From sequence record MK327940.1: 64,000 nucleotides of DNA. One strand, given 5' to 3'. Below are positions 1 through 64,000 of this stretch, one piece after another. The DNA comes from Escherichia phage vB_EcoM_G29. Each line of letters begins with the position of its first letter. Positions within the stretch are counted from its first letter, which is position 1. The notes below the pieces were generated by a model. That model did no database searches. It saw nothing but the letters and a program-made list of their open reading frames with translations, and was not told the DNA's origin. The translations under genes and the position numbers were made by a program.

Positions 1-1097
1 AGGGTGCTGCTAAGAAATTCGCTGCTTTGAAAGCAAGTGATACTCTTGAAGTCGGAACTATTTACACTCACTTCTTCCAGGAAACTGGTACAGTATATCT
101 GCAAGCTACAGCAGCTAAACAAATTGATTCAGGCGCATCTGACGCAGACAAATTAGATGCTGAAATTAAGAAACAAATGGAAGCTGGTGTACTGGTAGAA
201 ATCGCTGAAGGTATGGCTACTTCTATCGCTGAACTTCAGGAAGGTTTCAACGGTTCTACCGATAACCCATGGAATGAAATGGGCTTCCGTATCGATAAAC
301 AAGTTATCGAAGCTAAATCTCGTCAGCTGAAAGCTGCTTACTCTATTGAATTAGCACAAGACCTTCGCGCTGTTCACGGTATGGATGCTGATGCTGAACT
401 GTCTGGTATTCTGGCTACCGAAATTATGCTGGAAATCAACCGCGAAGTTGTTGATTGGATTAACTACTCCGCTCAGGTTGGTAAATCTGGTATGACCCTG
501 ACTCCGGGTTCTAAAGCTGGTGTATTTGACTTCCAGGACCCAATCGATATTCGTGGTGCTCGCTGGGCAGGTGAATCCTTTAAAGCTCTGTTGTTCCAGA
601 TTGACAAAGAAGCAGTTGAAATTGCTCGTCAGACTGGTCGCGGCGAAGGTAACTTCATTATCGCTTCCCGTAACGTAGTTAACGTTCTGGCTTCAGTTGA
701 TACCGGCATTTCTTATGCTGCACAAGGTCTGGCTACTGGCTTTAACACTGATACTACCAAGTCAGTATTTGCTGGTGTTCTGGGTGGTAAATACCGTGTA
801 TATATCGACCAGTATGCTAAACAGGATTATTTCACCGTAGGTTATAAAGGTCCGAACGAAATGGATGCTGGTATTTACTATGCTCCATATGTAGCTCTGA
901 CTCCGCTGCGTGGTTCTGATCCGAAGAACTTCCAACCGGTAATGGGATTCAAAACTCGTTACGGTATCGGTATCAACCCATTTGCAGAATCCGCTGCTCA
1001 GGCTCCGGCTTCTCGCATCCAGAGCGGTATGCCTTCTATTCTGAATAGCCTTGGTAAAAACGCTTACTTCCGCCGTGTATATGTTAAAGGTATCTAA
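1..1097 (+). CDS. 23: Major capsid protein gp23, 3' part (gene starts upstream of window)
   Basis: Frame open from window start to stop at 1095-1097 (track ORF 27..1097); translation ...VGTIYTHFFQETGTVYLQATAAKQ...FRRVYVKGI is T4-type major head protein; terminator hairpin follows. Confidence 0.9.
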   Translation, partial: GAAKKFAALKASDTLEVGTIYTHFFQETGTVYLQATAAKQIDSGASDADKLDAEIKKQMEAGVLVEIAEGMATSIAELQEGFNGSTDNPWNEMGFRIDKQVIEAKSRQLKAAYSIELAQDLRAVHGMDADAELSGILATEIMLEINREVVDWINYSAQVGKSGMTLTPGSKAGVFDFQDPIDIRGARWAGESFKALLFQIDKEAVEIARQTGRGEGNFIIASRNVVNVLASVDTGISYAAQGLATGFNTDTTKSVFAGVLGGKYRVYIDQYAKQDYFTVGYKGPNEMDAGIYYAPYVALTPLRGSDPKNFQPVMGFKTRYGIGINPFAESAAQAPASRIQSGMPSILNSLGKNAYFRRVYVKGI

Positions 1098-1110
1098 TCT
1101 TTGACGATTT

Positions 1111-1140
1111 AAGGGACCTTCGGGTCCCTTTAGTTGTTTT
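1111..1140 (+). terminator. Rho-independent terminator after gene 23
   Basis: GGGACC-UUCG-GGUCCC hairpin (1113-1128) followed by T-run tagttgttttt. Confidence 0.7.
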
Positions 1141-1145
1141 TATGG

Positions 1146-1153
1146 TATAAATA
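1146..1153 (+). promoter_or_regulatory. T4-type late promoter (TATAAATA) for gene 24
   Basis: Exact TATAAATA 27 nt upstream of the gene 24 ATG at 1181, with RBS gaaaggaaa. Confidence 0.7.
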
Positions 1154-1180
1154 AATCATATAAACTGAAAGGAAAGCGCA

Positions 1181-2464
1181 ATGGCTAAAATCAACGAACT
1201 TCTGCGCGAATCAACCACAACGAATAGCAACTCAATCGGTCGCCCAAATCTCGTTGCTTTGACTCGCGCTACCACTAAATTAATATATTCTGACATTGTA
1301 GCAACGCAAAGAACTAATCAACCTGTTGCTGCTTTTTATGGTATCAAATACCTTAACCCGGATAACGAATTTACATTTAAAACTGGTGCTACTTACGCCG
1401 GCGAAGCTGGATATGTAGACCGAGAACAAATCACAGAATTAACAGAAGAGTCTAAATTAACTCTCAATAAGGGCGATTTATTCAAATATAATAATATCGT
1501 TTATAAAGTATTAGAAGATACACCATTTGCTGATATTGAAGAAAGCGATTTAGAATTAGCTCTTCAGATTGCAATTGTTCTTTTAAAGGTTCGTCTATTT
1601 TCTGACGCAGCGTCAACAAGCAAATTTGAAAGCTCTGATAGTGAAATTGCGGATGCTAGATTCCAGATTAATAAATGGCAAACCGCAGTTAAATCTCGTA
1701 AACTTAAAACTGGTATCACAGTTGAATTAGCACAAGATTTAGAAGCAAATGGATTCGATGCTCCTAATTTCTTGGAAGATTTGCTTGCAACCGAAATGGC
1801 AGATGAAATCAATAAAGATATTCTGCAGTCTTTGATTACAGTGTCAAAACGCTATAAAGTTACAGGAATTACTGATACTGGATTCATCGATTTGAGTTAT
1901 GCATCTGCACCTGAAGCTGGTCGTTCATTATACCGAATGGTATGTGAAATGGTTTCACATATCCAGAAAGAATCAACTTATACAGCAACGTTCTGTGTTG
2001 CTTCAGCTCGTGCCGCTGCGATTCTTGCTGCATCAGGTTGGTTAAAACATAAACCAGAAGATGACAAATATCTTTCACAAAATGCCTACGGGTTCTTAGC
2101 TAATGGTTTACCGCTTTATTGCGATACCAACAGCCCATTAGATTATGTAATCGTTGGCGTAGTAGAAAATATCGGTGAAAAAGAAATTGTTGGATCAATT
2201 TTCTATGCTCCGTATACAGAAGGTCTTGACTTAGATGACCCTGAACATGTAGGTGCATTTAAAGTTGTAGTTGATCCAGAAAGTTTGCAGCCATCTATCG
2301 GTTTATTAGTTAGATATGCTTTATCTGCAAATCCTTACACTGTAGCAAAAGATGAAAAAGAAGCAAGAGTAATTGATGGTGGAGACATGGATAAAATGGC
2401 GGGTCGTTCAGATTTGTCTGTTTTATTAGGTGTTAAGCTACCAAAAATTATCATTGATGAATAA
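1181..2464 (+). CDS. 24: Head vertex protein gp24 (capsid protein paralog)
   Basis: 427-aa ORF directly after gene 23 with its own late promoter and RBS; length and position match T4 gp24. Confidence 0.9.
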   Translation: MAKINELLRESTTTNSNSIGRPNLVALTRATTKLIYSDIVATQRTNQPVAAFYGIKYLNPDNEFTFKTGATYAGEAGYVDREQITELTEESKLTLNKGDLFKYNNIVYKVLEDTPFADIEESDLELALQIAIVLLKVRLFSDAASTSKFESSDSEIADARFQINKWQTAVKSRKLKTGITVELAQDLEANGFDAPNFLEDLLATEMADEINKDILQSLITVSKRYKVTGITDTGFIDLSYASAPEAGRSLYRMVCEMVSHIQKESTYTATFCVASARAAAILAASGWLKHKPEDDKYLSQNAYGFLANGLPLYCDTNSPLDYVIVGVVENIGEKEIVGSIFYAPYTEGLDLDDPEHVGAFKVVVDPESLQPSIGLLVRYALSANPYTVAKDEKEARVIDGGDMDKMAGRSDLSVLLGVKLPKIIIDE

Positions 2465-2493
2465 AACAAAGGGACCTTTCGGTCCCTTTTTAT
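2464..2493. terminator. Bidirectional terminator between convergent genes 24 and rnlB
   Basis: GGGACC-UUUC-GGUCCC hairpin (2471-2486) flanked by an A-run upstream and a T-run downstream. Confidence 0.7.
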
Positions 2494-3498
2494 TTAACTT
2501 ACCAATTCAATCCAAGCCGGACGAAGTACATCTTGTACCATTTTAACTAATTCCTTCTTAATCAAAGAAGGATTATCCGCTTGAGTTAGAGTAATACCTT
2601 CACGAGAAGTTTCTTCCAAAATATCTTGAACCGTTAGTCCCATCACCTTTCCAAAATCTTTTGGACCAATTTCACCAATTTTAGAAATAACGTTATTTAC
2701 TCGGTTCAGTGTAACATAACAAGCTAAAATTCCCAGCAATTTATTATCAGCTTCTGACAACTCAACTTTAGCTTTAATAGGCTTATCAGACTTTTTCTTT
2801 TCACTAAATTTAGAGTTCTTGCATTTGATGGCTACACGATTGCGATTAGGCAGCCAAGAAGGATAACAAGGTTTCAATACATATCCTTCAGCGGTAAATA
2901 CTTCGCCTTTTGCTTCAGCATTCCAAACGCATTTATTTGCATCAACTAATCCAGCATGGTCTACCGTAAAATTATAATCCTGTACGACAGAATCTAAATC
3001 ATTTGGCAATTTAATAAGTTCTTCAAATTTACCACGACCTAAAAGTGGAGCCATTTTAAATTTAAATGTATTACAGAATGATTCCATCATATAATCATCG
3101 ACATAAATTACATCACCACTTTCTGTAGTAACAATAATGTCAAATACATAAAAATCTTTATCACCATAATCGACATTCTTCTGAATGCCAGGTCCGGCGA
3201 ATTCACCAAAGACTTGATAAGATACAACCGCTGAAGTTTCCATAATATCTTGTACTGCTTTAATGGAATCAGCGTAATTCTTCAAAATAATTTCATACCC
3301 AAAGAAATCTTCAGCAGGAAGAATAGGACCAGTTCGTTTAGCACAAGTTACTTTATCACGCTCAATAATCAATGAGAAATTTGTGCCGTGAATCTTTTCA
3401 CGAGCTACCCATTCGCCGCCAGTCAATCCTAAACTGTAAAGTTTTTCAATAAATTTAGAGTTGTAATGATTTTCAAGACTGCTATACTTTTTAAACAT
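2494..3498 (-). CDS. rnlB: RNA ligase 2 (Rnl2)
   Basis: 334-aa ORF; contains the nucleotidyltransferase lysine motif EKIHGTN; length and position match T4 rnlB. Confidence 0.9.
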
Positions 3499-3507
3499 AA
3501 TTAATCC

Positions 3508-3786
3508 TCAAAATGTAATTTCTAACCAATCACCATCACGCTGATCACTATTGACTTTAAAGCTAAATCCTTCTTTTCTCAGCCAATCACCAATTTCTTC
3601 AGTAATCAATTTATCGCGAGCAGTACAATAATAACTAAAATATGTTTTACCTTGTTCAGCTGCTTTATTAGCAAGTTCCGAAAAATCTTTAATAAAACAC
3701 TCTAGCTTAAACTGTTTACTTTTAAGTGCTTTTTCACGTAATTGATTAGCAAAAGATTCATTTTCATAAAGATCATACTGTTCCAT
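3508..3786 (-). CDS. Hypothetical protein (position of T4 24.2)
   Basis: 92-aa ORF tightly packed between rnlB and the next ORF; no recognisable domain. Confidence 0.6.
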   Translation of the reverse strand: MEQYDLYENESFANQLREKALKSKQFKLECFIKDFSELANKAAEQGKTYFSYYCTARDKLITEEIGDWLRKEGFSFKVNSDQRDGDWLEITF

Positions 3787-3988
3787 TTTTCACCTTTTTA
3801 TTAATATGCCTTTTTCTATAGACAACTTTTTCTCGAGTTTCAAATTTATTCTTAGCAGTCATAGCTCGAGCCCATAATACAGCCACTTCTTTCGCCTGTA
3901 AGTTTAATTCACGAGCAATTTCAATGAATGACTTTCCAGACTCATGAAGAGTAAACACCACAACCTCAGTTCTCATAATCAATCTCAT
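3773..3988 (-). CDS. Hypothetical small basic protein (position of T4 24.3)
   Basis: 71-aa ORF overlapping the downstream ORF by 14 nt; lysine/arginine-rich C-terminus. Confidence 0.55.
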   Translation of the reverse strand: MRLIMRTEVVVFTLHESGKSFIEIARELNLQAKEVAVLWARAMTAKNKFETREKVVYRKRHINKKVKNGTV

Positions 3989-4043
3989 GTTATCGAGTTG
4001 ATGCCATTATATACATCATTTTCTGAGTATGTTTTGTGTGCTT

Positions 4044-4073
4044 TCAAAATGAAGAAAGGGGCCGAAGCCCCTT
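4044..4073 (-). terminator. Terminator after hoc (minus strand)
   Basis: GGGGC-UUCG-GCCCC hairpin followed on the minus strand by uuucuucauuuu. Confidence 0.65.
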
Positions 4074-4077
4074 ATGA

Positions 4078-5551
4078 TTATGGATAGGTATAGATGATAC
4101 CAGTTTCTAAAGCAGTTTTATGAATGATGTATCCATTGCGTGATTCTTGAACATCAACTTCTGGATAGTCTTTCATCATCTTCTGAAGAGTGTAACGATG
4201 CAGGTAGTATTTACTATCTGGATCTTCAGTTTTCCAATCTTTACCTTCTTCGGTCATTTTTTGGATTTCATCCATAACCCACCAACCGCACCAGATATAA
4301 GCTGAAGTGCGATGTGGAAGAGGATGAACATAAGGCAATTCACCTTCTGGTTCCGGAGCAACTTTATCAGTTACCTGAACTTGGCCTGTTGCTTTAACTG
4401 TTTTACTATCATAGTCGGTTGCTGTAACGGTTGCAGTAACTTCAATAGTTTGACTTCCAATAGATGATGTATCAACCGTGTATACATTAGTTGATTCTTC
4501 TACAGGAGAAGAATCTTTCTTCCATGAATATTCGATTTGTGCTTCTTCTGGAGCATCCGTAACATTAGCAGTAAATGTAGCCGAAGCATCTTGCTGAACG
4601 TTAATAGAAGGAGGAGTCAATGTAACCTGTGGATTCATTGTCTTCTTATTAACTGTTAATGATACTTCATTAGAAGTAACTTCCTTTTCATTGTAATTTT
4701 CAGCCGTTACTTGGGCTACGCATTTAATTCTTTTTACTCCACTTGTAGTTGGAGTATAGTTAAATGTAGAGTTAGTTTCTCCACCAATTTGAGAATCATC
4801 TACATACCATTTATATGTAGCAGACGCTCCATCAGGTTGAGAAACCAAGGCAGCAGTAAATTGAACTGGGGTTCCAATTACTCCAGCTGGAGGACTATCA
4901 GGAGTTACTGCCAAGGTAGTTGTCTGCGTCTTTTTATTAACAGTCAGTGACACTTCATTGGAAGTAACTTCCTTTGTATCATAATCTGTCGCGGTTACTT
5001 GAGCTACGCACTTAATTGTTTTAACTCCGCTTGCGTCAGGAGTGTAATTGAATGTAGTGCTAGTTGCTTCGCCCACAGGAGAACCGTCAACGTACCATTG
5101 ATACGTAGCGTTTGCACCTGATGGCTGTGAAGCTAAGGCAGCCAACGTACCATTGATACGTAGCGTTTGCACCTGATGGCTGTGAAGCTAAGGCAGCGGT
5201 AAATTCAATTGGAGTTCCAATCACTCCAGCATCAGGGCTACCAGGAGTTACTGCCAAAGTAGTTGTTTGTGTCTTATTTTGAACTGTGATAGTTGTACTA
5301 ATTTCAGCTGTTTCAGGTTCAGATTCTGCAACTTGATTGGTTGCAACTACTTTAATAGTCTTTTGACCGGCAGGTCCTTTTAGTACATAACTAAAAGTTG
5401 CTGACGTTTCTTCCTGTGGAGCGTCGTCTACAGTCCAAGCATATGTAATAGGTCCATCTCCAGTTTGACCACTGGGTGTAGCAGTAAACTGCTGAGTCTG
5501 ATCTATAACTCCAGTAGGTGTTTTAGGAGTTATATCAACTGTAAAAGCCAT
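4078..5551 (-). pseudogene. hoc: hoc (outer capsid protein with Ig-like domains), frame broken by a 55-bp tandem duplication
   Basis: Two overlapping minus-strand ORFs (5087..5551 and 4078..5172) together encode repeated Ig-like ~95-aa domains (QTTTLAVTP...VSLTVNKKT) plus a C-terminal region (LPYVHPLPH...WCGWWVMDEIQ); the break coincides with a perfect direct repeat at 5088-5197. Confidence 0.8.
5088..5197. repeat. Perfect 55-bp tandem direct duplication (2 copies: 5088-5142 and 5143-5197)
   Basis: caacgtaccattgatacgtagcgtttgcacctgatggctgtgaagctaaggcagc occurs twice back-to-back with 100% identity; 55 is not a multiple of 3. Confidence 0.95.
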
Positions 5552-5560
5552 AAGTTATCC

Positions 5561-6241
5561 TTATTTTAATGTTACGAAAGAAGAATTACGTGTTTCACGA
5601 ATTAGAACTGATCCGTCACGATTAATGTAGTAAATTAAGCTAAATAAAGTTTGGTGTGCCGACGCATGTTCAAAACTAGTTGGGTGAGATTTCCAATCTG
5701 GGGTTTCAGCAATCCATTGATAAATCCACCAAGGAACAGTGCAGAATCCTGGATTTTTTCCAATCAGCTGAAGATTCGGACTAAAGTTTTCCGGAAGAGT
5801 AAATACAGACGGCTTTTCAGATTCAATAATCTCAGCTACAGCCTGTTCGAATTTTTCTTCAACAAAAGGAGTATCTTCAATTAAAACAGTGGTATTTTCA
5901 GGAATTTTATCCGTTTCTACTACTTCAATTTTAATGTCAGATTTAACCGGAGAATCAATCAGAAGTGCTGCCTCTGGATTGACTTCTTCATCGTCATATT
6001 TTAATCCGTCTGCGGCATCAGCAGCATCAATTAAGTCTTTAATAGATAACCCATCAGTCTCTGGCATAGGTTCACTAGCGAGCTTCTGGAGAGCTTCTTC
6101 AATATCATTAACGATATTATCAAAAGATTTATTCTTTTTGACCTTTATACCAAACTGTTCAGCATATTCAGCTAATTTAGCTTTAGCTTCTTTATTATCA
6201 TCAAGAGCCTTCAGCTCTGCAATATAATCTTTATCTATCAT
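5561..6241 (-). CDS. inh: Inh-like protein (inhibitor of prohead protease), acidic
   Basis: 226-aa ORF between hoc and uvsW, the position and size of T4 inh; name assigned by synteny. Confidence 0.65.
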   Translation of the reverse strand: MIDKDYIAELKALDDNKEAKAKLAEYAEQFGIKVKKNKSFDNIVNDIEEALQKLASEPMPETDGLSIKDLIDAADAADGLKYDDEEVNPEAALLIDSPVKSDIKIEVVETDKIPENTTVLIEDTPFVEEKFEQAVAEIIESEKPSVFTLPENFSPNLQLIGKNPGFCTVPWWIYQWIAETPDWKSHPTSFEHASAHQTLFSLIYYINRDGSVLIRETRNSSFVTLK

Positions 6242-6254
6242 AATATTTCCTCAG

Positions 6255-6262
6255 TATAAATA
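6255..6262 (+). promoter_or_regulatory. Late promoter (TATAAATA) for uvsW
   Basis: Exact TATAAATA 30 nt upstream of the uvsW ATG at 6292. Confidence 0.65.
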
Positions 6263-6291
6263 TAGATATATTTATTACATGGTATTTAGAC

Positions 6292-7803
6292 ATGACTGAC
6301 ATTAAAGTACATTTTTATGATTTTAGTCACGTGAGAATTGATTGCGAAGAAAGTACATTTCATGAACTCCGTGATTTCTTTAGCTTTGAAGCTGATGGGT
6401 ATCGTTTTAATCCGAAGTACAAATATGGCCACTGGGATGGACGAATTCGTCTTTTAGATTATAATCGCCTTCTTCCATTCGGTTTAGTCGGGCAAATTAA
6501 AAAGTTCTGCGATAACTTTGGCTATAAAGCCTGGATTGACCCACAGATTAACGAAAAAGAAGAATTATCAAGAAAAGATTTTGATGAATGGCTTTCTAAA
6601 TTAGAAATCTATTCAGGAAATAAAAGAATTGAACCACACTGGTATCAAAAAGATGCAGTGTTCGAAGGATTAGTTAATCGTCGTAGAATTCTTAATCTTC
6701 CAACATCCGCTGGTAAATCTTTAATTCAAGCTTTGCTTGCGCGATATTATTTGGAAAATTATGAAGGTAAAATTCTTATCATTGTTCCAACAACTGCTTT
6801 AACAACTCAGATGGCTGATGACTTTGTTGATTATCGTTTATTCAGTCATGCAATGATAAAGAAAATCGGTGGTGGAGCATCAAAAGATGATAAATATAAA
6901 AATGATGCACCAGTCGTTGTTGGTACATGGCAAACTGTAGTAAAACAACCGAAAGAATGGTTCTCACAGTTTGGAATGATGATGAATGATGAATGCCATC
7001 TTGCTACAGGAAAAAGTATTTCATCTATCATATCAGGTTTAAATAACTGCATGTTCAAATTTGGTCTATCTGGTTCATTACGTGATGGCAAAGCCAATAT
7101 CATGCAGTATGTTGGAATGTTTGGTGAAATATTTAAGCCAGTAACGACTTCTAAGTTAATGGAAGATGGACAAGTAACTGAGCTAAAAATTAATAGTATT
7201 TTTCTTCGCTATCCCGATGAGTTCACTACTAAATTAAAGGGAAAAACTTATCAAGAAGAAATAAAAATTATTACGGGGCTTAGTAAAAGAAATAAATGGA
7301 TCGCTAAATTGGCTATTAAGCTTGCACAAAAAGATGAAAACGCTTTTGTCATGTTTAAACATGTATCACATGGTAAAGCTATTTTCGATTTAATTAAAAA
7401 TGAATACGATAAAGTTTATTACGTATCAGGGGAAGTTGATACCGAAACCCGCAATATAATGAAAACCTTAGCTGAAAATGGTAAAGGAATAATTATAGTA
7501 GCTAGTTATGGTGTATTTTCTACTGGTATTTCAGTTAAAAATCTGCATCACGTTGTTTTAGCGCACGGTGTTAAATCAAAAATCATTGTATTACAAACAA
7601 TCGGTCGTGTATTACGTAAGCATGGTTCTAAAACAATCGCAACAGTCTGGGACCTCATAGATGACTGTGGTGTCAAGCCAAAATCTGCTAATACTAAAAA
7701 GAAATATGTTCACTTGAACTATCTTTTAAAACACGGCATTGATCGTATTCAGCGCTACGCAGATGAAAAATTTAATTACGTAATGAAAACAGTTAATTTA
7801 TAA
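6292..7803 (+). CDS. uvsW: UvsW DNA helicase (SF2, DECH box)
   Basis: 503-aa ORF with Walker A (PTSAGKS) and DECH motifs; position between inh and uvsY as in T4. Confidence 0.9.
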   Translation: MTDIKVHFYDFSHVRIDCEESTFHELRDFFSFEADGYRFNPKYKYGHWDGRIRLLDYNRLLPFGLVGQIKKFCDNFGYKAWIDPQINEKEELSRKDFDEWLSKLEIYSGNKRIEPHWYQKDAVFEGLVNRRRILNLPTSAGKSLIQALLARYYLENYEGKILIIVPTTALTTQMADDFVDYRLFSHAMIKKIGGGASKDDKYKNDAPVVVGTWQTVVKQPKEWFSQFGMMMNDECHLATGKSISSIISGLNNCMFKFGLSGSLRDGKANIMQYVGMFGEIFKPVTTSKLMEDGQVTELKINSIFLRYPDEFTTKLKGKTYQEEIKIITGLSKRNKWIAKLAIKLAQKDENAFVMFKHVSHGKAIFDLIKNEYDKVYYVSGEVDTETRNIMKTLAENGKGIIIVASYGVFSTGISVKNLHHVVLAHGVKSKIIVLQTIGRVLRKHGSKTIATVWDLIDDCGVKPKSANTKKKYVHLNYLLKHGIDRIQRYADEKFNYVMKTVNL

Positions 7804-7828
7804 GGGCTTCGGCCCTTTGGAGAAAAAG

Positions 7829-8059
7829 ATGTTACTAGAATTTAAACAATTTCTTTATGAAGCTTCTATTGATGAATTTATGGGTAAAATTGCCTCTTGT
7901 CAAACATTAGAAGGTTTAGAAGAACTTGAAGCTTATTATAAGAAAAGAGTTAAAGAAACTGAATTAAAAGATACTGATGACATCTCAGTCAGAGATGCTT
8001 TGGCAGGAAAAAGAGCTGAATTAGAAGATTCAGACGATGAAGTAGAAGAAAGCTTTTAA
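7829..8059 (+). CDS. uvsW.1: UvsW.1 small acidic protein
   Basis: 76-aa ORF from the ATG at 7829 (track ORF begins at an upstream TTG); RBS ggag 7 nt upstream, preceded by a UUCG hairpin. Confidence 0.7.
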   Translation: MLLEFKQFLYEASIDEFMGKIASCQTLEGLEELEAYYKKRVKETELKDTDDISVRDALAGKRAELEDSDDEVEESF

Positions 8060-8114
8060 ATTAAAAAAGGCCCAACCAAAAAGGAAGGGCCAAAACTATA
8101 GACTAAAGGTCACA

Positions 8115-8282
8115 CTATAGCAAAAGTTGCGTTTCATTTAATTGTTCTTCCGAACTTTCTGAAACTGGTAGTTCTTTAATGTAATTATAGCAAGGCCCAG
8201 GATGTACAGGACCTTTGTCTGTTTCAACAACCAATGCAGAATCGATTGGAGTTTTACAGACAACACAAATCTTATCTGACAT
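8115..8282 (-). CDS. Small Cys-rich protein (position of T4 uvsY.-2)
   Basis: 55-aa ORF translated by hand (MSDKICVVCKTPIDS...) below the track size cut-off; coordinates approximate. Confidence 0.45.
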   Translation of the reverse strand: MSDKICVVCKTPIDSALVVETDKGPVHPGPCYNYIKELPVSESSEEQLNETQLLL

Positions 8283-8310
8283 GATTGTCTCCTCTGAATT
8301 ATATATCTAT

Positions 8311-8535
8311 TTATACAACTCTCATATGCATATCAATGCCCATATCTTTAGAATAAAAATATTCATCAAGATATCCGGCAAATTTTCCTTTAATATAAAG
8401 AACATCTTCACCGCACGGGTGGTCGGCCAGGATACGAATATCCTGACGCTTAAGATTATGCTTTTTCATTAAGAATTGAATTTCCGTTTCAAATTCTTCT
8501 TCATAATTAAAAGCATCATCAATGTTATATCTCAT
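8311..8535 (-). CDS. Hypothetical protein (position of T4 uvsY.-1)
   Basis: 74-aa ORF whose start overlaps the uvsY stop (translational coupling). Confidence 0.6.
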   Translation of the reverse strand: MRYNIDDAFNYEEEFETEIQFLMKKHNLKRQDIRILADHPCGEDVLYIKGKFAGYLDEYFYSKDMGIDMHMRVV

Positions 8536-8948
8536 TATTTTCCAGCCTCAAATGCTCGCATGTCTTGAATATGCTTAATAGCAAATCCACGTGATTTAAT
8601 AGCATCAAGAGCTCCGCTACAGAAATCTAATAAAATCCCCCAATACTGTAACGAGGTATCAACCTTTAAAACATCCTTATCAGCTGATAGAACTGTCTTC
8701 ATTTCTGATTTCTCGTAACGATCCATACTAAATTCATCACCATCTCCTCGTCCCGAGTAGTAGTCTAATTTAGCTTTAAGAGCAACTTTTTTCTGTGCTT
8801 CAATTCTAAGCATTTCCTTTTTAATACTTGAATGCTTATTAAGCCATTTACTATATAACATCACATTATTAGCTGCTTCATACTGTAATTTAGTCGAATC
8901 TATAAACACATCTTTCTTCAATTCTTCTTGAAGATCTTCTAATCTCAT
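8535..8948 (-). CDS. uvsY: UvsY recombination mediator
   Basis: 137-aa ORF, the exact length of T4 UvsY; MotA-type middle promoter immediately upstream. Confidence 0.9.
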   Translation of the reverse strand: MRLEDLQEELKKDVFIDSTKLQYEAANNVMLYSKWLNKHSSIKKEMLRIEAQKKVALKAKLDYYSGRGDGDEFSMDRYEKSEMKTVLSADKDVLKVDTSLQYWGILLDFCSGALDAIKSRGFAIKHIQDMRAFEAGK

Positions 8949-8988
8949 ATTGTTCTCTATTCAATTGTTATTGGATGGACTTAGATTC

Positions 8989-9016
8989 ATTATACCACGT
9001 TTATACGTGAAGCATT
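8989..9016 (-). promoter_or_regulatory. MotA-dependent middle promoter of uvsY (candidate core of ori(uvsY))
   Basis: Minus strand reads aaTGCTTcA (MotA box), 13-nt spacer, TATAAT; the box overlaps the gene 25 stop codon. Confidence 0.6.
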
Positions 9017-9413
9017 ATACTCTATTACTGGAAGCCAGTTGTAGTTTTATCTGCTCAATATCATCAGGGTTATCGATGACTGAAAAGCGTATTTCTACTA
9101 TCAAAGTATAATCATCATAAACCGGTATTACATTAACTGCTAATTTATCAATACGTGGCTCATAGTTTCTTACTGCGCTTTCGATATTACGCTCAACCGT
9201 GTCAGCAGTAAGAGGAGTCATATTCTCAAAAAGTTGGTCAGATAAATCGCATCCAAATTCAGGGTCAAACGGTCTTGAACCTTTTCTTGTTGTAATAATT
9301 CCTAAAAGACTATTTTTAATTGACCTTAATCCAAGTGATCTTGAAACGTCTTTGTTCCAATCCATTTTCATCTCTGGGTCAATATCAGAATAAAGCTTAT
9401 TAATATTTGCCAT
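9015..9413 (-). CDS. 25: Baseplate wedge protein gp25
   Basis: 132-aa ORF, T4 gp25 length; synteny uvsY-25-26. Confidence 0.85.
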   Translation of the reverse strand: MANINKLYSDIDPEMKMDWNKDVSRSLGLRSIKNSLLGIITTRKGSRPFDPEFGCDLSDQLFENMTPLTADTVERNIESAVRNYEPRIDKLAVNVIPVYDDYTLIVEIRFSVIDNPDDIEQIKLQLASSNRV

Positions 9414-10039
9414 TACAATAGCTCAAAGAATTCTTTGAGTCCTCTTATTACATGAGCGTGAGTTTTTCCACACTCTGGACATTTAATTGGAACAGCCAAA
9501 TAAACAGTAGGCTTTAAAAGCATATCTTTTATAGCTACAATATCTGACTCTGTGATGATAGAATATAAATCTTCTAGTTCCTTTTCATTTAAGTCTTCAA
9601 CTGGAATGCTTTCCCCGTTAGCATGAATCGTTTCTATACATGATACTATCATGTGGGCTATATTTTTATCATCAAAAATTTTAGGGTATCGGAATTTAAT
9701 TTTAATGTCACCCAGTGTATACCAAAGGTCTTCTGGTGCATCTATTTGTGTATGTAATAGATTTATATGGGTTGGTATTTCAGTTCCGCAGGTGCACTTC
9801 CAGGAGTTTTCGTGATTAACTTCTCCAAGAGAATGCGCCCATAAATGAATCAACAATAGTTCTGATTCTTGGCGATTTAAATCTTTTGCATTTGTGCAGT
9901 CTTTGATTAGCTTTTTAACAATTACTTCTACAGAACCATTATTTTTGGCAGTAATAAGTTCTAGATATTCTTTAAGAGTAAATGCGCGACAGTTGATTAT
10001 TTTAGAACCAACTCTCACATCAAATTTGTATTCATACAT
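9413..10039 (-). CDS. 26: Baseplate hub protein gp26
   Basis: 208-aa ORF overlapping the gene 25 start by 1 nt; T4 gp26 length. Confidence 0.85.
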
Positions 10040-10060
10040 ATTTAGCTCCTTTATTTATCA

Positions 10061-10072
10061 TATTTATAAATA
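10061..10072. promoter_or_regulatory. Back-to-back late promoters for divergent genes 26 and 51
   Basis: tatttataaata: TATAAATA read on the minus strand (10061-10068) and on the plus strand (10065-10072), sharing 4 bp. Confidence 0.65.
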
Positions 10073-10089
10073 GAATAAAAGGAGCATCT

Positions 10090-10839
10090 ATGGCAAACAT
10101 TATTCGTTGTAAATTACCAGATGGTGTTCATCGTTTTAAACCATTTACGGTAGAAGATTATCGAGATTTTTTGTTAGTTCGAAACGATATAGAGCATCGG
10201 TCACCACAAGAACAAAAAGAAATAATTACTGATTTAATTGATGATTATTTTGGAGACTATCCGAAGACTTGGCAACCATTTATATTTTTGCAGGTATTTG
10301 TAGGTTCAATAGGTAAAACTAAAGTACCAGTCACATTTGTATGTCCAAAATGTAAAAAAGAAAAGACAGTTCCATTTGAAATATATCAAAAAGAATTAAA
10401 GGAACCTATTTTTGATGTAGCTAATGTTAAAATTAAATTAAATTTTCCTTCTGAGTTTTATGAAAATAAAGCAAAGATGATTACTGAAAATATTCATTCT
10501 GTTCAAGTAGATGAAATGTGGTATGATTGGAAGGAAATTAGTGAATCGAGTCAAATAGAACTTGTTGACGCCATCGAGATAGAAACATTAGAAAAAATTC
10601 TCGATGCAATGAATCCTATTAATTTAACATTGCACATGTCGTGTTGTGATAAGTACATTAAAAAATACACTGATATAGTAGATGTGTTTAAGCTATTAGT
10701 TAATCCAGATGAGATATTTACTTTTTATCAAATTAATCACACGCTTGTAAAAAGTAATTATAGCTTAAATTCAATAATGAAAATGATTCCTGCCGAGCGC
10801 GGATTCGTATTAAAACTGATTGAGAAGGATAAACAATAA
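10090..10839 (+). CDS. 51: Baseplate hub assembly protein gp51
   Basis: 249-aa ORF; contains CPKCKK zinc-ribbon-like motif; T4 gp51 length and position. Confidence 0.85.
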
Positions 10840-12011
10840 TGAGTATGTTGCAACGCCCCGGATATCCAAATCTCAGCGTTAAATTATTTGAGAGTTATGA
10901 CGCTTGGAGTAATAATAGATTTGTTGAATTAGCTGCTACTATTACCACATTAACTATGCGGGATTCTCTTTATGGTCGAAATGAAGGAATGCTACAATTT
11001 TATGATTCTAAAAATATCCATACAAAAATGGATGGAAATGAAATAATTCAGATTTCTGTAGCTAATGCAAACGATATTAATAATGTTAAAACAAGAATTT
11101 ATGGATGTAAGCATTTTTCTGTATCTGTAGATTCAAAAGGTGATAACATCATTGCTATTGAATTGGGAACTATTCATTCTATAGAAAATCTTAAATTTGG
11201 TAGACCATTTTTCCCTGATGCAGGTGAATCTATAAAAGAAATGCTTGGTGTCATTTATCAAGACCGCACATTATTAACTCCAGCAATAAATGCTATAAAT
11301 GCTTATGTTCCTGATATTCCATGGACTAGCACATTTGAAAACTATTTGTCATATGTAAGAGAAGTTGCTCTAGCGGTAGGAAGCGATAAGTTCGTATTTG
11401 TATGGCAAGACATCATGGGAGTTAACATGATGGACTATGATATGATGATAAATCAAGAACCATATCCAATGATTGTAGGTGAGCCAACTTTAATAGGTCA
11501 ATTCGTCCAAGAATTGAAATATCCATTAGCATATGATTTTGTTTGGTTGACTAAATCAAACCCGCATAAACGTGATCCAATGAAAAATGCTACTATCTAT
11601 GCTCATTCATTTTTAGATTCTTCATTACCAATGATTACTACAGGAAAGGGTGAAAACTCTATTGTAGTGTCAAGGTCAGGTGCTTATTCTGAAATGACTT
11701 ATAGAAATGGATATGAAGAAGCTATTCGTCTTCAGACTATGGCGCAATATGACGGCTATGCTAAATGTTCTACTGTCGGTAATTTTAACTTGACTCCTGG
11801 CGTTAAAATTATTTTTAATGATAGTAAAAACCAATTTAAAACAGAATTTTACGTTGATGAAGTTATTCACGAATTATCAAATAATAATTCCGTAACTCAT
11901 CTATATATGTTCACTAATGCAACGAAACTGGAAACAATCGACCCAGTTAAGGTTAAAAATGAATTTAAAACTGATACTACCACTGAAGAAAGTAGTTCTT
12001 CCGATAAGTAA
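10839..12011 (+). CDS. 27: Baseplate hub protein gp27
   Basis: 390-aa ORF; ATGA overlap with the gene 51 stop. Confidence 0.9.
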
Positions 12012-12492
12012 TAAAGAAGTTTCTATTCCTAAGATGGGTCTTAAACATTATAACATTTTAAAAGATGTTAAAGGTCCTGATGAAAATTTAAAGCTTCTTA
12101 TTGATTCTATTTGTCCAAATTTATCACCGGCAGAAGTTGATTTCGTTTCTATTCATTTATTGGAATTTAATGGAAAGATTAAATCTCGTAAAGAAATAGA
12201 TGGCTATACTTATGACATTAATGATGTTTATGTATGCCAAAGATTAGAATTTCAATACCAAGGAAATACATTTTATTTTAGACCTCCTGGAAAATTTGAA
12301 CAATTTTTAACGGTGAGCGATATGTTATCTAAATGCTTGCTTAAGGTCAACGATGAAGTTAAAGAAATTAATTTTCTTGAGATGCCAGCATTCGTTTTAA
12401 AATGGGCAAATGATATTTTTACAACTTTAGCAATTCCTGGCCCTAATGGTCCAATAACTGGAATTGGCAATATTATTGGATTATTTGAATGA
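11959..12492 (+). CDS. 28: Baseplate hub distal protein gp28
   Basis: 177 aa from the ATG at 11959 (track ORF starts at an upstream non-ATG codon); overlaps the gene 27 3' end out of frame. Confidence 0.8.
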
Positions 12493-14261
12493 AAAAGCCA
12501 CAAGAAATGCAAACGATGCGTAGAAAAGTTATTTCAGATAATAAACCAACACAGGAAGCGGCTAAATCCGCTTCCAATACTTTATCTGGACTTAATGACA
12601 TTTCTACAAAATTGGATGATGCTCAAGCTGCTTCTGAATTAATAGCTCAAACCGTTGAAGAAAAATCGAATGAAATAATTGGAGCAATTGACAATGTAGA
12701 AAGCGCAGTGAGTGATACTACTGCTGGTTCTGAGTTAATTGCTGAAACTGTCGAAATTGGCAATAATATTAATAAAGAAATCGGTGAATCGCTCGGAAGT
12801 AAATTAGATAAATTAACGAGTTTACTCGAGCAAAAAATCCAGACAGCCGGAATTCAACAAACAGGAACTAGTTTAGCTACGGTTGAAAGCGCTATTCCTG
12901 TTAAAGTTGTTGAGGACGATACAGCTGAATCCGTGGGTCCTTTATTACCAGCTCCTGAAGCAGTTAATAATGATCCTGACGCTGATTTTTTCCCTGCCCC
13001 TCAACCAGTTGAACCTAAGCGAGAGTCACCGGAAGAAAAACAGAAAAAAGAAGCATTTAATTTAAAATTATCTCAAGCTTTAGATAAATTAACAAAGACT
13101 GTTGATTTTGGATTTAAAAAATCCATTTCAATTACTGATAAAATATCAAGCATGCTATTTAAGTATACTGTCAGTGCTGCTATTGAAGCTGCTAAAATGG
13201 TTGCATTAATAATGGCTGTTGTTATTGGAATAGACCTACTGATGGTTCATTTTAAATATTGGTCAGATAAATTTTCAAAAGCCTGGGATTTGTTTAGCAC
13301 TGATTTTAAAACTTTTTCAAGCGAAACCGGAACTTGGGGTCCTTTATTACAGAGCATCTTTGAATCTATTGATGAAATTAAAAAGTTCTGGGAAGCGGGA
13401 GATTGGGGCGGTTTGACGGTAGCTATTGTAGAAGGGCTTGGAAAGGTTCTTTATAATTTAGGAGAACTTATTCAGCTTGGAATGGCTAAATTATCAGCAG
13501 CAATTCTTCGAGTTATTCCTGGTATGAAAGATACTGCTGACGAAGTAGAAGGAAGAGCACTGGAAAATTTCCAAAATTCTACTGGAGCATCTCTCAATAA
13601 AGAAGACCAGGAAAAAGTTGCGAATTATCAAGATAAACGAATGAATGGAGACCTTGGTCCGATAGCAGAAGGACTAGACAAAATTGCGAACTGGAAAACT
13701 CGTGCATCTAACTGGATTCGTGGTGTTGATAATAAAGAAGCATTGACAACTGATGAAGAACGCGCAGCAGAAGAAGAAAAATTAAAGCAGCTTTCACCAG
13801 AAGAAAGAAAAAATGCTTTAATGAAGGCTAATGAAGCCCGTGCCGCGATGATTCGTTTTGAAAAATATGCTGATTCAGCTGATATGAGTAAAGACTCAAC
13901 GGTTAAATCAGTTGAAGCTGCCTATGAAGACCTTAAAAAACGAATGGATGACCCGGATTTAAATAATTCACCGGCAGTTAAAAAAGAACTTGCTGCTAGA
14001 TTTTCTAAAATTGATGCTACTTATCAAGAGCTCAAGAAAAATCAGCCTAATGCCAAACCTCAAACTTCTGCTAAATCGCCAGAAGCAAAACAAGTCCAGG
14101 TAATAGAAAAGAACAAAGCACAGCAAGCTCCTATTCAACAAGCATCTCCTTCAATCAATAATACTAATAATGTTATTAAGAAAAATACTGTCGTTCATAA
14201 TATGACACCCGTAACGAGCACGACTGCTCCTGGTGTATTTGATGCGACTGGAGTTAATTAA
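12489..14261 (+). CDS. 29: gp29 baseplate hub / tail length determinator
   Basis: 590-aa ORF, T4 gp29 length; ATGA overlap with gene 28. Confidence 0.9.
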   Translation: MKKPQEMQTMRRKVISDNKPTQEAAKSASNTLSGLNDISTKLDDAQAASELIAQTVEEKSNEIIGAIDNVESAVSDTTAGSELIAETVEIGNNINKEIGESLGSKLDKLTSLLEQKIQTAGIQQTGTSLATVESAIPVKVVEDDTAESVGPLLPAPEAVNNDPDADFFPAPQPVEPKRESPEEKQKKEAFNLKLSQALDKLTKTVDFGFKKSISITDKISSMLFKYTVSAAIEAAKMVALIMAVVIGIDLLMVHFKYWSDKFSKAWDLFSTDFKTFSSETGTWGPLLQSIFESIDEIKKFWEAGDWGGLTVAIVEGLGKVLYNLGELIQLGMAKLSAAILRVIPGMKDTADEVEGRALENFQNSTGASLNKEDQEKVANYQDKRMNGDLGPIAEGLDKIANWKTRASNWIRGVDNKEALTTDEERAAEEEKLKQLSPEERKNALMKANEARAAMIRFEKYADSADMSKDSTVKSVEAAYEDLKKRMDDPDLNNSPAVKKELAARFSKIDATYQELKKNQPNAKPQTSAKSPEAKQVQVIEKNKAQQAPIQQASPSINNTNNVIKKNTVVHNMTPVTSTTAPGVFDATGVN

Positions 14262-14269
14262 GGAATAAT

Positions 14270-15364
14270 ATGGCAATTGTTAAAGAAATAACTGCTGATT
14301 TAATTAAAAAGTCCGGTGAGAAAATTTCAGCCGGACAGAGTACTAAATCAGAAGTAGCAACTAAAACATACACTGCCCAGTTTCCAACTGGGCGTGCTAG
14401 TGGTAATGACACTACAGGGGACTTCCAGGTAACAGATCTATATAAGAATGGATTATTATTTACTGCATACAATATGTCATCTAGGGATTCTGGAAGTCTT
14501 AGAACGATGAGATCTAACTACTCTTCTTCATCTTCGAGTATTTTACGTACAGCCAGAAACACTATCAGTAATACAGTATCAAAACTATCAAATGGACTAA
14601 TATCAGATAATAATTCAGGAACAATAAGTAAAGTTCCTGTTGCAAATATTCTTTTACCTAGATCTAAATCTGACGTCGATACGTCATCACATAGATTTAA
14701 TGATGTTCAAGATAGTCTTATTACAAAAGGTGGAGGTACTGCTACTGGTGTGCTAAGCAATATGGCTTCAACCGCAGTATTTGGAGCGCTGGAAAGTATA
14801 ACACAAGGTATAATGGCTGATAATAATGAACAGATTTATACGACAGCCAGAAGCATGTACGGCGGTGCTGAAAATAGAACTAAAGTGTTCACTTGGGATT
14901 TGACTCCGCGCTCAACAGAAGATTTAATGGCTATTATTAATATCTATCAGTATTTTAACTATTTTTCTTACGGTGAAACTGGTAAATCTCAATATGCTGC
15001 TGAAATAAAAGGATATCTAGATGAGTGGTACCGTTCTACTTTTATTGAGCCGTTAACTCCAGAAGATGCAGTTAAAAATAAGACGTTATTTGAGAAAATG
15101 ACATCGAGTTTAACTAACGTTCTTGTAGTTTCAAACCCGACAATTTGGATGGTGAAAAACTTTGGTGCAACATCTAAGTTTGATGGAAAAACGGAAATAT
15201 TCGGTCCATGTCAAATCCAGAGTATCAGATTTGATAAAACACCTAATGGTAACTTTAACGGATTAGCTATTGCTCCAAATCTCCCTAGTACATTTACTCT
15301 CGAGATTACTATGAGAGAAATTATCACGTTAAACCGTGCTTCTTTATATGCGGGGACTTTTTAA
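14270..15364 (+). CDS. 48: gp48 baseplate tail-tube cap
   Basis: 364-aa ORF, T4 gp48 size and position. Confidence 0.85.
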   Translation: MAIVKEITADLIKKSGEKISAGQSTKSEVATKTYTAQFPTGRASGNDTTGDFQVTDLYKNGLLFTAYNMSSRDSGSLRTMRSNYSSSSSSILRTARNTISNTVSKLSNGLISDNNSGTISKVPVANILLPRSKSDVDTSSHRFNDVQDSLITKGGGTATGVLSNMASTAVFGALESITQGIMADNNEQIYTTARSMYGGAENRTKVFTWDLTPRSTEDLMAIINIYQYFNYFSYGETGKSQYAAEIKGYLDEWYRSTFIEPLTPEDAVKNKTLFEKMTSSLTNVLVVSNPTIWMVKNFGATSKFDGKTEIFGPCQIQSIRFDKTPNGNFNGLAIAPNLPSTFTLEITMREIITLNRASLYAGTF

Positions 15365-16329
15365 TGTATTCTTTAGAGGAATTTAATAATCAAGCAATAA
15401 ACGCAGATTTCCAACGTAATAATATGTTCAGCTGTGTTTTTGCTACAACTCCATCAACTAAAAGCTCTTCGTTGATAAGTTCAATTAGCAACTTTTCTTA
15501 TAATAACTTGGGCCTAAATTCAGATTGGTTAGGATTAACTCAAGGCGATATTAATCAGGGAATTACTACGCTAATTACAGCTGGCACACAAAAACTGATA
15601 AGAAAATCAGGGGTTAGTAAATATCTTATTGGTGCCATGAGTCAACGTACAGTTCAAAGTTTATTAGGCTCATTTACAGTTGGTACATATTTAATTGACT
15701 TCTTTAACATGGCATATAACTCATCTGGATTGATGATATACTCTGTAAAAATGCCAGAGAATAGATTATCCTATGAAACTGACTGGAACTATAATTCTCC
15801 TAATATTCGTATAACTGGGAGAGAATTAGACCCTTTGGTTATTTCATTCAGAATGGATTCAGAAGCTTGTAACTATCGTGCAATGCAAGACTGGGTTAAC
15901 GCTGTTCAAGACCCAGTAACTGGATTGCGTGCTTTGCCGCAAGATGTCGAGGCTGATATTCAGGTTAATCTTCATTCTCGCAATGGATTACCACATACTG
16001 CGGTGATGTTCACTGGATGCATTCCAGTGTCCGTAAGCGCTCCTGAGTTATCATATGATGGAGATAACCAAATAACTACATTTGATGTTACTTTTGCGTA
16101 TAGAGTCATGCAGGCTGGAGCAGTTGATAGACAAGCTGCGCTTGAATGGCTTGAATCTGCTGCTATAAATGGTATTCAAAGCGTTCTCGGAAATAGTGGA
16201 GGTGTCACTGGACTATCTAATTCGCTTTCACGACTTAGTAGATTAGGGGGAACTGCAGGAAGCATTTCAAATATTAACACTATGACAGGAATTGTCAATT
16301 CGCAAAGTAAAATATTAGGAGCAATATAA
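15364..16329 (+). CDS. 54: gp54 baseplate tail-tube initiator
   Basis: 321-aa ORF, ATGA-overlapped with gene 48; terminator follows. Confidence 0.85.
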   Translation: MYSLEEFNNQAINADFQRNNMFSCVFATTPSTKSSSLISSISNFSYNNLGLNSDWLGLTQGDINQGITTLITAGTQKLIRKSGVSKYLIGAMSQRTVQSLLGSFTVGTYLIDFFNMAYNSSGLMIYSVKMPENRLSYETDWNYNSPNIRITGRELDPLVISFRMDSEACNYRAMQDWVNAVQDPVTGLRALPQDVEADIQVNLHSRNGLPHTAVMFTGCIPVSVSAPELSYDGDNQITTFDVTFAYRVMQAGAVDRQAALEWLESAAINGIQSVLGNSGGVTGLSNSLSRLSRLGGTAGSISNINTMTGIVNSQSKILGAI

Positions 16330-16333
16330 CAAT

Positions 16334-16363
16334 GGGGACCTTTCGGTCCCCATATTTTTATTT
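16334..16363. terminator. Bidirectional terminator between gene 54 (+) and the alt block (-)
   Basis: GGGGACC-UUUC-GGUCCCC hairpin followed by atatttttattt. Confidence 0.7.
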
Positions 16364-16648
16364 ACGGAATGAAATGAAAGCAGCAACTGAAGCAACTAAA
16401 CTGTCTTCAATATAAACTTCAATTTTTACCGGAGCTTCTGACTCAAATTTACCTGTTACTACACCCTGAAAAATACTTTCAGTCTGTTCTGGCTTTGAAA
16501 AATTTTCAGAAGGAAAAATTCCGAACTTTTTATCTGTTCCAAAAATTTTGATAAATTCATCGTAAACTGCTTCATTAAAAGCATTATCAGCAGGAATAAC
16601 GCCTTCAACTACAAGTTCTTGACCTAAAAAGCGCAAAGAAGATTTCAT
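16358..16648 (-). CDS. Hypothetical protein (position of T4 alt.-3)
   Basis: 96-aa ORF with SD GAGGA; preceded by an early promoter. Confidence 0.6.
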   Translation of the reverse strand: MKSSLRFLGQELVVEGVIPADNAFNEAVYDEFIKIFGTDKKFGIFPSENFSKPEQTESIFQGVVTGKFESEAPVKIEVYIEDSLVASVAAFISFRK

Positions 16649-16678
16649 TTTGTGTTCCTCATGTTATGTCAGTAAGAC

Positions 16679-16709
16679 TACTATAACACAACACGAGGGA
16701 CTTGTAAAC
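16679..16709 (-). promoter_or_regulatory. T4-type early promoter (GTTTAC -35, TATAGT -10)
   Basis: Minus strand GTTTAC-18 nt-TATAGT; part of a 53-bp unit repeated at 32581-32633. Confidence 0.6.
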
Positions 16710-18766
16710 TACATCTTGAACTTTTTAGACATTCCGTTGATGTTAACCAAAGAAGCTAAGATTTGAGAAACTTCGTTTTCCTCTTCTTTTGATTCTTCTA
16801 CAAGGAATTGATTAAATCCAGCCATTGGACGAACTTCACCAGTTTCCATTAGATGGTCGCCATCATATACTGATTCTTCTAATTGTTCAGAAGGAGGAAC
16901 GATTGTACCTTCGATTAGATACTTGTTATAAGCAGTTTCTTTCATAAAGTAAGTACTTACTTTATTAATCTTCAGTAAAATTCCACGTGGTAGAATAACT
17001 TCAGCTTCTGACGGAAATCCTGATAAATGACCCGGAACGATAACTTTGATTCGCTCAGCTCCTTTAATTACCATACCCACGCTAGTTTCAGCATCTTCAT
17101 TAGCATATGTAGAATGACTACCCATATGCATCAAATCTTCTGCATCAACGGAACCTTCTCCTTCACCAGAAAATACTGCGCCGGAATCATCTAGAGCCAT
17201 ATAGTTTTTACCATGCTCACCGAAGATATTTGGTTTAAGCGATGTGGATACGAAGTTCTTGAAATAGAACATTTTATTTTCAATGTTATGACGCAAAGTT
17301 TTAAAGGTAACTTCTTGTCCACGGTAAAGTGTAGTTCCTGGAGGAAGAACTGAACCTTTAGCGAATGCAGAATCAAGCGTCTCAATATGTTTAATAGCTC
17401 GTTCCATATATTCTTCACGGGTAGAATCTGGTTTACCCAAAAGGAACGAGTTCATTTCAACATATGAATCTGCACAATAATCTTCAATTACATCAGATTC
17501 AGCTTGAGTTAATCCTTTTGGAGTTACTTCAGTGCTTGCGTATTCATATGCCTGAGCAGCAGATTCATTAATCAATTTATAAATGCCATTCATGACAAAT
17601 TGAATAATAGCTGTCTTTTCATCTGGCGTAGCTTTAGAACCTTTAACCAAATCATTGATAATTTTCTTAATAACATCAAAGCTATTAGAAATATTAATAT
17701 CAGCAAGATCGCTTAAAATTTTATCAGTCTTATAATCAAAGAATTCTTTATTCTTTAAATATTCTTGAGAACCTTGATATGTTATATCGCTCTGTAACTT
17801 GATAGATGGATCACGTAAACGTGCATGGGCTAATGCAATATGATTTCGGAAGCTTTCGAGTTCATAATCACTAGATTTAAAACGAGAAGCGCTTCTCATA
17901 CCGCCTATAGCTCCTTTGCTGAAGTTTGAACCAATTTGAATAACGCCAGAGTTCATTGGTCCTTCTGCTTTATACACCGGAACTTTAGATTCAAACTCTT
18001 GATATTTCTTAGCAGCGAAGCTATCACCCTGAAGTGAAGCATCAACAGTAGAATATTGAGCTTGTGCTGCTAATCGACGACTAATTTTAGTTTTCTGAAT
18101 AACAGCTTGGTCCGTGCGCTTATCATTTTCTAAAGCAATAGAAGCAGCAACAGCAACAGCTTTAGGAACAGCATTACCTGTTTTAACATCTACATAAACA
18201 TCACCAACCTTTGATTCAACTTTTGTGAATAACTCAGTTGAAATAGGAGGTACACCTGGAATGTCTTCTAAATTGGCATTTTTACGATAAACCATAATAT
18301 ATGCGTACTTTTTATCATAATCCCAGATTTCCTTTAAAAGAACATATCGACCTGCTCCTTTAGTACGTACTAAACGGTCAGCAATAACTTGCATTTGACG
18401 AGCAGCGCCATTTGTTTTACTCTTTAGTACGCGGAATAAGCATGCATCAATTTTATACTGTTTCATTGTTTGAAGAGCAGTATCAAAAACAGCGTTAATG
18501 ACGCCAATTGGATTTCCACCCAAGTTTCTAAGTTTAACCAGTGATAATTTCTCGTTGACACCTATCATTACGATATGCATCATTTTATCGCCCGGCTTAA
18601 CGTTTTTATTTGTATCACCTCCAGAGGTGTATGTACAAAATCTAAATCCAGGAAGCACGCTTTCTTCGCCGGCTTGAATAGCAAAAATTTGAGGTATTTT
18701 ATGCTTAGGATTTAAGTTAACAACCGGCGCCGAAGCGCCGTCAAATAATTCTGTAATAAGTTCCAT
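16709..18766 (-). CDS. Alt-like ADP-ribosyltransferase, second full-length paralog
   Basis: 685-aa ORF; N-terminus MELITELFD and ART motifs (YRGQ, VSTSL, EAEVILPRG) parallel to the adjacent alt; about 50-65% identity by eye. Confidence 0.8.
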   Translation of the reverse strand: MELITELFDGASAPVVNLNPKHKIPQIFAIQAGEESVLPGFRFCTYTSGGDTNKNVKPGDKMMHIVMIGVNEKLSLVKLRNLGGNPIGVINAVFDTALQTMKQYKIDACLFRVLKSKTNGAARQMQVIADRLVRTKGAGRYVLLKEIWDYDKKYAYIMVYRKNANLEDIPGVPPISTELFTKVESKVGDVYVDVKTGNAVPKAVAVAASIALENDKRTDQAVIQKTKISRRLAAQAQYSTVDASLQGDSFAAKKYQEFESKVPVYKAEGPMNSGVIQIGSNFSKGAIGGMRSASRFKSSDYELESFRNHIALAHARLRDPSIKLQSDITYQGSQEYLKNKEFFDYKTDKILSDLADINISNSFDVIKKIINDLVKGSKATPDEKTAIIQFVMNGIYKLINESAAQAYEYASTEVTPKGLTQAESDVIEDYCADSYVEMNSFLLGKPDSTREEYMERAIKHIETLDSAFAKGSVLPPGTTLYRGQEVTFKTLRHNIENKMFYFKNFVSTSLKPNIFGEHGKNYMALDDSGAVFSGEGEGSVDAEDLMHMGSHSTYANEDAETSVGMVIKGAERIKVIVPGHLSGFPSEAEVILPRGILLKINKVSTYFMKETAYNKYLIEGTIVPPSEQLEESVYDGDHLMETGEVRPMAGFNQFLVEESKEEENEVSQILASLVNINGMSKKFKM

Positions 18767-18769
18767 GAT

Positions 18770-20821
18770 TTATCCTTGAACGAACTTGTAAGGCATGTTT
18801 GTAATATCTATGCAAGACGCAATAATTCCAAGAGATGATTCTACTTTCTGTTTAACATTTGATGAAACAAATGATGCAAAGTCAACTCTATCTTCTATAT
18901 CACCTGTCATTGTAACTACTTCGCCGGTTTCCATTAAACGGTCACCGTCATAAATTACTGATTCGGTGAGTTCTTCGGTGGTCATAACTTCAGCTTGAAT
19001 AAGCTTGTTGTTAGTTTTGACTGTTCCATCATTGTAAGATGCATCAGTTATTTTATTAACTTTGACCATTAATCCACGTGGCAAAATGACTTCCATTTCA
19101 TTTGAAGGCGCTAAACTTCCACCGGGTAAAACAACATTGACTTTATCAGCCCCAGTAATAACCCATCCAATTCCGACTAAATTATCGCTAGAATTAACAA
19201 GCCCTTCATCATTTTTATCGATAGAAATGTTTAGACGCTTTTCATCTGGTAAAACACCAACAGCTGAATCAGTCATCCAAGTACCAAAAATGTTTGGATA
19301 TAATGATGTTGATACAAAATTTCTAAAATAAAAAACTCGATTTTTTACCATTGCTTCGTATATTGAAGGTAACATTCGTTGTGAACGATACAAAGTAATA
19401 CCTTTTGGTAATCGTTCACCATTTTTAAAGGCTGAATCTAAATTATCAATAGCTTTTTCTATGTCAGATGCTGTCAAAATACTTGTACGCTCATCTGGAT
19501 TATATAATCCCAAAAGAGCATTATTTATGTCTACATATCCTGAACCTACGTATTCACGAATTCCGCGTTTTTGTGCTGGTGTGTATTTAGATGAATCTTT
19601 ATTTTCGACTATAGGATGTAATGACCATCCAGCTGTAAGAGCATATCCACGTAATTCTCTTCGAATAATCTTTGTTTTTATTGCATTCCAAGAATTTTGT
19701 ACTAACTCATTTGCAGCATCTTGGTTTAAATGCGAATGTTTGTTAATATTTCTTTCAAACCAAGCACCTTTATATTTTTCTAAAGTATTATCGACGATAG
19801 AAGCAATAGTTTCTAAAGTTTTTATTGAAGTAATAGATTCTTTTCGTAATTTTTCTAAAGCTTTATTTTTTATTTCTGCATTAATAATGGATTCTTTATC
19901 TTCAGGAATTATAGAAGCTTCTCTGAATGCCATCCCAGCTGTAACACTGCTAAGAGCATTCTCTAGTGCAAATCCTGAAGTAGAAATTACCGTTAATTCA
20001 TTAGAATCAGAAATTAAAGGCGCATCAGCGGGTTTATTTAATTCTGCTGCTGAAGCCTCAAATTTTTGAAACATCGGTGTTTCAAATCTAGAAGATTCCA
20101 ATGACTGACTTTGTGCAATTGCTCTACGGGAAATTTTAACTTTAACGATTACAGCTTGGTCAGAACGTTTATCATTTTCTTGTGCAATAGATGCTGCAAT
20201 TGCCTCATTTTTGGTTACTTGAGCTCCGGTATCTTTATTGATATAAACATCACCGACCTTCGATTCAACTTTAGTAAAGAGCTCGGTACTAATTTCCGGA
20301 ACTCCTGGAATGTCTTCTAGTGATACATTTTTGCGATGTATAAGAATATATGCATACTTTTTATCATAATCCCAGAGTTCCTTAAGAAGGACGTATCTGC
20401 CACCTGAACGACTACGGATAAGTCTATCAGCAATAACTTGAATTTGTCGAGCTTGATCAGCGGTTTTAGACTTAAGAATACGAAGCATACAAGCATCAAT
20501 TTTATACTGACGCATTGTTTGCATTGCAACAGTAAAAACTGAATTGATATAATTAATTGGGCTTGGACCAAGACCTTTTAATTTAGCAATTGAACCTTTA
20601 GCGGTTAATGTAAAAGGAACAATATGCATCATTTTATCGCCCATTTTTAAATCGCGATTAGTATCACCTCCAGATGTATAGGTACATAAACGAAAGCCTG
20701 GTTGTTCAATTGCATCATCAACATGAACTGAAAAAATTTGCGGTATTTTCTTCTTTGGATTTAAGTTTGTAATCGGAAGAGTAGTATCTTCGTCAAATAA
20801 TTCTGTAATAAGTTCCATCAT
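18770..20821 (-). CDS. alt: Alt ADP-ribosyltransferase (packaged internal head protein)
   Basis: 683-aa ORF with R-S-E ART motifs (LYRSQ, VSTSL, EMEVILPRG); late promoter immediately upstream. Confidence 0.85.
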   Translation of the reverse strand: MMELITELFDEDTTLPITNLNPKKKIPQIFSVHVDDAIEQPGFRLCTYTSGGDTNRDLKMGDKMMHIVPFTLTAKGSIAKLKGLGPSPINYINSVFTVAMQTMRQYKIDACMLRILKSKTADQARQIQVIADRLIRSRSGGRYVLLKELWDYDKKYAYILIHRKNVSLEDIPGVPEISTELFTKVESKVGDVYINKDTGAQVTKNEAIAASIAQENDKRSDQAVIVKVKISRRAIAQSQSLESSRFETPMFQKFEASAAELNKPADAPLISDSNELTVISTSGFALENALSSVTAGMAFREASIIPEDKESIINAEIKNKALEKLRKESITSIKTLETIASIVDNTLEKYKGAWFERNINKHSHLNQDAANELVQNSWNAIKTKIIRRELRGYALTAGWSLHPIVENKDSSKYTPAQKRGIREYVGSGYVDINNALLGLYNPDERTSILTASDIEKAIDNLDSAFKNGERLPKGITLYRSQRMLPSIYEAMVKNRVFYFRNFVSTSLYPNIFGTWMTDSAVGVLPDEKRLNISIDKNDEGLVNSSDNLVGIGWVITGADKVNVVLPGGSLAPSNEMEVILPRGLMVKVNKITDASYNDGTVKTNNKLIQAEVMTTEELTESVIYDGDRLMETGEVVTMTGDIEDRVDFASFVSSNVKQKVESSLGIIASCIDITNMPYKFVQG

Positions 20822-20842
20822 AGCCTCTCTAGTGTTTATTCT

Positions 20843-20850
20843 ATTTATAA
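20843..20850 (-). promoter_or_regulatory. Late promoter (TATAAATA) for alt
   Basis: Minus-strand TATAAATA 22 nt upstream of the alt ATG; preceded by a GGCC-UUCG-GGCC hairpin (20855-20872). Confidence 0.65.
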
Positions 20851-20870
20851 AATTAAAGGCCCGAAGGCCT

Positions 20871-21059
20871 TTAGTAATCTAGTGGTAAGAGAGTACGATA
20901 TATTTCAAACTTTGGTCCTTTTTCATAGGCATCAAATGTTTCTGTAAATTTATTATAAGCGTATGCATCTACAAATTCGAGAATGACTTGTGATACAGAA
21001 GTAGAAACATCTCCACCTTCTTTTTGAGCAATGACAATTGTTTCTAAGTAAGCTTTCAT
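20871..21059 (-). CDS. Hypothetical protein (position of T4 alt.1)
   Basis: 62-aa ORF, ATGA-overlapped with the gene 30 stop. Confidence 0.55.
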   Translation of the reverse strand: MKAYLETIVIAQKEGGDVSTSVSQVILEFVDAYAYNKFTETFDAYEKGPKFEIYRTLLPLDY

Positions 21060-22519
21060 AAACCAGTTACCTCATGAAAATCACCAAATACATCCTCGAA
21101 TGTATTAGCTTTAGTTTTATCTTCACGTAAACGAATCGCAATCGGAAGAAATAATTTAACGTAATCAGTGCGGCCATCAGATTTTAACCAACCGTTGCAT
21201 TCGCACTCTAGAATTTTTCCAATATAATAATTTTGGTTTTCCATAATGCGAGTACGGTCAAGTTCATGCGATTTTACACCGGCTTTATCTTTTAAGCCTG
21301 AACCAGCATTTACCTTAATTTTTCCACACTCTGATTCAAGAATAAATCCACCCGCTTTAGTAGGGTCTTTACGGTGAGGATAAATTCCTACAATTTTTAA
21401 ATCAACATCAATTACTTCTTTAAATTTATAGAGATTTTTTGAACGAGCATTTTCCCACAATCCATCGGTATTTTTGAGAATAATACCTTCAAGACCTTGG
21501 TCAATATACTTTTTATAAATTACCTTAGCTTCATCTAGGTTATTTACTACCTGGTTTTCAATTAAAATTACTTTATCATAACCTGATGTCATTTGTTCTA
21601 GTTTAGAAAAACGTACATCATATTTCAAACGAAATGCAGGAAGACCGTATATTTCTACCAACGGGACATAATCCCAGACCTGAAACTTCATGCATTGAGC
21701 TTCTTTTTCAGAAATGGTTCCCTTTAAAGATTTATTGGCGATGCCATTAGATGCAGTACGTGATTCAGCTACTTCGGCGAATTCTTTAGCTTTACTAATT
21801 TCAGGATAAGCATCAAAAAGAAAATCTAGGCCTTCTGGCTCCTTTTCAACTTGCTCATGGTATACCAATTCGCCATCAATTAACACACCTTCTGGATGAA
21901 TCTGGCGAGCTTCTGTAGTCATTTTGATTAACTCTTCCTTAAGAAGATCTAATCCTAGATATTCATTACCAGCTCGTGATAAAAGACGAACATCATCTAA
22001 TTCATCACCTCTGACTTCAGCAAAACACCGAGCTCCATCAGCTTTTAACTGGGCAAAGGCTGGAAATTTGATATTCTTATTAATGCCTTTTTCATCATAA
22101 GAACTTGCAAGCATTTGAGGTTGTTCAGGAATTAAACCTGGCCAAACTTTGTTTGCAATAGATACTGAAGCACCGCATTCAAGGTCTCGCATCATCACCC
22201 GACGCAAAACTTCAACATCATCTTTTTTACCGTCAGTAATATATCCAGTTAATTCCTCAATTGCCGCATTTCCAGTCAATTTCCGAGTAGCTAACGTGAA
22301 TTCAATGAAGTCAAGCATATCGGTAAGAGTCAACATTCCAAAACTCTGGGTAGCAATACCCGGTTTAGGCCATTTCTTGATATAATACTGTAACCCACGA
22401 GAATAAGTCAGACGATATACTCGTTTAAGCAATTCATTATCTTTATTCTTTTCAAGAATTGCTTGCTTCTGCTTAGTTGAACCAATAGATGCTATTTCGT
22501 TCAGAATTTTAAGAATCAT
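21056..22519 (-). CDS. 30: ATP-dependent DNA ligase gp30
   Basis: 487-aa ORF (T4 ligase length) with adenylation lysine motif KADGAR. Confidence 0.9.
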   Translation of the reverse strand: MILKILNEIASIGSTKQKQAILEKNKDNELLKRVYRLTYSRGLQYYIKKWPKPGIATQSFGMLTLTDMLDFIEFTLATRKLTGNAAIEELTGYITDGKKDDVEVLRRVMMRDLECGASVSIANKVWPGLIPEQPQMLASSYDEKGINKNIKFPAFAQLKADGARCFAEVRGDELDDVRLLSRAGNEYLGLDLLKEELIKMTTEARQIHPEGVLIDGELVYHEQVEKEPEGLDFLFDAYPEISKAKEFAEVAESRTASNGIANKSLKGTISEKEAQCMKFQVWDYVPLVEIYGLPAFRLKYDVRFSKLEQMTSGYDKVILIENQVVNNLDEAKVIYKKYIDQGLEGIILKNTDGLWENARSKNLYKFKEVIDVDLKIVGIYPHRKDPTKAGGFILESECGKIKVNAGSGLKDKAGVKSHELDRTRIMENQNYYIGKILECECNGWLKSDGRTDYVKLFLPIAIRLREDKTKANTFEDVFGDFHEVTGL

Positions 22520-22785
22520 TGTTCATCCTTTAGAGTTTGGTTTACAGCTCTATTATAAATCAATTCATCATTAAGCTCAGTCAAAGACCTGTGGTACGTG
22601 GTTCTAACTTTATTTCCTTGCATCCAGTGCTTGACGTAAATGAAACCTTGCTCTACACATTTTTTAAAAATTCGTTCGTCTTTTTGAGCTCGGAATTCTG
22701 GATTGCATCTAAAAAATTGATTTACGTGACCGTAATCACGTGTAGTATTACCTTCATTTTCATAAATAGTATGAACAACAAACAT
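22516..22785 (-). CDS. Hypothetical protein (30.1 position)
   Basis: 89-aa ORF, overlapping start/stop with neighbours. Confidence 0.6.
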   Translation of the reverse strand: MFVVHTIYENEGNTTRDYGHVNQFFRCNPEFRAQKDERIFKKCVEQGFIYVKHWMQGNKVRTTYHRSLTELNDELIYNRAVNQTLKDEQ

Positions 22786-23639
22786 TAGAATGCTCCTTGG
22801 AAAATATTATCACCACTACCACTAGTAAGTCTATTAAAATACCCTGCGTCGCCAGGCTTAATATAACTCCACGTATGGAATGGATGCATCTGATGTGAGT
22901 GTGTATAATATGGATGATATGGATTATAAGGATTAAATCCAGGAGTTCTCCAAGTAGTGTTCCAACGAAAAGAATCGTTTTTAATCATCTTCTCAATTAC
23001 ATCTTTTATAACTTTTTCACTATCAAAACTTTCTTTATTTTCCTTCGATGGAAAAAGCTTATTCTCTACATCATTCCATGTATAAACTCGCTGTGCAGTT
23101 TTTGGAATACTGTCACGTTCCCCTCGAGCCATCCAATAAACAGGAACATTTAATATTTCACTCGCGTGATCGCAGTGGTGAGCGAGATCGTCAATATAAC
23201 AAATTACGTTATATTTCTCTTTTGCCTTTTTGAACAACTCTTCTTTTGAAGAATCATGACCACACATCAATACTTCTGAGAAGGCACCAGGAAAAAGAGC
23301 ATTCAAATTAAATTGACGATTCAGCAGAGCGTCAATAGAATCACCCAATGCTGTAACAGCTACAAAATTATAATCTTCTTTTAATTTGTTAATTACACAC
23401 AGGGCATCTTTATATGGAGACAAGTAACGAATAAAATCTGAACGATTGTATTTTTCAATTAACTTGACGCCAAGTTCTTCATCACAATTAAAGAGTTTAC
23501 CAGGAGAAATAAATTTCTCATCTTGGATCATTTTTAAAATATGTTCTAACGGAAGATTATATTTCTGAGCAAAATAAGGAAGGCCTGATTGCCAGCTTAA
23601 ACATACTCCATCAATATCAGTTAAAATAGTAGGCTTCAT
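22785..23639 (-). CDS. HAD-superfamily phosphatase-like protein (30.2 position)
   Basis: 284-aa ORF; N-terminal ILTDIDGV (HAD motif I) and later YIDD (motif IV); unusual His/Tyr/Pro-rich C-terminal tail. Confidence 0.65.
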   Translation of the reverse strand: MKPTILTDIDGVCLSWQSGLPYFAQKYNLPLEHILKMIQDEKFISPGKLFNCDEELGVKLIEKYNRSDFIRYLSPYKDALCVINKLKEDYNFVAVTALGDSIDALLNRQFNLNALFPGAFSEVLMCGHDSSKEELFKKAKEKYNVICYIDDLAHHCDHASEILNVPVYWMARGERDSIPKTAQRVYTWNDVENKLFPSKENKESFDSEKVIKDVIEKMIKNDSFRWNTTWRTPGFNPYNPYHPYYTHSHQMHPFHTWSYIKPGDAGYFNRLTSGSGDNIFQGAF

Positions 23640-24100
23640 AGAGAGTCTCTTAATAGGTTTAACACATCAATAAATTCAGCTTCGGTTAATATTGTATCAT
23701 CTTTTGTTAGACCACTAGCCATGCTGTGCTTCAAAACTTTTCCTTTCGAGGCGTGTAATGCATCACGAAAGCCCTTGTTTTGGATCGCTGCTTCAAAATA
23801 TGCATTTGTGTATAATTCTTTCCATGCTGGGGAGTATCTTGAAAACGGAACTCCAAGCCAGAAGAGGGTCCCACGGTCCTGAGCTCTAGCATAAGACCTT
23901 CCAGCTTGTTGGGCGGCAAGCCCGGATAACCCAAATATACGACGTTGTTGTTCAGCATTTTTCACCTTGCATCCTTGGAGGAATCCTTCAAGACCTCCGA
24001 ATTGAATACCATCCATGACGAAAGGCCATTGGGCGAAATTACTTAATGCACACGATGGCCATCTAAAATTGCTTCTAATCTCTAACTCAGACATTTTCAA
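23636..24100 (-). CDS. NADAR / YbiA-like protein (30.3 position)
   Basis: 154-aa ORF; core LSNFAQWPFVMDGIQF resembles the YbiA/NADAR signature as recalled from memory. Confidence 0.55.
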   Translation of the reverse strand: MKMSELEIRSNFRWPSCALSNFAQWPFVMDGIQFGGLEGFLQGCKVKNAEQQRRIFGLSGLAAQQAGRSYARAQDRGTLFWLGVPFSRYSPAWKELYTNAYFEAAIQNKGFRDALHASKGKVLKHSMASGLTKDDTILTEAEFIDVLNLLRDSL

Positions 24101-24293
24101 TACTTATAATTTCAACATCAGCCCAATGACCATAGCAAGGAAGACGAAATTCAACTGGCCAGTTAGGGTCCTTTTCTAATATAATAGACTTAACTTGTGG
24201 TTCTTCATGTTCATCAGTATATGGATTTTTATCTGTTACTTTATATGTGACCTTAATGTACTGAATTCCAAAAATCTTATTAATTATATTCAT
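24087..24293 (-). CDS. Hypothetical protein (30.x)
   Basis: 68-aa ORF in the operon-like array downstream of ligase. Confidence 0.55.
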   Translation of the reverse strand: MNIINKIFGIQYIKVTYKVTDKNPYTDEHEEPQVKSIILEKDPNWPVEFRLPCYGHWADVEIISIENV

Positions 24294-24487
24294 ACTAATT
24301 CCTTTAATCCGTAGATAGGAGATAATTCATCGCCCATACGAAGGTCTTCATTTCCATCTACCCAAGAAACAATATAAGCCTCTTTTATTTGAATACCACT
24401 CCATTTAAACGGAGGTAGAACCTTAGAAATTAATCCAGGTATACCAACTCCCTTTAATTCAACAGTTTGACCTAAAAAGAATTTCAT
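24290..24487 (-). CDS. Hypothetical protein (30.x)
   Basis: 65-aa ORF, ATGA-coupled to neighbours. Confidence 0.55.
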   Translation of the reverse strand: MKFFLGQTVELKGVGIPGLISKVLPPFKWSGIQIKEAYIVSWVDGNEDLRMGDELSPIYGLKELV

Positions 24488-24825
24488 TAAAACCTCATCT
24501 GAAAACCGTGCGATTTAACATTACCGCCATTAATATCAGAACTATTAATTTCACGTGCAATTGAGGGATCAATGTCAATTTCGCGATTGAGTTTAGTGAT
24601 AGCTAAAGTATCGCGCCCATTTACAGTACGGAACTCTAAAGGGCAGACTACATTAACGTAGTTTTTAATCGATTCACTGGTAGGTTGCAAATGTGCAGGA
24701 AGGTCTTTAGGCGCCTTTGAGAAAACTACTTCGCAGAAGTTTTTACGGGTATCAAAATAAGTAGTCATAAACATAACATTTTCCTCAGTAAGGGGCCAAA
24801 GCCCCTCATTTATTTTAAATATCAA
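24487..24825 (-). CDS. Hypothetical protein (30.x)
   Basis: 112-aa ORF. Confidence 0.6.
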   Translation of the reverse strand: MIFKINEGLWPLTEENVMFMTTYFDTRKNFCEVVFSKAPKDLPAHLQPTSESIKNYVNVVCPLEFRTVNGRDTLAITKLNREIDIDPSIAREINSSDINGGNVKSHGFQMRF

Positions 24826-25192
24826 ATTCGTTAAGAACTACATCAAAGATTGCTTCAAGATGCTCAGGTTTAGCTCTGTTACTCAGAATATGACGAATCC
24901 AAGTTTTAACCAAAAGCTTGCGATTAACGCCATTCCAGCAAGGATGAGTCCCTAAATCGCGTTCACGGAAATCATCATCCAGAGCGATTTTAAAGTTGGA
25001 ACCTTCCATCGTGATTGAAACCGTGATACCGTTTTCAAATCGCATATAAACGTAATTAGGAGTCATATACTGCTCAATTTCGCATACTGATCCATTTTGA
25101 TGTTTCCAAAGGCAAATAGTATCAATAGAACCTGCAATACCATTAGAAACATATTTACGTTCAAAGTTGATGTAGTTCATTTTATTCTCCAA
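24815..25192 (-). CDS. Hypothetical protein (30.x)
   Basis: 125-aa ORF. Confidence 0.6.
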   Translation of the reverse strand: MENKMNYINFERKYVSNGIAGSIDTICLWKHQNGSVCEIEQYMTPNYVYMRFENGITVSITMEGSNFKIALDDDFRERDLGTHPCWNGVNRKLLVKTWIRHILSNRAKPEHLEAIFDVVLNEFDI

Positions 25193-25247
25193 GATGTTTA
25201 ATTGCGGTACAGGTATATAATATCATATCCTGTACCAAAGTAAACAA

Positions 25248-25580
25248 TTATTTTACTACTTTCCAATGCTGCATGTCAAGTTTACCAACTTTTTTCATCT
25301 TCTCAATTAAGCGTTCGGCACGTTGGCGAGCTGTAACATAATACCATTCACCTAATTCATTTTGTTCAATTTTTCCAACGATTACTGTATTCAATTCATA
25401 AATCCAACCAGTAAAGAAATTATGAACTTGAATTGTAAAGGTGAAATCTGTTCCCATACCTTCTGTTGTTTCTACTTCAATAATATCACCTTCAACTGCC
25501 ATTAAGAACCACATAGTTTCATCATATTTACCATTGAAGCATTTAGTTTTAACTGCAGCGTTCAGATTAATCGTTTTCAT
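25248..25580 (-). CDS. Hypothetical protein (30.8 position)
   Basis: 110-aa ORF; early promoter upstream at 25608-25637. Confidence 0.6.
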   Translation of the reverse strand: MKTINLNAAVKTKCFNGKYDETMWFLMAVEGDIIEVETTEGMGTDFTFTIQVHNFFTGWIYELNTVIVGKIEQNELGEWYYVTARQRAERLIEKMKKVGKLDMQHWKVVK

Positions 25581-25607
25581 TTTATTCTCCTTTGTTTGTG
25601 TAAGATA

Positions 25608-25637
25608 ATACTATCACAAAGGAACCATACTGTAAAC
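25608..25637 (-). promoter_or_regulatory. T4-type early promoter
   Basis: Minus strand GTTTAC -35 (25632-25637) and -10-like TAGTAT 18 nt downstream. Confidence 0.5.
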
Positions 25638-25654
25638 AACTTTATGCAATCTTT

Positions 25655-25685
25655 GGAAAATAAAAAAGGACTCCCGAAGGAGTCC
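25655..25685 (-). terminator. Terminator after the 30.9-position ORF
   Basis: GGACUCC-UUCG-GGAGUCC hairpin followed on the minus strand by cuuuuuuauuuu. Confidence 0.7.
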
Positions 25686-25690
25686 TCAAC

Positions 25691-25867
25691 TTATGCTTTC
25701 TGCTTACCAAAACGAGAAGCATCATCTCGAAGAACCGCACGTGCTCGGCGCATGATCTTCTCAACAGTTTGATTGATACGAGAGTTCGACCCACGCTTGT
25801 AGCCAGCGCGTTTAGAATCACCAACTTTCTTTTCAACTGCTTTCTTTGCTTTAGCTTGTTTTGCCAT
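25691..25867 (-). CDS. Small lysine-rich basic protein (30.9 position)
   Basis: Frame of track ORF 25691..25909, taken from the internal Met (MAKQAKAKKAVEKK...); start uncertain, alternative ATG at 25909. Confidence 0.5.
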   Translation of the reverse strand: MAKQAKAKKAVEKKVGDSKRAGYKRGSNSRINQTVEKIMRRARAVLRDDASRFGKQKA

Positions 25868-26265
25868 TATAAATTCTCTTTTAAATGAAAATGCAGGACT
25901 TATTGGCATTGCCTGCGCAAGCCCTCAAGGGGAACATAGGTTTTTTGATATTTAACGACCAGGATAACCATAAACCCGTCATCATACCTTATAGCTCTTA
26001 TCTGTTGCACACCGTTAGCTTAAAGGTTCCGGGTTCGATTTCTCGAGGATAAGATATATACTGATGGATATATAGGCCTTGAGGCGTACTCCCGATTGGC
26101 CATCACCTCGGGGTAGCATGCACTTGCCGCTATAAGAATAACATTCAAGAGGTACACCGTAAAACTGCCGGGGTCTTAAAACTATAATGATTCGCAAATC
26201 ATTAATCAGACAGTTCGACGGCTCCTCGTTTTAACTTCACACTAAGGCAGTGAATCTCCAATAAA

Positions 26266-26514
26266 TTACTTCAGTGTTACCACAAAGTGACGAACTGCTT
26301 TTCGTGCAGCAGAAGCCAGAGGCTTAGCATATTTAAGTTCATCTTTTTCCTGAAGCTCAGCAGCTAATGCAGTTTGAGCAGGATTCAGATGTTTGAAATA
26401 ACGCAGGATTTCAAGAGCTTCGGCTTCAACATCAATAGATGCGCCATAGTTTTCGTGACCATTATTCCATGCGTTTCGTTGCAGTTCAAGAGCGTGTTGT
26501 AATTGTTTAATCAT
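26266..26514 (-). CDS. rIII: RIII lysis-inhibition accessory protein
   Basis: 82-aa ORF, T4 RIII size and position between the 30.x block and gene 31. Confidence 0.8.
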   Translation of the reverse strand: MIKQLQHALELQRNAWNNGHENYGASIDVEAEALEILRYFKHLNPAQTALAAELQEKDELKYAKPLASAARKAVRHFVVTLK

Positions 26515-26661
26515 TTAAAAATTCTCGTTAGAGATTAAAACTCGGTAGTCACGTTCTTCTGAATTTCATCTTCTTTCGACAGATCTCTCAGTTGTAGACT
26601 ACCACATAGAATTGTTCGGTTAACTTATTATTCCGACACCAAATTCATATTATTATTTATA

Positions 26662-26997
26662 TCACTTATAAAGACACGGAATAGCTTTATAGTGACAGGT
26701 AACGAATTTTTGTTTAATTTCTTTTGGCTGCTTAAGACCCAGAGCTACAAAAGGGTGTGGAACGTTTCGAATTTGACCAACTGGAAGAGAAGTCAAATCA
26801 CCAACTTCACAGAAACCTTCAGGAACATCAGGACCGACAGAGTGAACTACACACAGTTCAGGAACTTCACCTTGAACACGTTTACCGATAATAAGTCCTG
26901 ATTCTGTAACTTCTTCATCACCGGCTTGTGCAGGTTCAGAAACTAAAATAACATATTCACCGACAGCACGAATTGGTAGCTGTTGTACTTCAGACAT
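26662..26997 (-). CDS. 31: gp31 co-chaperonin (GroES analogue)
   Basis: 111-aa ORF, T4 gp31 length. Confidence 0.9.
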
Positions 26998-27053
26998 CGT
27001 TTTTCCTTTTTGTTAACAGATGAATTAATAATAACAAATAATTCTTAAAGCAT

Positions 27054-27362
27054 TTATTTACCAATAAATTGGAGCAAATGCTCAACTTTCATACCATTAA
27101 CGGAAATCAATTTGTCAATAGAAAAACCTCGCCATGCACCAAGTTCAACATCAAATACTGGAATCATATCAGTAGATTCTTTCCGAGTAGATTCAGTCAA
27201 TTTACCAGTTTGCATGGTTGGCATAAAGTCAGCATCGCGAGTACCTTTCATAACACGAATAGTACCATCAGACTTTTCAAAAACTACGTTTGAAACACCC
27301 ATGGACAATTTAGTTTTCAAAATTTCACGAATTGCTACTTTTTGTTCAGTCGTCAGTTTCAT
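27054..27362 (-). CDS. Hypothetical protein (31.1 position)
   Basis: 102-aa ORF. Confidence 0.6.
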   Translation of the reverse strand: MKLTTEQKVAIREILKTKLSMGVSNVVFEKSDGTIRVMKGTRDADFMPTMQTGKLTESTRKESTDMIPVFDVELGAWRGFSIDKLISVNGMKVEHLLQFIGK

Positions 27363-27599
27363 TTATTTACCTATTACAGTTTTAATATGAGTTGTTCCAC
27401 GTTCTTTAAGAGTGGAAAGTAATTTTTGGCATTTTTCTAAATCAGATTTCCAACTATGTGGTCTATCAATACAAACCCAGTTTGACTTATAATACTGCTT
27501 CCATTTAGAGAAAAAATACTTCTTATACTCTACAGCAAATGAAATGTTCTCGTTGGAATAAGAACTAATTGCTGTGAGCTGTACCAAACGAAATTTCAT
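27363..27599 (-). CDS. Hypothetical protein (31.2 position)
   Basis: 78-aa ORF, 1-nt overlap with the cd start. Confidence 0.6.
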   Translation of the reverse strand: MKFRLVQLTAISSYSNENISFAVEYKKYFFSKWKQYYKSNWVCIDRPHSWKSDLEKCQKLLSTLKERGTTHIKTVIGK

Positions 27600-28180
27600 T
27601 ATTCACCACAGAATTCGTTGATATTTTCCCAGTTTAACTTATTTAAGTTTTTCTTAGGAACATTAAACACTTCAATACCTGCATTTCGCAGAATATCATC
27701 CCAGCCAGGTTTATTTTTATCGTATGTTTCACAATAAACCAGCTTTTTAATTCCAGATTGAGCTATTGCTTTTGCACAATCTGGGCAAGGAGAAAGTGTT
27801 ACATACATAGTAGCACCTTCAATTGAAGAACCGTTTCGTGCAGCAAACAAAATCGCATTTAGTTCAGCATGAATTTCATTTTTAGACGACCATTCAGAGT
27901 GCGCGCTACGATGTTCTTTCGCCAATACAAAACGATCAGTTGAACCAAACGATACACATTCAGGCTTATGACCTTGAATGATAGTATGTTTAGGCTTATT
28001 CAGCAACCAACCTTGCTCAGCAGCATAATCACAGCAGTTCACACCACCTGCAGGTGAACCATTATATCCAGTAGAAATAATACGTCCATTCTTTTCAATT
28101 ACTGCTCCTACTTTCCAGGAGCAACATTTTGATTCTTGTGATACTAAATATGCAATTTGAAGTACTGTACTCGCTTTCAT
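27599..28180 (-). CDS. cd: dCMP deaminase
   Basis: 193-aa ORF with zinc-ligand motifs HAELNA and PCPDC. Confidence 0.9.
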   Translation of the reverse strand: MKASTVLQIAYLVSQESKCCSWKVGAVIEKNGRIISTGYNGSPAGGVNCCDYAAEQGWLLNKPKHTIIQGHKPECVSFGSTDRFVLAKEHRSAHSEWSSKNEIHAELNAILFAARNGSSIEGATMYVTLSPCPDCAKAIAQSGIKKLVYCETYDKNKPGWDDILRNAGIEVFNVPKKNLNKLNWENINEFCGE

Positions 28181-28515
28181 TTCATAATCACCAGATAAGC
28201 AGATTTAGCAGTTTCAACACGATAAATTTCGTGACGAAGTTTAGTTATACTTTTAATAACAGAACTAATTATATTCTGCCCATCTTTAAAGCGGTTTTTC
28301 TTATCAATAAAAATTGCACCAGCCATCTTTTTGTGAAGCTCAACTGGATACTTCGTCACAATAATAGCATCATACACAGAAGGATGAATACTATTCACTA
28401 GAGTATCGTTCATTAAAGTTATTCTAATGAACTGTGCTGTTTCAGAGTCAAGCGCTCTATGATCGCCAGTATCATTTTCAAGACAATTATCAATTATATC
28501 AGTTAAATTCATCAT
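28177..28515 (-). CDS. Hypothetical protein (cd.x)
   Basis: 112-aa ORF, ATGA-coupled. Confidence 0.6.
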   Translation of the reverse strand: MMNLTDIIDNCLENDTGDHRALDSETAQFIRITLMNDTLVNSIHPSVYDAIIVTKYPVELHKKMAGAIFIDKKNRFKDGQNIISSVIKSITKLRHEIYRVETAKSAYLVIMK

Positions 28516-28748
28516 AGTACGCCATACACCCTTTGTGCTTCAACTAATCCATCAAAATCCAATTTGAGATGTGTTATTTGGTCACCATCACCTGGATTCA
28601 CAATTACTAATACCGAACGAGGAGTTTCGGTAATAACACGAACCGACGTTTCAGGAAATCGTTCAGAAACCTTATTTACCAATTCTTGAGCAAATAGTTT
28701 AACTTTTTCTTGGAATTCTTTAACAGTAATTGGTTTTTCGCTTAGCAT
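28512..28748 (-). CDS. Hypothetical protein (cd.x)
   Basis: 78-aa ORF. Confidence 0.6.
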   Translation of the reverse strand: MLSEKPITVKEFQEKVKLFAQELVNKVSERFPETSVRVITETPRSVLVIVNPGDGDQITHLKLDFDGLVEAQRVYGVL

Positions 28749-29257
28749 GTTGATCCTAGCTCCTTACTTTCAACATTTTTAACTAATTTGACAGAAACTA
28801 ATTCAGCATCTTGGGTAATCATTACCGGACCTTCTTCATGCTCTTCAAGATATTCTAGAGCTTTCTTTTTAGCTTCTTCCTTCGTATCAGTTTGAGCATA
28901 GATATAGAACATACAACCAGTAATACCTACTACTTTCCACTTAATTTCTTTATCAGTTTTAATTTCAAATTTACTTACAGAATCATCTTTTTGAACTTCT
29001 TCGAAAAAAGAATATTCTAACATATAAGCAATTGAAAATAACGGGCTAACTTTATAGGATTCACCCATTACATCAACAGCTTTATACCAACAATCATCAA
29101 TTTCACGTTTAATGCTAATAACATTTTTCGCAGGATCTATTTTTACTTTAAATGAATTTTCCCCAATAAACTGGGCAATTCGTTTATTAGCCCCCGCAAG
29201 TTTCATTAAAAATATCTTTATATCCAGCTTTAAAGCGATAAACCTTATCTTCTTCAA
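28742..29257 (-). CDS. Hypothetical protein (cd.x)
   Basis: 171-aa ORF; SD GAGGAA upstream; early promoter at 29299-29330. Confidence 0.6.
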   Translation of the reverse strand: MKKIRFIALKLDIKIFLMKLAGANKRIAQFIGENSFKVKIDPAKNVISIKREIDDCWYKAVDVMGESYKVSPLFSIAYMLEYSFFEEVQKDDSVSKFEIKTDKEIKWKVVGITGCMFYIYAQTDTKEEAKKKALEYLEEHEEGPVMITQDAELVSVKLVKNVESKELGSTC

Positions 29258-29298
29258 ACCATTCGCTCATTTCAATTTCCTCATTTGTTTTGGTAGAG

Positions 29299-29330
29299 CT
29301 ATAATATCACAACTCTACCGTAAAGTAAAC
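29299..29330 (-). promoter_or_regulatory. T4-type early promoter
   Basis: Minus strand GTTTAC-18 nt-TATTAT. Confidence 0.55.
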
Positions 29331-29332
29331 TA

Positions 29333-29638
29333 TTAAATTGCTTTGAATTCTGATGTCTGTGATTCAAAGCGAATGTCGCCTTTGATAACTAGCTCAGCAT
29401 CAAGACCAAATACAACAATGATATGCGCGGAACCTGGATACAACGTAATGGCAATAGAATCCACCTGGTCTGGAAGCAAAGCGTTCAATACATGAGTCAC
29501 TTGAGCGTGGATTCGAAGTTCAGCTGCATTATCAAGCTTTTCAAACATGTTATTAGCGATAATTTGGCTAAACACTACTTCTACGATTTTAGAGTAAGTC
29601 GGAAACATATTTACCTCACATAATTTTCTTCGAGCCAA
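29333..29638 (-). CDS. Hypothetical protein (cd.x)
   Basis: 101-aa ORF. Confidence 0.6.
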   Translation of the reverse strand: MARRKLCEVNMFPTYSKIVEVVFSQIIANNMFEKLDNAAELRIHAQVTHVLNALLPDQVDSIAITLYPGSAHIIVVFGLDAELVIKGDIRFESQTSEFKAI

Positions 29639-29811
29639 TCAATAACATCCAAAGCGTTATCAAAAGTTGCGCCATCTACTTTGTCTTCTGTTTCATAATC
29701 AAGAACATCTAGGCCTACTCTTCCGTCAACAATAGGCCATAGACAAAATAGATATTTCTTTTCTTTTTCAATTTTATCACAAAGACGATAAATCTTTTCT
29801 AGGTTATTCAT
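29611..29811 (-). CDS. Hypothetical protein (cd.x)
   Basis: 66-aa ORF. Confidence 0.55.
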   Translation of the reverse strand: MNNLEKIYRLCDKIEKEKKYLFCLWPIVDGRVGLDVLDYETEDKVDGATFDNALDVIDWLEENYVR

Positions 29812-30000
29812 ACGTTTTCCATGGTAAAGGCAGTTTAGTTTTCTTTACTGTTAGTTCAACATCAGGATTCTTTTCTCTTAATTTAAGGCATTCCTCCCAT
29901 GCTCTATTTTCACTAGTGAATACACAAAATTGCCCATTACTAGTACCGACTAAACCACTATTTACAATAATAATAGCCCAAGTTTCATGATGCAAAGCCA
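29804..30000 (-). CDS. Hypothetical protein downstream of pseT
   Basis: 65 aa from the ATG overlapping the pseT stop (TAATG); track ORF extended from an alternative start. Confidence 0.5.
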
Positions 30001-31201
<1,201 letters not shown>

Positions 31202-31205
<4 letters not shown>

Positions 31206-31432
31206 TTATTTTTCTCAACCAATGATTGAATATAATCATGCAGGTCTTTAGATGCTTTACCCCACTTATTTTGATATTCATTTTTGAGATTAGCGCGTGA
31301 TTGAGCTAATAAAACATCATTAGTTGGAGGTAAAGATTCTAATCGTTGAATCTGTCGTCCATAAATCATTGCAGCCATCTCGGATTCATAAATTAATCCT
31401 TTTAGATGTTCAAATTGATACCATGAAATCAT
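31202..31432 (-). CDS. Hypothetical protein (pseT.x)
   Basis: 76-aa ORF. Confidence 0.6.
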
Positions 31433-31728
31433 TTACATTTATCCTCTTTTAGCTCTTGACGATAATAACATATCATAGTTTTCTGGTCATGTACATATCG
31501 TTTTACATCATTAAGCCAAATACGAAATTCCTGAGAATCTTCAAATGGCATACCTACCCAAGCTTTACCATCAATAACTTTAACTTGCCAAGATAGTTTA
31601 GCTTCGTCATATGACTTTATTTGTACAGGCCAATTAGGATGAACTGTTTCTTTCTTTACTTCTAGAGGCTTTGTCGAACAACCAGCTAGAAGACCAATAG
31701 ATAATATTACTGCTGATAGTTTAATCAT
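31429..31728 (-). CDS. Outer-membrane spanin (lipoprotein, Rz1-like)
   Basis: 99-aa ORF; signal peptide plus lipobox LLAGC. Confidence 0.7.
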   Translation of the reverse strand: MIKLSAVILSIGLLAGCSTKPLEVKKETVHPNWPVQIKSYDEAKLSWQVKVIDGKAWVGMPFEDSQEFRIWLNDVKRYVHDQKTMICYYRQELKEDKCK

Positions 31729-32078
31729 TTAGAAAGGTCCTGGATGTCTTCTGCGAACTTGTTGAAGGAGTTGTTGATTTGTTTTTCAACCAATCCTGGC
31801 TTATGAGCCACCACATCCGCCTTCTTTGCGTCTTTGCGCAGCTTTTCATTTTCACGCTCAATAGCAGCAATCGCCTCACGATTTTTATTATTCATCGCAT
31901 CAATATAATTATACTGAATTCGCAAATTATTTAATGCTAAGGCGTTTTCATTGGCCGTTTTTGTAATTTCTACAACAGACGTTTCTAATCTTTCTACCTT
32001 ATTTTTTAAAATAATAGATGTTCCGCCAAATGCTATTACAAGTAATAGCAATCCAGCTGTAAAATTACTTACATGCAT
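31725..32078 (-). CDS. Inner-membrane spanin (Rz-like)
   Basis: 117-aa ORF; N-terminal TM helix (LLLLVIAFGG) then charged coiled-coil region; directly upstream of the lipoprotein ORF. Confidence 0.65.
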   Translation of the reverse strand: MHVSNFTAGLLLLVIAFGGTSIILKNKVERLETSVVEITKTANENALALNNLRIQYNYIDAMNNKNREAIAAIERENEKLRKDAKKADVVAHKPGLVEKQINNSFNKFAEDIQDLSK

Positions 32079-32572
32079 AAAGTTTTAATAACCTCTATAA
32101 TATCGTCTTGAGAAAGACCGTTAATTAAAATATGATGTTCAGCTGGAGATTTAGAAATTTTAAAGCATGCCGCAACATCTTCTGCCATATCCGATGCGCT
32201 ACGATTTGGATTACTAATTCCAAGACGATGTTTTCCCGTCAAAGGATTAACGATGATGTAGCATTTGCAATTATTGATATGAACATTAGGTTGAGTCTGA
32301 TTAATAAACACTTCACAATCATATTTCGCAAGCTGATTTTCTAAAAAGACTTTCATCTCCTCAACCGCATCAGGAAGCATATCACGGGCTTGCTCAAGAC
32401 GACGATTTCGATATTCTTTAATGGTCGTTTTCCGCTTGACTTGCTTAGCTAAATCTTTCTTAAGATCGGTGATATATCCAACTCGACGGTTTCCTTTAAA
32501 TACAGAAATCCCATCTGTAGTATCACCGTATGCTTCAACGACCATTTCAGTAGTAATGAGCTGCAAATCCAT
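32069..32572 (-). CDS. alc: Alc, host transcription termination/unfolding protein
   Basis: 167 aa from the second Met (MDLQLITTEMVVEAYGDTTDG...) as recalled for T4 Alc; early promoter immediately upstream. Confidence 0.8.
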   Translation of the reverse strand: MDLQLITTEMVVEAYGDTTDGISVFKGNRRVGYITDLKKDLAKQVKRKTTIKEYRNRRLEQARDMLPDAVEEMKVFLENQLAKYDCEVFINQTQPNVHINNCKCYIIVNPLTGKHRLGISNPNRSASDMAEDVAACFKISKSPAEHHILINGLSQDDIIEVIKTLCM

Positions 32573-32602
32573 CATAAAGTCCTCATGTTATGTCAGTAAG
32601 AC

Positions 32603-32633
32603 TACTGTAACACAACACGAGGGACTTGTAAAC
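32603..32633 (-). promoter_or_regulatory. T4-type early promoter (copy of the 16657-16709 unit)
   Basis: Minus strand GTTTAC-18 nt-TACAGT; 52 of 53 bp identical to the alt.-3-position promoter. Confidence 0.6.
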
Positions 32634-32636
32634 AGC

Positions 32637-34224
<1,588 letters not shown>

Positions 34225-34251
34225 AATAAAATGGGCCTTGCGGCCCACTCC

Positions 34252-35430
34252 TTAAAAGTATTTTTTAAAACTCATCATAACTTTATCATCAACATCATTA
34301 TCAATCTGTGCAACAAGATAAGATGACAGTTCTACTTCTTGTGGCGCTGATTGAACATTATCAGAATTAAGATATTCACGAATCCAAGGATATGGATGTT
34401 TAACCGGAGCATCGGTAATTGGGCATGGAAGACCGCACTGTTTCATACGAGATACAGTTAAGTAATCAATAAAGCTCCACATGCTATTTGTATTTAATCC
34501 AGGAACATCGCCATCTTTAAATAAATGAACTGCCCAATCTTTTTCTTGGCGGTTAACTTCCATGAAAATATCAACTGCTTCTTGTTCACACTCTTGAGCA
34601 ATTTTAACCCATTGATCGCCATCAGTACCAGATTGAAGTTGACGAATAATATATTGTGTACCTTTAAGATGAAGCTGCTCATCACGTGCAATGAACTTCA
34701 TAATCTTGGCATTACCTTCCATGATTTCCATGTTTTTATGGAAGTTAAAGGTACACGCAAAGGATACATAAAAACGAATAGCTTCTAATGCATTAATAAC
34801 GTGCAAACAGAGGTAAAGAGATTTCATTAGCTCACGCTTCCAATATGTCTCATGCTCAATAGCATCTTCAATAACGTCTTCGTCTGCATTAATTTCTTTT
34901 TGGTATTCGATATCAGCTTTAGCGTTTTCCCAATAACGAGTTTTAATCAGAACATCATCATAATAACGTCCAATGGATTCAGCACGTTTCATAATAGCTT
35001 CATCTAATACAATTTCATCAAATACCTTCGATGGATCAGTATAAAGATTTCGCATGATATGAGTATATGAACGACTGTGAATAGTTTCACTAAAAGTCCA
35101 TGTAGCAACCCATGTATCAAGGCTTGGGTCTGAAATTAATGACATAAGTACAGCAGATGGCGCGCGACCCTGAATGCTATCTAAAAGTGATTGATACTTC
35201 AAGTTGTTAGTAAAAATATTTTGCTGATACTGAGGAAGCTTATTAAACTGTGCAGCATCCATCATCAAGTTTACTTCTTCAGGACGCCAGAAAAATGATA
35301 ATTGCTTTTCGGTTAAATCTTCAAAAACTTTATGACGTTGAATATCATAACGCGCAATACCAAGACCTGAACCAAAAAACATAGGTTCTTTTAAAACATC
35401 AACTGGATTTGTATTAAAAACTGTGCTCAT
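34252..35430 (-). CDS. nrdB: Ribonucleotide reductase small subunit NrdB, uninterrupted
   Basis: Single continuous 392-aa ORF; no intron or intron-ORF sequence. Confidence 0.9.
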   Translation of the reverse strand: MSTVFNTNPVDVLKEPMFFGSGLGIARYDIQRHKVFEDLTEKQLSFFWRPEEVNLMMDAAQFNKLPQYQQNIFTNNLKYQSLLDSIQGRAPSAVLMSLISDPSLDTWVATWTFSETIHSRSYTHIMRNLYTDPSKVFDEIVLDEAIMKRAESIGRYYDDVLIKTRYWENAKADIEYQKEINADEDVIEDAIEHETYWKRELMKSLYLCLHVINALEAIRFYVSFACTFNFHKNMEIMEGNAKIMKFIARDEQLHLKGTQYIIRQLQSGTDGDQWVKIAQECEQEAVDIFMEVNRQEKDWAVHLFKDGDVPGLNTNSMWSFIDYLTVSRMKQCGLPCPITDAPVKHPYPWIREYLNSDNVQSAPQEVELSSYLVAQIDNDVDDKVMMSFKKYF

Positions 35431-35481
35431 AAATTTTCCGCTTAGTTAATAGTTGGTGACTCGTCCGTGAGTCAAATTATA

Positions 35482-37746
35482 TCATAATTTACAGGATGAA
35501 CAATCTTCAGCTTTTGGAGTTTCTATTTCATAATCATCAGTACCAGAACCGTCACGGGTATTATGATAATAGAAATTTTTTCCGCCAAAATACCAGAAAT
35601 ACAAAAGGTCATCAATCATTATTGACATTGGAACCTTGCCTTTAGGGAAGATTTGGGGGTCATAGTATGTATTCGCCGAAGCTGATTGACAAACCCATTT
35701 CAGCATAATAGCTACCTGCGTAAGATAAGGTTTATTACCTTTCTTAGCTAATTTCCATGTATAATCATATAGGTCTATGTTATGTTCAATATTGGGCACG
35801 ACTTGATTAAAGGAACCCTCTTTTGATTCTTTAACAGAGACTGGTCCACGTGGAGGCTCGATACCGTTTGTACTGTTAGAAACTTGGGAAGATGACTCAC
35901 ATGGCATAAGTGCTGATAGTGTGCTATTACGGATGCCAAAGAGCTTAAGGTCTTCCCGCAGCGACGACCAGTCACAAACGTATTTTGGAGCTGCGATTTG
36001 GTCAATCTTTTTATTGTACCAGTCGATAGGTAATTCGCCTCGAGACCAACGAGTGTCTGAATAATATTCGCAAGGTCCTTTTTCTTTGGCGAGCTTAATG
36101 GATGCTTTAATGAGTCCATACTGTAATCTCTCAAATAGTTCATGTGTTAAATCGTTAGCATCTTCATAAGAAGCAAAGTTACTTGCCAGCCAAGCTGCAT
36201 AGTTGGTAACACCTACACCGAGGTTACGACGCTTTTTAGCTTTTTCTGCTTCAGGAACTGGATATCCTTGGTAATCCAAAAGATTATCAAGAGCACGAAC
36301 TTGAACTTCTGCCAATTCATTAATTTTATCTTGGTCTTGCCAGTCAAAATTATCTAGTACGAATGCAGAGAGAGTACACAATCCAATTTCAGCATCAGGA
36401 CTATTCACATCATTTGTTGGAATAGCAATTTCACAGCACAAGTTACTCTGACGAATAGGTGCCTTTTCACGAATAAACGGAGTATAGTTATTCGTATTAT
36501 CAATGAACTGTACATAAATTCTTGCTGTTCCTGAACGTTCAGTCATGAGCAATTCAAATAGTTCACGGGCTTTAATACGCTTTTTACGAATATTAGGGTC
36601 TTTTTCTGCTGCTTCGTATAATTCACGGAAACGGTCTTGGTCTTTAAAATAAGAATAATAAAGCTCTCCACCCATTTCATGCGGACTGAACAAAGTAATG
36701 TAATCGTTCTTTCCGAATCGTTCCATCATCAAATCATTCAGTTGAACACCATAATCCATATGACGAATGCGGTTTTCTTCTACGCCTTTGTTATTTTTCA
36801 AAACGAGAAGATTTTCAACTTCCAAATGCCAAATAGGATAATAAGCAGTAGCAGCGCCGCCACGAATTCCACCCTGTGAACATGATTTAACTGCAGTCTG
36901 AAAATGTTTCCAAAAAGGAATAACACCAGTATGGCGTACTTCACCCATGCCAATCTTAGAACCTTCGGCACGAATCATACCAACGTTAATACCAATTCCA
37001 GCGCGTTTAGAGATATATTCAACAATCGAAGCGGAAGCCTTATTGATAGACTTCAGCGAATCACCTGCCTCAATAACAACACATGAACTAAACTGTCGAG
37101 TCGGAGTACGACAACCAGCCATAATAGGAGTTGGTAATGAAATCTGTCGAGTAGATACTGCTTCATAAAAACGAATAACATGTTTTAATCTATCAACAGG
37201 TTCATCTTGATGCAATGCCATTCCAATAGTCATAAATGCAAACTGCGGAGTTTCATAAATTTGACCAGTGGTTTTATCTTTAACGAGATATTTTTCTTTT
37301 AATTGCATCGCCCCGGAATAAGTAAATTCCATATCCCGTTCGTGCTTAATTTTTGATTCTAAAAATGTAATTTCTTCTGCTGAATATTTTGACAACAATT
37401 CAGGGTCATATTTACCTTCATTTACACAGTAAGAAATATGGTCAATAAATGAACGCGGTTCATACTGCCCATAAACATGCTTACGAAGAGCGAACATTAG
37501 ACAACGTGCAGCTACATATTGATAATCAGGCTCTTCAACCGAAATAGAATTCGCAGCGGCCTTAATGACAATAGTCTGAATATCATCAGTTGTCATTCCA
37601 TCACGGAGATAAGATTTAATATTTTCATATAATTCATAAGGATCTACTGATGTTCCCTCAGCTGCCCAAGATAAAACTTTAATAATTTTTTGTGGGTCAA
37701 AGCTCTGAGAAACACCACTACTTTTGATAACATTAATTAATTGCAT
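35482..37746 (-). CDS. nrdA: Ribonucleotide reductase large subunit NrdA
   Basis: 754-aa ORF with class I RNR active-site region (NLCCEIAIP). Confidence 0.9.
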   Translation of the reverse strand: MQLINVIKSSGVSQSFDPQKIIKVLSWAAEGTSVDPYELYENIKSYLRDGMTTDDIQTIVIKAAANSISVEEPDYQYVAARCLMFALRKHVYGQYEPRSFIDHISYCVNEGKYDPELLSKYSAEEITFLESKIKHERDMEFTYSGAMQLKEKYLVKDKTTGQIYETPQFAFMTIGMALHQDEPVDRLKHVIRFYEAVSTRQISLPTPIMAGCRTPTRQFSSCVVIEAGDSLKSINKASASIVEYISKRAGIGINVGMIRAEGSKIGMGEVRHTGVIPFWKHFQTAVKSCSQGGIRGGAATAYYPIWHLEVENLLVLKNNKGVEENRIRHMDYGVQLNDLMMERFGKNDYITLFSPHEMGGELYYSYFKDQDRFRELYEAAEKDPNIRKKRIKARELFELLMTERSGTARIYVQFIDNTNNYTPFIREKAPIRQSNLCCEIAIPTNDVNSPDAEIGLCTLSAFVLDNFDWQDQDKINELAEVQVRALDNLLDYQGYPVPEAEKAKKRRNLGVGVTNYAAWLASNFASYEDANDLTHELFERLQYGLIKASIKLAKEKGPCEYYSDTRWSRGELPIDWYNKKIDQIAAPKYVCDWSSLREDLKLFGIRNSTLSALMPCESSSQVSNSTNGIEPPRGPVSVKESKEGSFNQVVPNIEHNIDLYDYTWKLAKKGNKPYLTQVAIMLKWVCQSASANTYYDPQIFPKGKVPMSIMIDDLLYFWYFGGKNFYYHNTRDGSGTDDYEIETPKAEDCSSCKL

Positions 37747-38063
37747 AAGTCCTCAACTTGAAAATCGTCTTTAAACAATCGGTTAACTATATGAGCTATT
37801 ATATCACCATGACACGGCTTTGGTTTACATGTGCATCCTAGCCTCATTCCACGTAAAGGCTCTAAATGTGCTTTAGTTATTTCTCCGGATTTAATTCGAC
37901 GTATAAAATCTTTTTTGAATAATTCAATGGCAGCCTCCCGGCTGCCAGCATCTTTACCGACGTAATTTCCCCAAAATGTACCACGGTGAATATTAACATC
38001 AAAGTCGGATTTGTATTTATTCACTACCCGACATAGACGGCCCGCGCGGTGATAATTCGGCAT
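37737..38063 (-). CDS. Hypothetical Cys/His-motif protein (nrdA.1 position)
   Basis: 108-aa ORF containing [11 protein letters not shown]; overlaps the nrdA start. Confidence 0.6.
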
Positions 38064-38280
38064 ATTGTTTTTCCGTTAAAACAGTAATATCGTAGTAACA
38101 GTCAGAAGAAGTTTTAACTGTGGAAATTTTATTATCAAAATACTCACGAGTCATTTTATGAGTATAATATTTTTTGCCATAAATGATAATAGGCTGATTT
38201 GGTCCTGGAACTTCTAGCTCACTTGGATTAGGAAGTGTAAAAAGAACTACACCAGAAGTATCTTTAAATCGTAAAATCAT
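38017..38280 (-). CDS. Hypothetical protein (nrdA.2 position)
   Basis: 87-aa ORF; overlaps the next ORF by 47 nt in another frame, so the start is uncertain. Confidence 0.45.
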
Positions 38281-39137
38281 ATTGCCATTTTCCCTTTAAT
38301 TGCTGGATGCGATTCATAATTTTCAAGGATAAAATCTTTCGGTTTCATGTATTCAGTTAACCAGTAAAGCTGTGTTTCGGTGTCACAATTTCCAAACTCT
38401 ATAGGCCAATCAATTTTAAGTTCACATAGTTCTTTAGGCTCACGACGTAAAATTTCTTTACATTGCTCAGTATGATTCATATAGATGTGAGTATTACCAC
38501 CAGAAAATATCAAATCTCCTGGGATAAGATTACACATCTTAGCCACAATATGCGTCAAGGCAGCGTACGAGGCAATGTTGAATGGCAATCCCAAGAAAAC
38601 ATCTACACTTCTTTGGTACCATTGTAAATCAAGATAACCATTACGCACATTAAACTGATAGAACATATGACAGGGCGGTAATGCCATTTGATTGATTTCA
38701 GCTGGATTCCATGCTGAAACGATTTGACGTCGATCAGTTGGTAATTTTTTAATACGATCAATAGTTTCAACTAATTGATCCACACCGCCGAAATCACGCC
38801 ATTGTTTACCGTATATAGGACCAAGTTCACCACTATGATATCCTAGGTCTTTAGCCTGGTTTTCATAGTTATCGTCCCAAATAGTTTTACCTTGAATAAG
38901 ACTACCATGTGTGCGAAGACGTAAATCATTAACATTGGTAGAACCGGAAATAAACCATAGAAGCTCAGCAATGCATGCATTCCACGCAAGCTTCTTAGTT
39001 GTTACCGCAGGAAAACCTTTAGTTAAATCCCAACGTAATTTAGTACCGAACAAAGCAATTGTTCCTGTGCCTGTTCGGTCATCGGTTTCATAGCCATTTT
39101 CAAAAATGTCTTTAATTAAATCTTGGTATTGTTTCAT
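38277..39137 (-). CDS. td: Thymidylate synthase, uninterrupted
   Basis: 286-aa continuous ORF with active-site region PPCHMFYQF; no intron. Confidence 0.9.
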
Positions 39138-39182
39138 TTAGTACCTTATATAAATTATAATACATTTTATGAAGCTAAATAA

Positions 39183-39530
39183 TCAATACGGTTTAGCATC
39201 AAATTTTCTCTCAATTTCAGGCGTGAAATATAATTCTTTACCGCGTTTGGAAAAGCGACCAATAATATGATAATTATTCTCATCAAATGTGATATTACCA
39301 ATATCCATAGCTTTCAACCAAATATCGATATTTCTATCCAGCTTTATGTCAAAATTCCAATACGGAGAACTATTACCGAAAATACTGCAAGCGGATTCAG
39401 TGAAACAACTGCTATAAATCTTGTCTTTAGGAACTACTAATTGATAGACACCTTTAATAAACTGAGGACCCTGCCACTTTGGCTGTTTCGTGTCTTTTTC
39501 TAATAGAATAGGGTAATAATTAAAATTCAT
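39183..39530 (-). CDS. Hypothetical protein inserted between frd and td
   Basis: 115-aa ORF in a 412-bp interval separating frd from td. Confidence 0.6.
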   Translation of the reverse strand: MNFNYYPILLEKDTKQPKWQGPQFIKGVYQLVVPKDKIYSSCFTESACSIFGNSSPYWNFDIKLDRNIDIWLKAMDIGNITFDENNYHIIGRFSKRGKELYFTPEIERKFDAKPY

Positions 39531-39549
39531 ATTTCCGCCACGCGTTATT

Positions 39550-40376
<827 letters not shown>

Positions 40377-40387
40377 ATTATCTCCTA

Positions 40388-40720
40388 TTAAAAAGGATCA
40401 GGAACATATCCGCTAGCTTTAATCATTTTAATTAACGTTAACATTCCTTTGTTAACTGCTCGTGAGATTTCATCAAAAACTTCATCACTAAAAAGTTCTA
40501 ACACGCCCTTCTGAACTTTTAATTTACAGCCAACAATTTCGTCATCTCCTATAGTAAATTCGCTTCCGCCAATTCCGCCGAAAAACTTAATTACGCCAGT
40601 TAACTGTCTTCCACGAGAATATGGGTCGTGTGATAAAGTAATATGAGTCACCCCGGGTACAGTTTTAAATTGGCAGCGAATATTTACTTGTGAAATTCCA
40701 ATTACATGAATGTCAGACAT
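40388..40720 (-). CDS. Hypothetical protein (frd.2 position)
   Basis: 110-aa ORF. Confidence 0.6.
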   Translation of the reverse strand: MSDIHVIGISQVNIRCQFKTVPGVTHITLSHDPYSRGRQLTGVIKFFGGIGGSEFTIGDDEIVGCKLKVQKGVLELFSDEVFDEISRAVNKGMLTLIKMIKASGYVPDPF

Positions 40721-40730
40721 AATATTTTCC

Positions 40731-40973
40731 TCAAATAGACTTTTTCACAATTTTCCAATCAGCTTTAAACTGATCGACGTCAGAGTGATAAATCCAAAAT
40801 CCTGCGCTTTCACCGTCTTCATAAAGCGGACACCCATCACATTCATCTTCCCATCCCATGCCACGTAAAAGGTGTTCAGCTTTTTCAACAAGTTCAGAAT
40901 CTTTACCGATGATATTAAAATACCATTTACCTCTAACTTCTGAATCTTTGATACTCTGACGTTGTAATCTCAT
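40731..40973 (-). CDS. Hypothetical protein (frd.3 position)
   Basis: 80-aa ORF; early promoter upstream. Confidence 0.6.
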   Translation of the reverse strand: MRLQRQSIKDSEVRGKWYFNIIGKDSELVEKAEHLLRGMGWEDECDGCPLYEDGESAGFWIYHSDVDQFKADWKIVKKSI

Positions 40974-41082
40974 TTTATTCTCCTTAGCAAGCTTTAATCA
41001 AAAGATATAAACAGACCAACATAACTGCTGCCATAATATAAGGTGCGAACATTTTCTTTTCTCCATTAGTTTTGATAGGGTA

Positions 41083-41112
41083 ATAGTATCACACTACTAC
41101 CCTTTTGTAAAC
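41083..41112 (-). promoter_or_regulatory. T4-type early promoter
   Basis: Minus strand GTTTAC-18 nt-TACTAT; the -35 overlaps the stop of the upstream ORF. Confidence 0.55.
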
Positions 41113-41477
41113 TACTTTTTGAAAGTTTTTCGCAAAAGTTCAATGATTTCATCTACATTGTTTTCGTCAACAATGCAGTGAATTTTTGTTACGCCAGAAA
41201 CTATGTCTTCGGCTCCATCTTCTTCAGAAGTCGGTTCTTTATACTCGCGAAAACAATGAAATTCGTCTTCACAAACGTTAAAGTAAAAATGCTTTCCATT
41301 TGCGCATTCAATGTGTTTTATTACTCTAAATCCATCAACAAAGAAAGCTTCTTTAACTTCAAACCATCCACCATTTTCTTGAATAATTTTAACTATCGAT
41401 GAATTAGAACGTGGGCGATAATTAATAAATGTATCAATAAGTCTTGGAACAAGCTCATACTTTTTGCCAATATACAT
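41112..41477 (-). CDS. Hypothetical protein between frd.3 and gene 32
   Basis: 121-aa ORF with SD GAGGAAAA, preceded by a GGGGC...GCCCC hairpin. Confidence 0.6.
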   Translation of the reverse strand: MYIGKKYELVPRLIDTFINYRPRSNSSIVKIIQENGGWFEVKEAFFVDGFRVIKHIECANGKHFYFNVCEDEFHCFREYKEPTSEEDGAEDIVSGVTKIHCIVDENNVDEIIELLRKTFKK

Positions 41478-41522
41478 TACGTTTTCCTCATTTTAACGGG
41501 GCTTGTAATAGCCCCTTGATAA

Positions 41523-41753
41523 TTATTGTTCAATCAATCCCATGTAAAATTCTGCGTCTTCAGAATCCATACCATCACAATATTCATTAGCCATAAAGCG
41601 GGTGAGGTCTTCAAGAGGACCTTCAATGACAATAGAAAAATTGCAATAATTGGGATCATCGTGAATACTTGTGATACTAAGTTCAGGATAACGATTACGA
41701 ATAATTTCTTCGATATATTCAAAATCAACGATGTCAATATCAACTTTAGCCAT
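41523..41753 (-). CDS. Hypothetical small acidic protein
   Basis: 76 aa from [13 protein letters not shown]... with SD GAGGAAA; track ORF 41523..41879 extends through the promoter and is probably over-called. Confidence 0.55.
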
Positions 41754-41796
41754 ATTATTTTCCTCTTTAATTATCAGCAGTATTGCCGATAGTTGT

Positions 41797-41826
41797 ATAG
41801 TACCATGGAAGGACAAGGATGTAAAC
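41797..41826 (-). promoter_or_regulatory. T4-type early promoter with A/T-rich upstream element
   Basis: Minus strand GTTTAC-18 nt-TACTAT; the flanking sequence recurs at 58484-58545 and 62136-62190. Confidence 0.6.
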
Positions 41827-41849
41827 AGTTTTGTGAAAAAATTTTTGAA

Positions 41850-41877
41850 ATAAAAAAAGGGGACCTCTAGGGTCCCC
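41850..41877 (-). terminator. Terminator after gene 32
   Basis: GGGGACC...GGUCCCC hairpin followed on the minus strand by uuuuuuua. Confidence 0.7.
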
Positions 41878-41899
41878 AATTAATTAGTAATATAATCTG

Positions 41900-42808
41900 T
41901 TAAAGGTCATTCAAAAGGTCATCTAGGTCCGTGTCATCAGCACTAGATGAACTGCCAGAGCTTGAGCTCATAAAATCATCTTCAGTTTTTGTTTTGAAGT
42001 CATCAACATTGAATGCATCCAAATCATCAGCAACTTTATCAGCTTTCTTAGCGGCAGTTGCAGCGGCACCACCCATTGCAGCAGTTCCCATAACTTGACT
42101 GAACTTAGTGCTCAGTTCTTCAAATGATTTGAATTTATCTTTAGAAGTCATTTCAGAAAGGTCAACCATTTGTTCGAACAGTTCTTTCTGGAAAGATTCA
42201 TCGTCAATGTTTGGAATCGCAGATTGATTCAGGAATTTAGATTCGTCGTAGTTACTAAAACCAGAAACTTGTTTAACTTTCAGTACAAAGTTAGCACCTT
42301 CCCACGGGCAAGTTACATCAACCGGAGTTTCACCCATTTCAACATCAACTGCAATCATTGCATTGATTTTATCCCAGATTTTCTTACCGAAACGATATTT
42401 AAATACTTTACCTTCGTTTTCTGGAGCAGCTGGGTCTTTTACAACAAGAATGTTAGCCCAGTAAGAAGTTTTACGTTTAACAAGACTGTACTCTTTATTG
42501 TCAGTGTTGTACAAATCATTTTTACTGATGTACTGACATACTGGACAAGAATCGTAATCACCGTAGGTAGATGAGCATGTTTCGATATACCATTTACCAT
42601 TTTTCTTGAAACCGTGATTTACAAGAAGTGCGAATGGTGCTTGTTCATCATTTTTAGACGGAAGAAAACGAATTACTGCTTGGCCGTTACCCGCATTGTC
42701 GAGTTTCAGTTTCCACTCGCCTTTATCTTCAGAAGAAAAACCACCTTTATTTCCAGCCAGTTTAGCCATTTGCGCAGCGAGTTCAGCAGTAGATTTACGT
42801 TTAAACAT
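41900..42808 (-). CDS. 32: gp32 single-stranded DNA-binding protein
   Basis: 302-aa ORF with acidic serine-rich C-terminal tail ([22 protein letters not shown]). Confidence 0.9.
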
Positions 42809-42870
42809 TTTTATTTCCTTTTTAATTTAATTAACAGTTGGTGCTATGACGATGTATGACCTCATAGCTG
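42809..42870 (-). promoter_or_regulatory. Gene 32 translational operator (unstructured A/U-rich leader)
   Basis: Leader reads uuaauuaaauuaaaaaggaaauaaaa-AUG, the repetitive A/U tract gp32 binds for autoregulation in T4. Confidence 0.6.
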
Positions 42871-42892
42871 GTCAGTGAGATAATTATAATCT

Positions 42893-42900
42893 TATTTATA
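42893..42900 (-). promoter_or_regulatory. Late promoter (TATAAATA) upstream of gene 32
   Basis: Exact TATAAATA on the minus strand about 85 nt upstream of the gene 32 ATG. Confidence 0.5.
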
Positions 42901-42908
42901 ATAAGCAA

Positions 42909-43562
42909 TTAATACTTGCAAGATTTCACAGTTTCAATGAAAACATTTTTAGCTTTCTGTGAATCAATATTTAAAATTTTTCTATAAGCCTTTAACTTTA
43001 TAGAATAATTATTCCAGACTAAATTATCAGTCTGTTCATCATGTTTATCAATTATATTTAAAAACGAATCAAGCAAGATAAACGTTTCAAACGAAATTAT
43101 ATTCGATTGAAGTAGTTTAAAAATATAACTTGATTGAACTTTTGGATTATACTCAAAGATTTCTTTAAAAGCAGAAACTTCAACTTTTTTACTAAAATAG
43201 TAAATATTGCGAATATCTTCTTCAAACTTAAATTTAATTTGCTTTAAGCGTCCGATATATTCACGATAAAACACAAGTGCATCAGCGTCAGAGATGTCAC
43301 CAATCCAAGCATCTTGGTTAGCAACCAAATTACTTATAAAAATTAAAGCAAGTTCCTTTAATTTATATTTTTCTGATAACTTCTGGAAAAAATACTTATC
43401 CCTTCGCTTTTGATAAGCGGCATCAGACACCCGCATGCACCAATTATACTTAATTACATCATACTTTCCATTCATATGCTGTTTTATCATTAAGTATAAT
43501 TTATAAACTGATTTACCATCAATGTATCTTTCACCACCAGCAGGCATGCGGAGTTTAATCAT
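42909..43562 (-). CDS. 59: gp59 helicase loader
   Basis: 217-aa ORF, T4 gp59 length; only 100 bp separate it from gene 32. Confidence 0.9.
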   Translation of the reverse strand: MIKLRMPAGGERYIDGKSVYKLYLMIKQHMNGKYDVIKYNWCMRVSDAAYQKRRDKYFFQKLSEKYKLKELALIFISNLVANQDAWIGDISDADALVFYREYIGRLKQIKFKFEEDIRNIYYFSKKVEVSAFKEIFEYNPKVQSSYIFKLLQSNIISFETFILLDSFLNIIDKHDEQTDNLVWNNYSIKLKAYRKILNIDSQKAKNVFIETVKSCKY

Positions 43563-43897
43563 AGTAGAAAATCTAATGTATTAGTTTTTTCACAACGAAC
43601 AACAGAAGGACGTAAAAGATTTTCGTCAATAGCTTCTGACTGAATTTTTTCAATTATACCCGAAGGAATAAATTTAGCAAATTGAGTTTCAGGAATAGAA
43701 TTTTCTTCTAAGAATGCTGTTGTAGCTTCAAGATAACTCATTCCAAACTCTTCTACCATTTTTTCAATAATAAATCCATTTTCTTGGCGGTCAAGAAGCT
43801 TTGCAATTTCATCCTTTTCTTTCTTAATTGAAAGTTCTTTTTCTGAAAGTCCGGTCTCATCGACCGGACGAATATCATTTAGAGAAAACTGTGTCAT
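43559..43897 (-). CDS. 33: gp33 late-transcription co-activator
   Basis: 112 aa from MTQFSLNDIRPVDETGLSEKE...; ATGA overlap with gene 59. Confidence 0.8.
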   Translation of the reverse strand: MTQFSLNDIRPVDETGLSEKELSIKKEKDEIAKLLDRQENGFIIEKMVEEFGMSYLEATTAFLEENSIPETQFAKFIPSGIIEKIQSEAIDENLLRPSVVRCEKTNTLDFLL

Positions 43898-44144
43898 AAA
43901 GTTCAACTACCTCTTCAGTTTCAGCTTCAAACACATCACGATTATCTTTATGATACAAAGCTAACAGACGATTAAACATCTTACCATCAACGCCAAGTTC
44001 ATCTTTGGCACGAATTCGAATATCTTTAATCAATTCATTATAACCAGAAATTTTCAGTTTATGATCAGATGCTTCTTTAATAAATTTAGCCAAGTCTTCG
44101 CCATGGATAGCTTCATCAAATTCAACCATTTCTTTTTTAGCCAT
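43875..44144 (-). CDS. dsbA: DsbA double-stranded DNA-binding protein
   Basis: 89-aa ORF overlapping the gene 33 start, as in T4. Confidence 0.75.
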   Translation of the reverse strand: MAKKEMVEFDEAIHGEDLAKFIKEASDHKLKISGYNELIKDIRIRAKDELGVDGKMFNRLLALYHKDNRDVFEAETEEVVELYDTVFSK

Positions 44145-44152
44145 TATTCACC

Positions 44153-45070
44153 TCAAAATTCATTAATGCTATTAGTTAATTTAGAAAGACCCGCTTTTAC
44201 AAAATATGAATAAATTTTGCCGCGCGGTGGTAATTTATATGAATTATAGTAATTCACAATGTTTGAAGCAATATTATCAGGAATATAATCAAAATCAATT
44301 AGAACTAAATTTTCTTTATAACGATTATATTCAGATTCTGTGAGAAGCACCTTAGCTTGCTCACGGTCATTAGCAATAGCTTCAACAATAGAGGTTTTCA
44401 TTGAAGGAGTTCGTTCACCTTCAACTCTGGTAAACCAAAAGTCAGATCGTACTTTAACTGAAGCAACGTTATCCTTTTTGTCGCCTTTAAGGATTTTAGT
44501 CATACAGTCAATTTCAGCAGAACCGCTTTTAATTTTAACCCATTTCTTGTGCATCGGTGACCATTGCTTAACATTTGGGTATTTGTGAAGTTGAGTAAAG
44601 TCACCATCCGACGAAATGATTAAAATCTTATGTCCTTCTAAAGAGAACTTTTTAACAAGAACAGCGATATGATCATCTGCTTCATACTTATCAATATCCA
44701 TAACGATGTATGGCATATAAGCTTTCAATTCATCTATAACTTTATGACTGGATTCAAAATAACCTTCCCAGTCCCAAGTAGATTCTTCTCGTGCTTTTCC
44801 ACGGTTTTTCTTATAATAATAAGCGAAATCACGACGCCAGTATCCAGATTTCGCATTATCAATACACAATACAATTTTAGTGTATCCAAGAGTTTTTGCT
44901 TTTTTAACATTGAACTTAATTGAGTTCAATATCAAATGACGAACCATTGATAAATTAATTTTTTCTTTATCTGGGAAGTTTACCAGAGCAGTTGAAAGCG
45001 CAATCTGACTAAAGTCAATTAAGCAAATTCCTTCTTTGTAATCTTCATCCAGCATCATTTCTAAATCCAT
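44153..45070 (-). CDS. rnh: RNase H (5'-3' exonuclease / flap endonuclease)
   Basis: 305 aa from MDLEMMLDEDYKEGICLIDF...; acidic metal-binding motifs (CIDN, DDHIAV, SSDGDF). Confidence 0.9.
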   Translation of the reverse strand: MDLEMMLDEDYKEGICLIDFSQIALSTALVNFPDKEKINLSMVRHLILNSIKFNVKKAKTLGYTKIVLCIDNAKSGYWRRDFAYYYKKNRGKAREESTWDWEGYFESSHKVIDELKAYMPYIVMDIDKYEADDHIAVLVKKFSLEGHKILIISSDGDFTQLHKYPNVKQWSPMHKKWVKIKSGSAEIDCMTKILKGDKKDNVASVKVRSDFWFTRVEGERTPSMKTSIVEAIANDREQAKVLLTESEYNRYKENLVLIDFDYIPDNIASNIVNYYNSYKLPPRGKIYSYFVKAGLSKLTNSINEF

Positions 45071-45099
45071 ATGAACCTCGTTCAATTAGTGAGATTTCT

Positions 45100-45129
45100 A
45101 TTATATACTATCTAAATCTTAAAGTAAAC
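45100..45129 (-). promoter_or_regulatory. T4-type early promoter for rnh
   Basis: Minus strand GTTTAC-18 nt-TATAAT. Confidence 0.6.
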
Positions 45130-45132
45130 AGG

Positions 45133-45140
45133 TATAAATA
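45133..45140 (+). promoter_or_regulatory. Late promoter (TATAAATA) for gene 34
   Basis: Exact TATAAATA 35 nt upstream of the gene 34 ATG. Confidence 0.7.
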
Positions 45141-45174
45141 CTTATTATTGAAAACACAATAGGAGCCCGGGAGA

Positions 45175-48100
45175 ATGGCCGAGATTAAAAGAAAGTTCAG
45201 AGCAGAAGATGGTCTGGACGCAGGTGGCGATAAAATAATCAACGTAGCTTTAGCTGACCGTACCGTAGGAACTGACGGTGTTAACGTTGATTACTTAATT
45301 CAAGAAAACACAGTTCAGCAATATGATCCAACTCGTGGATATTTAAAAGATTTTGTAATCATTTATAATAATCGTTTTTGGGCAGCAACGGATAATATTC
45401 CAAAACCTGCTGGAAATTTTAATAGAATTCGTTGGAAAGCATTACGTACTGATGCCGTATATACAACCGTATCATCTGGACCATATCAATTAAAATCCGG
45501 AGAAGCAATTTCAGTAGATACATCAGTTGGCAATGACATTGAGTTTACTTTACCACCTTCTCCGCTTGATGGAGAAACCGTAATAATTCAAGATATCGGT
45601 GGAAAACCTGGCATAAATCAGGTTAAAATAAATTCTTCAAATCAGAGTATTGTCAATTTTAGAGGTGAACAGGTACGTTCAGTTTTAATGACTCATCCAA
45701 AGTCACAGATGATATTCATTTTTAATAATCGTTTGTGGCAAATGTATGTTGCTGATTATAGCAGAGAAGCTGCGATTGTTACTCCATCGACTGCGTATCA
45801 AGCACAATCTAATGATTTTATCGTACGTAGATTTACTTCTGCTGCACCAATTAATGTTAAACTTCCGAGATTTGCTAATCATGGCGATATTATTAATTTC
45901 GTTGATTTAGATAAACTGAATCCACTTTATCATACAATTGTTACTACATACGATGAAACGACTTCAGTACAAGAAGTTGGAACTCATTCCATTGAAGGCC
46001 GTACATCGATTGACGGTTTCTTGATGTTTGACGATAATGAGAAATTGTGGAGATTGTTTGACGGGGATAGTAAAGCACGTTTACGCATTATAACAACTAA
46101 TTCAAATATTCGTCCAAATGAAGAAGTCATGGTATTTGGCGCGAATAATGGAACAACCCAAACAATTGAACTTCAGCTTCCGACTGATATTTCTGTTGGT
46201 GATACTGTTAAAATTTCCATGAATTACATGAGAAAAGGACAAACAGTTAAAATCAAAGCTGCTGGTGAAGATAAAATTGCTTCTTCAGTTCAATTGCTGC
46301 AATTCCCAAAACGTTCAGAATATCCGCCTGAAGCTGAATGGGTAACAGTTCAAGAATTAGTTTTTAATGGTGAAACTAATTATGTACCAGTTTTGCAACT
46401 TGCTTATATAGAAGATTCTGATGGAAAATACTGGGTTGTACAGCAAAACGTTCCAACAGTTGAAAGAGTCGATTCTTTAAATAATTCTACTAGAGCAAGA
46501 TTAGGCGTAATTGCTTTAGCTACACAAGCTCAAGCAAATGCTGATTTAGAAAATTCTCCACAAAAAGAATTAGCAATTACTCCAGAAACGTTAGCTAATC
46601 GTACTGCTACTGAAACTCGCAGAGGTATTGCAAGAATAGCAACTACTGCTCAAGTAAATCAGAACACCACATTCTCTTTTGCAGATGACCTTATCATCAC
46701 TCCTAAAAAGCTGAATGAAAGAACTGCTACAGAAACTCGTAGAGGTGTTGCTGAAATTGCTACGCAGCAAGAAACTAATACAGGTACTGATGATACTACA
46801 ATCATCACTCCTAAAAAGCTTCAAGCTCGTCAAGGTTCTGAATCATTATCTGGTATTGTAACTTTTGTATCTACCGCAGGAGCTACTCCAGCTTCTAGTC
46901 GTGAATTAAATGGTACGAATGTTTATAATAAAAACACTAATAATTTAGTTGTTTCACCTAAAGCTTTGGATCAGTATAAAGCTACTCCAACGCAACAAGG
47001 CGCAGTAATTTTAGCAGTTGAAAGTGAAGTAATTGCTGGACAAAGCCAAGAAGGATGGGCAAATGCGGTTGTAACGCCAGAAACGTTACATAAAAAGACA
47101 TCAACTGATGGAAGAATTGGTTTAATTGAAATTGCTACGCAAAGTGAAGTTAATACAGGAACTGACTATACTCGTGCAGTCACTCCTAAAACTTTAAATG
47201 ACCGTAGAGCAACTGAAAGTTTAAGTGGTATAGCTGAAATTGCTACGCAAGTTGAATTCGACGCAGGCGTCGACGATACTCGTATCTCTACACCATTAAA
47301 AATTAAAACCAGATTTAATAGTACTGATCGTACTTCTGTTGTTGCTCTATCTGGATTAGTTGAATCAGGAACTCTCTGGGACCATTATACCCTTAATATT
47401 CTTGAAGCAAATGAGACACAGCGTGGTACACTTCGTGTAGCTACACAAGTTGAAGCTGCTGCAGGAACATTAGATAATGTTTTAATAACTCCTAAAAAGC
47501 TTTTAGGTACTAAATCTACCGAATCGCAAGAAGGTGTTATTAAAGTTGCAACTCAGTCTGAAACTGTGACTGGAACGTCAGCAAATACTGCTGTATCTCC
47601 AAAAAATTTAAAATGGATTGTGCAGAGTGAACCAACTTGGGCAGCAACTACTCTGATAAGAGGGTTTGTTAAAACTTCTTCTGGTTCATTAACGTTTGTT
47701 GGTAATGATACGGTAGGTTCAACACAGCCATTAGAATCATATGAGAAAAATGGTTATGCAGTATCACCATATGAATTAAATCGCGTATTAGCAAATTATT
47801 TGCCGTTAAAAGCAAAAGCTGCTGACGCAAATTTATTAGATGGTCTAGATTCATCTCAGTTCATTCGTAGGGATATTGCCCAGACAGTTAATGGTTCACT
47901 AACCTTAACCAAACAAACGAACCTGAGTGCCCCTCTTGTATCATCTAGTACTGCTACGTTTGGTGGATCAGTTTCAGCAAATAGTACACTAACTATTTCT
48001 AATACTGGAACGGCAACTCAATTAATTTTTGAGAAAGGACCTCAAACTGGAACAAACCCGACTCAAACAATGACTGTAAAAGTGTGGGGAAATCAATTTA

Positions 48101-49044
48101 GTGGGGAGTCAGACACAACACGTTCTACTGTATTTGAAGTTAGTGATGAAACTTCTAGTCATTTTTATTCTCAGCGTAATAAAGCTGGTAATATAACATT
48201 TAATATCAACGGTACAGTAACACCGATAAATGTGAATGCTTCAGGAACATTGAATGCGAATGGCGTTGCTACATTTGGTAATTCAGTCACTGCAACTGGT
48301 GAAATTATTTCTCGAAGCGCAAATGCTTTCCGTGCTATTAATGGAAATTATGGTTTCATTATTCGTAATGACGGGTCAGTAACGAATTTTATGCTTACTG
48401 CATCAGGCAATCAAACTGGTGGATTTAATGGATTACGTCCATTGTCCATTAATAATCAATCTGGGCAGGTCACAATTGGTGAAAGCTTGATCATTGCTAA
48501 AGGTGCTACTATAAATTCAGGTGGTTTAACTGTTAACTCGAGAATTCGTTCTCAAGGTGTTAAAACATCTGATTTATATACCCGTGCGCCGACATCTGAT
48601 ACTGTAGGATTCTGGTCAATCGATATTAATGATTCAGCCACTTATAACCAGTTCCCGGGTTATTTTAAAATGGTTGAAAAAACTAATGAAGTTACTGGAC
48701 TTCCATACTTAGAACGTGGCGAAGAAGTTAAATCTCCTGGTACATTGACTCAGTTTGGTAACACACTTGATTCACTTTACCAAGATTGGATTACTTATCC
48801 AACGACTCCAGAAGCACGTACCACTCGCTGGACACGTACATGGCAAAAAACTAAAAACTCTTGGTCAAGTTTTGTTCAGGTATTTGATGGAGGTAACCCT
48901 CCTCAACCTTCGGATATAGGAGCAATTCCATCTGATAATGGAATAATAGGTAATCTTACTATTCGTGATTTCTTACGAATTGGTAATGTTCGCATTATTC
49001 CTGACCCAGTGAATAAAACTGTTAAATTTGAATGGGTTGAATAA
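45175..49044 (+). CDS. 34: gp34 long tail fibre proximal subunit
   Basis: 1289-aa ORF (T4 gp34 length) with internal repeated fibre motifs (TPKKL...ETRRG...ATQ). Confidence 0.9.
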   Translation: MAEIKRKFRAEDGLDAGGDKIINVALADRTVGTDGVNVDYLIQENTVQQYDPTRGYLKDFVIIYNNRFWAATDNIPKPAGNFNRIRWKALRTDAVYTTVSSGPYQLKSGEAISVDTSVGNDIEFTLPPSPLDGETVIIQDIGGKPGINQVKINSSNQSIVNFRGEQVRSVLMTHPKSQMIFIFNNRLWQMYVADYSREAAIVTPSTAYQAQSNDFIVRRFTSAAPINVKLPRFANHGDIINFVDLDKLNPLYHTIVTTYDETTSVQEVGTHSIEGRTSIDGFLMFDDNEKLWRLFDGDSKARLRIITTNSNIRPNEEVMVFGANNGTTQTIELQLPTDISVGDTVKISMNYMRKGQTVKIKAAGEDKIASSVQLLQFPKRSEYPPEAEWVTVQELVFNGETNYVPVLQLAYIEDSDGKYWVVQQNVPTVERVDSLNNSTRARLGVIALATQAQANADLENSPQKELAITPETLANRTATETRRGIARIATTAQVNQNTTFSFADDLIITPKKLNERTATETRRGVAEIATQQETNTGTDDTTIITPKKLQARQGSESLSGIVTFVSTAGATPASSRELNGTNVYNKNTNNLVVSPKALDQYKATPTQQGAVILAVESEVIAGQSQEGWANAVVTPETLHKKTSTDGRIGLIEIATQSEVNTGTDYTRAVTPKTLNDRRATESLSGIAEIATQVEFDAGVDDTRISTPLKIKTRFNSTDRTSVVALSGLVESGTLWDHYTLNILEANETQRGTLRVATQVEAAAGTLDNVLITPKKLLGTKSTESQEGVIKVATQSETVTGTSANTAVSPKNLKWIVQSEPTWAATTLIRGFVKTSSGSLTFVGNDTVGSTQPLESYEKNGYAVSPYELNRVLANYLPLKAKAADANLLDGLDSSQFIRRDIAQTVNGSLTLTKQTNLSAPLVSSSTATFGGSVSANSTLTISNTGTATQLIFEKGPQTGTNPTQTMTVKVWGNQFSGESDTTRSTVFEVSDETSSHFYSQRNKAGNITFNINGTVTPINVNASGTLNANGVATFGNSVTATGEIISRSANAFRAINGNYGFIIRNDGSVTNFMLTASGNQTGGFNGLRPLSINNQSGQVTIGESLIIAKGATINSGGLTVNSRIRSQGVKTSDLYTRAPTSDTVGFWSIDINDSATYNQFPGYFKMVEKTNEVTGLPYLERGEEVKSPGTLTQFGNTLDSLYQDWITYPTTPEARTTRWTRTWQKTKNSWSSFVQVFDGGNPPQPSDIGAIPSDNGIIGNLTIRDFLRIGNVRIIPDPVNKTVKFEWVE

Positions 49045-49052
49045 GAGGTATT

Positions 49053-50168
49053 ATGGAAAAATTTATGGCAGAGTTTGGACAAGGATATGTCCAAACGCCA
49101 TTTTTATCGGAAAGCAATTCAGTAAGATATAAAATAAGCATAGCGGGCTCTTGCCCGCTTTCTACTGCAGGGCCATATGTTAAATTTCAGGATAATCCCG
49201 TTGGAAATCAAACATTTAGTGCAGGTCTTCATTTAAGAGTTTTTGACCCTTCTACGGGAGCATTAGTTGATAGTAAGTCATATGCTTTTTCTGCTTCAAA
49301 CAATACAACATCTGCCGCTTTTGTCAGTTTCATGAATTCTTTGTCAAACAATAGACTTGTTGCTATATTAACTAGCGGAAAGGTTAATTTTCCTCCTGAA
49401 GTGGTATCTTGGTTAAGGGGAGCAGGAACTTCAGTTTTTCCATCAGATTCAGTATTGTCAAGATTTGACGTATCATATGCTGCTTTTTATACTTCTTCTA
49501 AAAGAGCTATTGCATTAGAGCATGTTAAACTAAGTAATAGAAAAAGCACAGATGATTATCAAACTATTTTAGATGTTGTATTTGATAGTTTAGAAGACGT
49601 CGGAGCGACAGGATTTCCAAAAAGAACTTATGAAAGTGTCGAGCAATTCATGTCAGCAGTTGGTGGAACTAATAACGAAATTGCGCGATTGCCAACTTCA
49701 GCTGCTATAAGTAAACTTTCTGACTATAATTTAATTCCTGGTGATGTTCTTTATCTTAAAGCACAGTTATATGCTGATGCTGATTTACTTGATCTTGGAA
49801 CTACAAACATATCCATTCGTTTTTATGATGCATCAAATGGATATATTTCCTCTACCCAAGCTGAGTTTACTGGGCAAGCTGGGTCATGGGAATTAAAGGA
49901 AGATTATGTAGTTGTTCCTGAAAATGCAGTCGGATTTACTATATATGCGCAGAGAACTGCTCAAGCTGGTCAAGGCGGAATGAGGAATTTAAGCTTTTCT
50001 GAAGTATCAAGAAATGGCGGCATTTCAAAACCTGCCGAATTTGGCGTCAACGGTATTCGCGTTAATTATGTCTGTGAATCGGCTTCACCTCCAGATATAA
50101 TGGTACTTCCTACACAAGCCTCTTCTAAAACTGGCAAAGTGTTTGGACAGGAATTTAGAGAAGTTTAA
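49053..50168 (+). CDS. 35: gp35 long tail fibre hinge
   Basis: 371-aa ORF directly after gene 34. Confidence 0.85.
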   Translation: MEKFMAEFGQGYVQTPFLSESNSVRYKISIAGSCPLSTAGPYVKFQDNPVGNQTFSAGLHLRVFDPSTGALVDSKSYAFSASNNTTSAAFVSFMNSLSNNRLVAILTSGKVNFPPEVVSWLRGAGTSVFPSDSVLSRFDVSYAAFYTSSKRAIALEHVKLSNRKSTDDYQTILDVVFDSLEDVGATGFPKRTYESVEQFMSAVGGTNNEIARLPTSAAISKLSDYNLIPGDVLYLKAQLYADADLLDLGTTNISIRFYDASNGYISSTQAEFTGQAGSWELKEDYVVVPENAVGFTIYAQRTAQAGQGGMRNLSFSEVSRNGGISKPAEFGVNGIRVNYVCESASPPDIMVLPTQASSKTGKVFGQEFREV

Positions 50169-50173
50169 ACTGA

Positions 50174-50200
50174 GGGAGCCTTCGGGTTCCCTTTTTCTTT
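50174..50200 (+). terminator. Terminator after gene 35
   Basis: GGGAGCC-UUCG-GGUUCCC hairpin followed by uuuuucuuu. Confidence 0.65.
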
Positions 50201-50207
50201 ATAAATA
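50200..50207 (+). promoter_or_regulatory. Late promoter (TATAAATA) for gene 36
   Basis: Exact TATAAATA 24 nt upstream of the gene 36 ATG. Confidence 0.7.
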
Positions 50208-50230
50208 ATATTAAAATAAAGGGGCATATA

Positions 50231-50881
50231 ATGGCTGATTTAAAAGTAGGTTCAACTGTAGGTGGATCTGTCATTTGGCATCAAGGAAATTTTCCATTGA
50301 ATTCAGCCGGTGACGATGTACTCTACAAATCATTTAAAATATATTCAGAATATAATAAACCACAGGCAGCTGATAACGATTTCGTTTCTAAAGCTAATGG
50401 TGGTACTTACACCGGTCCAATTACTATTAATTACGGGGTAAATAGTTATCTTCAATTAAGTAATAATGAAACCCCCATTCGAATTCGTTCTGGTGGCGGT
50501 ACCGGTAATACTCTTGTAGTTGGCGGCTCTTCCGGCGGTATTAGTTTTAGACCTGCAGGTAGTGAAATCACTACTGGACAAATTACTATTACACCAGAAG
50601 GTTTGACAACATTTACCAGGGCTGTAACGGCTCCATCGGTAACTGTTACATCTACTCCTTCCGCAGCATCTGATGTTACTCGCAAAGATTATGTTGATGG
50701 AGCAATAAATACTGTTACAGCAAATGCAAACTCTAGGGTATTACGCTCTGGAGACACTATGACAGGAAATTTAACTGCGCCAAACCTTTTTTCACAGAAT
50801 CCTGCATCTCAACCTTCACACGTTCCACGATTTGACCAAATCGTAATTAAGGATTCTGTTCAAGATTTCGGCTATTATTAA
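50231..50881 (+). CDS. 36: gp36 long tail fibre distal connector
   Basis: 216-aa ORF. Confidence 0.85.
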
Positions 50882-50889
50882 GAGGACTT

Positions 50890-53856
50890 ATGGCTACTTT
50901 AAAACAAATACAATTTAAAAGAAGCAAAACTGCAGGTCAACGTCCTGCAGCTTCAGTATTAGCCGAAGGTGAATTGGCTATAAACTTAAAAGATAAAACA
51001 ATTTTCACAAAAGATGACTCAGGTAGTGTTATAGAATTAGGTTTAAAATATGGAGGAACTATAAATGGATCTTTAGAGGTTACAGAAAATATAACTGGAA
51101 CTTTAATTGGAAATTCTAGTACAGCTACTAAATTGCAAACACCTAGGAAAATTAATGGTATATCTTTTGATGGATCAAAGGACATTACACTAACTCCATC
51201 TGATATAAATGTAAATAGTACAACGTTTATAAAAAATAACGGCGAATTACCTGTTGATGCTAATTTAGATGAGTATGGGCCTGTTGAAGAATATCTTGGA
51301 GTTTGGTCGAAAGCAACTTCAACCAACGCTCAACCAGCAAATAAATTTCCAGAAGAAAATGCTGTAGGTGTTCTAGAAGTATTTGTGGCCGGTCAATTTG
51401 CTGGTACTCAGAGATATACAACTAGATACGGAAATGTTTATATTCGTTCCTTGACTGCTACATGGAACGGAGTAAACGGTCCGTGGAGTGCGTGGCGAAA
51501 TATTCAATCTGGTACTCGTCCACTGTCAACAACGATTGATCTTAATGATCTAGGAGGCGCTGAACACCTTGGTTTGTGGCGAAATAGTTCAAATTCCATT
51601 GCTACCTTTGACAGAAATTTCCCAGAAGAAGGATCGTCCGCTCAAGGACTTTTAGAAGTATATGAAGGTGGAAACTATTCTCGCACACAGAGATATACGA
51701 CCAGATTTGGTGTTGTTTATACTCGTTGTCTTGCTGCTGCGTGGGATGCTTCTGCGCCTAAATGGGGACCTTGGCAACAAGTCGGTAATGTCACACCGGC
51801 GACTTTCTATGACGGAGATCTGAATGATTTTAAAACTCCTGGGTTATATAATATTTTAGGCACTGATGCCGTTATTAACTGTCCTACCGGTGAAGGTTTG
51901 CCGACTGTTATTGTTGGTTTGCTGGAAGTTAAACAGCGTGCTTCTGGCGGTGCTATTTTCCAAAAATTTACTACTGCCGGAACGGGTGCAACTACTCGCG
52001 ATCGTATTTTTGAGCGTGCATATACTGGTGGTGTGTGGGGTGCATGGAACGAAGTATATACATCTTATTCTCTGCCAATTACTTTGGGTATGGGTGGTAT
52101 TAAAACTCAATTAGCGGAGCTAGACTGGCAAACCTTTGATTTTGTTCCTGGTAGTATGTTTAGTGTTCCTTTGAACAAAATAAAGAACATGCCAGCAAAT
52201 ATGGATTGGGGTGCGATTGACGGAAACTTGGTTATGTTTTCTGTCGGTCCTAGCGAACACACTAGCACAGGGCGTACTGTTCAGGTTTGGCGTGGTACTG
52301 TATCCCAGACAAACTACCGTTATTTTGTCGTTCGTGTGTTCGGTAATTCTGGAAATAGAACTTGCACAGTTCGCCGTGTTGTTCTTGAAGACGGATCACA
52401 TACTTGGACTGCTAAACAAGATTTTAATGGCGCAGTTAATTTTAACTCTACTGTTAACCTTAATAACACTACCACATTTAAAACAGAAGTTAAATTTCGC
52501 GCATTGAATGCGTTCCGCCTGTATGGCGGAAAATTTGGTACATTTTTCCGTAATGATGGAGAGAGTCTTTATATTCTTTCCACCGACGAAGATGATCAAG
52601 ATGGAAACTTTAACACAAATAGACCTTTCCGTTATGAATTAAGAACTGGTGATGTTACTTTGGGTGGTATTAGTGGTGCTAACGTTTTAAAATTAAAACG
52701 TGATTCTCTCACCGCATTTTTTGGTGGTGATATTAACATGAAAGGCTTGATGACTTTTGACGCCGGACGTTTAGGATCACGAGATTATTTTAAATTTAAC
52801 CATTGGGGTGATAGCAATAACGCTCGTGATAACATTATTCAGTTAGAAGATAGCAAAGGCGTTCATTTTTCCACTGAACGTACTTTAGCGACTGGTGCAA
52901 TTAAGACTAAATTTTTTGGTGAAGTTGAATCCGAAGGTAGATTGATTATTAAACGTCCGGGTGATTCTATTGTATTATCAACAACTGCTAGTAATTCTTT
53001 GCATATTCGCGGTGATATAGACGGGACTGGTAACTGGTATATTGGTAAAGGTGGTGCTGATAATGGATTAGCGTTCTATAGTTATGCTACTAATGCTGGT
53101 GTATACATTACAAACGCAGGAGATATCTCGCTAAGTCCAAAGGGTGCCGAAATGGCTCAGGTCAATAACGTTCGATTATATGTTCATGGTGAACGTTGGA
53201 CTGCTAGTCAACCAGGTGATTGGGGTAGTCAGTGGCAAGTGGAAGCGCCAATATTCGTCGATCATGGTTATGTTGGACCAGATAGCTATTATCCAATTAT
53301 TAAAGGAAGAAGTGTAATCACCAATCAAGGGTTTGTAACTGCCGTCGATCTTGGTATTCGTCGTGTCAATAACAATTGGGGACAAGCAATTATTCGTGTT
53401 GGATCTGCGGAGGCATCGCCAGCGGCTGGACACCCTAACGCGATATTTGAATTTCATTACGACGGTACTTTCTATTCTCCTGGTAATGGTAACTTTAACG
53501 ATGTGTATATTCGTTCCGATGGTCGACTTAAGATCAATAAAGAAGAGTTAGAAAACGGAGCACTTGAAAAAGTATGCCGACTGAAAGTTTATACATACGA
53601 TAAGGTTAAGTCTATTAAAGATCGTAGTGTTATTAAACGTGAAGTTGGTATTATTGCTCAGGATCTTGAAAAAGAATTATCAGAAGCTGTATCTAAAGTT
53701 GAAGTTGATGGATCTGATGTTCTGACAATTTCTAACTCCGCTGTAAATGCTCTTTTAATTAAGGCTATCCAAGAAATGAGCGAAGAAATTAAAGAATTAA
53801 AAACGCCTTTCTTCACTAAAATTGCTCGCAAAATTAGTAATTATTTTAAATTCTAA
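50890..53856 (+). CDS. 37: gp37 long tail fibre distal subunit with C-terminal chaperone domain
   Basis: 988-aa ORF; the last ~110 aa (from S|[11 protein letters not shown]...) look like an intramolecular chaperone / auto-cleavage domain. Confidence 0.9.
53518..53853 (+). other. Predicted C-terminal intramolecular chaperone domain of gp37 (removed after folding)
   Basis: Motif [12 protein letters not shown]...[12 protein letters not shown] resembles auto-processing chaperone domains of other phage fibres. Confidence 0.55.
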
Positions 53857-53888
53857 CAACAAGGGGCTTTGCCCCTTTGGAGAAAATT

Positions 53889-54689
53889 ATGGCAGTAGTT
53901 GGTGTTCCCGGTTGGATTGGAAGTTCATCCGTAAATGAAACAGGACAACGATGGATGAGTCAAGCAGCTGGTCAATTAAGATTGGGTGTTCCTTGCTGGA
54001 TGAGCCAATTCGCCGGACGCTCAAGAGAGATTATTCATACTGTAAGTGCTAATCATAATTTTAATGGTCAGTGGTTCCGTGATAGATGCTTTGAAGCTGG
54101 CGGTGCACCCATTGTATTCAATATTGTTGGTGATATCGTTTCTTATTCTAAAGATGTGCCACTTTTCTTTATGTATGGGGATACGCCTAATGAATATGTT
54201 GTTCTTAATATTCATGGTGGTGTTCATATGTGGGGTCGTGGTGGTAATGGTGGATACACTCACTCAGGAGGCGACGGTAACGGTACACAAGGCGGTCATG
54301 TTATTCAAAATGATATCGGTGGACGGCTTCGTATTTGGAACTACGGTGTTATAGCTGCTGGTGGTGGCGGTGGTGGTGGTATTGCATATCGTCCACACTC
54401 AGGGGCAAACTGGCAAGATATCGGTGGCGGTGGTGGTCGACCTTTCGGTGGCGCTGGCGGCGGCGGTTATTCCGGTGGTGCTGCTTCGTATGAAGGTCCG
54501 GGTGGTGGTTATGACTATGGTAACGCACACTCCGGCGCTGGTGGTAATGCTGGTGCTTCTGGTCAGAATGCATGGTCTGACGGCGGTAAAGTTCTTAAAG
54601 TTGGTGTTGGTGGTGCGTCTGGTCATGCAGTGTTTGGATCTTCTCCAACTTGGGGTGCTGTTGGAACAATTTACGGACCAAGAGTATAA
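53889..54689 (+). CDS. 38: gp38 tail-fibre tip adhesin with glycine-rich motifs (T2-type)
   Basis: 266 aa from the ATG at 53889; poly-Gly blocks ([28 protein letters not shown]) alternating with variable segments. Confidence 0.85.
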
Positions 54690-54719
54690 TTTGAATAAAT
54701 ATCCTTAAAAGGAGGGTCT

Positions 54720-55376
54720 ATGGCAGCACCTAGAATATCATTTTCGCCCTCTGATATTCTGTTGGGTGTTCTAGATCGCTTGTTCAAAGATAATGCTACC
54801 GGGAAAGTTCTTGCTTCCCGGGTAGCTGTCGTAATTCTTTTGTTTATAATGGCGATTGTTTGGTATAGGGGAGATAGTTTCTTTGAGTACTATAAGCAAT
54901 CAAAGTATGAAACATATAGTGAAATTATTGAAAAGGAAAGAAATGCACGCTTTGAATCTGTCGCCCTGGAACAACTCCAGATAGTTCACATATCATCTGA
55001 GGCAGACTTTAGTGCGGTGTATTCTTTCCGCCCTAAAAACTTAAACTATTTTGTTGATATTATAGCATATGAAGGAAAATTACCTTCAACAATAAGTGAA
55101 AAATCACTTGGAGGATATCCTGTTGATAAAACTATGGATGAATATACAGTTCATTTAAATGGACGTCATTATTATTCCAACTCAAAATTTGCTTTTTTAC
55201 CAACTAAAAAGCCTACTCCCGAAATAAACTACATGTACAGTTGTCCATATTTTAATTTGGATAATATCTATGCTGGAACAATAACTATGTACTGGTATAG
55301 AAATGATCATATAAGTAATGACCGCCTTGAATCAATATGTGCTCAGGCGGCCAGAATATTAGGAAGGGCTAAATAA
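54720..55376 (+). CDS. t: Holin T
   Basis: 218-aa ORF with a single N-terminal TM segment (VAVVILLFIMAIVWY) and large C-terminal domain. Confidence 0.9.
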   Translation: MAAPRISFSPSDILLGVLDRLFKDNATGKVLASRVAVVILLFIMAIVWYRGDSFFEYYKQSKYETYSEIIEKERNARFESVALEQLQIVHISSEADFSAVYSFRPKNLNYFVDIIAYEGKLPSTISEKSLGGYPVDKTMDEYTVHLNGRHYYSNSKFAFLPTKKPTPEINYMYSCPYFNLDNIYAGTITMYWYRNDHISNDRLESICAQAARILGRAK

Positions 55377-55649
55377 TTATTTGTTCGTATACATCTCTAG
55401 ATATCGATATACACTCTCAAACCCCTCGTTGAATTCGTCGATGAGGGTTTTCTTATCTTCTTGGGTTAATTCAGAAACAATTTTACGGAATAAATTCTGA
55501 TTTAATTTTCTACCTTCATGCGTTACTCCAATCTCATTCAGAAATGCAATAAAATTAGCACGATTTTCAACAATATCTTCTCTGGAAAATTTAATCAAAA
55601 TAGATGCAACAGTAATAATTTCACGAACTGTATCAATGTTTTTATTCAT
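55377..55649 (-). CDS. asiA: AsiA anti-sigma70 factor
   Basis: 90-aa ORF MNKNIDTVREIITVASILIKFSREDIVENRANFIAF..., recalled as T4 AsiA. Confidence 0.9.
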   Translation of the reverse strand: MNKNIDTVREIITVASILIKFSREDIVENRANFIAFLNEIGVTHEGRKLNQNLFRKIVSELTQEDKKTLIDEFNEGFESVYRYLEMYTNK

Positions 55650-55680
55650 TAACTATACCACTCAATTAGTTGACTTTGTT

Positions 55681-55710
55681 ATAATATCATCAGACACTTG
55701 ATTTGTAAAC
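55681..55710 (-). promoter_or_regulatory. T4-type early promoter for asiA
   Basis: Minus strand GTTTAC-18 nt-TATTAT, 30-60 nt upstream of the asiA ATG. Confidence 0.55.
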
Positions 55711-55810
55711 TGGTCTGTGTTATTTTCTTCAAAAATTTTTTCTACGAATTCCTTGAACGACTCACGTTCCTGAGCTGCATTATGCTCGATTACCATTTCA
55801 AGATTATGAC

Positions 55811-56089
55811 TCATTCGAAATAATCTTCAATTTCGTAATCATGGACATAAATCATTATAGTTTTTAATACATCATCAATACTTTTTCCTGGAGCTGGAAT
55901 TACGTAAAAATATCCTGCTTTTGAGAGGTCTTTATAAGTTCCAACCAAGAAATCATTATTCTCGAGATGTAATTCTTCAACTAATTCATTAACAATTGAA
56001 TGGTATAAATTTGGTAGAAACTTATATAGCTTTTCTAGAATATCAATTTTGATTGTATATTGAACCACAGATTGAGAATCAATAATCAT
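55811..56089 (-). CDS. arn: Arn anti-restriction protein (McrBC inhibitor)
   Basis: 92-aa acidic ORF at the position of T4 arn between asiA and motA. Confidence 0.7.
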   Translation of the reverse strand: MIIDSQSVVQYTIKIDILEKLYKFLPNLYHSIVNELVEELHLENNDFLVGTYKDLSKAGYFYVIPAPGKSIDDVLKTIMIYVHDYEIEDYFE

Positions 56090-56172
56090 AGACCTTCCCC
56101 TTATGTTTCTGTTTGCGATTAGATTCTTTAAACGCTTTCTTCTTATCCTTATGAACAGAAGCTTTATTAAAA

Positions 56173-56391
56173 TTATGTTTTGCGACTAAATTGTTCATAG
56201 TGCTGAATTACCTCTCTTAAACATTTGCATGTGAATGAAAACTTTTTAGCTACACCACATTCAAATATATGTTCTCTTAAATCATGCGTGTCAGTATATC
56301 CCATCTCAACAATAAAATGTCTTATTAGATTTTTATCTTTATCATTGAGAGAATTAAAATAATCAGATTTTGAATTAATTTCCCTGGCCAA
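56173..56391 (-). CDS. Hypothetical protein (arn.x)
   Basis: 72-aa ORF. Confidence 0.55.
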   Translation of the reverse strand: MAREINSKSDYFNSLNDKDKNLIRHFIVEMGYTDTHDLREHIFECGVAKKFSFTCKCLREVIQHYEQFSRKT

Positions 56392-56671
56392 ATTGAATCA
56401 CCTTCAGTTGACGTTTTAGCTCTTTTATCATCTCTTCGTTCATCGCAATATAAAGATCGCGTAAAGCAGGTTTTATCATTCCATTTATTGGGGAACTAAA
56501 TGGGCATACATAATCTTTTCCTACGAGCTTTTTGGTGAATTCCATATCACAGAACTGAAATGCCGGTTCATTGGCATAAATTCCCCAATTAGTTGACATC
56601 ATTTTATTGGCATATTCCAACGCCTGGATTTGATTCTTAATTCCATCAATTTGAAACTTTTTAATATTCAT
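56375..56671 (-). CDS. Hypothetical protein (arn.x)
   Basis: 98-aa ORF. Confidence 0.55.
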   Translation of the reverse strand: MNIKKFQIDGIKNQIQALEYANKMMSTNWGIYANEPAFQFCDMEFTKKLVGKDYVCPFSSPINGMIKPALRDLYIAMNEEMIKELKRQLKVIQFGQGN

Positions 56672-57132
56672 TAGTAAAGGTCCTCAGAGTAAAGTTCTTT
56701 TTCACTACCACCGCGTTCAATACGTACTTGTCCGGCGTAAGTTGCAATAATCATTGCTTCTTCACGTGTCCAGTAATTGCTATACTGATCAATAAACCCT
56801 TGGTCATCATCACAAACTTGCTGAGTAACTAATTGGGGTTTAACTACATCTAAAACTTCTGCCATATCTTTAGAATAATGACGAGCACCTGGAATAACAA
56901 GAGTTCGTCCATCTTTTAATTTAAAACGGTTGGCGGCACAAACAATTCGTCGTTGATACTTTTGGTTTTCATCCCAGTATGCGGTCTGCCAACAGATTTC
57001 AGGAACTTCTTTTAGAATATCTTCTTCTGTGCATTTATAACCATGCGCTTTAAATTTTTCAACAAGACTTTCTGGAGTTTCACGACATAAAGGAACATTC
57101 AGCATTTTTAAACGATTAATAAATGGGTTCAT
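56671..57132 (-). CDS. Hypothetical protein (arn.x), 153 aa
   Basis: ORF with well-spaced conserved-looking residues (RIVCAANR...VIPGARH...DQGFID); no family recognised. Confidence 0.6.
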
Positions 57133-57458
57133 TTAAACCATCCTTTAATACGTTGCCATAAAGTTTTCTGTTGAGCTTTGTTAACACCAATTGAACGAAT
57201 AACTGGTTGAGATTCCTGAAATTCTTTATAATCAGCAAGGTAAATTTCGTAAGCTGCATCCATAAATGAACTTATCGCTGCCATAAAATTATTGCGAATA
57301 CCTACTGGAGCATCTTTACTTTCACGAATAATCATGTATTTACCAGTCTTAATCTTTACGATAGTTCCAAGATAAGCTCCATGGTACCAGATGTCCCAAC
57401 CCTCTTGAGTAGGTTCTACACAACGACGAAGTTCATTGACAATTTCTAACTTGTTCAT
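57129..57458 (-). CDS. Hypothetical protein (motA.1 position)
   Basis: 109-aa ORF immediately downstream of motA. Confidence 0.6.
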
Positions 57459-57468
57459 TATTTATTCC

Positions 57469-58104
57469 TCACAGTTCAGATGCTACAGTGATTACAGCTT
57501 CAATGTTTTCTGCCGAGCGTTTAATGTCAAGATACACATTACCGTTTTTAGCGATTTTACATGACATTCCGATATCAGTAAATTTCTGAATATGATGTTC
57601 CATCATTTTGTATCCAAAAATTCGCATATTTCCATTATTGTTAATTTCAAAATTACGAATTCCGTGAGTGCGTTTTTCTAAAATGGCAAGATAATTACTA
57701 CGATAAGTTTCAACCTTTTTAAGAACAAATCCATTTTCATCTAAAAGTTTTAACATGAGGTCTTTATCTTCTTCCATATCAGAAGTAATCTCACGAGCTT
57801 TACGAGTTGCTCGTTTTTTCAGTAGTTCCGGAGCATTTTCCTGCGCGTATAAAGTTGCTGCGTTTGAAATAATATCTTGAGCTTCACCTGTAATGATTAA
57901 TCCATCACCAGATTTCTCCACCAGGCCTTTTTTAATCAATACCCCAATATTACTATTAACTACTGCGTTACCTAAATCTGGATGCACCTCACGAACTTCT
58001 GCAGCTGTAATGAAATCTTTCTTAGCAATGGTAATTAAAATCGCAGCAGTTTTTTCATTCAGAACATCGTTAGAAGCTTTGATGATGTAAGTTACTTTAG
58101 ACAT
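57469..58104 (-). CDS. motA: MotA middle-transcription activator
   Basis: 211-aa ORF, T4 MotA length; early promoter and conserved leader upstream. Confidence 0.9.
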   Translation of the reverse strand: MSKVTYIIKASNDVLNEKTAAILITIAKKDFITAAEVREVHPDLGNAVVNSNIGVLIKKGLVEKSGDGLIITGEAQDIISNAATLYAQENAPELLKKRATRKAREITSDMEEDKDLMLKLLDENGFVLKKVETYRSNYLAILEKRTHGIRNFEINNNGNMRIFGYKMMEHHIQKFTDIGMSCKIAKNGNVYLDIKRSAENIEAVITVASEL

Positions 58105-58140
58105 TTTAATCTCCGTTTCAGTTCATTTATTTGATAGGTC

Positions 58141-58170
58141 TATAGTATCATGTTTAAAGCAGAAGTAAAC
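58141..58170 (-). promoter_or_regulatory. T4-type early promoter for motA
   Basis: Minus strand GTTTAC-18 nt-ACTATA; leader CUAUCAAAUAAAUGAACUGAAAC shared with the promoter at 58486-58515. Confidence 0.6.
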
Positions 58171-58208
58171 ACTTTTTGCACTCTTTTTCAAGAGCTCTAA
58201 TAAAGTAC

Positions 58209-58436
58209 TTACTTAATGTTCAGATTACGAACTTCGATTTCGTCTTCATGGGCAAAATCAAACTGTTTGAATTCTGTGTCACCTTTAAATTTAAAAATCA
58301 TTGTGAAGAAAGTCAGAACACCAGGTTTTTCTTCACGAACTCCACAGATATCATATTCAATACCATCTACAACCAGTTTGTTAGCAGTCAGAGCATTTTT
58401 AGCTTTAACAATTTCGTTTTCGATTTTAAATTTCAT
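58209..58436 (-). CDS. Hypothetical protein between gene 52 and motA
   Basis: 75-aa ORF with SD GGAGA, own early promoter upstream. Confidence 0.6.
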   Translation of the reverse strand: MKFKIENEIVKAKNALTANKLVVDGIEYDICGVREEKPGVLTFFTMIFKFKGDTEFKQFDFAHEDEIEVRNLNIK

Positions 58437-58485
58437 TTTTTGTATCTCCGGGTTGTTTGTTTCAGTTCATTTATTTGATAGTTGT

Positions 58486-58515
58486 ATAGTACCACAGTAT
58501 GCTTTGGTTGTAAAC
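58486..58515 (-). promoter_or_regulatory. T4-type early promoter
   Basis: Minus strand GTTTAC-18 nt-TACTAT plus A/T-rich upstream tract. Confidence 0.6.
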
Positions 58516-58534
58516 CGTTTTGTGAAAAAATTTT

Positions 58535-58566
58535 TGAAATAAAAAAGGGAGAGCCGAGGCTCTCCC
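58535..58566 (-). terminator. Terminator after the gene 52 operon
   Basis: GGGAGAGCC...GGCUCUCCC hairpin followed on the minus strand by uuuuuuauuuc. Confidence 0.65.
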
Positions 58567-58571
58567 TAAAA

Positions 58572-58721
58572 TTACTGCATGACTGTGATAACTGTCATGA
58601 TAACACGTTGAATTCCGAACGCAAGAAGACCTCCTGCTACGGCAGGAACAACACCTAAACCCGCCAGTAAAATGCCACCAGATACTAATGCAGCGCTTGT
58701 GATACCAATGAATGGACTCAT
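58572..58721 (-). CDS. Small glycine-zipper membrane protein downstream of gene 52
   Basis: 49-aa hydrophobic ORF translated by hand (MSPFIGITSAALVSGGILLAGLGVVPAVAGG...); ATGA-coupled to the gene 52 stop. Confidence 0.45.
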   Translation of the reverse strand: MSPFIGITSAALVSGGILLAGLGVVPAVAGGLLAFGIQRVIMTVITVMQ

Positions 58722-60046
58722 TTGATTTCCTCTAAATCTTTGGTGTATTCTGTAACTACATCAGTAGTTTTCCAATATTCGTTTTCTTCTTTTTTGGCTT
58801 TAGCTTCTTCAGCAAGTTTCTTTGCTTCGTCGGAAGTCATATGAAAAATGTTCATTCCAACTAGTTTATCAACATAAGAAGAATACATATCAATTTTAGA
58901 AAGTTCTTCGGTCAGTTCTTTGCGAGTTTTACCTTGTACAACAATTTCACCTGAAATTACTTTCTTAATGAAATGTGCCTTGGCAAAAGCTAAACGAAAT
59001 GCTGATTCAGTTTCTTTGATTTTGTTATCAATTCGTTTTTGGACATAAGTTTTACGAACTTCAACGAAGTCTTTGATTAAATCAACTACATTATCGTAAA
59101 CTTGCAGCTTTCCTTTCTCATTAATGACGGTAATATTCTGGGAACGACGCTCAATCAACCCGAAGTCTTTCATAATTTTTGCATGGCGTTCTTCTTCATT
59201 ATCGCTCAAAGAGTATTCTTTTCGGAATTTAACTTTGAAGCCAAAGCCATGCTCACCACAAGCATCATCCCATGTAATGAAGCCTTTATCTTCAAGCGGG
59301 TCTAAGATTTTACTCACATAAGTTTCACGATCATACTTATATGGAATCTCAGTGATATGCATTTGAGTTCGTGAAGTAAACTTATATGTTCCACGAATTT
59401 CATATTGCCCATCAATTTCAACGACTTCACCACGAAATTCTGGGAATTCTACCTTCGGTTTAGTTACTTTCTTTCCTTGAAGAGCTTGCAGTACAGCTTT
59501 CTTGACAGAAGAAACACTATGAGGAAGAATGTAAGTTGCATAACCAGTTGCAATACCGGAAACGCCATTAAGAAGAACAGTAGGAATAATAGGCAAATAG
59601 AAAGCAGGCGGAATGTGTTCTTTATCTTGATGTACTGGAGCATATTCAGTATCTTTATATACGTTATAGAAATTTTTACTTACACGAGCAAAAATATAAC
59701 GACTTGCTGCTGCCTTTTGGACAGTACGAGAACCAAAGTTTCCTTGACCGTCTAACAGAGGAAAGTTATTATTCCAAGTGTTAGCCATCAAAGCACCTGC
59801 GTCTTGCGCAGAGTTTTCACCATGATGATATCCAAGGTCCGCTACACCGCCTGCGATAGAAGCGAGTTTGTGAAACTTATCTTTATTTCCTCGTGCCAAA
59901 TCAAGAGCTCGAGCAATAACAAATCGTTGAACTGGCTTAAATCCGTCAATCATATTTGGAATGGCACGATTTTCAACCGTGTACATAGCATAAGCCAATG
60001 CTTCATTATCAATGATACTTTTTAAATCACGATTATTCAGTTGCAT
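58718..60046 (-). CDS. 52: DNA topoisomerase II medium subunit gp52
   Basis: 442-aa ORF, T4 gp52 length. Confidence 0.9.
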   Translation of the reverse strand: MQLNNRDLKSIIDNEALAYAMYTVENRAIPNMIDGFKPVQRFVIARALDLARGNKDKFHKLASIAGGVADLGYHHGENSAQDAGALMANTWNNNFPLLDGQGNFGSRTVQKAAASRYIFARVSKNFYNVYKDTEYAPVHQDKEHIPPAFYLPIIPTVLLNGVSGIATGYATYILPHSVSSVKKAVLQALQGKKVTKPKVEFPEFRGEVVEIDGQYEIRGTYKFTSRTQMHITEIPYKYDRETYVSKILDPLEDKGFITWDDACGEHGFGFKVKFRKEYSLSDNEEERHAKIMKDFGLIERRSQNITVINEKGKLQVYDNVVDLIKDFVEVRKTYVQKRIDNKIKETESAFRLAFAKAHFIKKVISGEIVVQGKTRKELTEELSKIDMYSSYVDKLVGMNIFHMTSDEAKKLAEEAKAKKEENEYWKTTDVVTEYTKDLEEIK

Positions 60047-60050
60047 AAAT

Positions 60051-60191
60051 TTACCATACTAGTGAATGTAGTGCCATAATAACATCAGAAATGAAAAGCA
60101 CGACTTGAATTAATCCGAACATTATTCCGTAATATAATGCTATCAATAAAATAGCAAGGGCTAATGAATAGCCCAAGATTTTCTTAATCAT
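60051..60191 (-). CDS. Small hydrophobic membrane protein (candidate ac)
   Basis: 46-aa ORF translated by hand (MIKKILGYSLALAILLIALYYG...), ending 4 nt before the gene 52 ATG. Confidence 0.4.
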   Translation of the reverse strand: MIKKILGYSLALAILLIALYYGIMFGLIQVVLFISDVIMALHSLVW

Positions 60192-60348
60192 TAGTAGATA
60201 ACAACACAAATGTTAAATATGCACACATACCCTGAGCTAAAGCTTGCGAAAACACACTGCTGGCATCAATCAGATAGTTAAAACACATGCTACTATCCAA
60301 CAAATAAATGAAATAACTCCTAATAATTTTGCGATATTCATATTTTCC

Positions 60349-60429
60349 TCACTGGCGTCCGAAGACGCCTTTAGTTTTAAGATTATTACGATAGAACTGC
60401 ATCACGTGTTCGTTGTGGAAATTACTCAT
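60349..60429 (-). CDS. stp: Stp peptide (activator of the host PrrC anticodon nuclease)
   Basis: 26-codon [29 protein letters not shown] translated by hand; start overlaps the ndd stop (TAATG). Confidence 0.7.
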
Positions 60430-60887
60430 TAATATGCCTGCAAAACGAATTTAAAATTATCAGCCAACATACGGTTCATTTCTTCAAGTGTTTGATACTC
60501 AGAATGATGATTACGAGTAAACGCTAAAGCTAACTGTCCTTTTCCAAATCCCGTCGTCAGAGGTTTCATCTTAGAAGCAGGCAGATAAAATACTGTGTAT
60601 ACCATATTGTTATTTGCAATAGTACGTGCAAGCTGAGACCGACGTTGACGAATATGACTTAGAACTGCACTGAATCCTTGCTTAGAACGCTGATTACCTA
60701 CATAAAATCGTGCAGACACACATGGATTACTAAATGGACGACCATCTAATTTACTTACTAAAAAATAAAATCCAGGTTTAGATAAAATATCTTTATGCGG
60801 AGTTCCCAAAAACCACTCACCACCCTTGATTGTACCAATAACAGTAGCGCCTGCATTATTCAGATCAGTAACAGTCATGTATTTCAT
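60429..60887 (-). CDS. ndd: Ndd nucleoid disruption protein
   Basis: 152 aa from [18 protein letters not shown]... with SD GAGGAAA; track ORF over-extended upstream. Confidence 0.75.
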
Positions 60888-60947
60888 ATTAATTTCCTCT
60901 AAATTATTTTCTACTCCAAGGCCGCATGAATACACGCGGCCATTAAA

Positions 60948-61163
60948 TTAATCGTCGCAGTCGACGCTCAATTCCCAAAACTCTTCTACAGTATAAGTTT
61001 CAGTATCATTTTCAATACAGAAACGTTCATTACTGTTATTTGCTAAAGTAGCATTAACTGTCGGTTTCTCGCTAGTGCTCTTAAGAGGTGAAATACGAAT
61101 TAACTGATCACCGTTATCTAAACAGAAAATTTCACCAACTTTTACATCTTTAAAACTTTTCAT
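60948..61163 (-). CDS. Hypothetical protein (ndd.1 position)
   Basis: 71-aa ORF. Confidence 0.55.
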   Translation of the reverse strand: MKSFKDVKVGEIFCLDNGDQLIRISPLKSTSEKPTVNATLANNSNERFCIENDTETYTVEEFWELSVDCDD

Positions 61164-61171
61164 AATTCACC

Positions 61172-61282
61172 TCAAGGAGTATAAAATCCAAACGCAGTTG
61201 TTGACCATCCCATCCAATATGGAAAATTTGCACCAATGTAAAACATAAGAATATAAAACCAACCGCTCAGCAAATTCATCAT
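61172..61282 (-). CDS. Tiny hydrophobic ORF
   Basis: 36-aa aromatic-rich ORF translated by hand (MMNLLSGWFYILMFYIG...); approximate. Confidence 0.3.
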   Translation of the reverse strand: MMNLLSGWFYILMFYIGANFPYWMGWSTTAFGFYTP

Positions 61283-61476
61283 TTTACACCATTCCAAATT
61301 GTTTCAACCACGGATTTTAAACCATTTTGATGAATATCAATTCCGACTACTGTCATCAAATAGATTCCAACTACAACTGAACCTAAGGCAAAAATCAGCA
61401 TGAAAATGAATAAAGCCGGAAAAATATTATCGAAAAACCATTCAATAAATGTAAAAGCACTGCGTTTACGCTTCAT
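61279..61476 (-). CDS. Small membrane protein
   Basis: 65 aa from MKRKRSAFTFIEWFF... with SD GAGGAAAA; one TM helix. Confidence 0.5.
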   Translation of the reverse strand: MKRKRSAFTFIEWFFDNIFPALFIFMLIFALGSVVVGIYLMTVVGIDIHQNGLKSVVETIWNGVK

Positions 61477-61483
61477 ATTTTCC

Positions 61484-61597
61484 TCACATAAATCCAAAGT
61501 AAGCGTTTAATACATCAATCATTAAAACGATTGGGAATATACTCAAAACTACTAGTATTATAACTACATTCCATATAGCTTTAACAATCTTTTTCAT
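61484..61597 (-). CDS. Small membrane protein
   Basis: 37 aa from MKKIVKAIWNVVIILVVLSIFPIVLM... with SD GGAGG; the track ORF start lies upstream of its own promoter. Confidence 0.45.
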   Translation of the reverse strand: MKKIVKAIWNVVIILVVLSIFPIVLMIDVLNAYFGFM

Positions 61598-61624
61598 TTT
61601 CTGTTCCTCCGTAGTTGATAGGTA

Positions 61625-61654
61625 ATAGTACCACGGAAGAACAGTCTTGTAAAC
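61625..61654 (-). promoter_or_regulatory. T4-type early promoter
   Basis: Minus strand GTTTAC-18 nt-TACTAT. Confidence 0.55.
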
Positions 61655-61839
61655 AACTTTTTTAAAAATATTCGTAATAAATGTGAATACCAACTACTAC
61701 CGCTGAAACCTGTGCAACCCACCACGCACAAGCAATAAGTACAGAATTCAAAATTTTCATAATAACCTCATTACAAAAGTAAATGTTAAACAAATTAATG
61801 GAATACTAATTAACCAAACAAAACACCACCATAATGAAC

Positions 61840-62103
61840 TCATAGTTCAATCTCAGCGATTTTCATTTCATTATTGTTAATAGCATTTTTAAGACTATCC
61901 GAAAGAATTACATTCCAGTGGTCATTCATATGACCATTAACTAAGCGTGTAATTTCTTCGGGAGTTGAAAAATAAGGCGTATCAGACTCCCAATGCGATA
62001 ATCCTAAGCGAGTATAAATCATGCCTTCATCATCGCTAGAATATTCAACTGACACAAACTCATCAGTTATTTTATGTTTAGCGTAATAAAATTTAAATTT
62101 CAT
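61840..62103 (-). CDS. Hypothetical protein (ndd.x position)
   Basis: 87 aa from MKFKFYYAKHK... with SD GGAG; early promoter at 62138-62167. Confidence 0.5.
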   Translation of the reverse strand: MKFKFYYAKHKITDEFVSVEYSSDDEGMIYTRLGLSHWESDTPYFSTPEEITRLVNGHMNDHWNVILSDSLKNAINNNEMKIAEIEL

Positions 62104-62137
62104 TTTACTCTCCAAATCCGTATCAGTTGATAGTTGT

Positions 62138-62167
62138 ATAGTACCACGGTCCTTGTGGTATGTAAAC
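62138..62167 (-). promoter_or_regulatory. T4-type early promoter
   Basis: Minus strand GTTTAC-18 nt-TACTAT with shared upstream A/T tract. Confidence 0.55.
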
Positions 62168-62183
62168 CATTTTGTGAAATTTT

Positions 62184-62741
62184 TTAAATGGAAAGATACC
62201 ATCCGCTGTAGTTGCTTTTTCTTACAACCTTACGAAGGTCTTCTCTATCACCGATGAACTTCGGAGTGTATTGGATGACACCTGGATGAATTTCTTTAGT
62301 GTTGAATATAATTATACAGTCAGCGACTTGATGATTTAGAATGGGCCCTAGATTTATTCCAGAACCATATGGATACTCTCCGCTGCATCCTGTTGTCACC
62401 GAAATCCAACGTGAGTCAGTTTGATGTGTCTTAACTTCTACACGAAGCCCGCAGTATCTTGGATGCGCCAATACATCCCATGCATATGTGTACGGATCAT
62501 CGACATCTTCTTGACCTTTGTTAACATACCCGCTCAGCCAATCTGCTACAAAAAACTCTGCGTACACAGCGATACGGCATCTTTCGATAACTTCTGCCTT
62601 ATCCTGATTTGGGTTTTGTTTTAAAGAGTATCTTGCAGTATCAACAATTTTGACCTTCATTTCACTAGTCAAGTCACTGTTCGATAGGGTAAATGTCGGA
62701 ATCTGAAATAGTCTCTGTAACCCCGGATTCGTTTTCTGCAT
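62184..62741 (-). CDS. denB: Endonuclease IV (DenB) candidate
   Basis: 185-aa ORF at the position and length of T4 denB between the ndd block and rIIB; assigned by synteny only. Confidence 0.55.
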   Translation of the reverse strand: MQKTNPGLQRLFQIPTFTLSNSDLTSEMKVKIVDTARYSLKQNPNQDKAEVIERCRIAVYAEFFVADWLSGYVNKGQEDVDDPYTYAWDVLAHPRYCGLRVEVKTHQTDSRWISVTTGCSGEYPYGSGINLGPILNHQVADCIIIFNTKEIHPGVIQYTPKFIGDREDLRKVVRKSNYSGWYLSI

Positions 62742-62827
62742 TTAAACTTTCCTTTTATGTCTGAATCACTGGTATTCATATAATAAATCATAATTTCTCT
62801 TAAAACAAAAGGGCCGAAGCCCTTATT

Positions 62828-63022
62828 TTATTTGAATTGTGCAATTCTTTTCTCTAGACATTCAGCATAAGATTTCATTGAGATAAACTGCGAAAGTAAC
62901 AGTTCTTGCTCAACTGCATTAACTGTTAGAAACTTTGCGCTTTCTAAAAATTTGCTCAGTGCATTAATTTTGAGCATTAATTGATCGTATTCTTCTTTTA
63001 CTCGTGCTTGATAACCTAACAT
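62828..63022 (-). CDS. Hypothetical protein (denB.1 position)
   Basis: 64-aa ORF with SD GAGGA, preceded by a UUCG hairpin. Confidence 0.55.
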   Translation of the reverse strand: MLGYQARVKEEYDQLMLKINALSKFLESAKFLTVNAVEQELLLSQFISMKSYAECLEKRIAQFK

Positions 63023-63050
63023 AATTTTCCTCAGTTAAGGGCCGAAGCCC

Positions 63051-63989
63051 TTATTTAAATTGTTCAGTAACGTCTTCAACTACTTCGTATTGGCAGGTAC
63101 GCATTTTAGCATCGTTGTAATCAATCGGAATTGATACTACATCACGCGGATGTACTTTAACTTTTACAACTCGGCTAGTTGAACTGCCAAAGTGACGAAT
63201 ATAAGATTTAGAACACACATGCAGACCGCGAGAACAAGTTTGTGTATCATCGTCATTCACACGAGTACGTGGCATTTTAACTACTTTACCAGGGCTGTTA
63301 TCAAAAGTATTTGAATGACAGTCAAAGTAATTACTGCGAACTACTTTCCAAGCATAGAAGTAACCGTCTTCTGTAATTTCAATATCGTTTGCTACCAAGA
63401 AATCAAAGAGTCGAGATACCGCTTTTTGGCTTGGGTTTTCCAACAGATTTTCCAAGAACGGAAAATAGAATTCAAAGTTTTCGCCTTTTTCCATCGAGTC
63501 AAGAATACGATCAACCAAACCAGATCGCAATTCAATATTTTGATAGAACAAGCTTCCACCTTCAATTCGAACATCGCCGGAAATATATTTTTCAACAGCG
63601 CGACGAACATTAATTTTTTGTGCCGCTTCTTCCAACTTATCCGCTACAAGCAGATTAAGAATTTCCTGGAAGTTTGAATGAGTATTAGGAGTTGCGTTAT
63701 AAGTTACACCGTCAACAGTAATTGAAATGAATTTTTTAGATGCATTCCAAATAATGTCAGATTTAGCAACTGGAGCAATAACTGCATCGCTATTAACTTT
63801 AACTGTAATATCACCGCTAATAGTAACTTTAGAGCGTTTAGCTTCTTCAGCATTTTTCAAAACACGACGAATTGTGTCAACCGATACACCTTGCCAATCA
63901 GCCAATTCCTGTTGGGTGTAATTACCACTTGAATACAATTTAACAATTTCAGCTTGTTCGTTTTTGGTCAGGCATTTAATATTGTACAT
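63051..63989 (-). CDS. rIIB: RIIB rapid-lysis protein
   Basis: 312-aa ORF (T4 rIIB length); ATG at 63987-63989 with SD AAGGAAA. Confidence 0.85.
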   Translation of the reverse strand: MYNIKCLTKNEQAEIVKLYSSGNYTQQELADWQGVSVDTIRRVLKNAEEAKRSKVTISGDITVKVNSDAVIAPVAKSDIIWNASKKFISITVDGVTYNATPNTHSNFQEILNLLVADKLEEAAQKINVRRAVEKYISGDVRIEGGSLFYQNIELRSGLVDRILDSMEKGENFEFYFPFLENLLENPSQKAVSRLFDFLVANDIEITEDGYFYAWKVVRSNYFDCHSNTFDNSPGKVVKMPRTRVNDDDTQTCSRGLHVCSKSYIRHFGSSTSRVVKVKVHPRDVVSIPIDYNDAKMRTCQYEVVEDVTEQFK

Positions 63990-64000
63990 AATTTTCCTTA

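What the first reader, a model, noticed from the sequence alone, without database searches (positions are those of the whole stretch)
5088..5197. Perfect 55-bp tandem duplication frameshifts hoc
The 55-mer caacgtaccattgatacgtagcgtttgcacctgatggctgtgaagctaaggcagc is present twice, head to tail, at 100% identity inside the second Ig-like domain of hoc. Because 55 is not divisible by 3, the reading frame runs through the wild-type peptide ...AALASQPSGANATYQWYV and then into 18 aberrant codons (GCLSFTAIRCKRYVSMVR) and a stop. The downstream 4078..5172 frame still encodes the remaining Ig domains and the C-terminal region in good codon usage. A perfect undiverged repeat implies a very recent event (replication slippage or a laboratory-strain mutation) or an assembly error. 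If real, the phage makes a truncated Hoc of about 154 aa that lacks the C-terminal region.
Basis: seen in the sequence. Interest (0 to 1): 0.8.

Follow-up and report, generated by a model that had tools for sequence, protein, structure and literature searches.

The report
Assembly scar duplicated inside hoc
The perfect 55-base duplication that appears to break the phage head-decoration gene hoc is almost certainly a leftover of genome assembly, because its length equals the assembler's word size of 55; it is probably not a mutation in the virus.

Summary
Window 5088-5197 holds two head-to-tail, 100% identical copies of a 55-mer inside hoc (minus strand). They shift the frame after residue 136 and give a 154-aa ORF.

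The biological reading is very probably wrong. The window is Escherichia phage vB_EcoM_G4500 (MK327945.1) and differs from that record at only two places in 64 kb. The deposited record has one copy of the 55-mer and an intact 472-aa Hoc. All 197 related phage records also have one copy.

The source paper states that these genomes were assembled with SPAdes at k=55 from Nextera libraries, and that the circularly permuted T4-like contigs were then re-arranged by hand. A circular genome assembled at k=55 gives a contig whose two ends share exactly 55 bases. Re-joining the ends without trimming makes a perfect 55-bp tandem repeat.

The same pipeline left visible scars elsewhere. Four sibling GenBank records, including G4500 itself, each contain an exact 55-mer, then 122 nt of adapter and poly-A junk, then the same 55-mer, at four different positions.

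The duplication has no border microhomology. It is the only exact repeat of 40 bp or more in the window.

Verdict: assembly artefact (about 0.9). A real hoc-null variant remains possible (about 0.07). Read mapping or PCR would settle it.

The parts
5088..5142 (.). Copy 1 of the exact 55-mer. Proposed to be one end of the original SPAdes contig.
5143..5197 (.). Copy 2 of the exact 55-mer. This is the surplus copy relative to MK327945.1; the diff places the +55 at 5143. The join between 5142 and 5143 is the proposed contig-end junction.
4078..5551 (-). The hoc locus (1474 nt). With one 55-mer removed it is the 1419-nt, 472-aa Hoc of G4500 (QBO65873.1). That protein is T4 Hoc plus one extra Ig-like domain, and includes the C-terminal capsid-binding region.
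5087..5551 (-). Apparent truncated hoc ORF of 154 aa: 136 wild-type residues plus 18 out-of-frame residues.
4078..5172 (-). Mechanical 364-aa ORF with a GTG start. It carries the remainder of Ig domain 2, Ig domains 3-4 and the C-terminal domain.
19721..19775 (.). Context only. This 55-mer is single-copy in the window. In GenBank MK327945.1 it is followed by 122 nt of Nextera adapter and poly-A, then a second exact copy of itself. That 177-bp scar is the only other difference between the window and the record.

Best explanation
The duplication is an assembly and finishing artefact, not a property of the phage.

Shown: the phage is vB_EcoM_G4500. Its genome was assembled from Nextera/MiSeq reads with SPAdes at k=55. 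T4-like genomes are circularly permuted, so the assembly closes on itself, and the single contig was then re-arranged to match published relatives.

Established knowledge of de Bruijn assemblers: a circular genome assembled at k=55 comes out as a linear contig whose first and last 55 bases are identical.

Inferred: in the version of the genome from which this window was cut, the contig ends lay inside hoc. The contig was cut at rIIA and the old ends were pasted together without removing one copy of the 55-base overlap. That creates a perfect head-to-tail 55-bp repeat and an apparent +1 frameshift (55 = 18 x 3 + 1). The real phage most likely has one copy and makes a normal 472-aa Hoc.
For: (1) Identity of the source. 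The window matches MK327945.1 positions 104242-168363 and ends at the record's last base. Only two differences occur in 64 kb: +55 in hoc in the window, and +177 in the record.

(2) An independent deposit of the same phage has one copy and an intact 472-aa CDS. All 197 phage records that match the site span 55 bp less than the query, which means one copy. Eighteen of them are 100% identical in the flanks.

[quoted passage not shown] The repeat length of 55 equals k exactly.

(4) The pipeline demonstrably kept k-overlaps. G4500, G4507, KAW1E185 and G10400 each contain an exact 55-mer, then 122 nt (66 nt of adapter with a sample-specific index, plus poly-A), then the same exact 55-mer. The four positions differ. 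This is what results from joining a contig of the form S...genome...S+adapter-tip end to start.

(5) In both the window and 164 kb of the GenBank record, the only exact repeat of 40 bp or more is exactly 55 bp long.

(6) There is zero microhomology at the borders. That is expected for a k-overlap and unusual for replication slippage.

(7) The novel copy-to-copy junction is absent from IMG/VR and from the metagenome contigs. The single-copy junction is found in 1 and 2 contigs respectively.

(8) SPAdes start/end overlaps on circular replicons that need removal are documented (PMC5481147).
Against: No reads could be inspected, so the artefact is inferred and not observed.

The exact record the window came from was not found. 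It is not in the phage collection searched, and its 154-aa product is not on record.

The window lacks the adapter scar of MK327945.1. It must therefore come from a second assembly or a revised version in which the contig ends fell in hoc. That step is inferred.

A bare tandem scar without adapter was looked for in one sibling, G4498, and was not found in its first 99.9 kb.

hoc is dispensable, and three relatives have it annotated as split, so a true hoc lesion would not be implausible in itself.
Confidence: 0.9

Rival explanations
1. This is a real, very recent 55-bp tandem duplication in the phage stock, caused by replication slippage or illegitimate recombination. It gives a hoc-null variant that makes a 154-aa fragment lacking the C-terminal capsid-binding domain, so the capsids would be undecorated.
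For: hoc is non-essential in T4 (established knowledge). Three related records have hoc split by single-base indels at gene nucleotides 276, 479 and 756, so loss of Hoc is tolerated, or at least gets deposited. A perfect undiverged repeat is what a recent event would look like.
Against: The length equals the assembler's k exactly. There is no border microhomology. The deposited record of the same phage has one copy. The duplicated allele appears in 0 of 197 relatives and in no IMG/VR or metagenome contig. The same pipeline left 55-mer overlaps in four records.
Confidence: 0.07
2. This is some other non-biological origin: a different software step such as contig merging, polishing or manual editing, or an alteration made when the window was prepared. 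In this reading the match to 55 is a coincidence.
For: The window differs from MK327945.1 by removal of exactly the 177-bp scar, which shows that someone or something re-processed the sequence. The window's exact source record could not be located.
Against: A coincidental length of exactly 55 is unlikely, given that k=55 is documented and 55-mer scars occur in four sibling records. Either way the practical conclusion is the same: this is not a feature of the phage.
Confidence: 0.03

Closest known systems
k-mer terminal overlap of de Bruijn-graph contigs from circular or circularly permuted genomes. SPAdes leaves a direct terminal repeat of length k, and Unicycler and Circlator remove it.
   Same: The repeat length equals the stated k of 55. 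The copies are 100% identical. The genome is circularly permuted and was assembled as one contig, then rotated. Sibling records show the untrimmed 55-mer overlap.
   Different: The overlap here is internal and tandem, not at the two ends of the record, because the contig was re-linearised at rIIA. In the four deposited sibling scars an adapter tip separates the two copies. Here the copies abut directly.
T4 Hoc (highly immunogenic outer capsid protein; PDB 5vf3, 8t1x, 8t9r and others)
   Same: The underlying gene is hoc. The de-duplicated product matches T4 Hoc at E=5e-221, with near-identical Ig-like domains and C-terminal domain. It sits next to inh and uvsW as in T4.
   Different: It is 472 aa against 376 aa, through one additional 96-aa Ig-like domain. 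In the window as written, the frame is broken after residue 136.
hoc annotated as split in other Tequatrovirus records (FriedrichMiescher MZ501066, 101117BS1 MZ234018, vb_GEC_SH_GT OR887633)
   Same: hoc is annotated as two CDSs because of a frameshift.
   Different: Those lesions are single-base indels, +1 or -1, at three other positions. None is a 55-bp duplication, and none has a length that matches an assembler parameter.

Membership tests
Assembler k-mer overlap artefact (untrimmed circular-contig junction) | Repeat length equals the k used in the assembly | tested here: met
   The repeat is exactly 55 bp with 0 bp of extension. The paper states SPAdes 3.12.0 '55kmer'.
Assembler k-mer overlap artefact (untrimmed circular-contig junction) | The genome assembles as a circle and the contig was re-linearised | tested here: met
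   The paper says T4-like permuted genomes gave a single contig that was arranged after published relatives. The record starts at rIIA.
Assembler k-mer overlap artefact (untrimmed circular-contig junction) | Absent from an independent assembly of the same isolate and from close relatives | tested here: met
   MK327945.1 has a single copy. None of 197 related records carries the duplication.
Assembler k-mer overlap artefact (untrimmed circular-contig junction) | The same pipeline leaves the same scar in other genomes | tested here: met
   Four of four adapter-bearing sibling records show 55-mer, 122 nt of junk, then the same 55-mer. The bare tandem form was not found in 99.9 kb of G4498.
Assembler k-mer overlap artefact (untrimmed circular-contig junction) | No reads span the copy-to-copy junction, with a depth anomaly there | not testable with these tools
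   Raw reads are not available here.
Slippage or illegitimate-recombination tandem duplication (real mutation) | Short direct repeat (microhomology) at the duplication borders | tested here: not met
   There is 0 bp of shared sequence at either border. This feature is typical of such events but not obligatory.
Slippage or illegitimate-recombination tandem duplication (real mutation) | The allele is seen in independent sequence data | tested here: not met
   The junction 40-mer has 0 matches in IMG/VR and 0 in metagenome contigs. No record in the phage collection carries it.
Hoc of T4-like phages (the gene affected) | Sequence homology to T4 Hoc across the Ig-like domains and the C-terminal capsid-binding domain | tested here: met
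   phmmer against PDB 5vf3_Z gives E=5e-221 and covers residues 1-124 and 189-472. Pfam finds PKD/Ig domains.
Hoc of T4-like phages (the gene affected) | Uninterrupted reading frame giving a capsid-binding protein | tested here: not met
   In the window as written, the frame breaks after residue 136. It is intact in MK327945.1.

The most novel reading that the evidence does not exclude
The duplication is real. This stock of G4500 would then be a spontaneous hoc-null variant created by a 55-bp tandem duplication without border microhomology, and the match to the assembler's k would be a coincidence. It would be a natural Hoc-less Tequatrovirus, useful for comparing capsid decoration, stability and mucus adherence.
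Probability: 0.07. Interest if true: 0.25.

Novelty: not a real feature. Interest (0 to 1): 0.06.

Why it matters
As biology it matters little, because Hoc is dispensable and a knockout would be a strain note.

As data quality it matters more. An untrimmed k-mer overlap creates a false pseudogene in a structural gene. The same finishing step left adapter and poly-A scars in deposited genomes, two of which have RefSeq copies. Those scars split gp5 in G4507 and add 59 junk residues to an Alt-like ADP-ribosyltransferase in G4500.

One simple screening rule follows. A perfect tandem or near-tandem repeat whose length equals a common assembler k (55, 77, 99 or 127) in a circular or permuted genome should be treated as an artefact until reads say otherwise.

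Tried and rejected
1. I looked for the window's exact source. The 154-aa product is not on record, the junction 40-mer is absent from IMG/VR and metagenomes, and no phage record carries the duplication. The source version remains unidentified.

2. I looked for a bare 55-bp tandem scar in a sibling genome without an adapter hit. G4498 has no exact repeat of 40 bp or more in its first 99.9 kb. The single-piece and two-piece alignments argue against one in 103.7-153.7 kb. The remaining roughly 18 kb of G4498 was not fetched.

3. I asked whether the internal repetition of hoc could have caused a graph tangle at this site. Ig domains 2 and 3 are 288 bp apart and the 55-mers are 69% identical. The longest exact match between the two domain-coding stretches is only 16 bp, far below k=55, so this was rejected as the cause of the break point.

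4. I considered a physical terminal repeat of the phage genome. This was rejected because T4-like genomes are circularly permuted with no fixed ends (established knowledge; also stated).

5. I considered programmed frameshifting or phase variation. Nothing supports either: there is no slippery or homopolymer context, the allele is absent from all relatives, and the repeat is 55 bp.

Full report
**Observation.** Window 5088-5197 contains the 55-mer CAACGTACCATTGATACGTAGCGTTTGCACCTGATGGCTGTGAAGCTAAGGCAGC twice, head to tail, at 100% identity. Tandem Repeats Finder reports period 55, 2.0 copies and score 220. It is the only exact direct repeat of 40 bp or more in the whole 64-kb window, and it cannot be extended by a single base on either side.

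On the minus strand it interrupts a gene. ORF 5551..5087 encodes 154 aa, and a mechanical GTG-started ORF at 5172..4078 encodes 364 aa.

**What the gene is.** With one copy of the 55-mer removed, the locus encodes a 472-aa protein. It matches T4 Hoc (PDB 5vf3 chain Z and four further entries) at E=5e-221. Residues 1-124 align to T4 residues 1-124, and residues 189-472 align to T4 residues 93-376. This Hoc is therefore T4 Hoc plus one extra 96-aa Ig-like domain. Pfam finds PKD and Ig domains along it.

The duplication occupies gene nucleotides 355-464, inside the second Ig-like domain. The frame yields 136 wild-type residues, then GCLSFTAIRCKRYVSMVR and a stop. The neighbours are inh and uvsW, as in T4.

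**Where the window comes from.** Megablast shows the window is Escherichia phage vB_EcoM_G4500 (MK327945.1; Tequatrovirus gee9062; isolated from manure in Germany) at 100% identity. A base-by-base diff against record positions 104242-168363 finds only two differences in 64 kb, and the window ends exactly at the last base of the record.

- The window has 55 extra bases in hoc, which is the second copy.
- The GenBank record has 177 extra bases at window position 19775/19776.

The deposited record has a single copy of the 55-mer and an intact 472-aa CDS (QBO65873.1, 'PKD domain protein'). All 197 phage records that match the site span 55 bp less than the query, so each has one copy. That includes 18 records that are 100% identical in the flanks.

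**The second difference explains the first.** The 177 extra bases in MK327945.1 have two parts. The first is 122 nt of Illumina Nextera adapter (CTGTCTCTTATACACATCT-CCGAGCCCACGAGAC-index-ATCTCGTATGCCGTCTTCTGCTTG) followed by poly-A read-through junk. The second is an exact second copy of the 55 bases that precede the adapter. The deposited record therefore reads 55-mer, junk, same 55-mer. That 55-mer is the only exact repeat of 40 bp or more in the 164 kb of the record that I examined.

**The stated method.** The paper that reports these phages (Korf et al. 2019, Viruses 11:454, PMC6563267) describes Nextera libraries sequenced on MiSeq. [quoted passage not shown] It is established behaviour of de Bruijn-graph assemblers that a circular path is emitted as a linear contig whose ends share k bases. 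[quoted passage not shown]

**Test in sibling genomes.** If this pipeline joined contig ends without trimming, other genomes from the study should carry the same scar. A search with the adapter sequence found it internally in four records of the same study:

- G4500
- G4507 (MK327946.1, and its RefSeq copy NC_054919.1)
- KAW1E185 (MK373781.1, and its RefSeq copy NC_054922.1)
- G10400 (MK327937.1)

In all of them the architecture is identical: an exact 55-mer, then 122 nt (66 nt of adapter with a sample-specific index, plus 56 nt of poly-A-rich junk), then the same exact 55-mer. The four genomic positions differ.

This is what is expected if the adapter read-through formed a tip at a branch vertex S of the k=55 graph. 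The contig would come out as S...genome...S+tip, and it would then be rotated by pasting end to start. The 55-mer overlap was demonstrably not trimmed.

**Mechanism for the window.**

- *Shown:* k=55; rotation of the contigs; untrimmed 55-mer overlaps in four records; a single-copy hoc in the deposited G4500 record; and a repeat length of exactly 55 with perfect identity and no border microhomology.
- *Inferred:* the window was cut from another assembly or a revised version of G4500 that lacks the adapter scar. In that assembly the circle was opened inside hoc, and the two ends were joined without trimming. With no adapter tip, the two 55-mers abut and form a perfect tandem repeat. Because 55 = 18 x 3 + 1, hoc appears frameshifted.

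**The rival reading: a real mutation.** hoc is dispensable in T4 (established knowledge). Three relatives have it annotated in two pieces: FriedrichMiescher, 101117BS1 and vb_GEC_SH_GT. Their lesions are three different single-base indels, at gene nucleotides 756, 479 and 276, and none is this duplication.

Several results count against a real duplication here:

- The length matches k exactly.
- There is no microhomology at the borders.
- The other deposit of the same isolate has a single copy.
- The novel junction 40-mer is absent from IMG/VR and from metagenome contigs. The single-copy junction is found in 1 and 2 contigs respectively. These controls are small, so this last point is weak.

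I put the real-mutation reading at about 0.07.

**Limits.**

- I could not inspect reads.
- I could not find the exact record version that carries the duplication. Its 154-aa product is not on record.
- One sibling without an adapter hit, G4498, shows no bare 55-bp tandem in its first 99.9 kb. The bare form of the scar therefore has no second example in what I examined.
- The internal repetition of hoc does not explain why the break fell there. The longest exact match between the Ig-domain 2 and Ig-domain 3 coding DNA is 16 bp. An unbranched cycle can be opened anywhere.

**Verdict.** The feature is real in the sequence file but is very probably not real in the phage. It is an untrimmed k=55 contig-end overlap that creates a false hoc pseudogene. 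Biological interest is low. The practical value is a curation warning, which also applies to the adapter scars in the deposited sibling genomes.

Noticed in passing
window 19775/19776 (MK327945.1 positions 123962-124138): The GenBank record of G4500 carries a 177-bp scar here, made of Nextera adapter, poly-A and a repeated 55-mer. The scar is in frame, so protein QBO65890.1 is 741 aa and contains 59 junk residues (poly-F ...KQKTAYEMAVGLVGSEMCIRDR...). The window's ORF at 18770-20818 (minus strand) is a clean 682-aa ADP-ribosyltransferase (PF03496, Alt-like).
   Followed up: yes
L008 (MK327946.1 76194-77259; also NC_054919.1), L009 (MK373781.1 145795-146860; also NC_054922.1), L010 (MK327937.1 109518-110583): Three more genomes of the same study carry the same 177-bp adapter and 55-mer scar, and two of them have RefSeq copies. 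In G4507 the scar splits the gp5 baseplate hub/lysozyme gene into two annotated CDSs.
   Followed up: yes
phage collection: 43 phage records match the Nextera adapter read-through sequence. Many of the matches lie at the very ends of records, for example the ev017 and Lambda_ev records, the 'Bacteriophage sp.' LT98/LT99 contigs, and AbKT21phiIII. This indicates widespread untrimmed adapter in deposited phage sequences.
   Followed up: no
window 4800-4854 vs 5088-5142; hoc 4078-5551: Hoc of this lineage is 472 aa, against 376 aa in T4, because it has an additional 96-aa Ig-like domain. The paralogous domains lie 288 bp apart, and the 55-mer has a 69%-identical counterpart in the next domain.
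   Followed up: partly
L005 (MZ501066.1), L006 (MZ234018.1), L007 (OR887633.1): hoc is annotated as two CDSs in three other Tequatrovirus records. The causes are different single-base indels: +1 at gene nucleotide 756, -1 at 479, and +1 at 276. Whether these are true mutations or sequencing errors is unknown.
   Followed up: partly
window 41788-41863, 58477-58552, 62129-62204; 16656-16709 and 32580-32633; 58115-58150 and 58459-58494: These are dispersed, conserved 36-76-nt direct repeats in intergenic positions. On the minus strand they contain GTTTAC...TATA-like motifs. From memory they look like T4-type early promoter regions, but I did not test this.
   Followed up: no
window 18570-18727 and 20619-20776: A 158-nt direct repeat, 72% identical, with 2049-bp spacing. 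This fits two tandem paralogous Alt-like ADP-ribosyltransferase genes; RefSeq annotation of relatives lists 'Alt-like RNA polymerase ADP-ribosyltransferase (x2)'.
   Followed up: no
window 64000 (end): The window ends exactly at the last base of MK327945.1 (position 168363). Its source therefore uses the same linearisation as that record, even though it differs from it by the two indels.
   Followed up: partly

Follow-up and report, generated by a model that had tools for sequence, protein, structure and literature searches.

A frameshifted four-Ig hoc allele in Escherichia phage vB_EcoM_G29, and copy-number variation of the domain 2 cassette in Tequatrovirus Hoc

Escherichia phage vB_EcoM_G29 carries, on the minus strand of the stretch analyzed here (64,000 nucleotides of record MK327940.1, hereafter the window), a gene for the highly immunogenic outer capsid protein, Hoc, that is split into two overlapping open reading frames (ORFs), one at 5087..5551 (154 aa) and one at 4078..5172 (364 aa). 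The locus raises two questions: whether the gene encodes one Ig-like domain more than Hoc of phage T4, as an initial annotation of the sequence had claimed, and, if so, how such a domain was gained. Our reading, to which we give a probability of about 90%, is that the locus is a Tequatrovirus hoc gene, of the four-Ig allele of the G4500 type, that has been broken by a duplication and in which the copy number of the domain 2 (D2) cassette is labile. When one copy of a 55-bp tandem duplication is removed, the two ORFs become a single ORF of 1419 nt encoding 472 aa (the repaired Hoc). The features of the locus are the following, with domains numbered in residues of the repaired protein:

4078..5551, minus strand: hoc, four-Ig allele, frameshift-disrupted (from the ORFs and the alignment to T4 Hoc)
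5270..5551, minus strand: Ig-like domain 1 (D1), aa 1-94; 74/94 aa identical to T4 D1
4927..5269, minus strand: Ig-like domain 2a (D2a), the domain that is extra with respect to T4, aa 95-190; 223/288 nt identical to T4 D2
5088..5197, no strand assigned: perfect tandem duplication of 55 bp (two copies) inside D2a, at D2a nt 73-127 (Tandem Repeats Finder)
4639..4926, minus strand: Ig-like domain 2b (D2b), aa 191-286, the nearer of the two to T4 D2; 257/288 nt and 84/96 aa identical to it
4357..4638, minus strand: Ig-like domain 3 (D3), aa 287-380, beginning MNPQVTLTPP; Pfam Ig_3 and I-set at aa 289-374
4416..4440, no strand assigned: 12-nt tandem repeat (2.1 copies) in D3, encoding VTATVTA (tandem-repeat listing)
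4081..4356, minus strand: C-terminal capsid-binding domain, aa 381-472; aligned up to residue 376 of 5vf3_Z
4078-4080, minus strand: hoc stop codon
4057..4072, minus strand: GC-rich hairpin terminator, GGGGCCGAAGCCCC, directly 3' of hoc; a putative terminator is annotated at the equivalent site in G4500 and G4507
5561..6241: inh, upstream of hoc, a T4-type neighbour
6292..7803: uvsW

The genes around hoc are those of the T4 head region and stand in T4 order, with inh upstream and the terminator, 24.3, 24.2 and rnlB downstream. Comparison of the window ORFs with the annotations of T4, G4500 and G4507 also places hoc in its conserved genome position, running in the opposite direction to gene 24 and uvsW. 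The homing-endonuclease gene segE, found at the inh-uvsW spot in T4 and G4507, is missing from the window (6242-6291, between inh and uvsW) and from G4500; its presence or absence separates the otherwise near-identical G4500 and G4507.

The two middle domains, D2a and D2b, each run over 96 aa from QTTTLAVTP to SLTVNKKT. They align without gaps, in an exact 288-nt register, with 74/96 amino acids and 219/288 nucleotides identical; in the G29 window D2a takes up 343 nt, owing to the 55-bp duplication inside it. T4 Hoc has 376 aa and a single D2, and the repaired G29 Hoc is exactly 96 aa longer. In the HMMER alignment residues 1-124 of the repaired Hoc correspond to T4 residues 1-124, and residues 189-472 to T4 residues 93-376, with 96 residues left over. 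A phmmer search against PDB matched the repaired Hoc to the T4 Hoc chain 5vf3_Z with an E-value of 5e-221, and over the C-terminal 92 aa its identity to T4 Hoc is 97.8%. A D2-specific HMM found two strong copies in the repaired Hoc (one at aa 95-190 with 187 bits, one at aa 191-286 with 196 bits) versus one in T4, with four Ig-type matches versus three.

Thus the repaired Hoc has four Ig-like domains, one beyond T4, with matches far beyond chance. The initial annotation was right about the extra domain, and also in giving T4 Hoc as a protein of 376 aa, roughly one domain shorter. Its domain layout stands as well, although the repaired protein is longer than the approximately 465 aa it had given, and the strong likeness that it saw between the middle domains amounts to 76% in DNA and 77% in protein instead of about 80% in DNA. 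Pfam models recover Ig-like domains in the repaired ORF: PF00801 (PKD) scored 42.6 bits against a cut-off of 23.5, its best stretch lying at aa 195-267 in D2b, and PF13895 (Ig_2) scored 30.0 bits against a gathering threshold of 27. Other Ig and PKD models, including Ig_3 and I-set, were near or below their cut-offs. The D2a stretch covers matches to Ig_2, PKD_3 and BiPBP_C.

The sequence search of PDB with the repaired Hoc returned T4 Hoc entries only, without retrieving the crystal structure of RB49 Hoc, and the Ig fold was therefore judged by structure comparison with Foldseek. An AlphaFold2 model was built on a public Hoc of 472 aa (P0010), 95% identical to the repaired G29 Hoc. The model predicts four consecutive all-beta domains: over residues 1-380 most blocks of ten residues have a pLDDT of 83-96, the lowest being 79, and D1 is all-beta with 83-94 per block. 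The C-terminal domain is modelled with low confidence (pLDDT below 50), probably because the underlying alignment is shallow, with sequences 93% identical on average. The top Foldseek matches of the model in PDB were strings of four Ig or Ig-like domains, with E-values of about 1e-12, among them the four N-terminal Ig domains of Dscam1, D1-D4 of ICAM-5, sidekick and bacterial adhesins.

How common is the longer protein? Sixty of the 680 phage records that matched were drawn as a spread sample, and the length of hoc was read from how far the match extended in each; this span was used instead of coverage, which is not discriminating because non-collinear pieces are joined. In this sample 21 records had the span of a four-Ig hoc (about 1731-1758 bp) and 29 that of a three-Ig hoc (about 1442-1457 bp), the latter including T4, RB18, RB33 and RB51, and a single record had a span of 1171 bp. 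The four-Ig length is therefore present in about 42% of the Tequatrovirus records that could be clearly scored (about 21/50). Protein clusters, with D2 and Ig-type matches counted with the D2-specific HMM, divide into the same classes and one longer. Among the best 120 clusters, 81 have a Hoc of 372-377 aa with one strong D2 copy and three Ig-type matches, 30 have a Hoc of 468 or 472 aa with two strong D2 copies and four Ig-type matches, and nine have a Hoc of 567-570 aa with three strong D2 copies and five Ig-type matches; in this last class P0052 (567 aa) is an exception, with two strong D2 matches and five Ig-type matches. A step of 96 aa separates the length classes.

The repaired Hoc belongs to the four-Ig, 472-aa Tequatrovirus class, with two 96-aa D2 cassettes, a then b, between D1 and D3. 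Its four domains set it apart from the three of T4, T2, T6, RB5 (376 aa), RB18, RB33 and RB51; T2 and T6 have one D2 copy each, and hoc is fragmented in both of their records. Relative to these phages the domain is extra, as the initial annotation had supposed with respect to T4; RB27, however, also has a four-Ig Hoc, annotated at 472 aa with two D2 copies. The four-Ig Hoc is a common, catalogued allele, already known and not peculiar to G29. Since an identical protein is already annotated and variation in domain number has already been published, the extra domain is correctly recognized but not new.

Both longer and shorter forms occur. Hocs of 568-570 aa that have five Ig domains, three of them D2-type cassettes, were observed on a public contig (L027:1501-3207) and in proteins P0001-P0008; the three copies on L027 are 76-82% identical in DNA, and the Escherichia phages UGKSEcP1 and UGKSEcP2 have Hocs of 568 and 570 aa. 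At the other end, Escherichia phage vB_Eco_EH2 (OZ034684.1; L034:379-1224) has a Hoc of 281 aa with two Ig domains, in which D1 breaks off after residue 39 and continues, in register, as the tail of a D2 domain at the conserved TYxW motif. By its sequence, the two-Ig Hoc of EH2 appears to be a product of inter-domain recombination. Domain numbers in Tequatrovirus Hoc thus span from two to five Ig domains.

We next consider how the D2 array evolves. D2a and D2b differ at 69/288 nt, with dS 0.99, dN 0.15 and omega 0.15 (Nei-Gojobori). A dS of about 1 with an omega of 0.15 indicates that the two types of D2 are old and that both are under purifying selection. A recent duplication of D2 within this lineage was considered and is rejected on account of the dS of about 1. 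Near-isogenic hoc alleles with a single D2, 0-3 nt from G29 outside D2, were found on two public contigs from short-read metagenome or SRA assemblies. The first (L026, Logan ERR12864205; 1501-2631) is identical to G29 in D1 (282/282 nt), in D3 and the C-terminal domain (561/561 nt) and downstream of the gene (700/700 nt). At informative sites 3 and 12 its only D2 reads as a-type, whereas all informative sites from 29 onward read as b-type. Since the change from a to b falls between sites 12 and 29, the switch must lie inside a run of 16 nt, nt 13-28, that is identical in D2a and D2b; it is one of only two identical stretches of at least 12 nt between the copies, and none is longer. The hybrid D2 of L026 is the product that would be expected from recombination between D2a and D2b deleting one cassette of a tandem like that of the window.

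The second contig (L024, from a human gut metagenome; 721-1851) matches G29 outside D2 at 281/282 nt and 559/561 nt, and its D2 is a-type at all informative sites but the last. An origin by deletion may be proposed for this allele too, on the strength of that single informative site, nt 288; the direction of copy-number change is demonstrated for one allele alone, that of L026. It is unlikely that assembly skipped one of two copies in L024 or L026, given the 24% divergence between copies and the absence of any identical run longer than 16 nt.

Mixed D2 domains are found in reference phages as well. In T6 the head of D2 is a-type and the tail b-type, and T4 D2 is for the most part b-type with a patch of a-type. 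T2 has the opposite polarity to T6, a b-type head and an a-type tail; since simple deletion in an a-b tandem does not give this arrangement, it needs allelic recombination or gene conversion. Nucleotide painting of a and b types is usable for near-isogenic loci alone, and typing at the protein level uses three informative columns only, not enough to place crossovers in the family as a whole. Typed in this way, the single-copy Hocs of 376 aa carry an a-type D2 in 33 cases, a b-type D2 in 37 and a mixed one in 12, and in the four-Ig Hocs the first copy is a-type in 25/26 and the second b-type in 23/26.

These observations fit a model in which D2a and D2b are tandem copies, long diverged, of a single 288-nt domain cassette, whose gain and loss give rise to the two to five Ig domains seen across Tequatrovirus. 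In this model copy number is altered by unequal or short-homology recombination between the copies, which also leaves hybrid domains with junctions in short runs common to both. By analogy with T4 Hoc, each added Ig domain would make a longer fibre at the centre of the gp23 hexamer and provide one more glycan- or surface-binding module. As a tentative extension, more doubtful than the model itself, the D2 cassette may be a fast-changing copy-number module, gained and lost through short homologies among otherwise identical genomes, on which selection may act to tune fibre length or glycan-binding avidity to the gut environment. The near-isogenic alleles with one and two copies, and their hybrid junctions, speak for such rapid gain and loss.

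The tandem may have been assembled in another way: two diverged single-copy alleles of D2, one a-type and one b-type, could have been joined by an unequal illegitimate crossover during co-infection, in which case the 76% identity would date the split of the alleles and not the duplication. The similar frequency of the two types among single-copy Hocs and the nearly constant a-then-b order of the four-Ig Hocs agree with such a joining, as does the fact that the D1-D2 and D2-D3 boundaries have only a short microhomology in common, AAGACA. However, the hybrid of L026 is a single-copy allele derived from the tandem by deletion, so that the single-copy a and b alleles could all be secondary losses, and the frequencies come from the three protein columns mentioned above. 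Joined alleles and duplication in situ moreover predict the same present-day anatomy, and the roughly equal frequency of a-type and b-type single copies leaves the two indistinguishable. We regard the joining of alleles as a rather unlikely origin, and keep as our reading a four-Ig allele with a labile cassette. The older internal duplication proposed in the initial annotation holds as far as an old divergence is concerned, but its in-situ origin is inseparable from a joining of alleles.

The two copies of the 55-bp unit abut directly, both within D2a. The unit begins with CAACG and ends with GCAGC, is preceded by T and followed by G, and its ends have no microhomology. The duplication is the sole difference between G29 and G4500/G4507 over window positions 3900-5700. 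It had been suggested that the repetitive Ig array makes hoc prone to slippage and that this produced the fresh duplication. Repeat-driven changes of length do occur in hoc: domain copy number varies, a public Hoc of 468 aa (P0009, 99% identical) lacks exactly 4 aa at the 12-nt repeat at 4416-4440, and in several public records hoc is split by shifts of +/-1 nt. However, the 55-bp copies lie within one domain, without a base of microhomology between their ends and the flanks, and their 55-nt period is unrelated to the 288-nt period of the domains or to the runs identical between D2a and D2b. Nor was the junction found in the three public collections searched: in the best-matching phage records listed both of its halves map to one 55-bp stretch, and it was absent from IMG/VR and JGI metagenome contigs. 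Slippage of the Ig array is thus an improbable source of the duplication, and that claim of the initial annotation is left unsupported.

Altered or disrupted forms of hoc are frequent in public records. The loss of 4 aa in P0009 at the D3 repeat looks like a slippage polymorphism. The gene is in two or three fragments in T2 (AP018813, L028:5598-6581) and T6 (AP018814, L029:6704-7835), and is also fragmented in FriedrichMiescher (L030), vb_GEC_SH_GT (L031) and 101117BS1 (L032). A frame change falls at nearly the same point of D2 in T2 and T6 (aa 65-66), with further changes in T2. The fragmentation may reflect either errors of sequencing or genuine knock-outs of a gene that the phage can do without.

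Finally, some public hoc records are visibly fragmented and misassembly is a well-known problem with tandem repeats, but an artefact of assembly or sequencing, a collapsed or expanded repeat, is rejected as the source of the extra domain and has a negligible probability, as copies differing at 69 positions are not a mis-joined identical repeat, both keep an open frame with a dN/dS of 0.15, and dozens of isolates that were sequenced independently, RB27 and RefSeq genomes among them, share the architecture, as do 30 of the best 120 protein clusters.

What does the duplication do to the gene? It shifts the frame by +1 after codon 136, so that 136 native residues are followed by 18 out-of-frame residues and a stop codon, and the N-terminal product is without the C-terminal capsid anchor. 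The locus encodes both the N-terminal string of Ig domains and a homologue of the capsid-binding domain of T4 Hoc (residues 281-376) that characterize T4-type Hoc proteins, a domain whose role in capsid binding has been described (PMC10385173); the intact frame that joins string and anchor in Hoc is absent from the G29 window. The frameshift in D2a would thus yield an N-terminal Hoc without anchor, and no Hoc on the capsid, a loss expected to be tolerated given that Hoc is non-essential. In T4, each gp23 hexamer carries one Hoc molecule at its centre, and growth does not require the protein (PMC10385173, PMC10580926); the T4 HAP1 nonsense mutant has no Hoc on its capsid and is still viable (PMC10580926). 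By analogy with this mutant, the G29 allele is most likely a viable Hoc-null in which capsid display is abolished. An anchored fragment of Hoc might in principle arise by internal re-initiation, although the 364-aa ORF starts at a GTG codon that no recognisable Shine-Dalgarno motif precedes. Programmed frameshifting was also considered and rejected, as nothing points to it and the public form of the gene is intact. The G29 gene is hoc by descent and probably a null allele.

The discovery value of the locus is small, because the protein is already public as Hoc and variable Ig number is already in the literature; its practical implications are modest. Users of Hoc for display, vaccine platforms or mucus adherence should expect a longer, four-Ig fibre in about 40% of natural Tequatrovirus. 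Annotation pipelines should treat the G29 gene as a frameshifted pseudogene, and the capsid of a phage carrying such an allele is probably devoid of Hoc. A natural series for the effect of an extra Ig domain is offered by the near-isogenic alleles with one and two copies.

Variation in the number of Hoc domains is, in general, already published. Hoc homologues carry from 1 to 10 Ig-like domains (PMC10385173), the number varies widely, and the Hoc of PMBT63 has an extra Ig domain with respect to T4 (PMC13435897). In the literature searched we found general statements and accounts of other phages, with no explicit account of a four-Ig Tequatrovirus Hoc or of a duplication of domain 2, and D2 polymorphism within Tequatrovirus was not found there.

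Among known systems the closest are G4500 and G4507, which are 100% identical in DNA to window positions 3900-5700 apart from the duplication. Their records span 1746 bp versus 1801 bp in G29 and therefore lack the 55-bp duplication, and their hoc is an intact gene of 1419 nt and 472 aa. The protein is named "PKD domain protein" (QBO65873.1) and "Hoc-like head decoration" (YP_010070559.1) in these phages, and both share the inh-hoc-24.3-rnlB context with the G29 window. T4 Hoc (NP_049793.1, 376 aa; PDB 5vf3 chain Z and related entries) belongs to the same family and occupies the same genome position, but has one D2 and three Ig domains, in contrast to D2a plus D2b and four Ig domains in the repaired G29 Hoc; T4 D2 is 87.5% identical to G29 D2b. 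RB27 Hoc has the same architecture as the repaired protein, with Ig domains 81-95% identical and a C-terminal domain 99% identical. The Hocs of RB27, UGKSEcP1, UGKSEcP2 and EH2 are all made from D1, D2-type cassettes, D3 and the C-terminal domain: the long Hocs of UGKSEcP1 and UGKSEcP2 have three D2-type copies, and in EH2 a D1/D2 hybrid replaces the separate D1 and D2. The Hoc-like proteins of PMBT63, PNJ-9 and Muldoon, as described in the respective papers, also place a string of Ig domains on a conserved capsid-binding domain, with a domain count unlike that of T4; the PNJ-9 protein is without domain 3 (PMC11853027), and that of Serratia phage Muldoon has 10 Ig domains (PMC10385173). These are more distant phages and, going by those descriptions, the domains that changed in them are not the D2 cassette.

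Follow-up and report, generated by a model that had tools for sequence, protein, structure and literature searches.

A T4-type early-promoter cassette that occurs twice in a Tequatrovirus genome forms a palindrome that may gate translation of alc and alt.-3

Why should two unrelated phage genes, 16 kb apart, be preceded by practically the same 53 bp? In the window, by which we mean the whole 64,000-nucleotide stretch of Escherichia phage vB_EcoM_G29 that was analyzed, the sequence at 16657-16709 (copy A) recurs at 32581-32633 (copy B), and the earlier note had described the pair as a promoter-plus-leader unit with 52 of 53 bp identical. The pair was confirmed: copy A agreed with the described sequence without a mismatch and copy B with one, and none of 100 dinucleotide-preserving shuffles contained a match to the 53-base repeat. 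Comparison of the window with itself, which the note had proposed and which was run as a repeat search, recovered the same pair and extended it by one base to 54 nt (16656-16709 versus 32580-32633, 53/54 identical). Identity breaks off sharply at both ends, and on the minus strand the repeated span runs from the G preceding the -35 hexamer to the Shine-Dalgarno sequence. The sole difference lies in the -10 hexamer, where copy A has TATAGT and copy B TACAGT. The copies and their neighbors are as follows.

16656-16709, minus strand: copy A, 53/54-nt cassette, between the stop codon of an alt paralogue and alt.-3
16709-18766, minus strand: full-length alt paralogue, whose stop codon borders copy A
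16358-16648, minus strand: alt.-3 ORF, 96 aa, downstream of the copy A promoter, start codon 16648-16646
16332-16353, no strand assigned: G+C-rich, terminator-like stem-loop after alt.-3, shared with the convergent gene 54
32580-32633, minus strand: copy B, 53/54-nt cassette, between rnlA and alc
32637-33797, minus strand: rnlA, upstream of copy B
32069-32575, minus strand: alc ORF, 168 aa, downstream of the copy B promoter, start ATGATG 32575-32570

The earlier note was right that one promoter-plus-leader unit precedes two unrelated genes; the unit is a T4-type early cassette, and both genes are early. No similarity was detected between the Alt.-3 and Alc proteins. The alc reading frame opens with ATGATG here and also at locus L002 (16274-16279); the second ATG is the one annotated in the T4 record (167 aa), and the first gives the 168-aa product. 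The alt paralogue next to copy A is one of two full-length paralogues in tandem, the other being the next ORF upstream, with repeats at 18570-18769 and 20619-20821. In T4, the second paralogue is reduced to the fragments alt.-1 and alt.-2, and the copy A promoter therefore overlaps the end of alt.-2 there. The stem-loop at 16332-16353 resembles another at 2471-2486; both are G+C-rich, carry GGGACCTTTCGGTCCC, and look like terminators.

Both copies are good matches, by sequence, to sigma-70/T4 early promoters. The elements and the predicted starts are located as follows.

16703-16708, minus strand: copy A -35 hexamer TTTACA, preceded by G (T4-early GTTTAC), by promoter match
16680-16688, minus strand: copy A extended -10, TGT plus TATAGT, after a 17-nt spacer, 10/12 plus TG
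16673, minus strand: copy A predicted start, an A 7 nt past the -10, from promoter geometry
16657-16660, minus strand: copy A Shine-Dalgarno sequence GAGG, by sequence
32627-32632, minus strand: copy B -35 hexamer TTTACA, by promoter match
32604-32612, minus strand: copy B extended -10, TGT plus TACAGT, after a 17-nt spacer, 9/12 plus TG
32597, minus strand: copy B predicted start, an A 7 nt past the -10, from promoter geometry
32581-32584, minus strand: copy B Shine-Dalgarno sequence GAGG, by sequence

Copy A (TTTACA-17-TATAGT) has 10 of the 12 sigma-70 consensus bases and copy B (TTTACA-17-TACAGT) has nine, each with the TG element; the -10 of copy B in G29 is the weaker one. The earlier description, GTTTAC followed by 18 nt and TATAGT or TACAGT, was literally right, but the canonical hexamer is TTTACA, which gives a spacer of 17 nt with TGn. 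Each copy thus shows GTTTAC(A/T), a 17-bp spacer, TAnnnT, and TGn, the features of T4-type early promoters. A-tracts lie upstream of both -35 hexamers, inside coding sequence. The predicted starts correspond to positions of about 123,057 and about 136,300 on the minus strand of T4 (NC_000866). The accessible parts of a DksA RNA-seq paper and of an NAD-cap dRNA-seq preprint yielded no transcription start for alc or alt.-3. In T4, alc and alt.-3 are reported with early RNA and early protein, and the upstream rnlA with early RNA and late protein (PMC9697503 supplement); Alc is likewise described as an early T4 product (PMC2988021).

The cassette is also an imperfect palindrome, which the earlier note had missed. 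The sense-strand RNA, taken as 73 nt around each copy, folds into one long stem of 20-22 bp, in which the spacer and the -10 pair with the leader and the Shine-Dalgarno sequence.

16654-16701, minus strand: copy A hairpin in read-through RNA, dG -23 kcal/mol, z -4.41
32577-32627, minus strand: copy B hairpin in read-through RNA, 22 bp, dG -28.6 kcal/mol, z -5.51

For neither copy was any of 200 shuffles as stable. In copy A, a GUCU loop separates the 5' arm (16701-16679), made up of spacer and -10, from the 3' arm (16674-16654), made up of leader and Shine-Dalgarno sequence. The ends of the repeat coincide with the ends of the hairpin, except that the lower stem of copy B, AAGUCC/GGACUU, extends 4 nt beyond the repeat. 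The GUCU apical loop lies just upstream of the predicted start, so that the predicted +1 falls in the apical loop or the first part of the 3' arm and RNA from the cassette's own promoter would lack the 5' arm. Such RNA is predicted to be unstructured (z +0.8 for copy A and +1.6 for copy B). The calculated probability that the Shine-Dalgarno sequence is unpaired rises from 0.001 in read-through RNA to 0.13 in own-promoter RNA for copy A, and from 0.006 to 0.58 for copy B; the value of 13% for copy A belongs to an ensemble whose fold is weak (-4.2 kcal/mol). In this model, the hairpin should hide the ribosome-binding site in read-through RNA.

An Rfam family and an intrinsic terminator were both considered for the hairpin and rejected. 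No Rfam family matched at gathering score anywhere in the window, neither stem is followed by a U-run, and a terminator scan called neither copy.

We propose the following mechanism. Host sigma-70 RNA polymerase would recognize the cassette immediately after infection and start about 7 nt downstream of the -10, and the resulting RNA, with a short unstructured leader ending in GAGG, would allow immediate-early synthesis of Alc and Alt.-3. RNA arriving from rnlA or from the alt paralogue would carry both arms and would fold, burying the Shine-Dalgarno sequence. Because only transcripts from the own promoter, started inside the loop, would leave the ribosome-binding site free, a temporal gate is the most likely function: translation of alc, and in Tequatrovirus also of alt.-3, would be tied to its own early promoter, and read-through RNA would be silenced. 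If the gate works in this way, the hairpin boundaries would account for identity that runs exactly from the -35 to the Shine-Dalgarno sequence. We give a probability of roughly 0.6 to the reading that a T4-type early-promoter cassette occurs twice, forms a palindrome that gates translation, is older at alc, and has been subject to gene conversion. It draws on the duplicated sequence, its promoter motifs, a predicted fold that covaries from genus to genus, and polymorphic sites common to both copies.

Homologues of alc occur in many T4-like genera, and a comparison set was assembled from eight annotated and 44 IMG/VR alc loci. A promoter within a hairpin lies upstream of alc in at least 10 T4-like lineages, including Tequatro-, Karam-, Gelderland-, Jiaoda-, Winkler-, and Dhakavirus-like phages, with differing stem sequences. 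The layout is constant: the complement of the Shine-Dalgarno sequence comes directly after GTTTACA, the -10 and the start lie in the loop, and the Shine-Dalgarno sequence lies in the 3' arm. The stem variants include AUCUCCGUUU / AAACGGAGAU, UCUCCAUUUGGUU / AACCAAAUGGAGA, AUCCUCAUCAG / CUGAUGAGGAU, and AACCUCUCAUUUUU / GAAAAUGAGAGGUU. In the cross-genus alignment, the 5' positions are anchored on the promoter, and the 3' side is placed by a single register shift for each sequence. Of the 14 x 19 cells, counted in Python, 88.7% pair, versus 64.9 +/- 1.9% when the 3' letters are shuffled (0/1000), a figure biased towards structure in that each register shift was taken from the sequence's own fold. 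Pairing falls to 38-49% when the partner is slid. Changes on both sides are seen at 11 of the 14 stem positions, and position 12-53 is C-G in all 19 sequences. An unguided MAFFT/RNAalifold analysis recovered only six pairs, five of them with compensatory changes.

The alc hairpin was absent from the loci examined in Mosigvirus, Gaprivervirus, and Aeromonas phages. At alc in L071/L084, L077, L089, and Acinetobacter phages, a hairpin covers the -10 and ends short of the Shine-Dalgarno sequence. Upstream of alt.-3 in other genera, there is only a small hairpin within the spacer, which does not sequester the Shine-Dalgarno sequence. Beyond Tequatrovirus, the architecture is widespread at alc but missing at alt.-3; the copy at alc is therefore probably older, and the source of the alt.-3 copy, which looks specific to Tequatrovirus. 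As a separate observation, the match to alc is split in two and extends over about 740 nt, where about 500 nt is usual, in L063, L064, L087, and phage 212 (PQ765507.1), and this sequence pattern suggests an insertion inside the gene.

Within Tequatrovirus, both copies were collected from 24 genomes, giving 11 distinct A and 15 distinct B sequences. Few further Tequatrovirus copies came from exact-pattern scans of IMG/VR and metagenomes; seven of 17 metagenome matches differed from the cassette at more than 14 positions, or lacked a complete 53-nt window, and were dropped. Standard pairs occupy 92.6% of the stem cells in copy A and 99.1% in copy B, and merely 26-57% of cells pair when the partner is slid by one to three columns. 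A shuffle control of pairing is uninformative within the genus, as each pair varies on one side only. No two-sided compensatory change was found among the 11 A and 15 B sequences because divergence is too low. Ten distinct transitions hit paired positions, and in nine of them pairing is preserved by G-U or strengthened; random transitions would preserve it in about 57% of cases (P ~0.03). The pair-breaking transition is the common G29A, which loses the apical pair and gains the consensus TATAAT. Furthermore, the copies differ by a single U-to-C change in this window and by a single G-to-A change in T4, and these mismatches affect the two partners of one U-G pair, converting it to C-G in G29 and to U-A in T4.

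Similar promoters elsewhere in the window bear on what the hairpin does. Eleven minus-strand sites combine an early-promoter match with a Shine-Dalgarno sequence and ATG, and six of them carry hairpins; they are listed here by -35 position.

16708, 32632, and 61653, minus strand: stem reaching the Shine-Dalgarno sequence, by fold
41111, 29329, and 25244, minus strand: strong hairpin over the -10 only, z -3.5 to -4.6
62166, 58169, 55709, 45128, and 41825, minus strand: no notable hairpin, by fold

The third cassette with a stem from the spacer to the Shine-Dalgarno sequence, at about 61597-61654 on the minus strand (z -5.5, with 15 pairs between the spacer and the initiation region), precedes a 37-aa membrane-like ORF. 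A second repeated early-promoter family, of 76 nt, is present at 41788-41863, 58477-58552, and 62129-62204, all on the minus strand; its members are 84% and 61% identical to the reference copy and have an A/T-rich block upstream of GTTTAC.

The main rival to translational gating is that the hairpin serves mainly as an attenuator, a terminator, or a 3'-end stabilizer for the alt paralogue and rnlA, with its pairing to the Shine-Dalgarno sequence incidental. The hairpins at 41111, 29329, and 25244 stop short of the Shine-Dalgarno sequence, and they may therefore serve a broader purpose, such as the attenuation proposed for PeSLs, the published class of phage promoter units to which we return at the end. 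Together with the alc loci L071, L077, and L089, whose hairpins likewise stop short, they suggest a function that is not tied to the Shine-Dalgarno sequence. One PeSL stem-loop of RB49 reduced expression of a downstream lacZ about as much as a strong terminator, according to the accessible text of Arbiol et al. 2010 (PMC2839356). However, there is no U-tract at either cassette: the copy A stem runs on as AACACAAAAUG, and those of other genera run on as AAAACGAAAUG and similar sequences, and the terminator scan was negative for both copies. Moreover, the 5' arm opens with the exact complement of the Shine-Dalgarno sequence (CUCC or CCUC) right after the -35 in at least 10 lineages, and termination alone leaves that pattern, including the invariant C-G at position 12-53, unexplained. 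We consider attenuation as the main role unlikely, though it is the strongest competitor, and attenuation and translational gating are compatible with each other.

The earlier note had suggested that the near-identical cassettes could mediate recombination and gene shuffling. In its strong form this makes the repeats chiefly substrates for recombination, driving reciprocal exchange, deletion, duplication, or gene shuffling between the two loci, and the distribution of the cassette bears directly on it. The window belongs to Tequatrovirus and is 100% identical to Escherichia phage vB_EcoM_G4500 over both test stretches. Both cassettes are present in T4, with one mismatch at a site other than that seen here (leader ACTAAC versus ACTGAC), and in T2, with more differences. 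BLAST with either 91-nt region returned 496-497 records near full length, almost all with exactly two sites. About 497-499 Tequatrovirus records carry two copies each in constant gene contexts, and in nearly all of the approximately 500 records the copies lie 13-16 kb apart. The presence of two copies across Tequatrovirus, including T4 and T2, implies that the duplication is older than the diversification of the genus.

Only one record, vB_EcoM-G28 (NC_054916), has three copies. The third is a perfect local tandem duplication of 351 bp (L038 3667-4070) in which copy A is not involved, so that recombination between copies A and B was rejected as its source. The duplicated segment covers the 3' end of rnlA, the cassette, and the 5' end of alc, leaving a truncated alc. 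In the record of phage HY03 (NC_031047.1), the copies lie on opposite strands at 54200-54288 and 158169-158257, 104 kb apart, which may reflect a rearrangement or a misassembly.

The copies nevertheless appear to have traded sequence. In the 24 genomes, which were picked for divergence rather than at random and without regard to allele sharing, nine sites are polymorphic in copy A and 12 in copy B, and the same derived base occurs at both loci at seven sites against 2.0 expected (hypergeometric P = 1.5e-4). The haplotype C11T/C15T/G16A is found in copy A of PST, G2540, T2, and others and in copy B of ph0021; many phages carry G29A/G32A in copy A, G28 carries it in copy B, and UFV11 in both; and G40A is shared between T4 (copy A) and JK38 (copy B). 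A simple pattern in which the two copies are more alike within than between genomes was absent among these 24. One Dhakavirus-like genome carries the leader CCTTACACAAACATGAGGAGAACATTATG, letter for letter, before both alc and alt.-3 and still retains the alc stem. To judge from these sequences, the shared alleles and haplotypes are best explained as short gene-conversion patches, and we propose that the near-identity of the duplicates is maintained by constraint on promoter and structure together with occasional gene conversion.

Related leaders and cassettes also occur before other genes. The same 29-nt leader, with its Shine-Dalgarno sequence and ATG, was found in four IMG/VR sequences (L108, L109, L110, and L112), where it precedes alt.-3, alc (in one genome), and a third gene whose product starts MINTFRKYGEM. 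In Mosigvirus (L005 2483-2543 and L006 2501-2562), a cassette with 87% similarity to copy A between the -10 and the ATG stands before a 66-aa ORF between denB and ndd and has its own inverted repeat, GTAGGA...TCCTAC.

The part of the recombination proposal that concerns exchange therefore stood, in the form of patches, whereas the part that concerns deletion, duplication, and gene shuffling did not: a search of about 500 Tequatrovirus records for such variants found copy number and context constant, and no rearrangement (deletion, duplication, or swap) with copies A and B as its endpoints. For PeSLs, a function of promoter cassettes as recombination modules has already been put forward in print (PMC2839356; Comeau et al. 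2014, PMC4122927), and the accessible text of the former describes PeSL mini-circles in RB49 and phi1. These precedents, the haplotypes common to both copies, the identical Dhakavirus-like leaders that also precede a third gene, and the Mosigvirus cassette before a different ORF beside ndd all speak for a role in recombination. The constant contexts and the origin of the G28 copy without copy A speak against it, and the exchanges observed are short, non-reciprocal patches, a consequence of similarity rather than its reason. The 16-kb interval also holds genes 30 and 31, which we take from established knowledge to be essential in T4, so reciprocal products should not survive. Recombination as the chief role of the repeats is, in our view, improbable.

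A still weaker alternative is that the palindrome acts as DNA, either as the site of a dimeric regulator or as a promoter cruciform. Its center of symmetry does fall close to the -10 and the start, a likely place for an operator. A protein-binding site should keep its sequence, however, whereas across genera the stem sequence varies and complementarity is kept. The sense strand contains G-U pairs, three in Tequatrovirus, and a hand tally of the cross-genus alignment gave 14 G-U versus six A-C cells; the transitions within the genus preserve pairing only in sense-strand RNA. A function at the DNA level is thus very improbable. The least credible account is that a promoter was simply duplicated not long ago, that the similarity is inherited, and that the structure plays no part. 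It has in its favor the single mismatch in this window and is hard to sustain against a pair that is genus-wide (T4 and T2 included), fold z-scores of -4.4 to -5.5, and compensatory changes that preserve the structure in other genera.

Should the proposed gate operate, it would account for the conservation of a promoter spacer, which is usually free to vary, and would show how a phage might, with no dedicated regulator, keep the potentially harmful Alc to the opening minutes of infection. C-terminal extensions of T4 Alt.-3 allow escape from the CmdTAC defence, while the wild-type function of the protein is obscure (PMC11618068); because alt.-3 mutants escape CmdTAC, the protein has lately attracted attention, and control of its expression is of practical use. 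The pair also provides a natural case in which 53-bp repeats swap sequence patches across 16 kb, which bears on the uniformity and spread of early-gene control regions in T4-like phages. Current views of T4 gene regulation are not overturned by these results.

The promoter itself agrees with the T4 early promoters used by the host sigma-70 polymerase before prereplicative genes, having the same -35, TGn, and -10 and no essential difference from them (PMC2988021). The closest match for the whole unit is the PeSL, described in the accessible text of PMC2839356 as an early promoter with a stem-loop between the -35 and -10 or over the -10 and with a 3' Shine-Dalgarno sequence and start codon. Later work brought the PST/T4 pair into the class, with the consensus TTTACW-N17-TAYWAT (PMC4122927, as far as its text was accessible). 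As in these descriptions, each of our two copies is a 50-100 bp intergenic unit with an A/T-rich upstream part, a sigma-70-type early promoter, a stem-loop over the -10, and a 3' Shine-Dalgarno sequence and start codon; similar copies precede unrelated genes, and sequence is exchanged between them, here in patches only.

The accessible PeSL texts also mark differences. The present copies are 16 kb apart and flank essential genes, with the result that no module excision is seen. PeSLs go along with insertions, deletions, or module swaps in hyperplastic regions, whereas gene context and copy number here are constant in about 500 genomes. The PST stem-loops are placed just upstream of the promoter (Fig. 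3 legend of PMC4122927), whereas here the stem spans the promoter. Their authors read the stem as a terminator or attenuator, whereas here it pairs exactly with the Shine-Dalgarno sequence, with covariation at alc. Compared by the text description of PeSLs, the cassette fits that published class and is a well-built example of it rather than a new system. Pairing of the Shine-Dalgarno sequence around an early promoter at alc, supported by sequence covariation, was not found in the literature accessible to us.

A second comparison concerns the T4 genes e, soc, 49, and I-TevI, in which a helix in long transcripts from further upstream hides the Shine-Dalgarno sequence or AUG, and a promoter inside the structure produces translatable transcripts without the 5' arm (PMC3014915). 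The text of that review of sequestering hairpins nowhere mentions alc. The cassette shares with these genes a Shine-Dalgarno sequence held in a stable helix (unpaired probability 0.001 and 0.006) and a promoter of its own inside it, with a start predicted there. The promoters of e, soc, 49, and I-TevI are late and their translation is delayed; the cassette, by contrast, contains no TATAAATA and hence no late (gp55) promoter, and with an early sigma-70 promoter its translation would be early-only. We would put slightly less than even odds on the more specific proposal that this is a conserved T4-like timing device which confines synthesis of Alc, the terminator of host transcription, to RNA from its own immediate-early promoter, was copied to alt.-3 in the ancestor of Tequatrovirus and has undergone gene conversion since, and would work as the early counterpart, reversed in timing, of the late gates at e, soc, 49, and I-TevI.

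Follow-up and report, generated by a model that had tools for sequence, protein, structure and literature searches.

An intact second Alt-type ADP-ribosyltransferase gene downstream of alt in a T4-like phage: conservation, divergence and proposed role

Alt-family effectors and the two-gene alt locus

Each mature head of bacteriophage T4 carries approximately 40 copies of Alt, an NAD+--arginine ADP-ribosyltransferase (ART) that is injected into the host. The protein has been described as both a core protein and an enzyme, and is inactive when the second glutamate of its catalytic motif is replaced (E577A) (PMC11404850); it is cleaved after ITE-6 and LTE-619 (PMC5694885). A further version of the effector, the T2-type allele (T2, RB51, HY01, Bas37_0033, Bas40 and Bas44; 697-698 aa), sits in the same upstream slot rather than in that of the second gene examined here, Alt2, and makes a third Alt-family effector version in the genus. 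T2-type and T4-type Alt are alike in their N-terminal (99-100%) and C-terminal (91-100%) parts but differ in the middle domain (32% identical) and the ART domain (62%), and the two are functionally distinct against Mokosh type I. The T2-type allele occurs in 320 records versus 174 for the T4-type; it shares 94% identity with the upstream Alt of JS10 (Dhakavirus) in the ART domain and 47% in the N-terminal domain, and KAW1E185 carries a chimera generated by crossover at the EXE motif. Conserved terminal parts flanking a swapped middle-plus-ART module invite an analogy with polymorphic-toxin-like effectors, from which the Alt family differs in having neither an immunity gene nor a secretion system, such that delivery would use the phage head.

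The window analysed here, 64,000 nt of Escherichia phage vB_EcoM_G29 (MK327940.1), derives from a Tequatrovirus and is identical to phage vB_EcoM_G4498, in which both alt and Alt2 are annotated; its alt locus is 100% identical to those of G4498 and FL08. A reading made from the sequence only had noted two adjoining open reading frames (ORFs) of 685 and 683 aa with a common MELITELFD start, both of which are present on the minus strand; the identical stretch at their 5' ends was also found, at 28 nt rather than the 27 bp proposed. The first gene to be transcribed, alt (18770..20818, minus strand), is the T4-type allele, encoding 682 aa with 98.2% identity to T4 Alt. Its ORF extends over 18770..20821 (683 aa) from the first ATG, while the T4 and RefSeq annotations begin the gene at the second ATG (20818). 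Its motif residues are R478, S503 and E574-M-E576, its gp21 motifs are ITE-6 and LTE-619, and the computed mature mass of the T4-type product (68.25 kDa) agrees with the published 68.2 kDa. The alt stop codon TAA (18770-18772) lies 3 nt from the ATG of the intact paralog Alt2 (alt.-2 in RB14/RB32; 16709..18766, minus strand; 685 aa), and alt.-3 (DUF5498, 96 aa; 16358..16648, minus strand) is the last gene of the block. The position of Alt2, between gene 30/alt.1 and alt.-3/gene 54 and behind a late promoter, matches that of the family, and the window carries the ancestral two-gene alt locus, in which the T4-type allele of alt is followed by alt2.

As the probable role of the second gene, we propose that Alt2 is a late-made, head-packaged and injected arginine ADP-ribosyltransferase with its own targets, encoded by a two-gene ancestral locus from which T4 has lost it.

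Divergence of the paralogs and the Alt2 catalytic domain

Alt2 resembles T4 Alt in family, length, R-S-EXE residues, both gp21 motifs and operon. Over their whole length, both proteins of the window match phrog_802 ('Alt-like RNA polymerase ADP-ribosyltransferase'; Alt2 E = 2e-256, residues 1-685); both also match Pfam PF03496 (Alt2 E = 5.8e-20), and precomputed annotations assign PF26846 and PF03496 to homologs, and PF26846 also to the near-identical cluster P0001. By these profiles (phrog_802; PF26846 Tevenvirinae_ADPRT plus PF03496) Alt2 belongs to the Alt family of Tevenvirinae. Full-length BLASTP between the two copies gives E = 1e-160; the protein identity, judged by eye at about 50-65%, is 42% overall by alignment and uneven by region. 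The N-terminal domains are 67% identical, whereas the middle is unrelated (8%), the ART domains share 30%, the C-terminal propeptides share 37%, and the loop preceding the EXE motif is a different one.

Alt2 can be divided into an N-terminal domain (PF26846; 18056..18766, aa 1-237, including the 6-aa propeptide MELITE), for which a structural homolog search gave no informative match, a helical middle region (17522..18055, aa 238-415) that has next to nothing in common with its counterpart in Alt (8-18% identity), and an ART domain (16892..17521, aa 416-625), all on the minus strand. The catalytic codons, on the same strand, are those for R482 (17321-17323), S507 of S507-T-S (17246-17248) and E587-A-E589 (17000-17008). 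The motifs LYRS/LYRG, VSTSL and EMEVILPRG/EAEVILPRG were found in the two proteins, and R482, S507, E587 and E589 (Alt2 numbering) do not vary across an alignment of 62 family sequences, which bears out the earlier proposal that both copies retain the catalytic signature.

The family profile matches 39 solved ARTs, including C3bot, VIP2, iota Ia and CDTa, and its YR and EXE motifs line up with their counterparts in Certhrax and the C3-like ADP-ribosyltransferase 4xsg. An AlphaFold2 (AF2) model of Alt2 (mean pLDDT 82.8) returned Vis, C3bot, Certhrax, VIP2 and CDTa as Foldseek matches at probability 1.0, with 58 matches at E <= 1e-3, and the catalytic domain is accordingly modelled as an ART fold of the C3/VIP2/CDTa type. 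The C-terminal domain has its fold and catalytic motif in common with the bacterial R-S-E toxins C3, VIP2, iota-Ia, CDTa, Certhrax and Vis. Its EXE is that of the arginine-specific members, while C3 and Certhrax have QXE; in addition, Alt2 fuses the ART to a phage-specific N-terminal domain and propeptides, where the toxins have a delivery domain or partner. The loop preceding EXE reads SGFPSEAE in Alt2 versus LAPSNEME in T4 Alt, and its F falls in the alignment column of the family-consensus y, which holds Y in Certhrax (SEYPGQYE) and in C3 (TAYPGQYE). Alt2 has the aromatic residue of the R-S-E clade in the first turn of the pre-(E/Q)xE loop, a position occupied by Ala in T4-type and Ile in T2-type Alt.

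These differences bear on whether Alt2 might be redundant with Alt, as a back-up that hits the same targets, including RNA polymerase alpha, and raises the dose. Family, catalytic motif and operon are the same for both proteins, and T4 survives on Alt alone. Set against this are identities of only 30% in the ART domain and 8% in the middle, the different pre-EXE loops, and two lineages that have remained distinct, under separate constraints, from a time before Tequatrovirus and Dhakavirus diverged; even the T4-type and T2-type alleles, which are closer to each other, cannot stand in for one another against Mokosh type I. Furthermore, in a Bas37 transposon library, insertion counts fall on disruption of Alt2 despite an intact Alt: Alt2 (bas37_0032) is classed as 'Intermediate' (insertions at 116 of 164 TA sites, with a mean count of 44.5), whereas Alt (mean count 203.6) and the two small genes beside the pair (170-198) are classed as non-essential (10.1101/2025.11.20.689424). 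The same source gives no conditional Alt2 phenotype in two host comparisons (log2FC 0.11 and 0.19, not significant) (10.1101/2025.11.20.689424). We regard redundancy as improbable. On the reading of Alt2 as an enzyme with its own targets, it most likely modifies a different target set, because its middle domain and pre-EXE loop differ completely from those of Alt.

Conservation of Alt2 and its remnant in T4

Alt2 is under strong purifying selection. Whole-gene dN/dS among nine orthologs is 0.01-0.06 at dS 0.10-0.28, and the ORF is intact, at exactly 685 codons, in all nine sampled phages. An intact paralog is not the rarity that the sequence-only reading implied, since the segment missing from T4 (~1.7 kb) is present in 401 phage records at nucleotide identities of at least 95% and the gene has already been annotated: as 'ADP-ribosyltransferase Alt2' in the BASEL records Bas35, Bas36, Bas37, Bas40 and Bas44, as 'alt.-2' in RB14, RB32 and ime09, and as 'Alt-like RNA polymerase ADP-ribosyltransferase' in RefSeq. 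Alt2 of other Tequatrovirus members, including T2, is the same gene without substantive difference (99% protein identity, same position, 685 codons), and the tandem pair is also found in JS10 (Dhakavirus) and in a metagenomic T4-like contig. Most Tequatrovirus genomes have the second copy intact, with T4 as the derived exception; the pair is real, but already annotated and ordinary among T4 relatives.

The T4 annotation shows only alt.-1 and alt.-2 at the position of the second copy, as the earlier reading had stated. When run against the window paralog, these correspond to the first 116 Alt2 codons (~350 nt) at 95% nucleotide identity. Compared with Alt2, the T4 gene lacks 1 nt of an A-run after codon 54, which splits it, and is then cut short by a deletion of ~1.7 kb between CTAAAGAGT (18419..18427, minus strand), the left copy of a 9-bp near-repeat where the T4 deletion starts, and CTAAAAAGT (16720..16728, minus strand), the right copy, the ~1.7 kb between the copies being absent from T4. 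The T4-type deletion junction is found in 91 phage records. The T4 record reads alt.-1/alt.-2 as a duplicated first part of alt; the sequence comparison instead identifies them as the remnant of a full-length paralog, Alt2, that underwent a frameshift of 1 nt together with a deletion between 9-bp repeats. T4 and ~90 related records lost Alt2 through these two events. Since T4 and ~90 other records are without it, Alt2 is therefore dispensable, at least on laboratory hosts.

Such losses, together with the T4 annotation of alt.-1/alt.-2, might suggest that Alt2 is itself a duplicate in decay, on its way to becoming a pseudogene, and gene loss or truncation at the locus is indeed seen in T4, KAW1E185 and sutha. 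This reading has next to no probability for the window gene, being refuted by the invariant catalytic residues, the low dN/dS and the nine of nine intact ORFs of 685 codons; the retention of the region in the 401 records likewise speaks against it.

It is also very unlikely that the main role of Alt2 is a structural one in the prohead core, with its enzymatic activity secondary or lost. Alt itself has been described as belonging to the core in addition to being an enzyme (PMC11404850), and the 'Intermediate' essentiality of Alt2 in Bas37 was recorded on a defence-poor K-12 host. Nevertheless, none of the catalytic residues (Arg, Ser and the two Glu) varies, the whole-gene dN/dS is as low as stated above, and normal heads are assembled by T4-type phages that have no Alt2.

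Predicted packaging and expression signals

Alt2 contains candidate gp21 (L/I-x-E) motifs at ITE-6 and at L-E-E631|SVYDGD, aligned to the T4 Alt sites (LTE-619|SVIYDGD in the latter case). The second, aligned to the mapped T4 Alt site, would release a predicted C-terminal propeptide (aa 632-685; 16712..16873, minus strand). Both motifs are likewise kept in the JS10 copy and in that of the divergent contig L013, and across the 62-sequence family alignment E6 and the YDGD..ETGE block hardly vary. No paper discussing the function of Alt2, and no virion proteomics covering it, was found in the literature searched. The suggestion that Alt2 is a second packaged ART with different targets fits its sequence features, namely the cleavage motifs, the N-terminal domain and the divergent middle and loop. 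By way of the common N-terminal domain and terminal propeptides, whose conservation points in this direction, Alt2 would enter the prohead core like Alt, where gp21 would trim it after ITE-6 and LEE-631 to a protein of ~69 kDa; injected with the DNA, it would then mono-ADP-ribosylate arginines of host proteins through the R-S-EXE active site.

Alternatively, Alt2 may be an active ART that is not packaged and whose targets are host or phage proteins of the producing cell late in infection, a role that the late operon position would suit as well. We consider this unlikely. Conservation of both gp21 motifs, of the 6-aa N-terminal propeptide and of the C-terminal YDGD..ETGE block, at sites homologous to those mapped in T4 Alt, argues against it, as does the N-terminal domain, which tracks the tandem partner in the same genome (65-67%) over the positional counterpart in the other genus (46%) and so fits a shared, lineage-specific assembly partner.

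With respect to expression, the packaged Alt2 that we favour would share with alt a late transcript initiated at the one late promoter preceding alt, and would be translated from its own Shine-Dalgarno site, starting 3 nt past the alt stop. The T4 late-promoter box TATAAATA (20842..20849, minus strand), ~20 nt upstream of the alt start, is the sole such box between 10072 and 26654, and the scan of that interval revealed no TATAAATA box belonging to Alt2. The candidate Shine-Dalgarno sequence AAGGA (18773..18777, minus strand) lies within the last alt codons, 6 nt before the Alt2 ATG. Upstream of the box, a C(UUCG)G hairpin with a T-rich tract (20854..20873, minus strand) was identified by terminator scan, sequence and fold, and carries a terminator annotation in NC_054918; we describe it as a terminator-like element closing the upstream gene 30/alt.1 transcript. 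A terminator upstream of alt has been reported in 5 of 6 T4-like genomes (Nolan 2006). The single promoter and hairpin had been assigned to the distal copy; the single box stands, but both elements precede the orthologue of T4 alt, which is transcribed first.

A second hairpin, CGGCGC-UUCG-GCGCCG (18725..18740, minus strand), covers Alt2 codons 10-15 directly after the 28 nt common with alt. It is invariant in nine Tequatrovirus copies, and contig L013 keeps the stem with a UGCG loop; this stable structure could reduce or modulate alt2 expression. The terminator scan gave an additional weak 6-bp candidate within alt2 (18506-18490). Downstream, an early-promoter-like intergenic cassette (TTTACA-17-TATAGT, 5'UTR and GAGGA; 16655..16708, minus strand) precedes alt.-3, and a bidirectional GNRA-loop terminator (16332..16353) lies between alt.-3 and the converging gene 54. 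The G4498 annotation likewise has terminators at the terminator-like hairpins that precede alt and follow alt.-3.

The tandem alt locus and its remnant in T4

The alt genes of vB_EcoM_G29 lie in a minus-strand block that comprises, in gene order, DNA ligase (21056-22519), alt.1 (20871-21059), alt itself (a 682/683-aa ORF at 18770-20818/20821, the orthologue of T4 alt), a 685-aa ORF directly downstream (16709-18766) and alt.-3 (DUF5498; 16358-16648), on which the plus-strand tail genes 29, 48 and 54 converge. Escherichia phages vB_EcoM_G4498 and FL08 share the 4.8 kb surrounding the pair at 100% identity, and RefSeq labels both long ORFs there 'Alt-like RNA polymerase ADP-ribosyltransferase'. 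The upstream ORF shares 98.2% protein identity with T4 Alt, while the downstream gene is named Alt2 in BASEL phage records, the name used here, and alt.-2 in RB14, RB32 and ime09. The start of alt carries two adjacent ATGs (20818-20821), of which the second, preceded by GAGG at 5 nt, is used by T4 and RefSeq (682 aa); numbering from the first fits the published E577A name and '7-residue propeptide'.

That the window holds two adjacent Alt-type genes, as the sequence-only reading had proposed, is confirmed, subject to minor corrections: BLASTP aligns the proteins over their whole length (E = 1e-160), both match Pfam PF03496, and phrog_802 spans the full length of each. A search of NCBIfam models gave no match. 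Overall identity is 42%, so the earlier estimate of 50-65% was too high; identity varies strongly along the protein, falling from 67% over residues 1-235 to 8% for the middle and rising again to 30% for the catalytic domain and 37% for the C-terminal part. The identical stretch noted at the 5' ends is present and measures 28 nt, not 27. Third-codon-position identity between the genes is ~50% in the N-terminal domain, ~40% elsewhere and 72% across the first 30 codons, this stretch included, which suggests local gene conversion or an RNA constraint near the start codon.

Directly after the shared 28 nt, codons 10-15 of alt2 form a very stable CGGCGC-UUCG-GCGCCG hairpin (18725-18740, minus strand). 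Over its first ~90 nt, alt2 does not vary among 9 Tequatrovirus copies, whose dS elsewhere in the gene is 0.1-0.28; the stem is kept with a UGCG loop in a divergent metagenomic T4-like contig (L013), and the hairpin is absent from Dhakavirus JS10. A terminator or attenuator role was rejected, there being no T-run and an unremarkable fold z-score for the whole region.

A single late promoter and hairpin had also been described, and both exist; their place is upstream of alt, not of Alt2, with the late-promoter box TATAAATA at 20842-20849 and the C(UUCG)G hairpin at 20854-20873, both on the minus strand. No further TATAAATA box occurs in 10072-26654. The alt stop and the Alt2 start are separated by 3 nt, with AAGGA 6 nt ahead of the Alt2 ATG, and terminator-like hairpins shared with the G4498 annotation occur ahead of the late promoter and beyond alt.-3, a terminator scan adding one weak 6-bp candidate within alt2 (18506-18490). 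The simplest reading of these signals would be one late operon of alt, alt2 and alt.-3.

An early-promoter-like cassette of 54 nt (GTTTACAAGTCCCTCGTGTTGTGTTAT/CAGTAGTCTTACTGACATAACATGAGGA) is found in two near-exact minus-strand copies, one (16655-16709) preceding alt.-3 and the other (32580-32633) preceding a 168-aa ORF (32069-32575) that lies downstream of the RNA ligase gene; the cassette may be a common regulatory element and a site of recombination. With respect to alt.-3 itself, T4 Alt.-3 mutants with a C-terminal extension escape CmdTAC defence (PMC11618068), and the Bas37 orthologue bas37_0031 was depleted on E. coli CFT073 in a transposon screen (log2FC -2.70, adjusted p 0.02; 10.1101/2025.11.20.689424).

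The T4 record presents alt.-1 and alt.-2 as a duplicated initial portion of alt. In our alignment this T4 segment follows window positions 18915-18419 at 95% nucleotide identity and then jumps to 16728-16313 at 97%, the rest of Alt2 having been lost between CTAAAGAGT (18419-18427) and CTAAAAAGT (16720-16728), and the remnant is broken into two ORFs by the loss of 1 nt from an A-run after codon 54. At the level of sequence, this shows alt.-1 and alt.-2 to be the leftover of an Alt2 gene that was once full-length. A junction of the T4 type is present in 91 phage records, while the segment that T4 lacks is present in 401 of the roughly 530 records matching the locus, among which T4 is the exception. 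The tandem pair also occurs, in unchanged gene context, in JS10 and the divergent metagenomic contig. Nolan et al. 2006 (PMC1524935) had already pointed out that other T4-like phages carry full-length duplications of alt; our literature search on the second copy returned only this note on paralogy and annotation-level mentions. The rarity that had been implied for an intact second copy thus does not hold: the tandem pair is neither rare nor new, and is the ancestral, normal and already annotated state of the genus.

Catalytic motif, constraint and predicted processing of Alt2

Only eight columns are invariant when 62 diverse members of the family are aligned, among them R482, S507, E587 and E589 of Alt2, which correspond to the Arg, the Ser that opens STS and the two Glu residues of the EXE (Glu-x-Glu) motif; the catalytic signature recognized by eye in both proteins is therefore upheld. 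In T4 Alt, activity is abolished by E577A (PMC11404850), and this residue, counted from the first ATG, is the second Glu of EME. A direct search of solved structures with the Alt2 sequence gave no match, hence the need for a family profile: built from the 62-member alignment, it matches 39 solved ADP-ribosylating toxins, its YR and EXE motifs aligning onto those of Certhrax and the C3-like transferase 4xsg, and in a direct search with Alt the same motifs align onto those of CdtA. Furthermore, the structure that AlphaFold predicts for Alt2 (mean pLDDT 82.8, pTM 0.78) retrieves Vis, C3bot, Certhrax, VIP2 and CDTa in Foldseek, each with probability 1.0.

Orthologs of Alt2 were compared from nine phages (vB_EcoM_G29, T2, Bas35, Bas36, Bas40, Bas44, P922, BF15 and pSs-1). 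All nine are exactly 685 codons long and pairwise dN/dS is 0.01-0.06, with dS reaching 0.28; these figures make Alt2 an intact, strongly constrained gene and reject the alternative of a decaying copy.

Mass spectrometry of T4 Alt has shown the loss of six N-terminal residues, by a cut after ITE-6, and of 63 C-terminal residues, by a cut after LTE-619, to yield a product of 68.2 kDa (PMC5694885); for residues 7-619 of the window Alt we compute 68.25 kDa. Alt2 has the same start, MELITE/L, and carries L-E-E631/SVYDGD at the aligned C-terminal position, which predicts a product of 69.1 kDa. JS10 and the metagenomic contig carry the corresponding motifs in each of their two Alt copies, and across the family Glu6 and the YDGD..ETGE block hardly vary. 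LME/TGE, also considered as the C-terminal site, is ruled out by the mapped cut at LTE-619 (PMC5694885). Alt and Alt2 resemble each other most over their N-terminal 235 residues (Pfam PF26846). Our literature search found no usable virion proteomics covering Alt2.

Possible target range and role in infection

Alt and Alt2 have unrelated helical middle domains, and the loop ahead of EXE differs among Alt2 (SGFPSEAE, which carries the family-consensus aromatic residue), T4-type Alt (LAPSNEME) and T2-type Alt (LGIATEAE), the latter two being allele versions in the upstream slot. In C3-type toxins, the loop before EXE contributes to substrate choice. Because of these differences in middle domain and loop, it is plausible that the targets of Alt and Alt2 differ.

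Functional data come from a preprint (10.1101/2025.11.20.689424), in which T4 Alt counters type I Mokosh defence and Bas37 Alt (bas37_0033) does not complement, so that even the T4-type and T2-type alleles cannot replace each other; versions of Alt thus differ in the bacterial defence they counter. Its main text makes no mention of Alt2, while its supplementary tables name bas37_0032 'ADP-ribosyltransferase Alt2' and class it as 'Intermediate' in the reference transposon library (116/164 TA sites hit), where Bas37 Alt and its small neighbours are 'Non-essential'. After K-12 passage, Alt2 had a mean insertion count of 44.5, whereas the means of Alt, alt.1 and the alt.-3 orthologue were 203.6, 197.7 and 169.7, respectively. 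In our reading of this supplementary table, which is not a claim of its authors, disruption of Alt2 suggests a mild to moderate fitness cost even on a laboratory host. Of the six Bas37 host comparisons, two were covered here, and in both the conditional effect of Alt2 was non-significant. Together, strong purifying selection, conservation in another genus and this mild cost suggest that Alt2 has a real role as infection begins, one that is so far unstudied.

The interpretation first placed on the pair, of a second packaged transferase with a possibly different host target, appears reasonable. We consider it rather probable that Alt2 is a second late-made, head-packaged and injected arginine-specific ADP-ribosyltransferase, processed by the head protease gp21 and having its own target set; within this best-supported model, the evidence is far stronger for the enzymatic part than for packaging and targets. 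More tentatively, and with a confidence just short of even, Alt2 would be a second head-packaged and injected effector with targets distinct from those of Alt, possibly in host defence or takeover, more tightly conserved than Alt across T-even phages and missed because T4 deleted it, and the alt locus would resemble a polymorphic-effector locus, in which a lineage-specific N-terminal packaging domain is joined to enzymatic modules that pass between genera and are reshuffled through crossovers in the catalytic motif. As a genome feature the tandem pair is of limited importance, and its value is as a pointer: knowledge of injected phage ADP-ribosyltransferases derives almost wholly from T4, which has one of two conserved genes.

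Mosaic structure of the alt locus

The two versions of upstream alt, T4-type (174 records) and T2-type (320 records), are 99-100% identical in their N-terminal and 91-100% in their C-terminal parts and differ in the middle (32% identity) and catalytic (62%) parts. In phage KAW1E185 (L004 4981-7038) a single hybrid gene follows T2-type alt up to EAEVILPRG and Alt2 thereafter, a product of unequal crossover at the catalytic motif, and in phage sutha (L005 5981-8184) Alt2 is reduced to its last 38 codons; the two are alternative routes of Alt2 loss.

Across the Tequatrovirus, JS10 and metagenomic pairs, the middle, catalytic and C-terminal parts cluster according to position, Alt2 with the downstream copies and T2-type alt with the upstream copy of JS10. 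The catalytic domains of T2-type Alt (T2, L003 5042-7135) and the upstream Alt of JS10 (L014 3913-5997) are 94% identical and their N-terminal domains only 47%, a pattern that points to exchange of an enzymatic module between genera. N-terminal domains group instead by genome, with 65-67% identity between tandem partners and 42-47% between genera. This mosaic fits exchange of enzymatic modules between lineages accompanied by N-terminal gene conversion, and it fits equally such exchange combined with an N-terminal domain co-adapted to each phage's own head.

Finally, the otherwise identical phage G4500 (MK327945.1) carries ~177 extra bases in the middle region of alt, its match to window positions 19400-20100 consisting of two pieces that span 878 bp for a 701-bp query, which could reflect a duplication or an assembly artefact.

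Follow-up and report, generated by a model that had tools for sequence, protein, structure and literature searches.

The reversal of toxin-catalysed DNA ADP-ribosylation by a phage NADAR protein is already published, with both genetic and biochemical evidence (2024-2025), for AdfN, the product of gene 30.3 of phage T4. In T-even infection, AdfN-T4 is both necessary and sufficient against DarTG1. It is weakened by the substitutions E36A and K43A and by C-terminal truncation, and the purified protein alone strips ADP-ribose from DNA in vitro; the C-terminal helix, lost in the inactive RB69 allele, is required (PMC11825919). AdfN hydrolyses guanosine-ADPr and not thymidine-ADPr, and this guanine-ADPr glycohydrolase chemistry is common to NADARs and AdfN; the catalytic residue of the last strand is a His in the phage branch, an Asp in the DarT1-linked NADARs and a Glu in YbiA (PMC11125620). 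In uninfected cells, AdfN displays no antitoxin action, and its rescue of T5 and Bas25 is slight (PMC11825919, PMC11125620). Its full function is limited to T-even infections, and its authors propose that an additional T-even protein acts as a helper (PMC11825919).

For the product of the adjacent gene, 30.2, a search for 'gp30.2' returned no papers, and a broader search on T4 HAD proteins and phage deoxyribonucleotidases returned nothing relevant; a paper on a PUA-Cal-HAD defence system that senses m6-dAMP mentions no 30.2-type counter-factor. The window analysed here, a stretch of 64,000 nucleotides from Escherichia phage vB_EcoM_G29, adds another near-identical adfN allele. It also allows a firmer annotation of 30.2, as a predicted HAD phosphatase of NT5C-like type that ends in a disordered tail, and brings together its linkage to the DNA ligase gene instead of the NADAR gene and the published screen data on its dispensability.

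Organisation of the locus

The phage belongs to the Tequatrovirus genus, and positions 22400-24400 of the window are 100% identical to Escherichia phage vB_EcoM_G4500. According to the T4 RefSeq and G4500 annotations, the gene order at the locus is that of T4, and the two ORFs under study are T4 genes 30.2 and 30.3. Both are genuine, conserved genes rather than fortuitous ORFs: they match phrog_420 and PF08010, respectively, and have homologues in about 1,510 and 1,440 phage records.

The genes of this string are all carried by the minus strand. Gene 30.4 (24087..24293; 68 aa) overlaps the start of gene 30.3 (adfN, 23636..24094) by 8 nt. It is followed by gene 30.2 (22785-23639), whose stop codon lies at 22785-22787, then by gene 30.1 (22516..22785), which encodes a DUF3045 protein of 89 aa (PF11243, E=2.9e-64, in agreement with the T4 annotation), and by gene 30 (21056..22519), which encodes the ATP-dependent DNA ligase according to the T4 and G4500 annotations and whose place downstream of 30.2 is conserved. 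An earlier note on this DNA had placed the 30.2/30.3 pair immediately upstream of the ligase gene; gene 30.1 actually lies between them. The same note had rightly noticed two ADP-ribosyltransferase genes nearby, which are two tandem Alt paralogs (16709-18766 and 18770-20821) both matching PF03496. Their proximity corresponds to the conserved T4 gene order.

A terminator-like hairpin found by consensus scan downstream of alt.1 (20854..20873, minus strand), where the G4500 record also annotates a terminator, is the likely end of a transcription unit including 30.3, 30.2, 30.1 and 30. The best sigma-70-like promoter match, TTGACA-18-TAAAAT (25250..25279, minus strand), is located upstream of 30.7 and is a candidate for the start of this unit on the basis of its agreement with the consensus (11/12). 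In the same scan, the overall count of promoter-like sites was not above that of shuffled controls, this single 11/12 match alone being noteworthy. Genes 30.3 and 30.2 share a 4-nt ATGA stop/start overlap and are translationally coupled. Overlaps of 1-8 nt are also found at 30.4/30.3, 30.2/30.1 and 30.1/30. Therefore, tight packing is general throughout the string from 30.4 to 30 and the ATGA overlap is not special to 30.3/30.2; it reflects this packing and not a dedicated two-enzyme pathway.

The NADAR protein gp30.3

The second ORF had been described as a 154-aa frame overlapping 30.2. It does exist on the minus strand and overlaps 30.2 by 4 nt, but the T4 RefSeq and G4500 annotations both place its start at the ATG at 24094, giving a protein of 152 aa; the 154-aa reading begins at a TTG at 24100, two codons upstream. 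The protein matches the Pfam family PF08010 (Phage_30_3) with E=1.7e-69 and 232 bits for a cut-off of 36. It is identical to T4 AdfN at 149 of 152 positions (98%), has the same length, the same E36/K43 pair, the phage-type H123, the C-terminal helix and the same position between 30.4 and 30.2. The substitutions (V47A, Q114H and I125M, relative to T4) affect none of the known catalytic positions. From its sequence, the gp30.3 of the window can be considered for practical purposes as the T4 AdfN protein.

The affiliation to the wider NADAR superfamily is far less visible to sequence searches. The general NADAR model of Pfam did not match gp30.3 at E<=1, and the similarity to YbiA in the PDB was marginal (E=1.3 with the single sequence, E=0.055 with a profile). 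The link therefore rests on fold and motif. The AlphaFold2 model (pTM 0.81) retrieved with Foldseek, as its top three matches in the PDB, E. coli YbiA (2b3w, E=2.7e-4, TMq 0.59) and two solved NADARs, the DarG1-type antitoxin of Geobacter lovleyi (8bat, prob 0.92) and a Phytophthora protein (8bau, prob 0.91), whereas all the remaining matches had a prob <=0.05. The model shares the YbiA/NADAR fold with these three proteins, and the SNF...W...E-x-x-x-Q-x-x-K core motif is common to all of them; the core reported earlier for this ORF, LSNFAQWPFVMDGIQF, is indeed present. In an alignment of 10 gp30.3 sequences that extends down to 40% identity (A2), E36, K43 and H123 are invariant. H123, included in KVLKHSMA, lies in the strand 120-124 of the model, which is its last beta-strand, and the C-terminal helix (138-151) is intact in the full-length protein of 152 aa. 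The predicted fold and these motifs thus place gp30.3 among the NADAR proteins, in the phage gp30.3/AdfN branch. Unlike the DarT1-linked NADAR antitoxins, it is encoded by an orphan gene, without any linked DarT.

Because of its near-identity to the T4 protein and of its retained catalytic residues, the gp30.3 of the window is expected to display guanine-ADP-ribose DNA glycohydrolase activity and to protect against DarTG1. During infection, the host toxin DarT1 ADP-ribosylates guanine in the phage DNA, which blocks replication; T4 AdfN has been shown to cut the bond between ribose and guanine, releasing ADP-ribose and restoring the template, and the window protein would do likewise.

The predicted HAD phosphatase gp30.2

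Gene 30.2 encodes a protein of 284 aa that matches phrog_420 (E=2.5e-90). As noticed earlier, it carries the HAD motif I (ILTDIDGV, residues 5-12) and a DD motif (residues 150-151). The predicted structure displays a HAD (Rossmannoid) core and is confident over residues 1-195 (23055..23639), a region that harbours motifs I to IV and corresponds to an NT5C-like HAD core with an alpha-helical C1 cap. The cap, of about 70 residues (helices 16-86), is inserted between motifs I and II. Motif I (D8-I-D10-G-V) ends strand 1, motif II (T96, in VAVTA) ends the strand 91-96, motif III (K132) just precedes the helix 133-142 and motif IV (D150-D151) is found at the end of the strand 145-150. An alignment of 37 gp30.2 sequences (A1) shows no variation at D8, D10, K132, D150 and D151, and a conservation of at least 90% at T96; in a second alignment of 44 sequences at 24-37% identity (A3), D8, D10 and K132 are still invariant and D151 retains a conservation of at least 90%. 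A fold search against the PDB gave 97 matches with E<=0.001, the best 50 of the 97 being all HAD-fold proteins.

Direct profile scans of gp30.2 remained below threshold. No HAD family passed the Pfam cut-off (the best was HAD_PNKP, E=0.17, 12.5 bits for a cut-off of 27.6), and the NCBIfam scan gave nothing relevant. We therefore relied on a predicted structure, on its fold matches and on transitive homology. The missing HAD match is a failure of sensitivity, the branches to which both genes belong being too divergent for the Pfam models. The earlier note had named a Pfam profile search as a check and counted the lack of a NADAR or HAD match against its own assignments. This search gave no NADAR match and no HAD family above threshold though both fold calls were right, and the condition was thus misleading here. 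Structure prediction, also named as a check, did recover the NADAR fold for gp30.3 and the HAD fold for gp30.2. Altogether, its predicted fold and its four catalytic motifs identify gp30.2 as a HAD-superfamily hydrolase, probably a divergent C1-capped phosphatase.

The closest relatives of gp30.2, as judged from its model, are the 5'(3')-deoxyribonucleotidases (NT5C, PF06941), such as human cdN and mdN and the Staphylococcus epidermidis protein 3bwv. These enzymes share with gp30.2 the HAD core, the helical C1 cap, a DxDGV motif I and a DD motif IV, and they have the best target-normalised TM-scores among the matches listed in the fold search. With the A1 profile, the only PDB match below E=0.5 was the deoxyribonucleotidase 2jao (E=0.0088); of the ten matches obtained up to E=1, just three more had a HAD fold, all of them deoxyribonucleotidase chains (cdN, E 0.67-0.91); with the single sequence, a deoxyribonucleotidase was found at E=1.1. 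Taken alone, such sequence-only matches, like those of gp30.3 to YbiA, are suggestive and become convincing only when combined with the fold results. The window protein itself had no direct match to PF06941 in the Pfam scan. Among 43 remote homologues, retrieved from a representative library with the single gp30.2 sequence as query (an alignment profile would reach further), 18 match this family (best E=1.5e-9); matches to PF00702 and PF13419 also occur, and one homologue matches HAD_PNKP. No partner domain was recognised in the longer remote homologues (P0183, P0198, P0127, P0196 and others), and nothing informative was found near those carried by short metagenomic contigs (P0138 and P0200). 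The invariant W16, eight positions past the nucleophile, has as its counterpart in 2jao the Phe of NMDGVLADF, to which the mdN and cdN literature ascribes a base-stacking role. However, the identity of gp30.2 to NT5C enzymes is only 14-20%, and gp30.2 differs from them by residues invariant in its own family (R108, N111 and the F116-P117-x-A119-F120 block) and by an 89-residue linker and disordered tail that they lack. Given the closed helical cap and the affinity to NT5C, the substrate is most likely a small nucleotide, namely a (deoxy)nucleoside monophosphate.

This C-terminal extension (residues 196-284, 22788..23054) consists of a charged linker, where residues about 207-220 form a single amphipathic helix, and of an aromatic/His/Pro/Gly-rich tail (225-284). 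The odd composition of this tail, pointed out earlier, is genuine: it contains NPYNPYHPYYTHSHQMHPFHTW, and F/W/Y/H and P account for 32% and 10% of its residues versus 14% and 4% in the core. The pLDDT is below 50 for residues 225-229, 244-252 and 254-284, and the tail is only 77% identical to that of T4, with an insertion of 5 aa, versus 98.5% for the core. It is missing or different in many homologues, although short C-terminal motifs recur; in the window protein, the C-terminal sequence is GDNIFQGAF. The tail is thus predicted to be disordered and appears to evolve fast. Since about 40% of the clusters of gp30.2 homologues do not have any tail, conservation singles out the core as the functional unit of gp30.2.

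Linkage of gene 30.2 and its possible roles

The distribution of the two genes was analysed at two scales. At the genome level, 1,438 phage records encode a homologue of 30.3 and 1,510 a homologue of 30.2, with a similar host breakdown and nearly the same set of genomes. At the level of gene neighbourhood, examined for 77 related loci centred on 30.2 homologues, ligase is just downstream of 30.2 in 72 loci. By comparison, 30.3 is found within 6 kb in 37 of the 77, within 200 nt in 22 and abutting in 14, and 30.1 is present in 24. In Edwardsiella phage PEi20, 30.2 and 30.3 are about 56 kb apart. In a rearranged contig from a distant phage, the 30.2 homologue is still at most about 700 bp from ligase; no ligase was found nearby in the most distant viral loci (L076-L078 and L071). 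Adjacency of 30.2 and 30.3 is therefore lineage-specific, and 30.2 travels with the DNA ligase gene and not with the NADAR gene.

Functional data on both genes come from a transposon screen of T4 in a K-12 host, HIDEN-SEQ, described in a preprint, one table of which we attribute to DarTG1 from its place in the file and from the depletion of 30.3. Under DarTG1, insertions in 30.3 are eliminated (log2FC -7.25, adjusted p 0), whereas those in 30.2 are neutral (log2FC -0.12, p 0.61, adjusted p 1, 71 sites), as are those in alt (log2FC -0.01). Insertions in 30.4 are depleted (log2FC -1.79, adjusted p 0.014), probably through a polar effect on 30.3. Furthermore, 30.2 is non-essential in T4, insertions being recovered at 72 of 72 sites (HIDEN-SEQ preprint). 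Gene 30.2 is thus dispensable for DarTG1 resistance. The counter-defence against DNA ADP-ribosylating toxins that had been suggested for the pair holds for 30.3, which is 98% identical to AdfN; a two-gene module is not supported, given this neutrality and the fact that only 37 of 77 loci carry 30.3 at most 6 kb from 30.2.

Most probably, 30.2 and 30.3 are neighbouring, co-transcribed and functionally separable T4-type genes, the latter encoding AdfN and the former an NT5C-like HAD phosphohydrolase. The HAD fold of gp30.2 is shown by its predicted structure and fold matches, and we infer its chemistry, substrate and tail function. As the nucleophile, D8 would form an aspartyl-phosphate intermediate, with D10 serving as general acid/base; the phosphate would be bound by T96 and K132, and Mg2+ by D150/D151. 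During infection, the enzyme may act in trimming or cleaning up the dNMP pool, and its disordered aromatic tail would probably be a docking or localisation element.

Could the two genes nevertheless form one ADP-ribose counter-defence module, in which the HAD protein processes the product of the NADAR (ADP-ribose or ribose phosphate) or is the T-even helper of AdfN? The ATGA coupling, the near-identical genome-level distribution of both families across T4-like phages, the 22 loci with both genes within 200 nt and the behaviour of AdfN, which is no antitoxin in uninfected cells, barely rescues T5 and Bas25 and led to the proposal of an additional T-even protein, would all fit. However, overlaps of this kind link every pair of neighbours in the string, 30.3 lies farther than 6 kb away or is missing in about half of the 77 loci (and PEi20 carries the genes some 56 kb apart), purified AdfN acts alone on DNA in vitro and 30.2 insertions are neutral where 30.3 insertions are lost. 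We consider such a module very unlikely, and for DarTG1 it is already largely refuted. The T4 transposon data also led us to reject, as a main model, gp30.2 as the additional T-even protein; the proposal made by the AdfN authors still leaves room for a cooperation that would not be visible in the K-12/DarTG1 screen.

The linkage to ligase, retained even in the rearranged contig, together with weak matches to two families, HAD_PNKP (E=0.17) and the polynucleotide-kinase phrog_415 (E=0.0039), might instead suggest a PNK-like DNA 3'-phosphatase that heals ends or nicks for the adjacent ligase. A C1 cap is typical of HAD enzymes acting on small molecules, end-processing HADs such as T4 Pnkp being capless, and the gp30.2 model carries about 70 residues of helical cap over its active site. 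The phosphatase domain of the T4 polynucleotide kinase/3'-phosphatase PseT, whose substrates are nucleic-acid ends, has no cap, and only the gp30.2 core (about 125 residues) superposes on it. Likewise, matches to Pnkp span a core of 125-128 residues only, versus 165 residues for a deoxyribonucleotidase-like protein, and 18 remote relatives match NT5C versus one for HAD_PNKP. A polynucleotide kinase/phosphatase is already present among the phage gene products, and the adjacency to ligase, absent from the three most distant loci, could be conserved T4 backbone order. A role in end healing thus seems unlikely. It is very unlikely that gp30.2 is a catalytically dead HAD scaffold owing its real function, such as that of an adaptor, to the disordered tail. 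The unusual tail with its recurring C-terminal motifs and the tolerance of insertions at 72/72 sites, neutral under DarTG1, could be read in this way, but the catalytic residues do not vary even between deeply diverged homologues (for D8, D10 and K132, at identities as low as 24%) and about 40% of the clusters are tailless.

Besides the NT5C-like phosphohydrolase favoured here, a more speculative reading, which we regard as improbable, is a phosphatase tethered to the replisome or ligase, docked by the motifs at the end of its tail and removing a toxic or signalling nucleotide during infection. Its substrate might be a defence-triggering modified dNMP arising from host-DNA breakdown, or an ADP-ribose-derived phosphate ester left after the action of AdfN/AdfM. 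If true, gp30.2 would be a second, still unrecognised counter-defence, or a helper of AdfN against DarT1 variants beyond that screened. Gene 30.2 is among the more widespread T4-family genes, and its product already bears the label of HAD protein or 5' nucleotidase in some deposited records.

The ligase-proximal gene cluster

Escherichia phage vB_EcoM_G4500 (Tequatrovirus) matches the region 22400-24400 with 100% identity, and 494 phage records cover 80% or more of this region. Its minus-strand gene order is the same as in T4: alt, alt.1, 30 (DNA ligase), 30.1, 30.2, 30.3, 30.4 onward. Both ORFs described in an earlier note made from the sequence alone, and all the peptides quoted there, are found in the sequence. 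The 284-aa ORF is gene 30.2 (22785-23639, minus strand). The 154-aa ORF is gene 30.3 (minus strand), but its TTG start at 24100 has to be replaced by the ATG at 24094 used in the T4 RefSeq and G4500 records, giving 152 aa. The two genes overlap as described, with an ATGA in which 30.3 ends and 30.2 begins; overlaps of 1-8 nt also occur at 30.4/30.3, 30.2/30.1 and 30.1/30, genes 30.4 and 30.5 lying at 24087-24293 and 24290-24487 (minus strand). The pair is not, however, immediately upstream of the ligase gene, as gene 30.1 (DUF3045; 22516-22785, minus strand) intervenes. Genes 30.7 through alt.1 (20871-21059, minus strand, between the ligase gene and alt) probably form one transcription unit, bracketed by the best promoter match (25250-25279, a consensus match only) and a terminator-like hairpin (20854-20873).

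The two ADP-ribosyltransferase genes noticed nearby are tandem, full-length Alt-type paralogs (PF03496; 685 and 683 aa) located downstream of the ligase gene and alt.1, at 16709-18766 and 18770-20821 on the minus strand. T4 carries a single alt and the short alt.-1 and alt.-2, which are remnants of an old duplication, whereas this phage has two full-length genes and has therefore kept the duplication intact. The alt.1 product has a match at E=1.9e-29 to 'Phage blade protein' (PF24647), one of the recent Pfam families. Gene 30.1 is found at 24 of 77 related loci, and a single homologue cluster (P0014) joins the gp30.2 core to a DUF3045 (gp30.1) domain in a putative fusion, which may instead stem from an assembly error or a frameshift.

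Gene 30.3 is adfN

The product of gene 30.3, which is adfN, matches Pfam PF08010 (Phage_30_3, E=1.7e-69) and is identical to T4 gp30.3, the published AdfN, at 149 of 152 residues. T4 30.3, renamed adfN (anti-DarT factor NADAR), is necessary and sufficient for the resistance of T-even phages to the DNA-ADP-ribosylating defence DarTG1; AdfN is weakened by E36A, by K43A and by an RB69-type C-terminal truncation, and the purified protein strips ADP-ribose from DarT1-modified DNA (PMC11825919). In an independent study, T4 gp30.3 hydrolysed guanosine-ADPr whereas thymidine-ADPr was not a substrate, and a histidine in the last strand was defined as the signature of the phage branch of NADARs (PMC11125620). 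Furthermore, 30.3 insertions were eliminated under DarTG1 in a T4 transposon screen. The present phage retains E36, K43 and H123, none of which varies in an alignment reaching 40% identity, and the C-terminal helix is intact in the AF2 model. The counter-defence against DNA-ADP-ribosylating toxins suggested in the earlier note is thus correct for 30.3, and already published.

The proposed NADAR-like fold is borne out by the AF2 model (pTM 0.81), whose only above-noise PDB fold matches are YbiA 2b3w, Geobacter 8bat and Phytophthora 8bau, i.e. all three NADAR structures in the PDB. The profile check that had been put forward as a refuting test behaves otherwise: the general NADAR model gives no match to gp30.3 in a direct Pfam scan and the gp30.3 profile reaches YbiA with an E-value of just 0.055, which makes this check a false negative for NADAR.

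A 75-aa out-of-frame ORF within 30.3 (23731-23958, minus strand), annotated 30.3' in T4, is also open here. In many gp30.3 homologue clusters (P0104-P0122) the protein is cut short or joined to pieces of neighbouring gene families (PF06919, PF11097, PF06019), and the published RB69 allele carries a frameshift; in T-even phages, indels and recombination seem to arise readily at the adfN locus.

The conserved partner of gene 30.2

The grouping of 30.2 with 30.3 in a two-gene counter-defence module draws on their translational coupling, on the presence of both families in an almost identical set of about 1,450-1,500 phage genomes and on the suggestion by the AdfN authors that full AdfN activity needs an additional T-even factor. 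It is nevertheless not supported, as 30.2 is neutral under DarTG1 and the adjacency is not general. In HIDEN-SEQ, the T4 screen (table assigned to DarTG1 by file position and 30.3 depletion), 30.2 shows a log2FC of -0.12 (p 0.61, 71 sites) versus -7.25 for 30.3; the value for 30.1 is -0.01, and 30.2 is non-essential, with insertions at 72/72 sites. AdfN is, moreover, active in vitro by itself. At only 37 of 77 IMG/VR loci does 30.3 lie within 6 kb upstream of the 30.2 homologue (abutting it in 14, within 200 nt in 8, 0.5-1.3 kb off in 15), and the two genes are ~56 kb apart in Edwardsiella phage PEi20.

The ligase gene lies just downstream of the 30.2 homologue at 72 of these 77 loci. A distant T4-like contig of 11.3 kb (L080, Logan SRR28403164) encodes EndoVII, PhoH, ligase, two small ORFs, a 30.2-like HAD protein, two small ORFs and UvsY; despite this rearrangement of the backbone, the HAD gene remains within ~700 bp of the ligase gene. 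Therefore, given the screen neutrality, the synteny and the activity of AdfN alone, it is the ligase neighbourhood of the T4 backbone, rather than the NADAR gene, that is conserved as the partner of 30.2; this linkage reflects either function or merely conserved gene order. In the same screen, 30.4 displays a modest significant depletion (log2FC -1.79, adjusted p 0.014) and 30.5 a non-significant downward trend (-3.0). Both decreases are probably due to polarity on 30.3, although 30.4 and 30.5 may contribute to DarTG1 resistance in their own right.

Core and tail of gp30.2

Direct scans assign gp30.2 to phrog_420, which bears a function-less label (E=2.5e-90), and the HAD profiles invoked by the earlier note match only below threshold (HAD_PNKP, E=0.17), as does phrog_415 polynucleotide kinase (E=0.0039). 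The HAD fold itself is upheld by other evidence. In a 37-homologue alignment, D8, D10, K132, D150 and D151 are invariant and T96 almost invariant, which corresponds to the four HAD motifs. The AF2 model is confident over residues 1-195 (block-mean pLDDT 90-98 for 1-190, 80 for 191-200), with motif I on strand 1, a C1 cap formed by helices 16-86, then strands 91-96, 120-125 and 145-150, motifs II and IV lying at strand ends. HAD proteins account for 50/50 of the listed Foldseek matches to PDB structures, among which 5'(3')-deoxyribonucleotidases have the best target-normalised TM-scores (0.64-0.71). The family profile matches the PDB sequence of deoxyribonucleotidase 2jao (E=0.0088), invariant W16 pairing with the Phe of NMDGVLADF. 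An exhaustive phmmer search gathered 467 representative clusters, mostly of 190-220 aa; among 43 remote members (24-37% identity), 18 match Pfam NT5C, 11 HAD_2 and 10 Hydrolase. Some deposited records already label gene 30.2 as a HAD protein or 5' nucleotidase, and a literature search by the name gp30.2 retrieved no biochemistry. The protein is very probably a divergent HAD phosphatase; an NT5C-like nucleotidase is the best, if tentative, guess for its predicted activity, and the modelled C1 cap argues against a role as DNA-end phosphatase.

Beyond the core, residues 196-224 are charged, with one helix, and residues 225-284 are predicted to be disordered (32% F/W/Y/H, 10% Pro). Compared with T4, the tail is 77% identical and carries a 5-residue insertion, versus 98.5% identity for the core. 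About 60% of the homologue clusters carry tails of 40-150 aa made of mutually unrelated low-complexity sequence, entirely different between lineages, yet with a few short end motifs that recur: G-T-G-I-E-Y-L-N-R-Q-P-T, L-[RK]-A-Y-Y and D-Y-x-L-L-N-K-V (in fuller form GTGIEYLNRQPT, L[RK]AYY and DYxLLNKVxAND). As such divergent tails still finish in few recurring motifs, their sequences suggest a fast-evolving linker ending in a putative conserved docking peptide. In this phage, the disordered tail (22788-22967, minus strand) ends in DAGYFNRLT...GDNIFQGAF.
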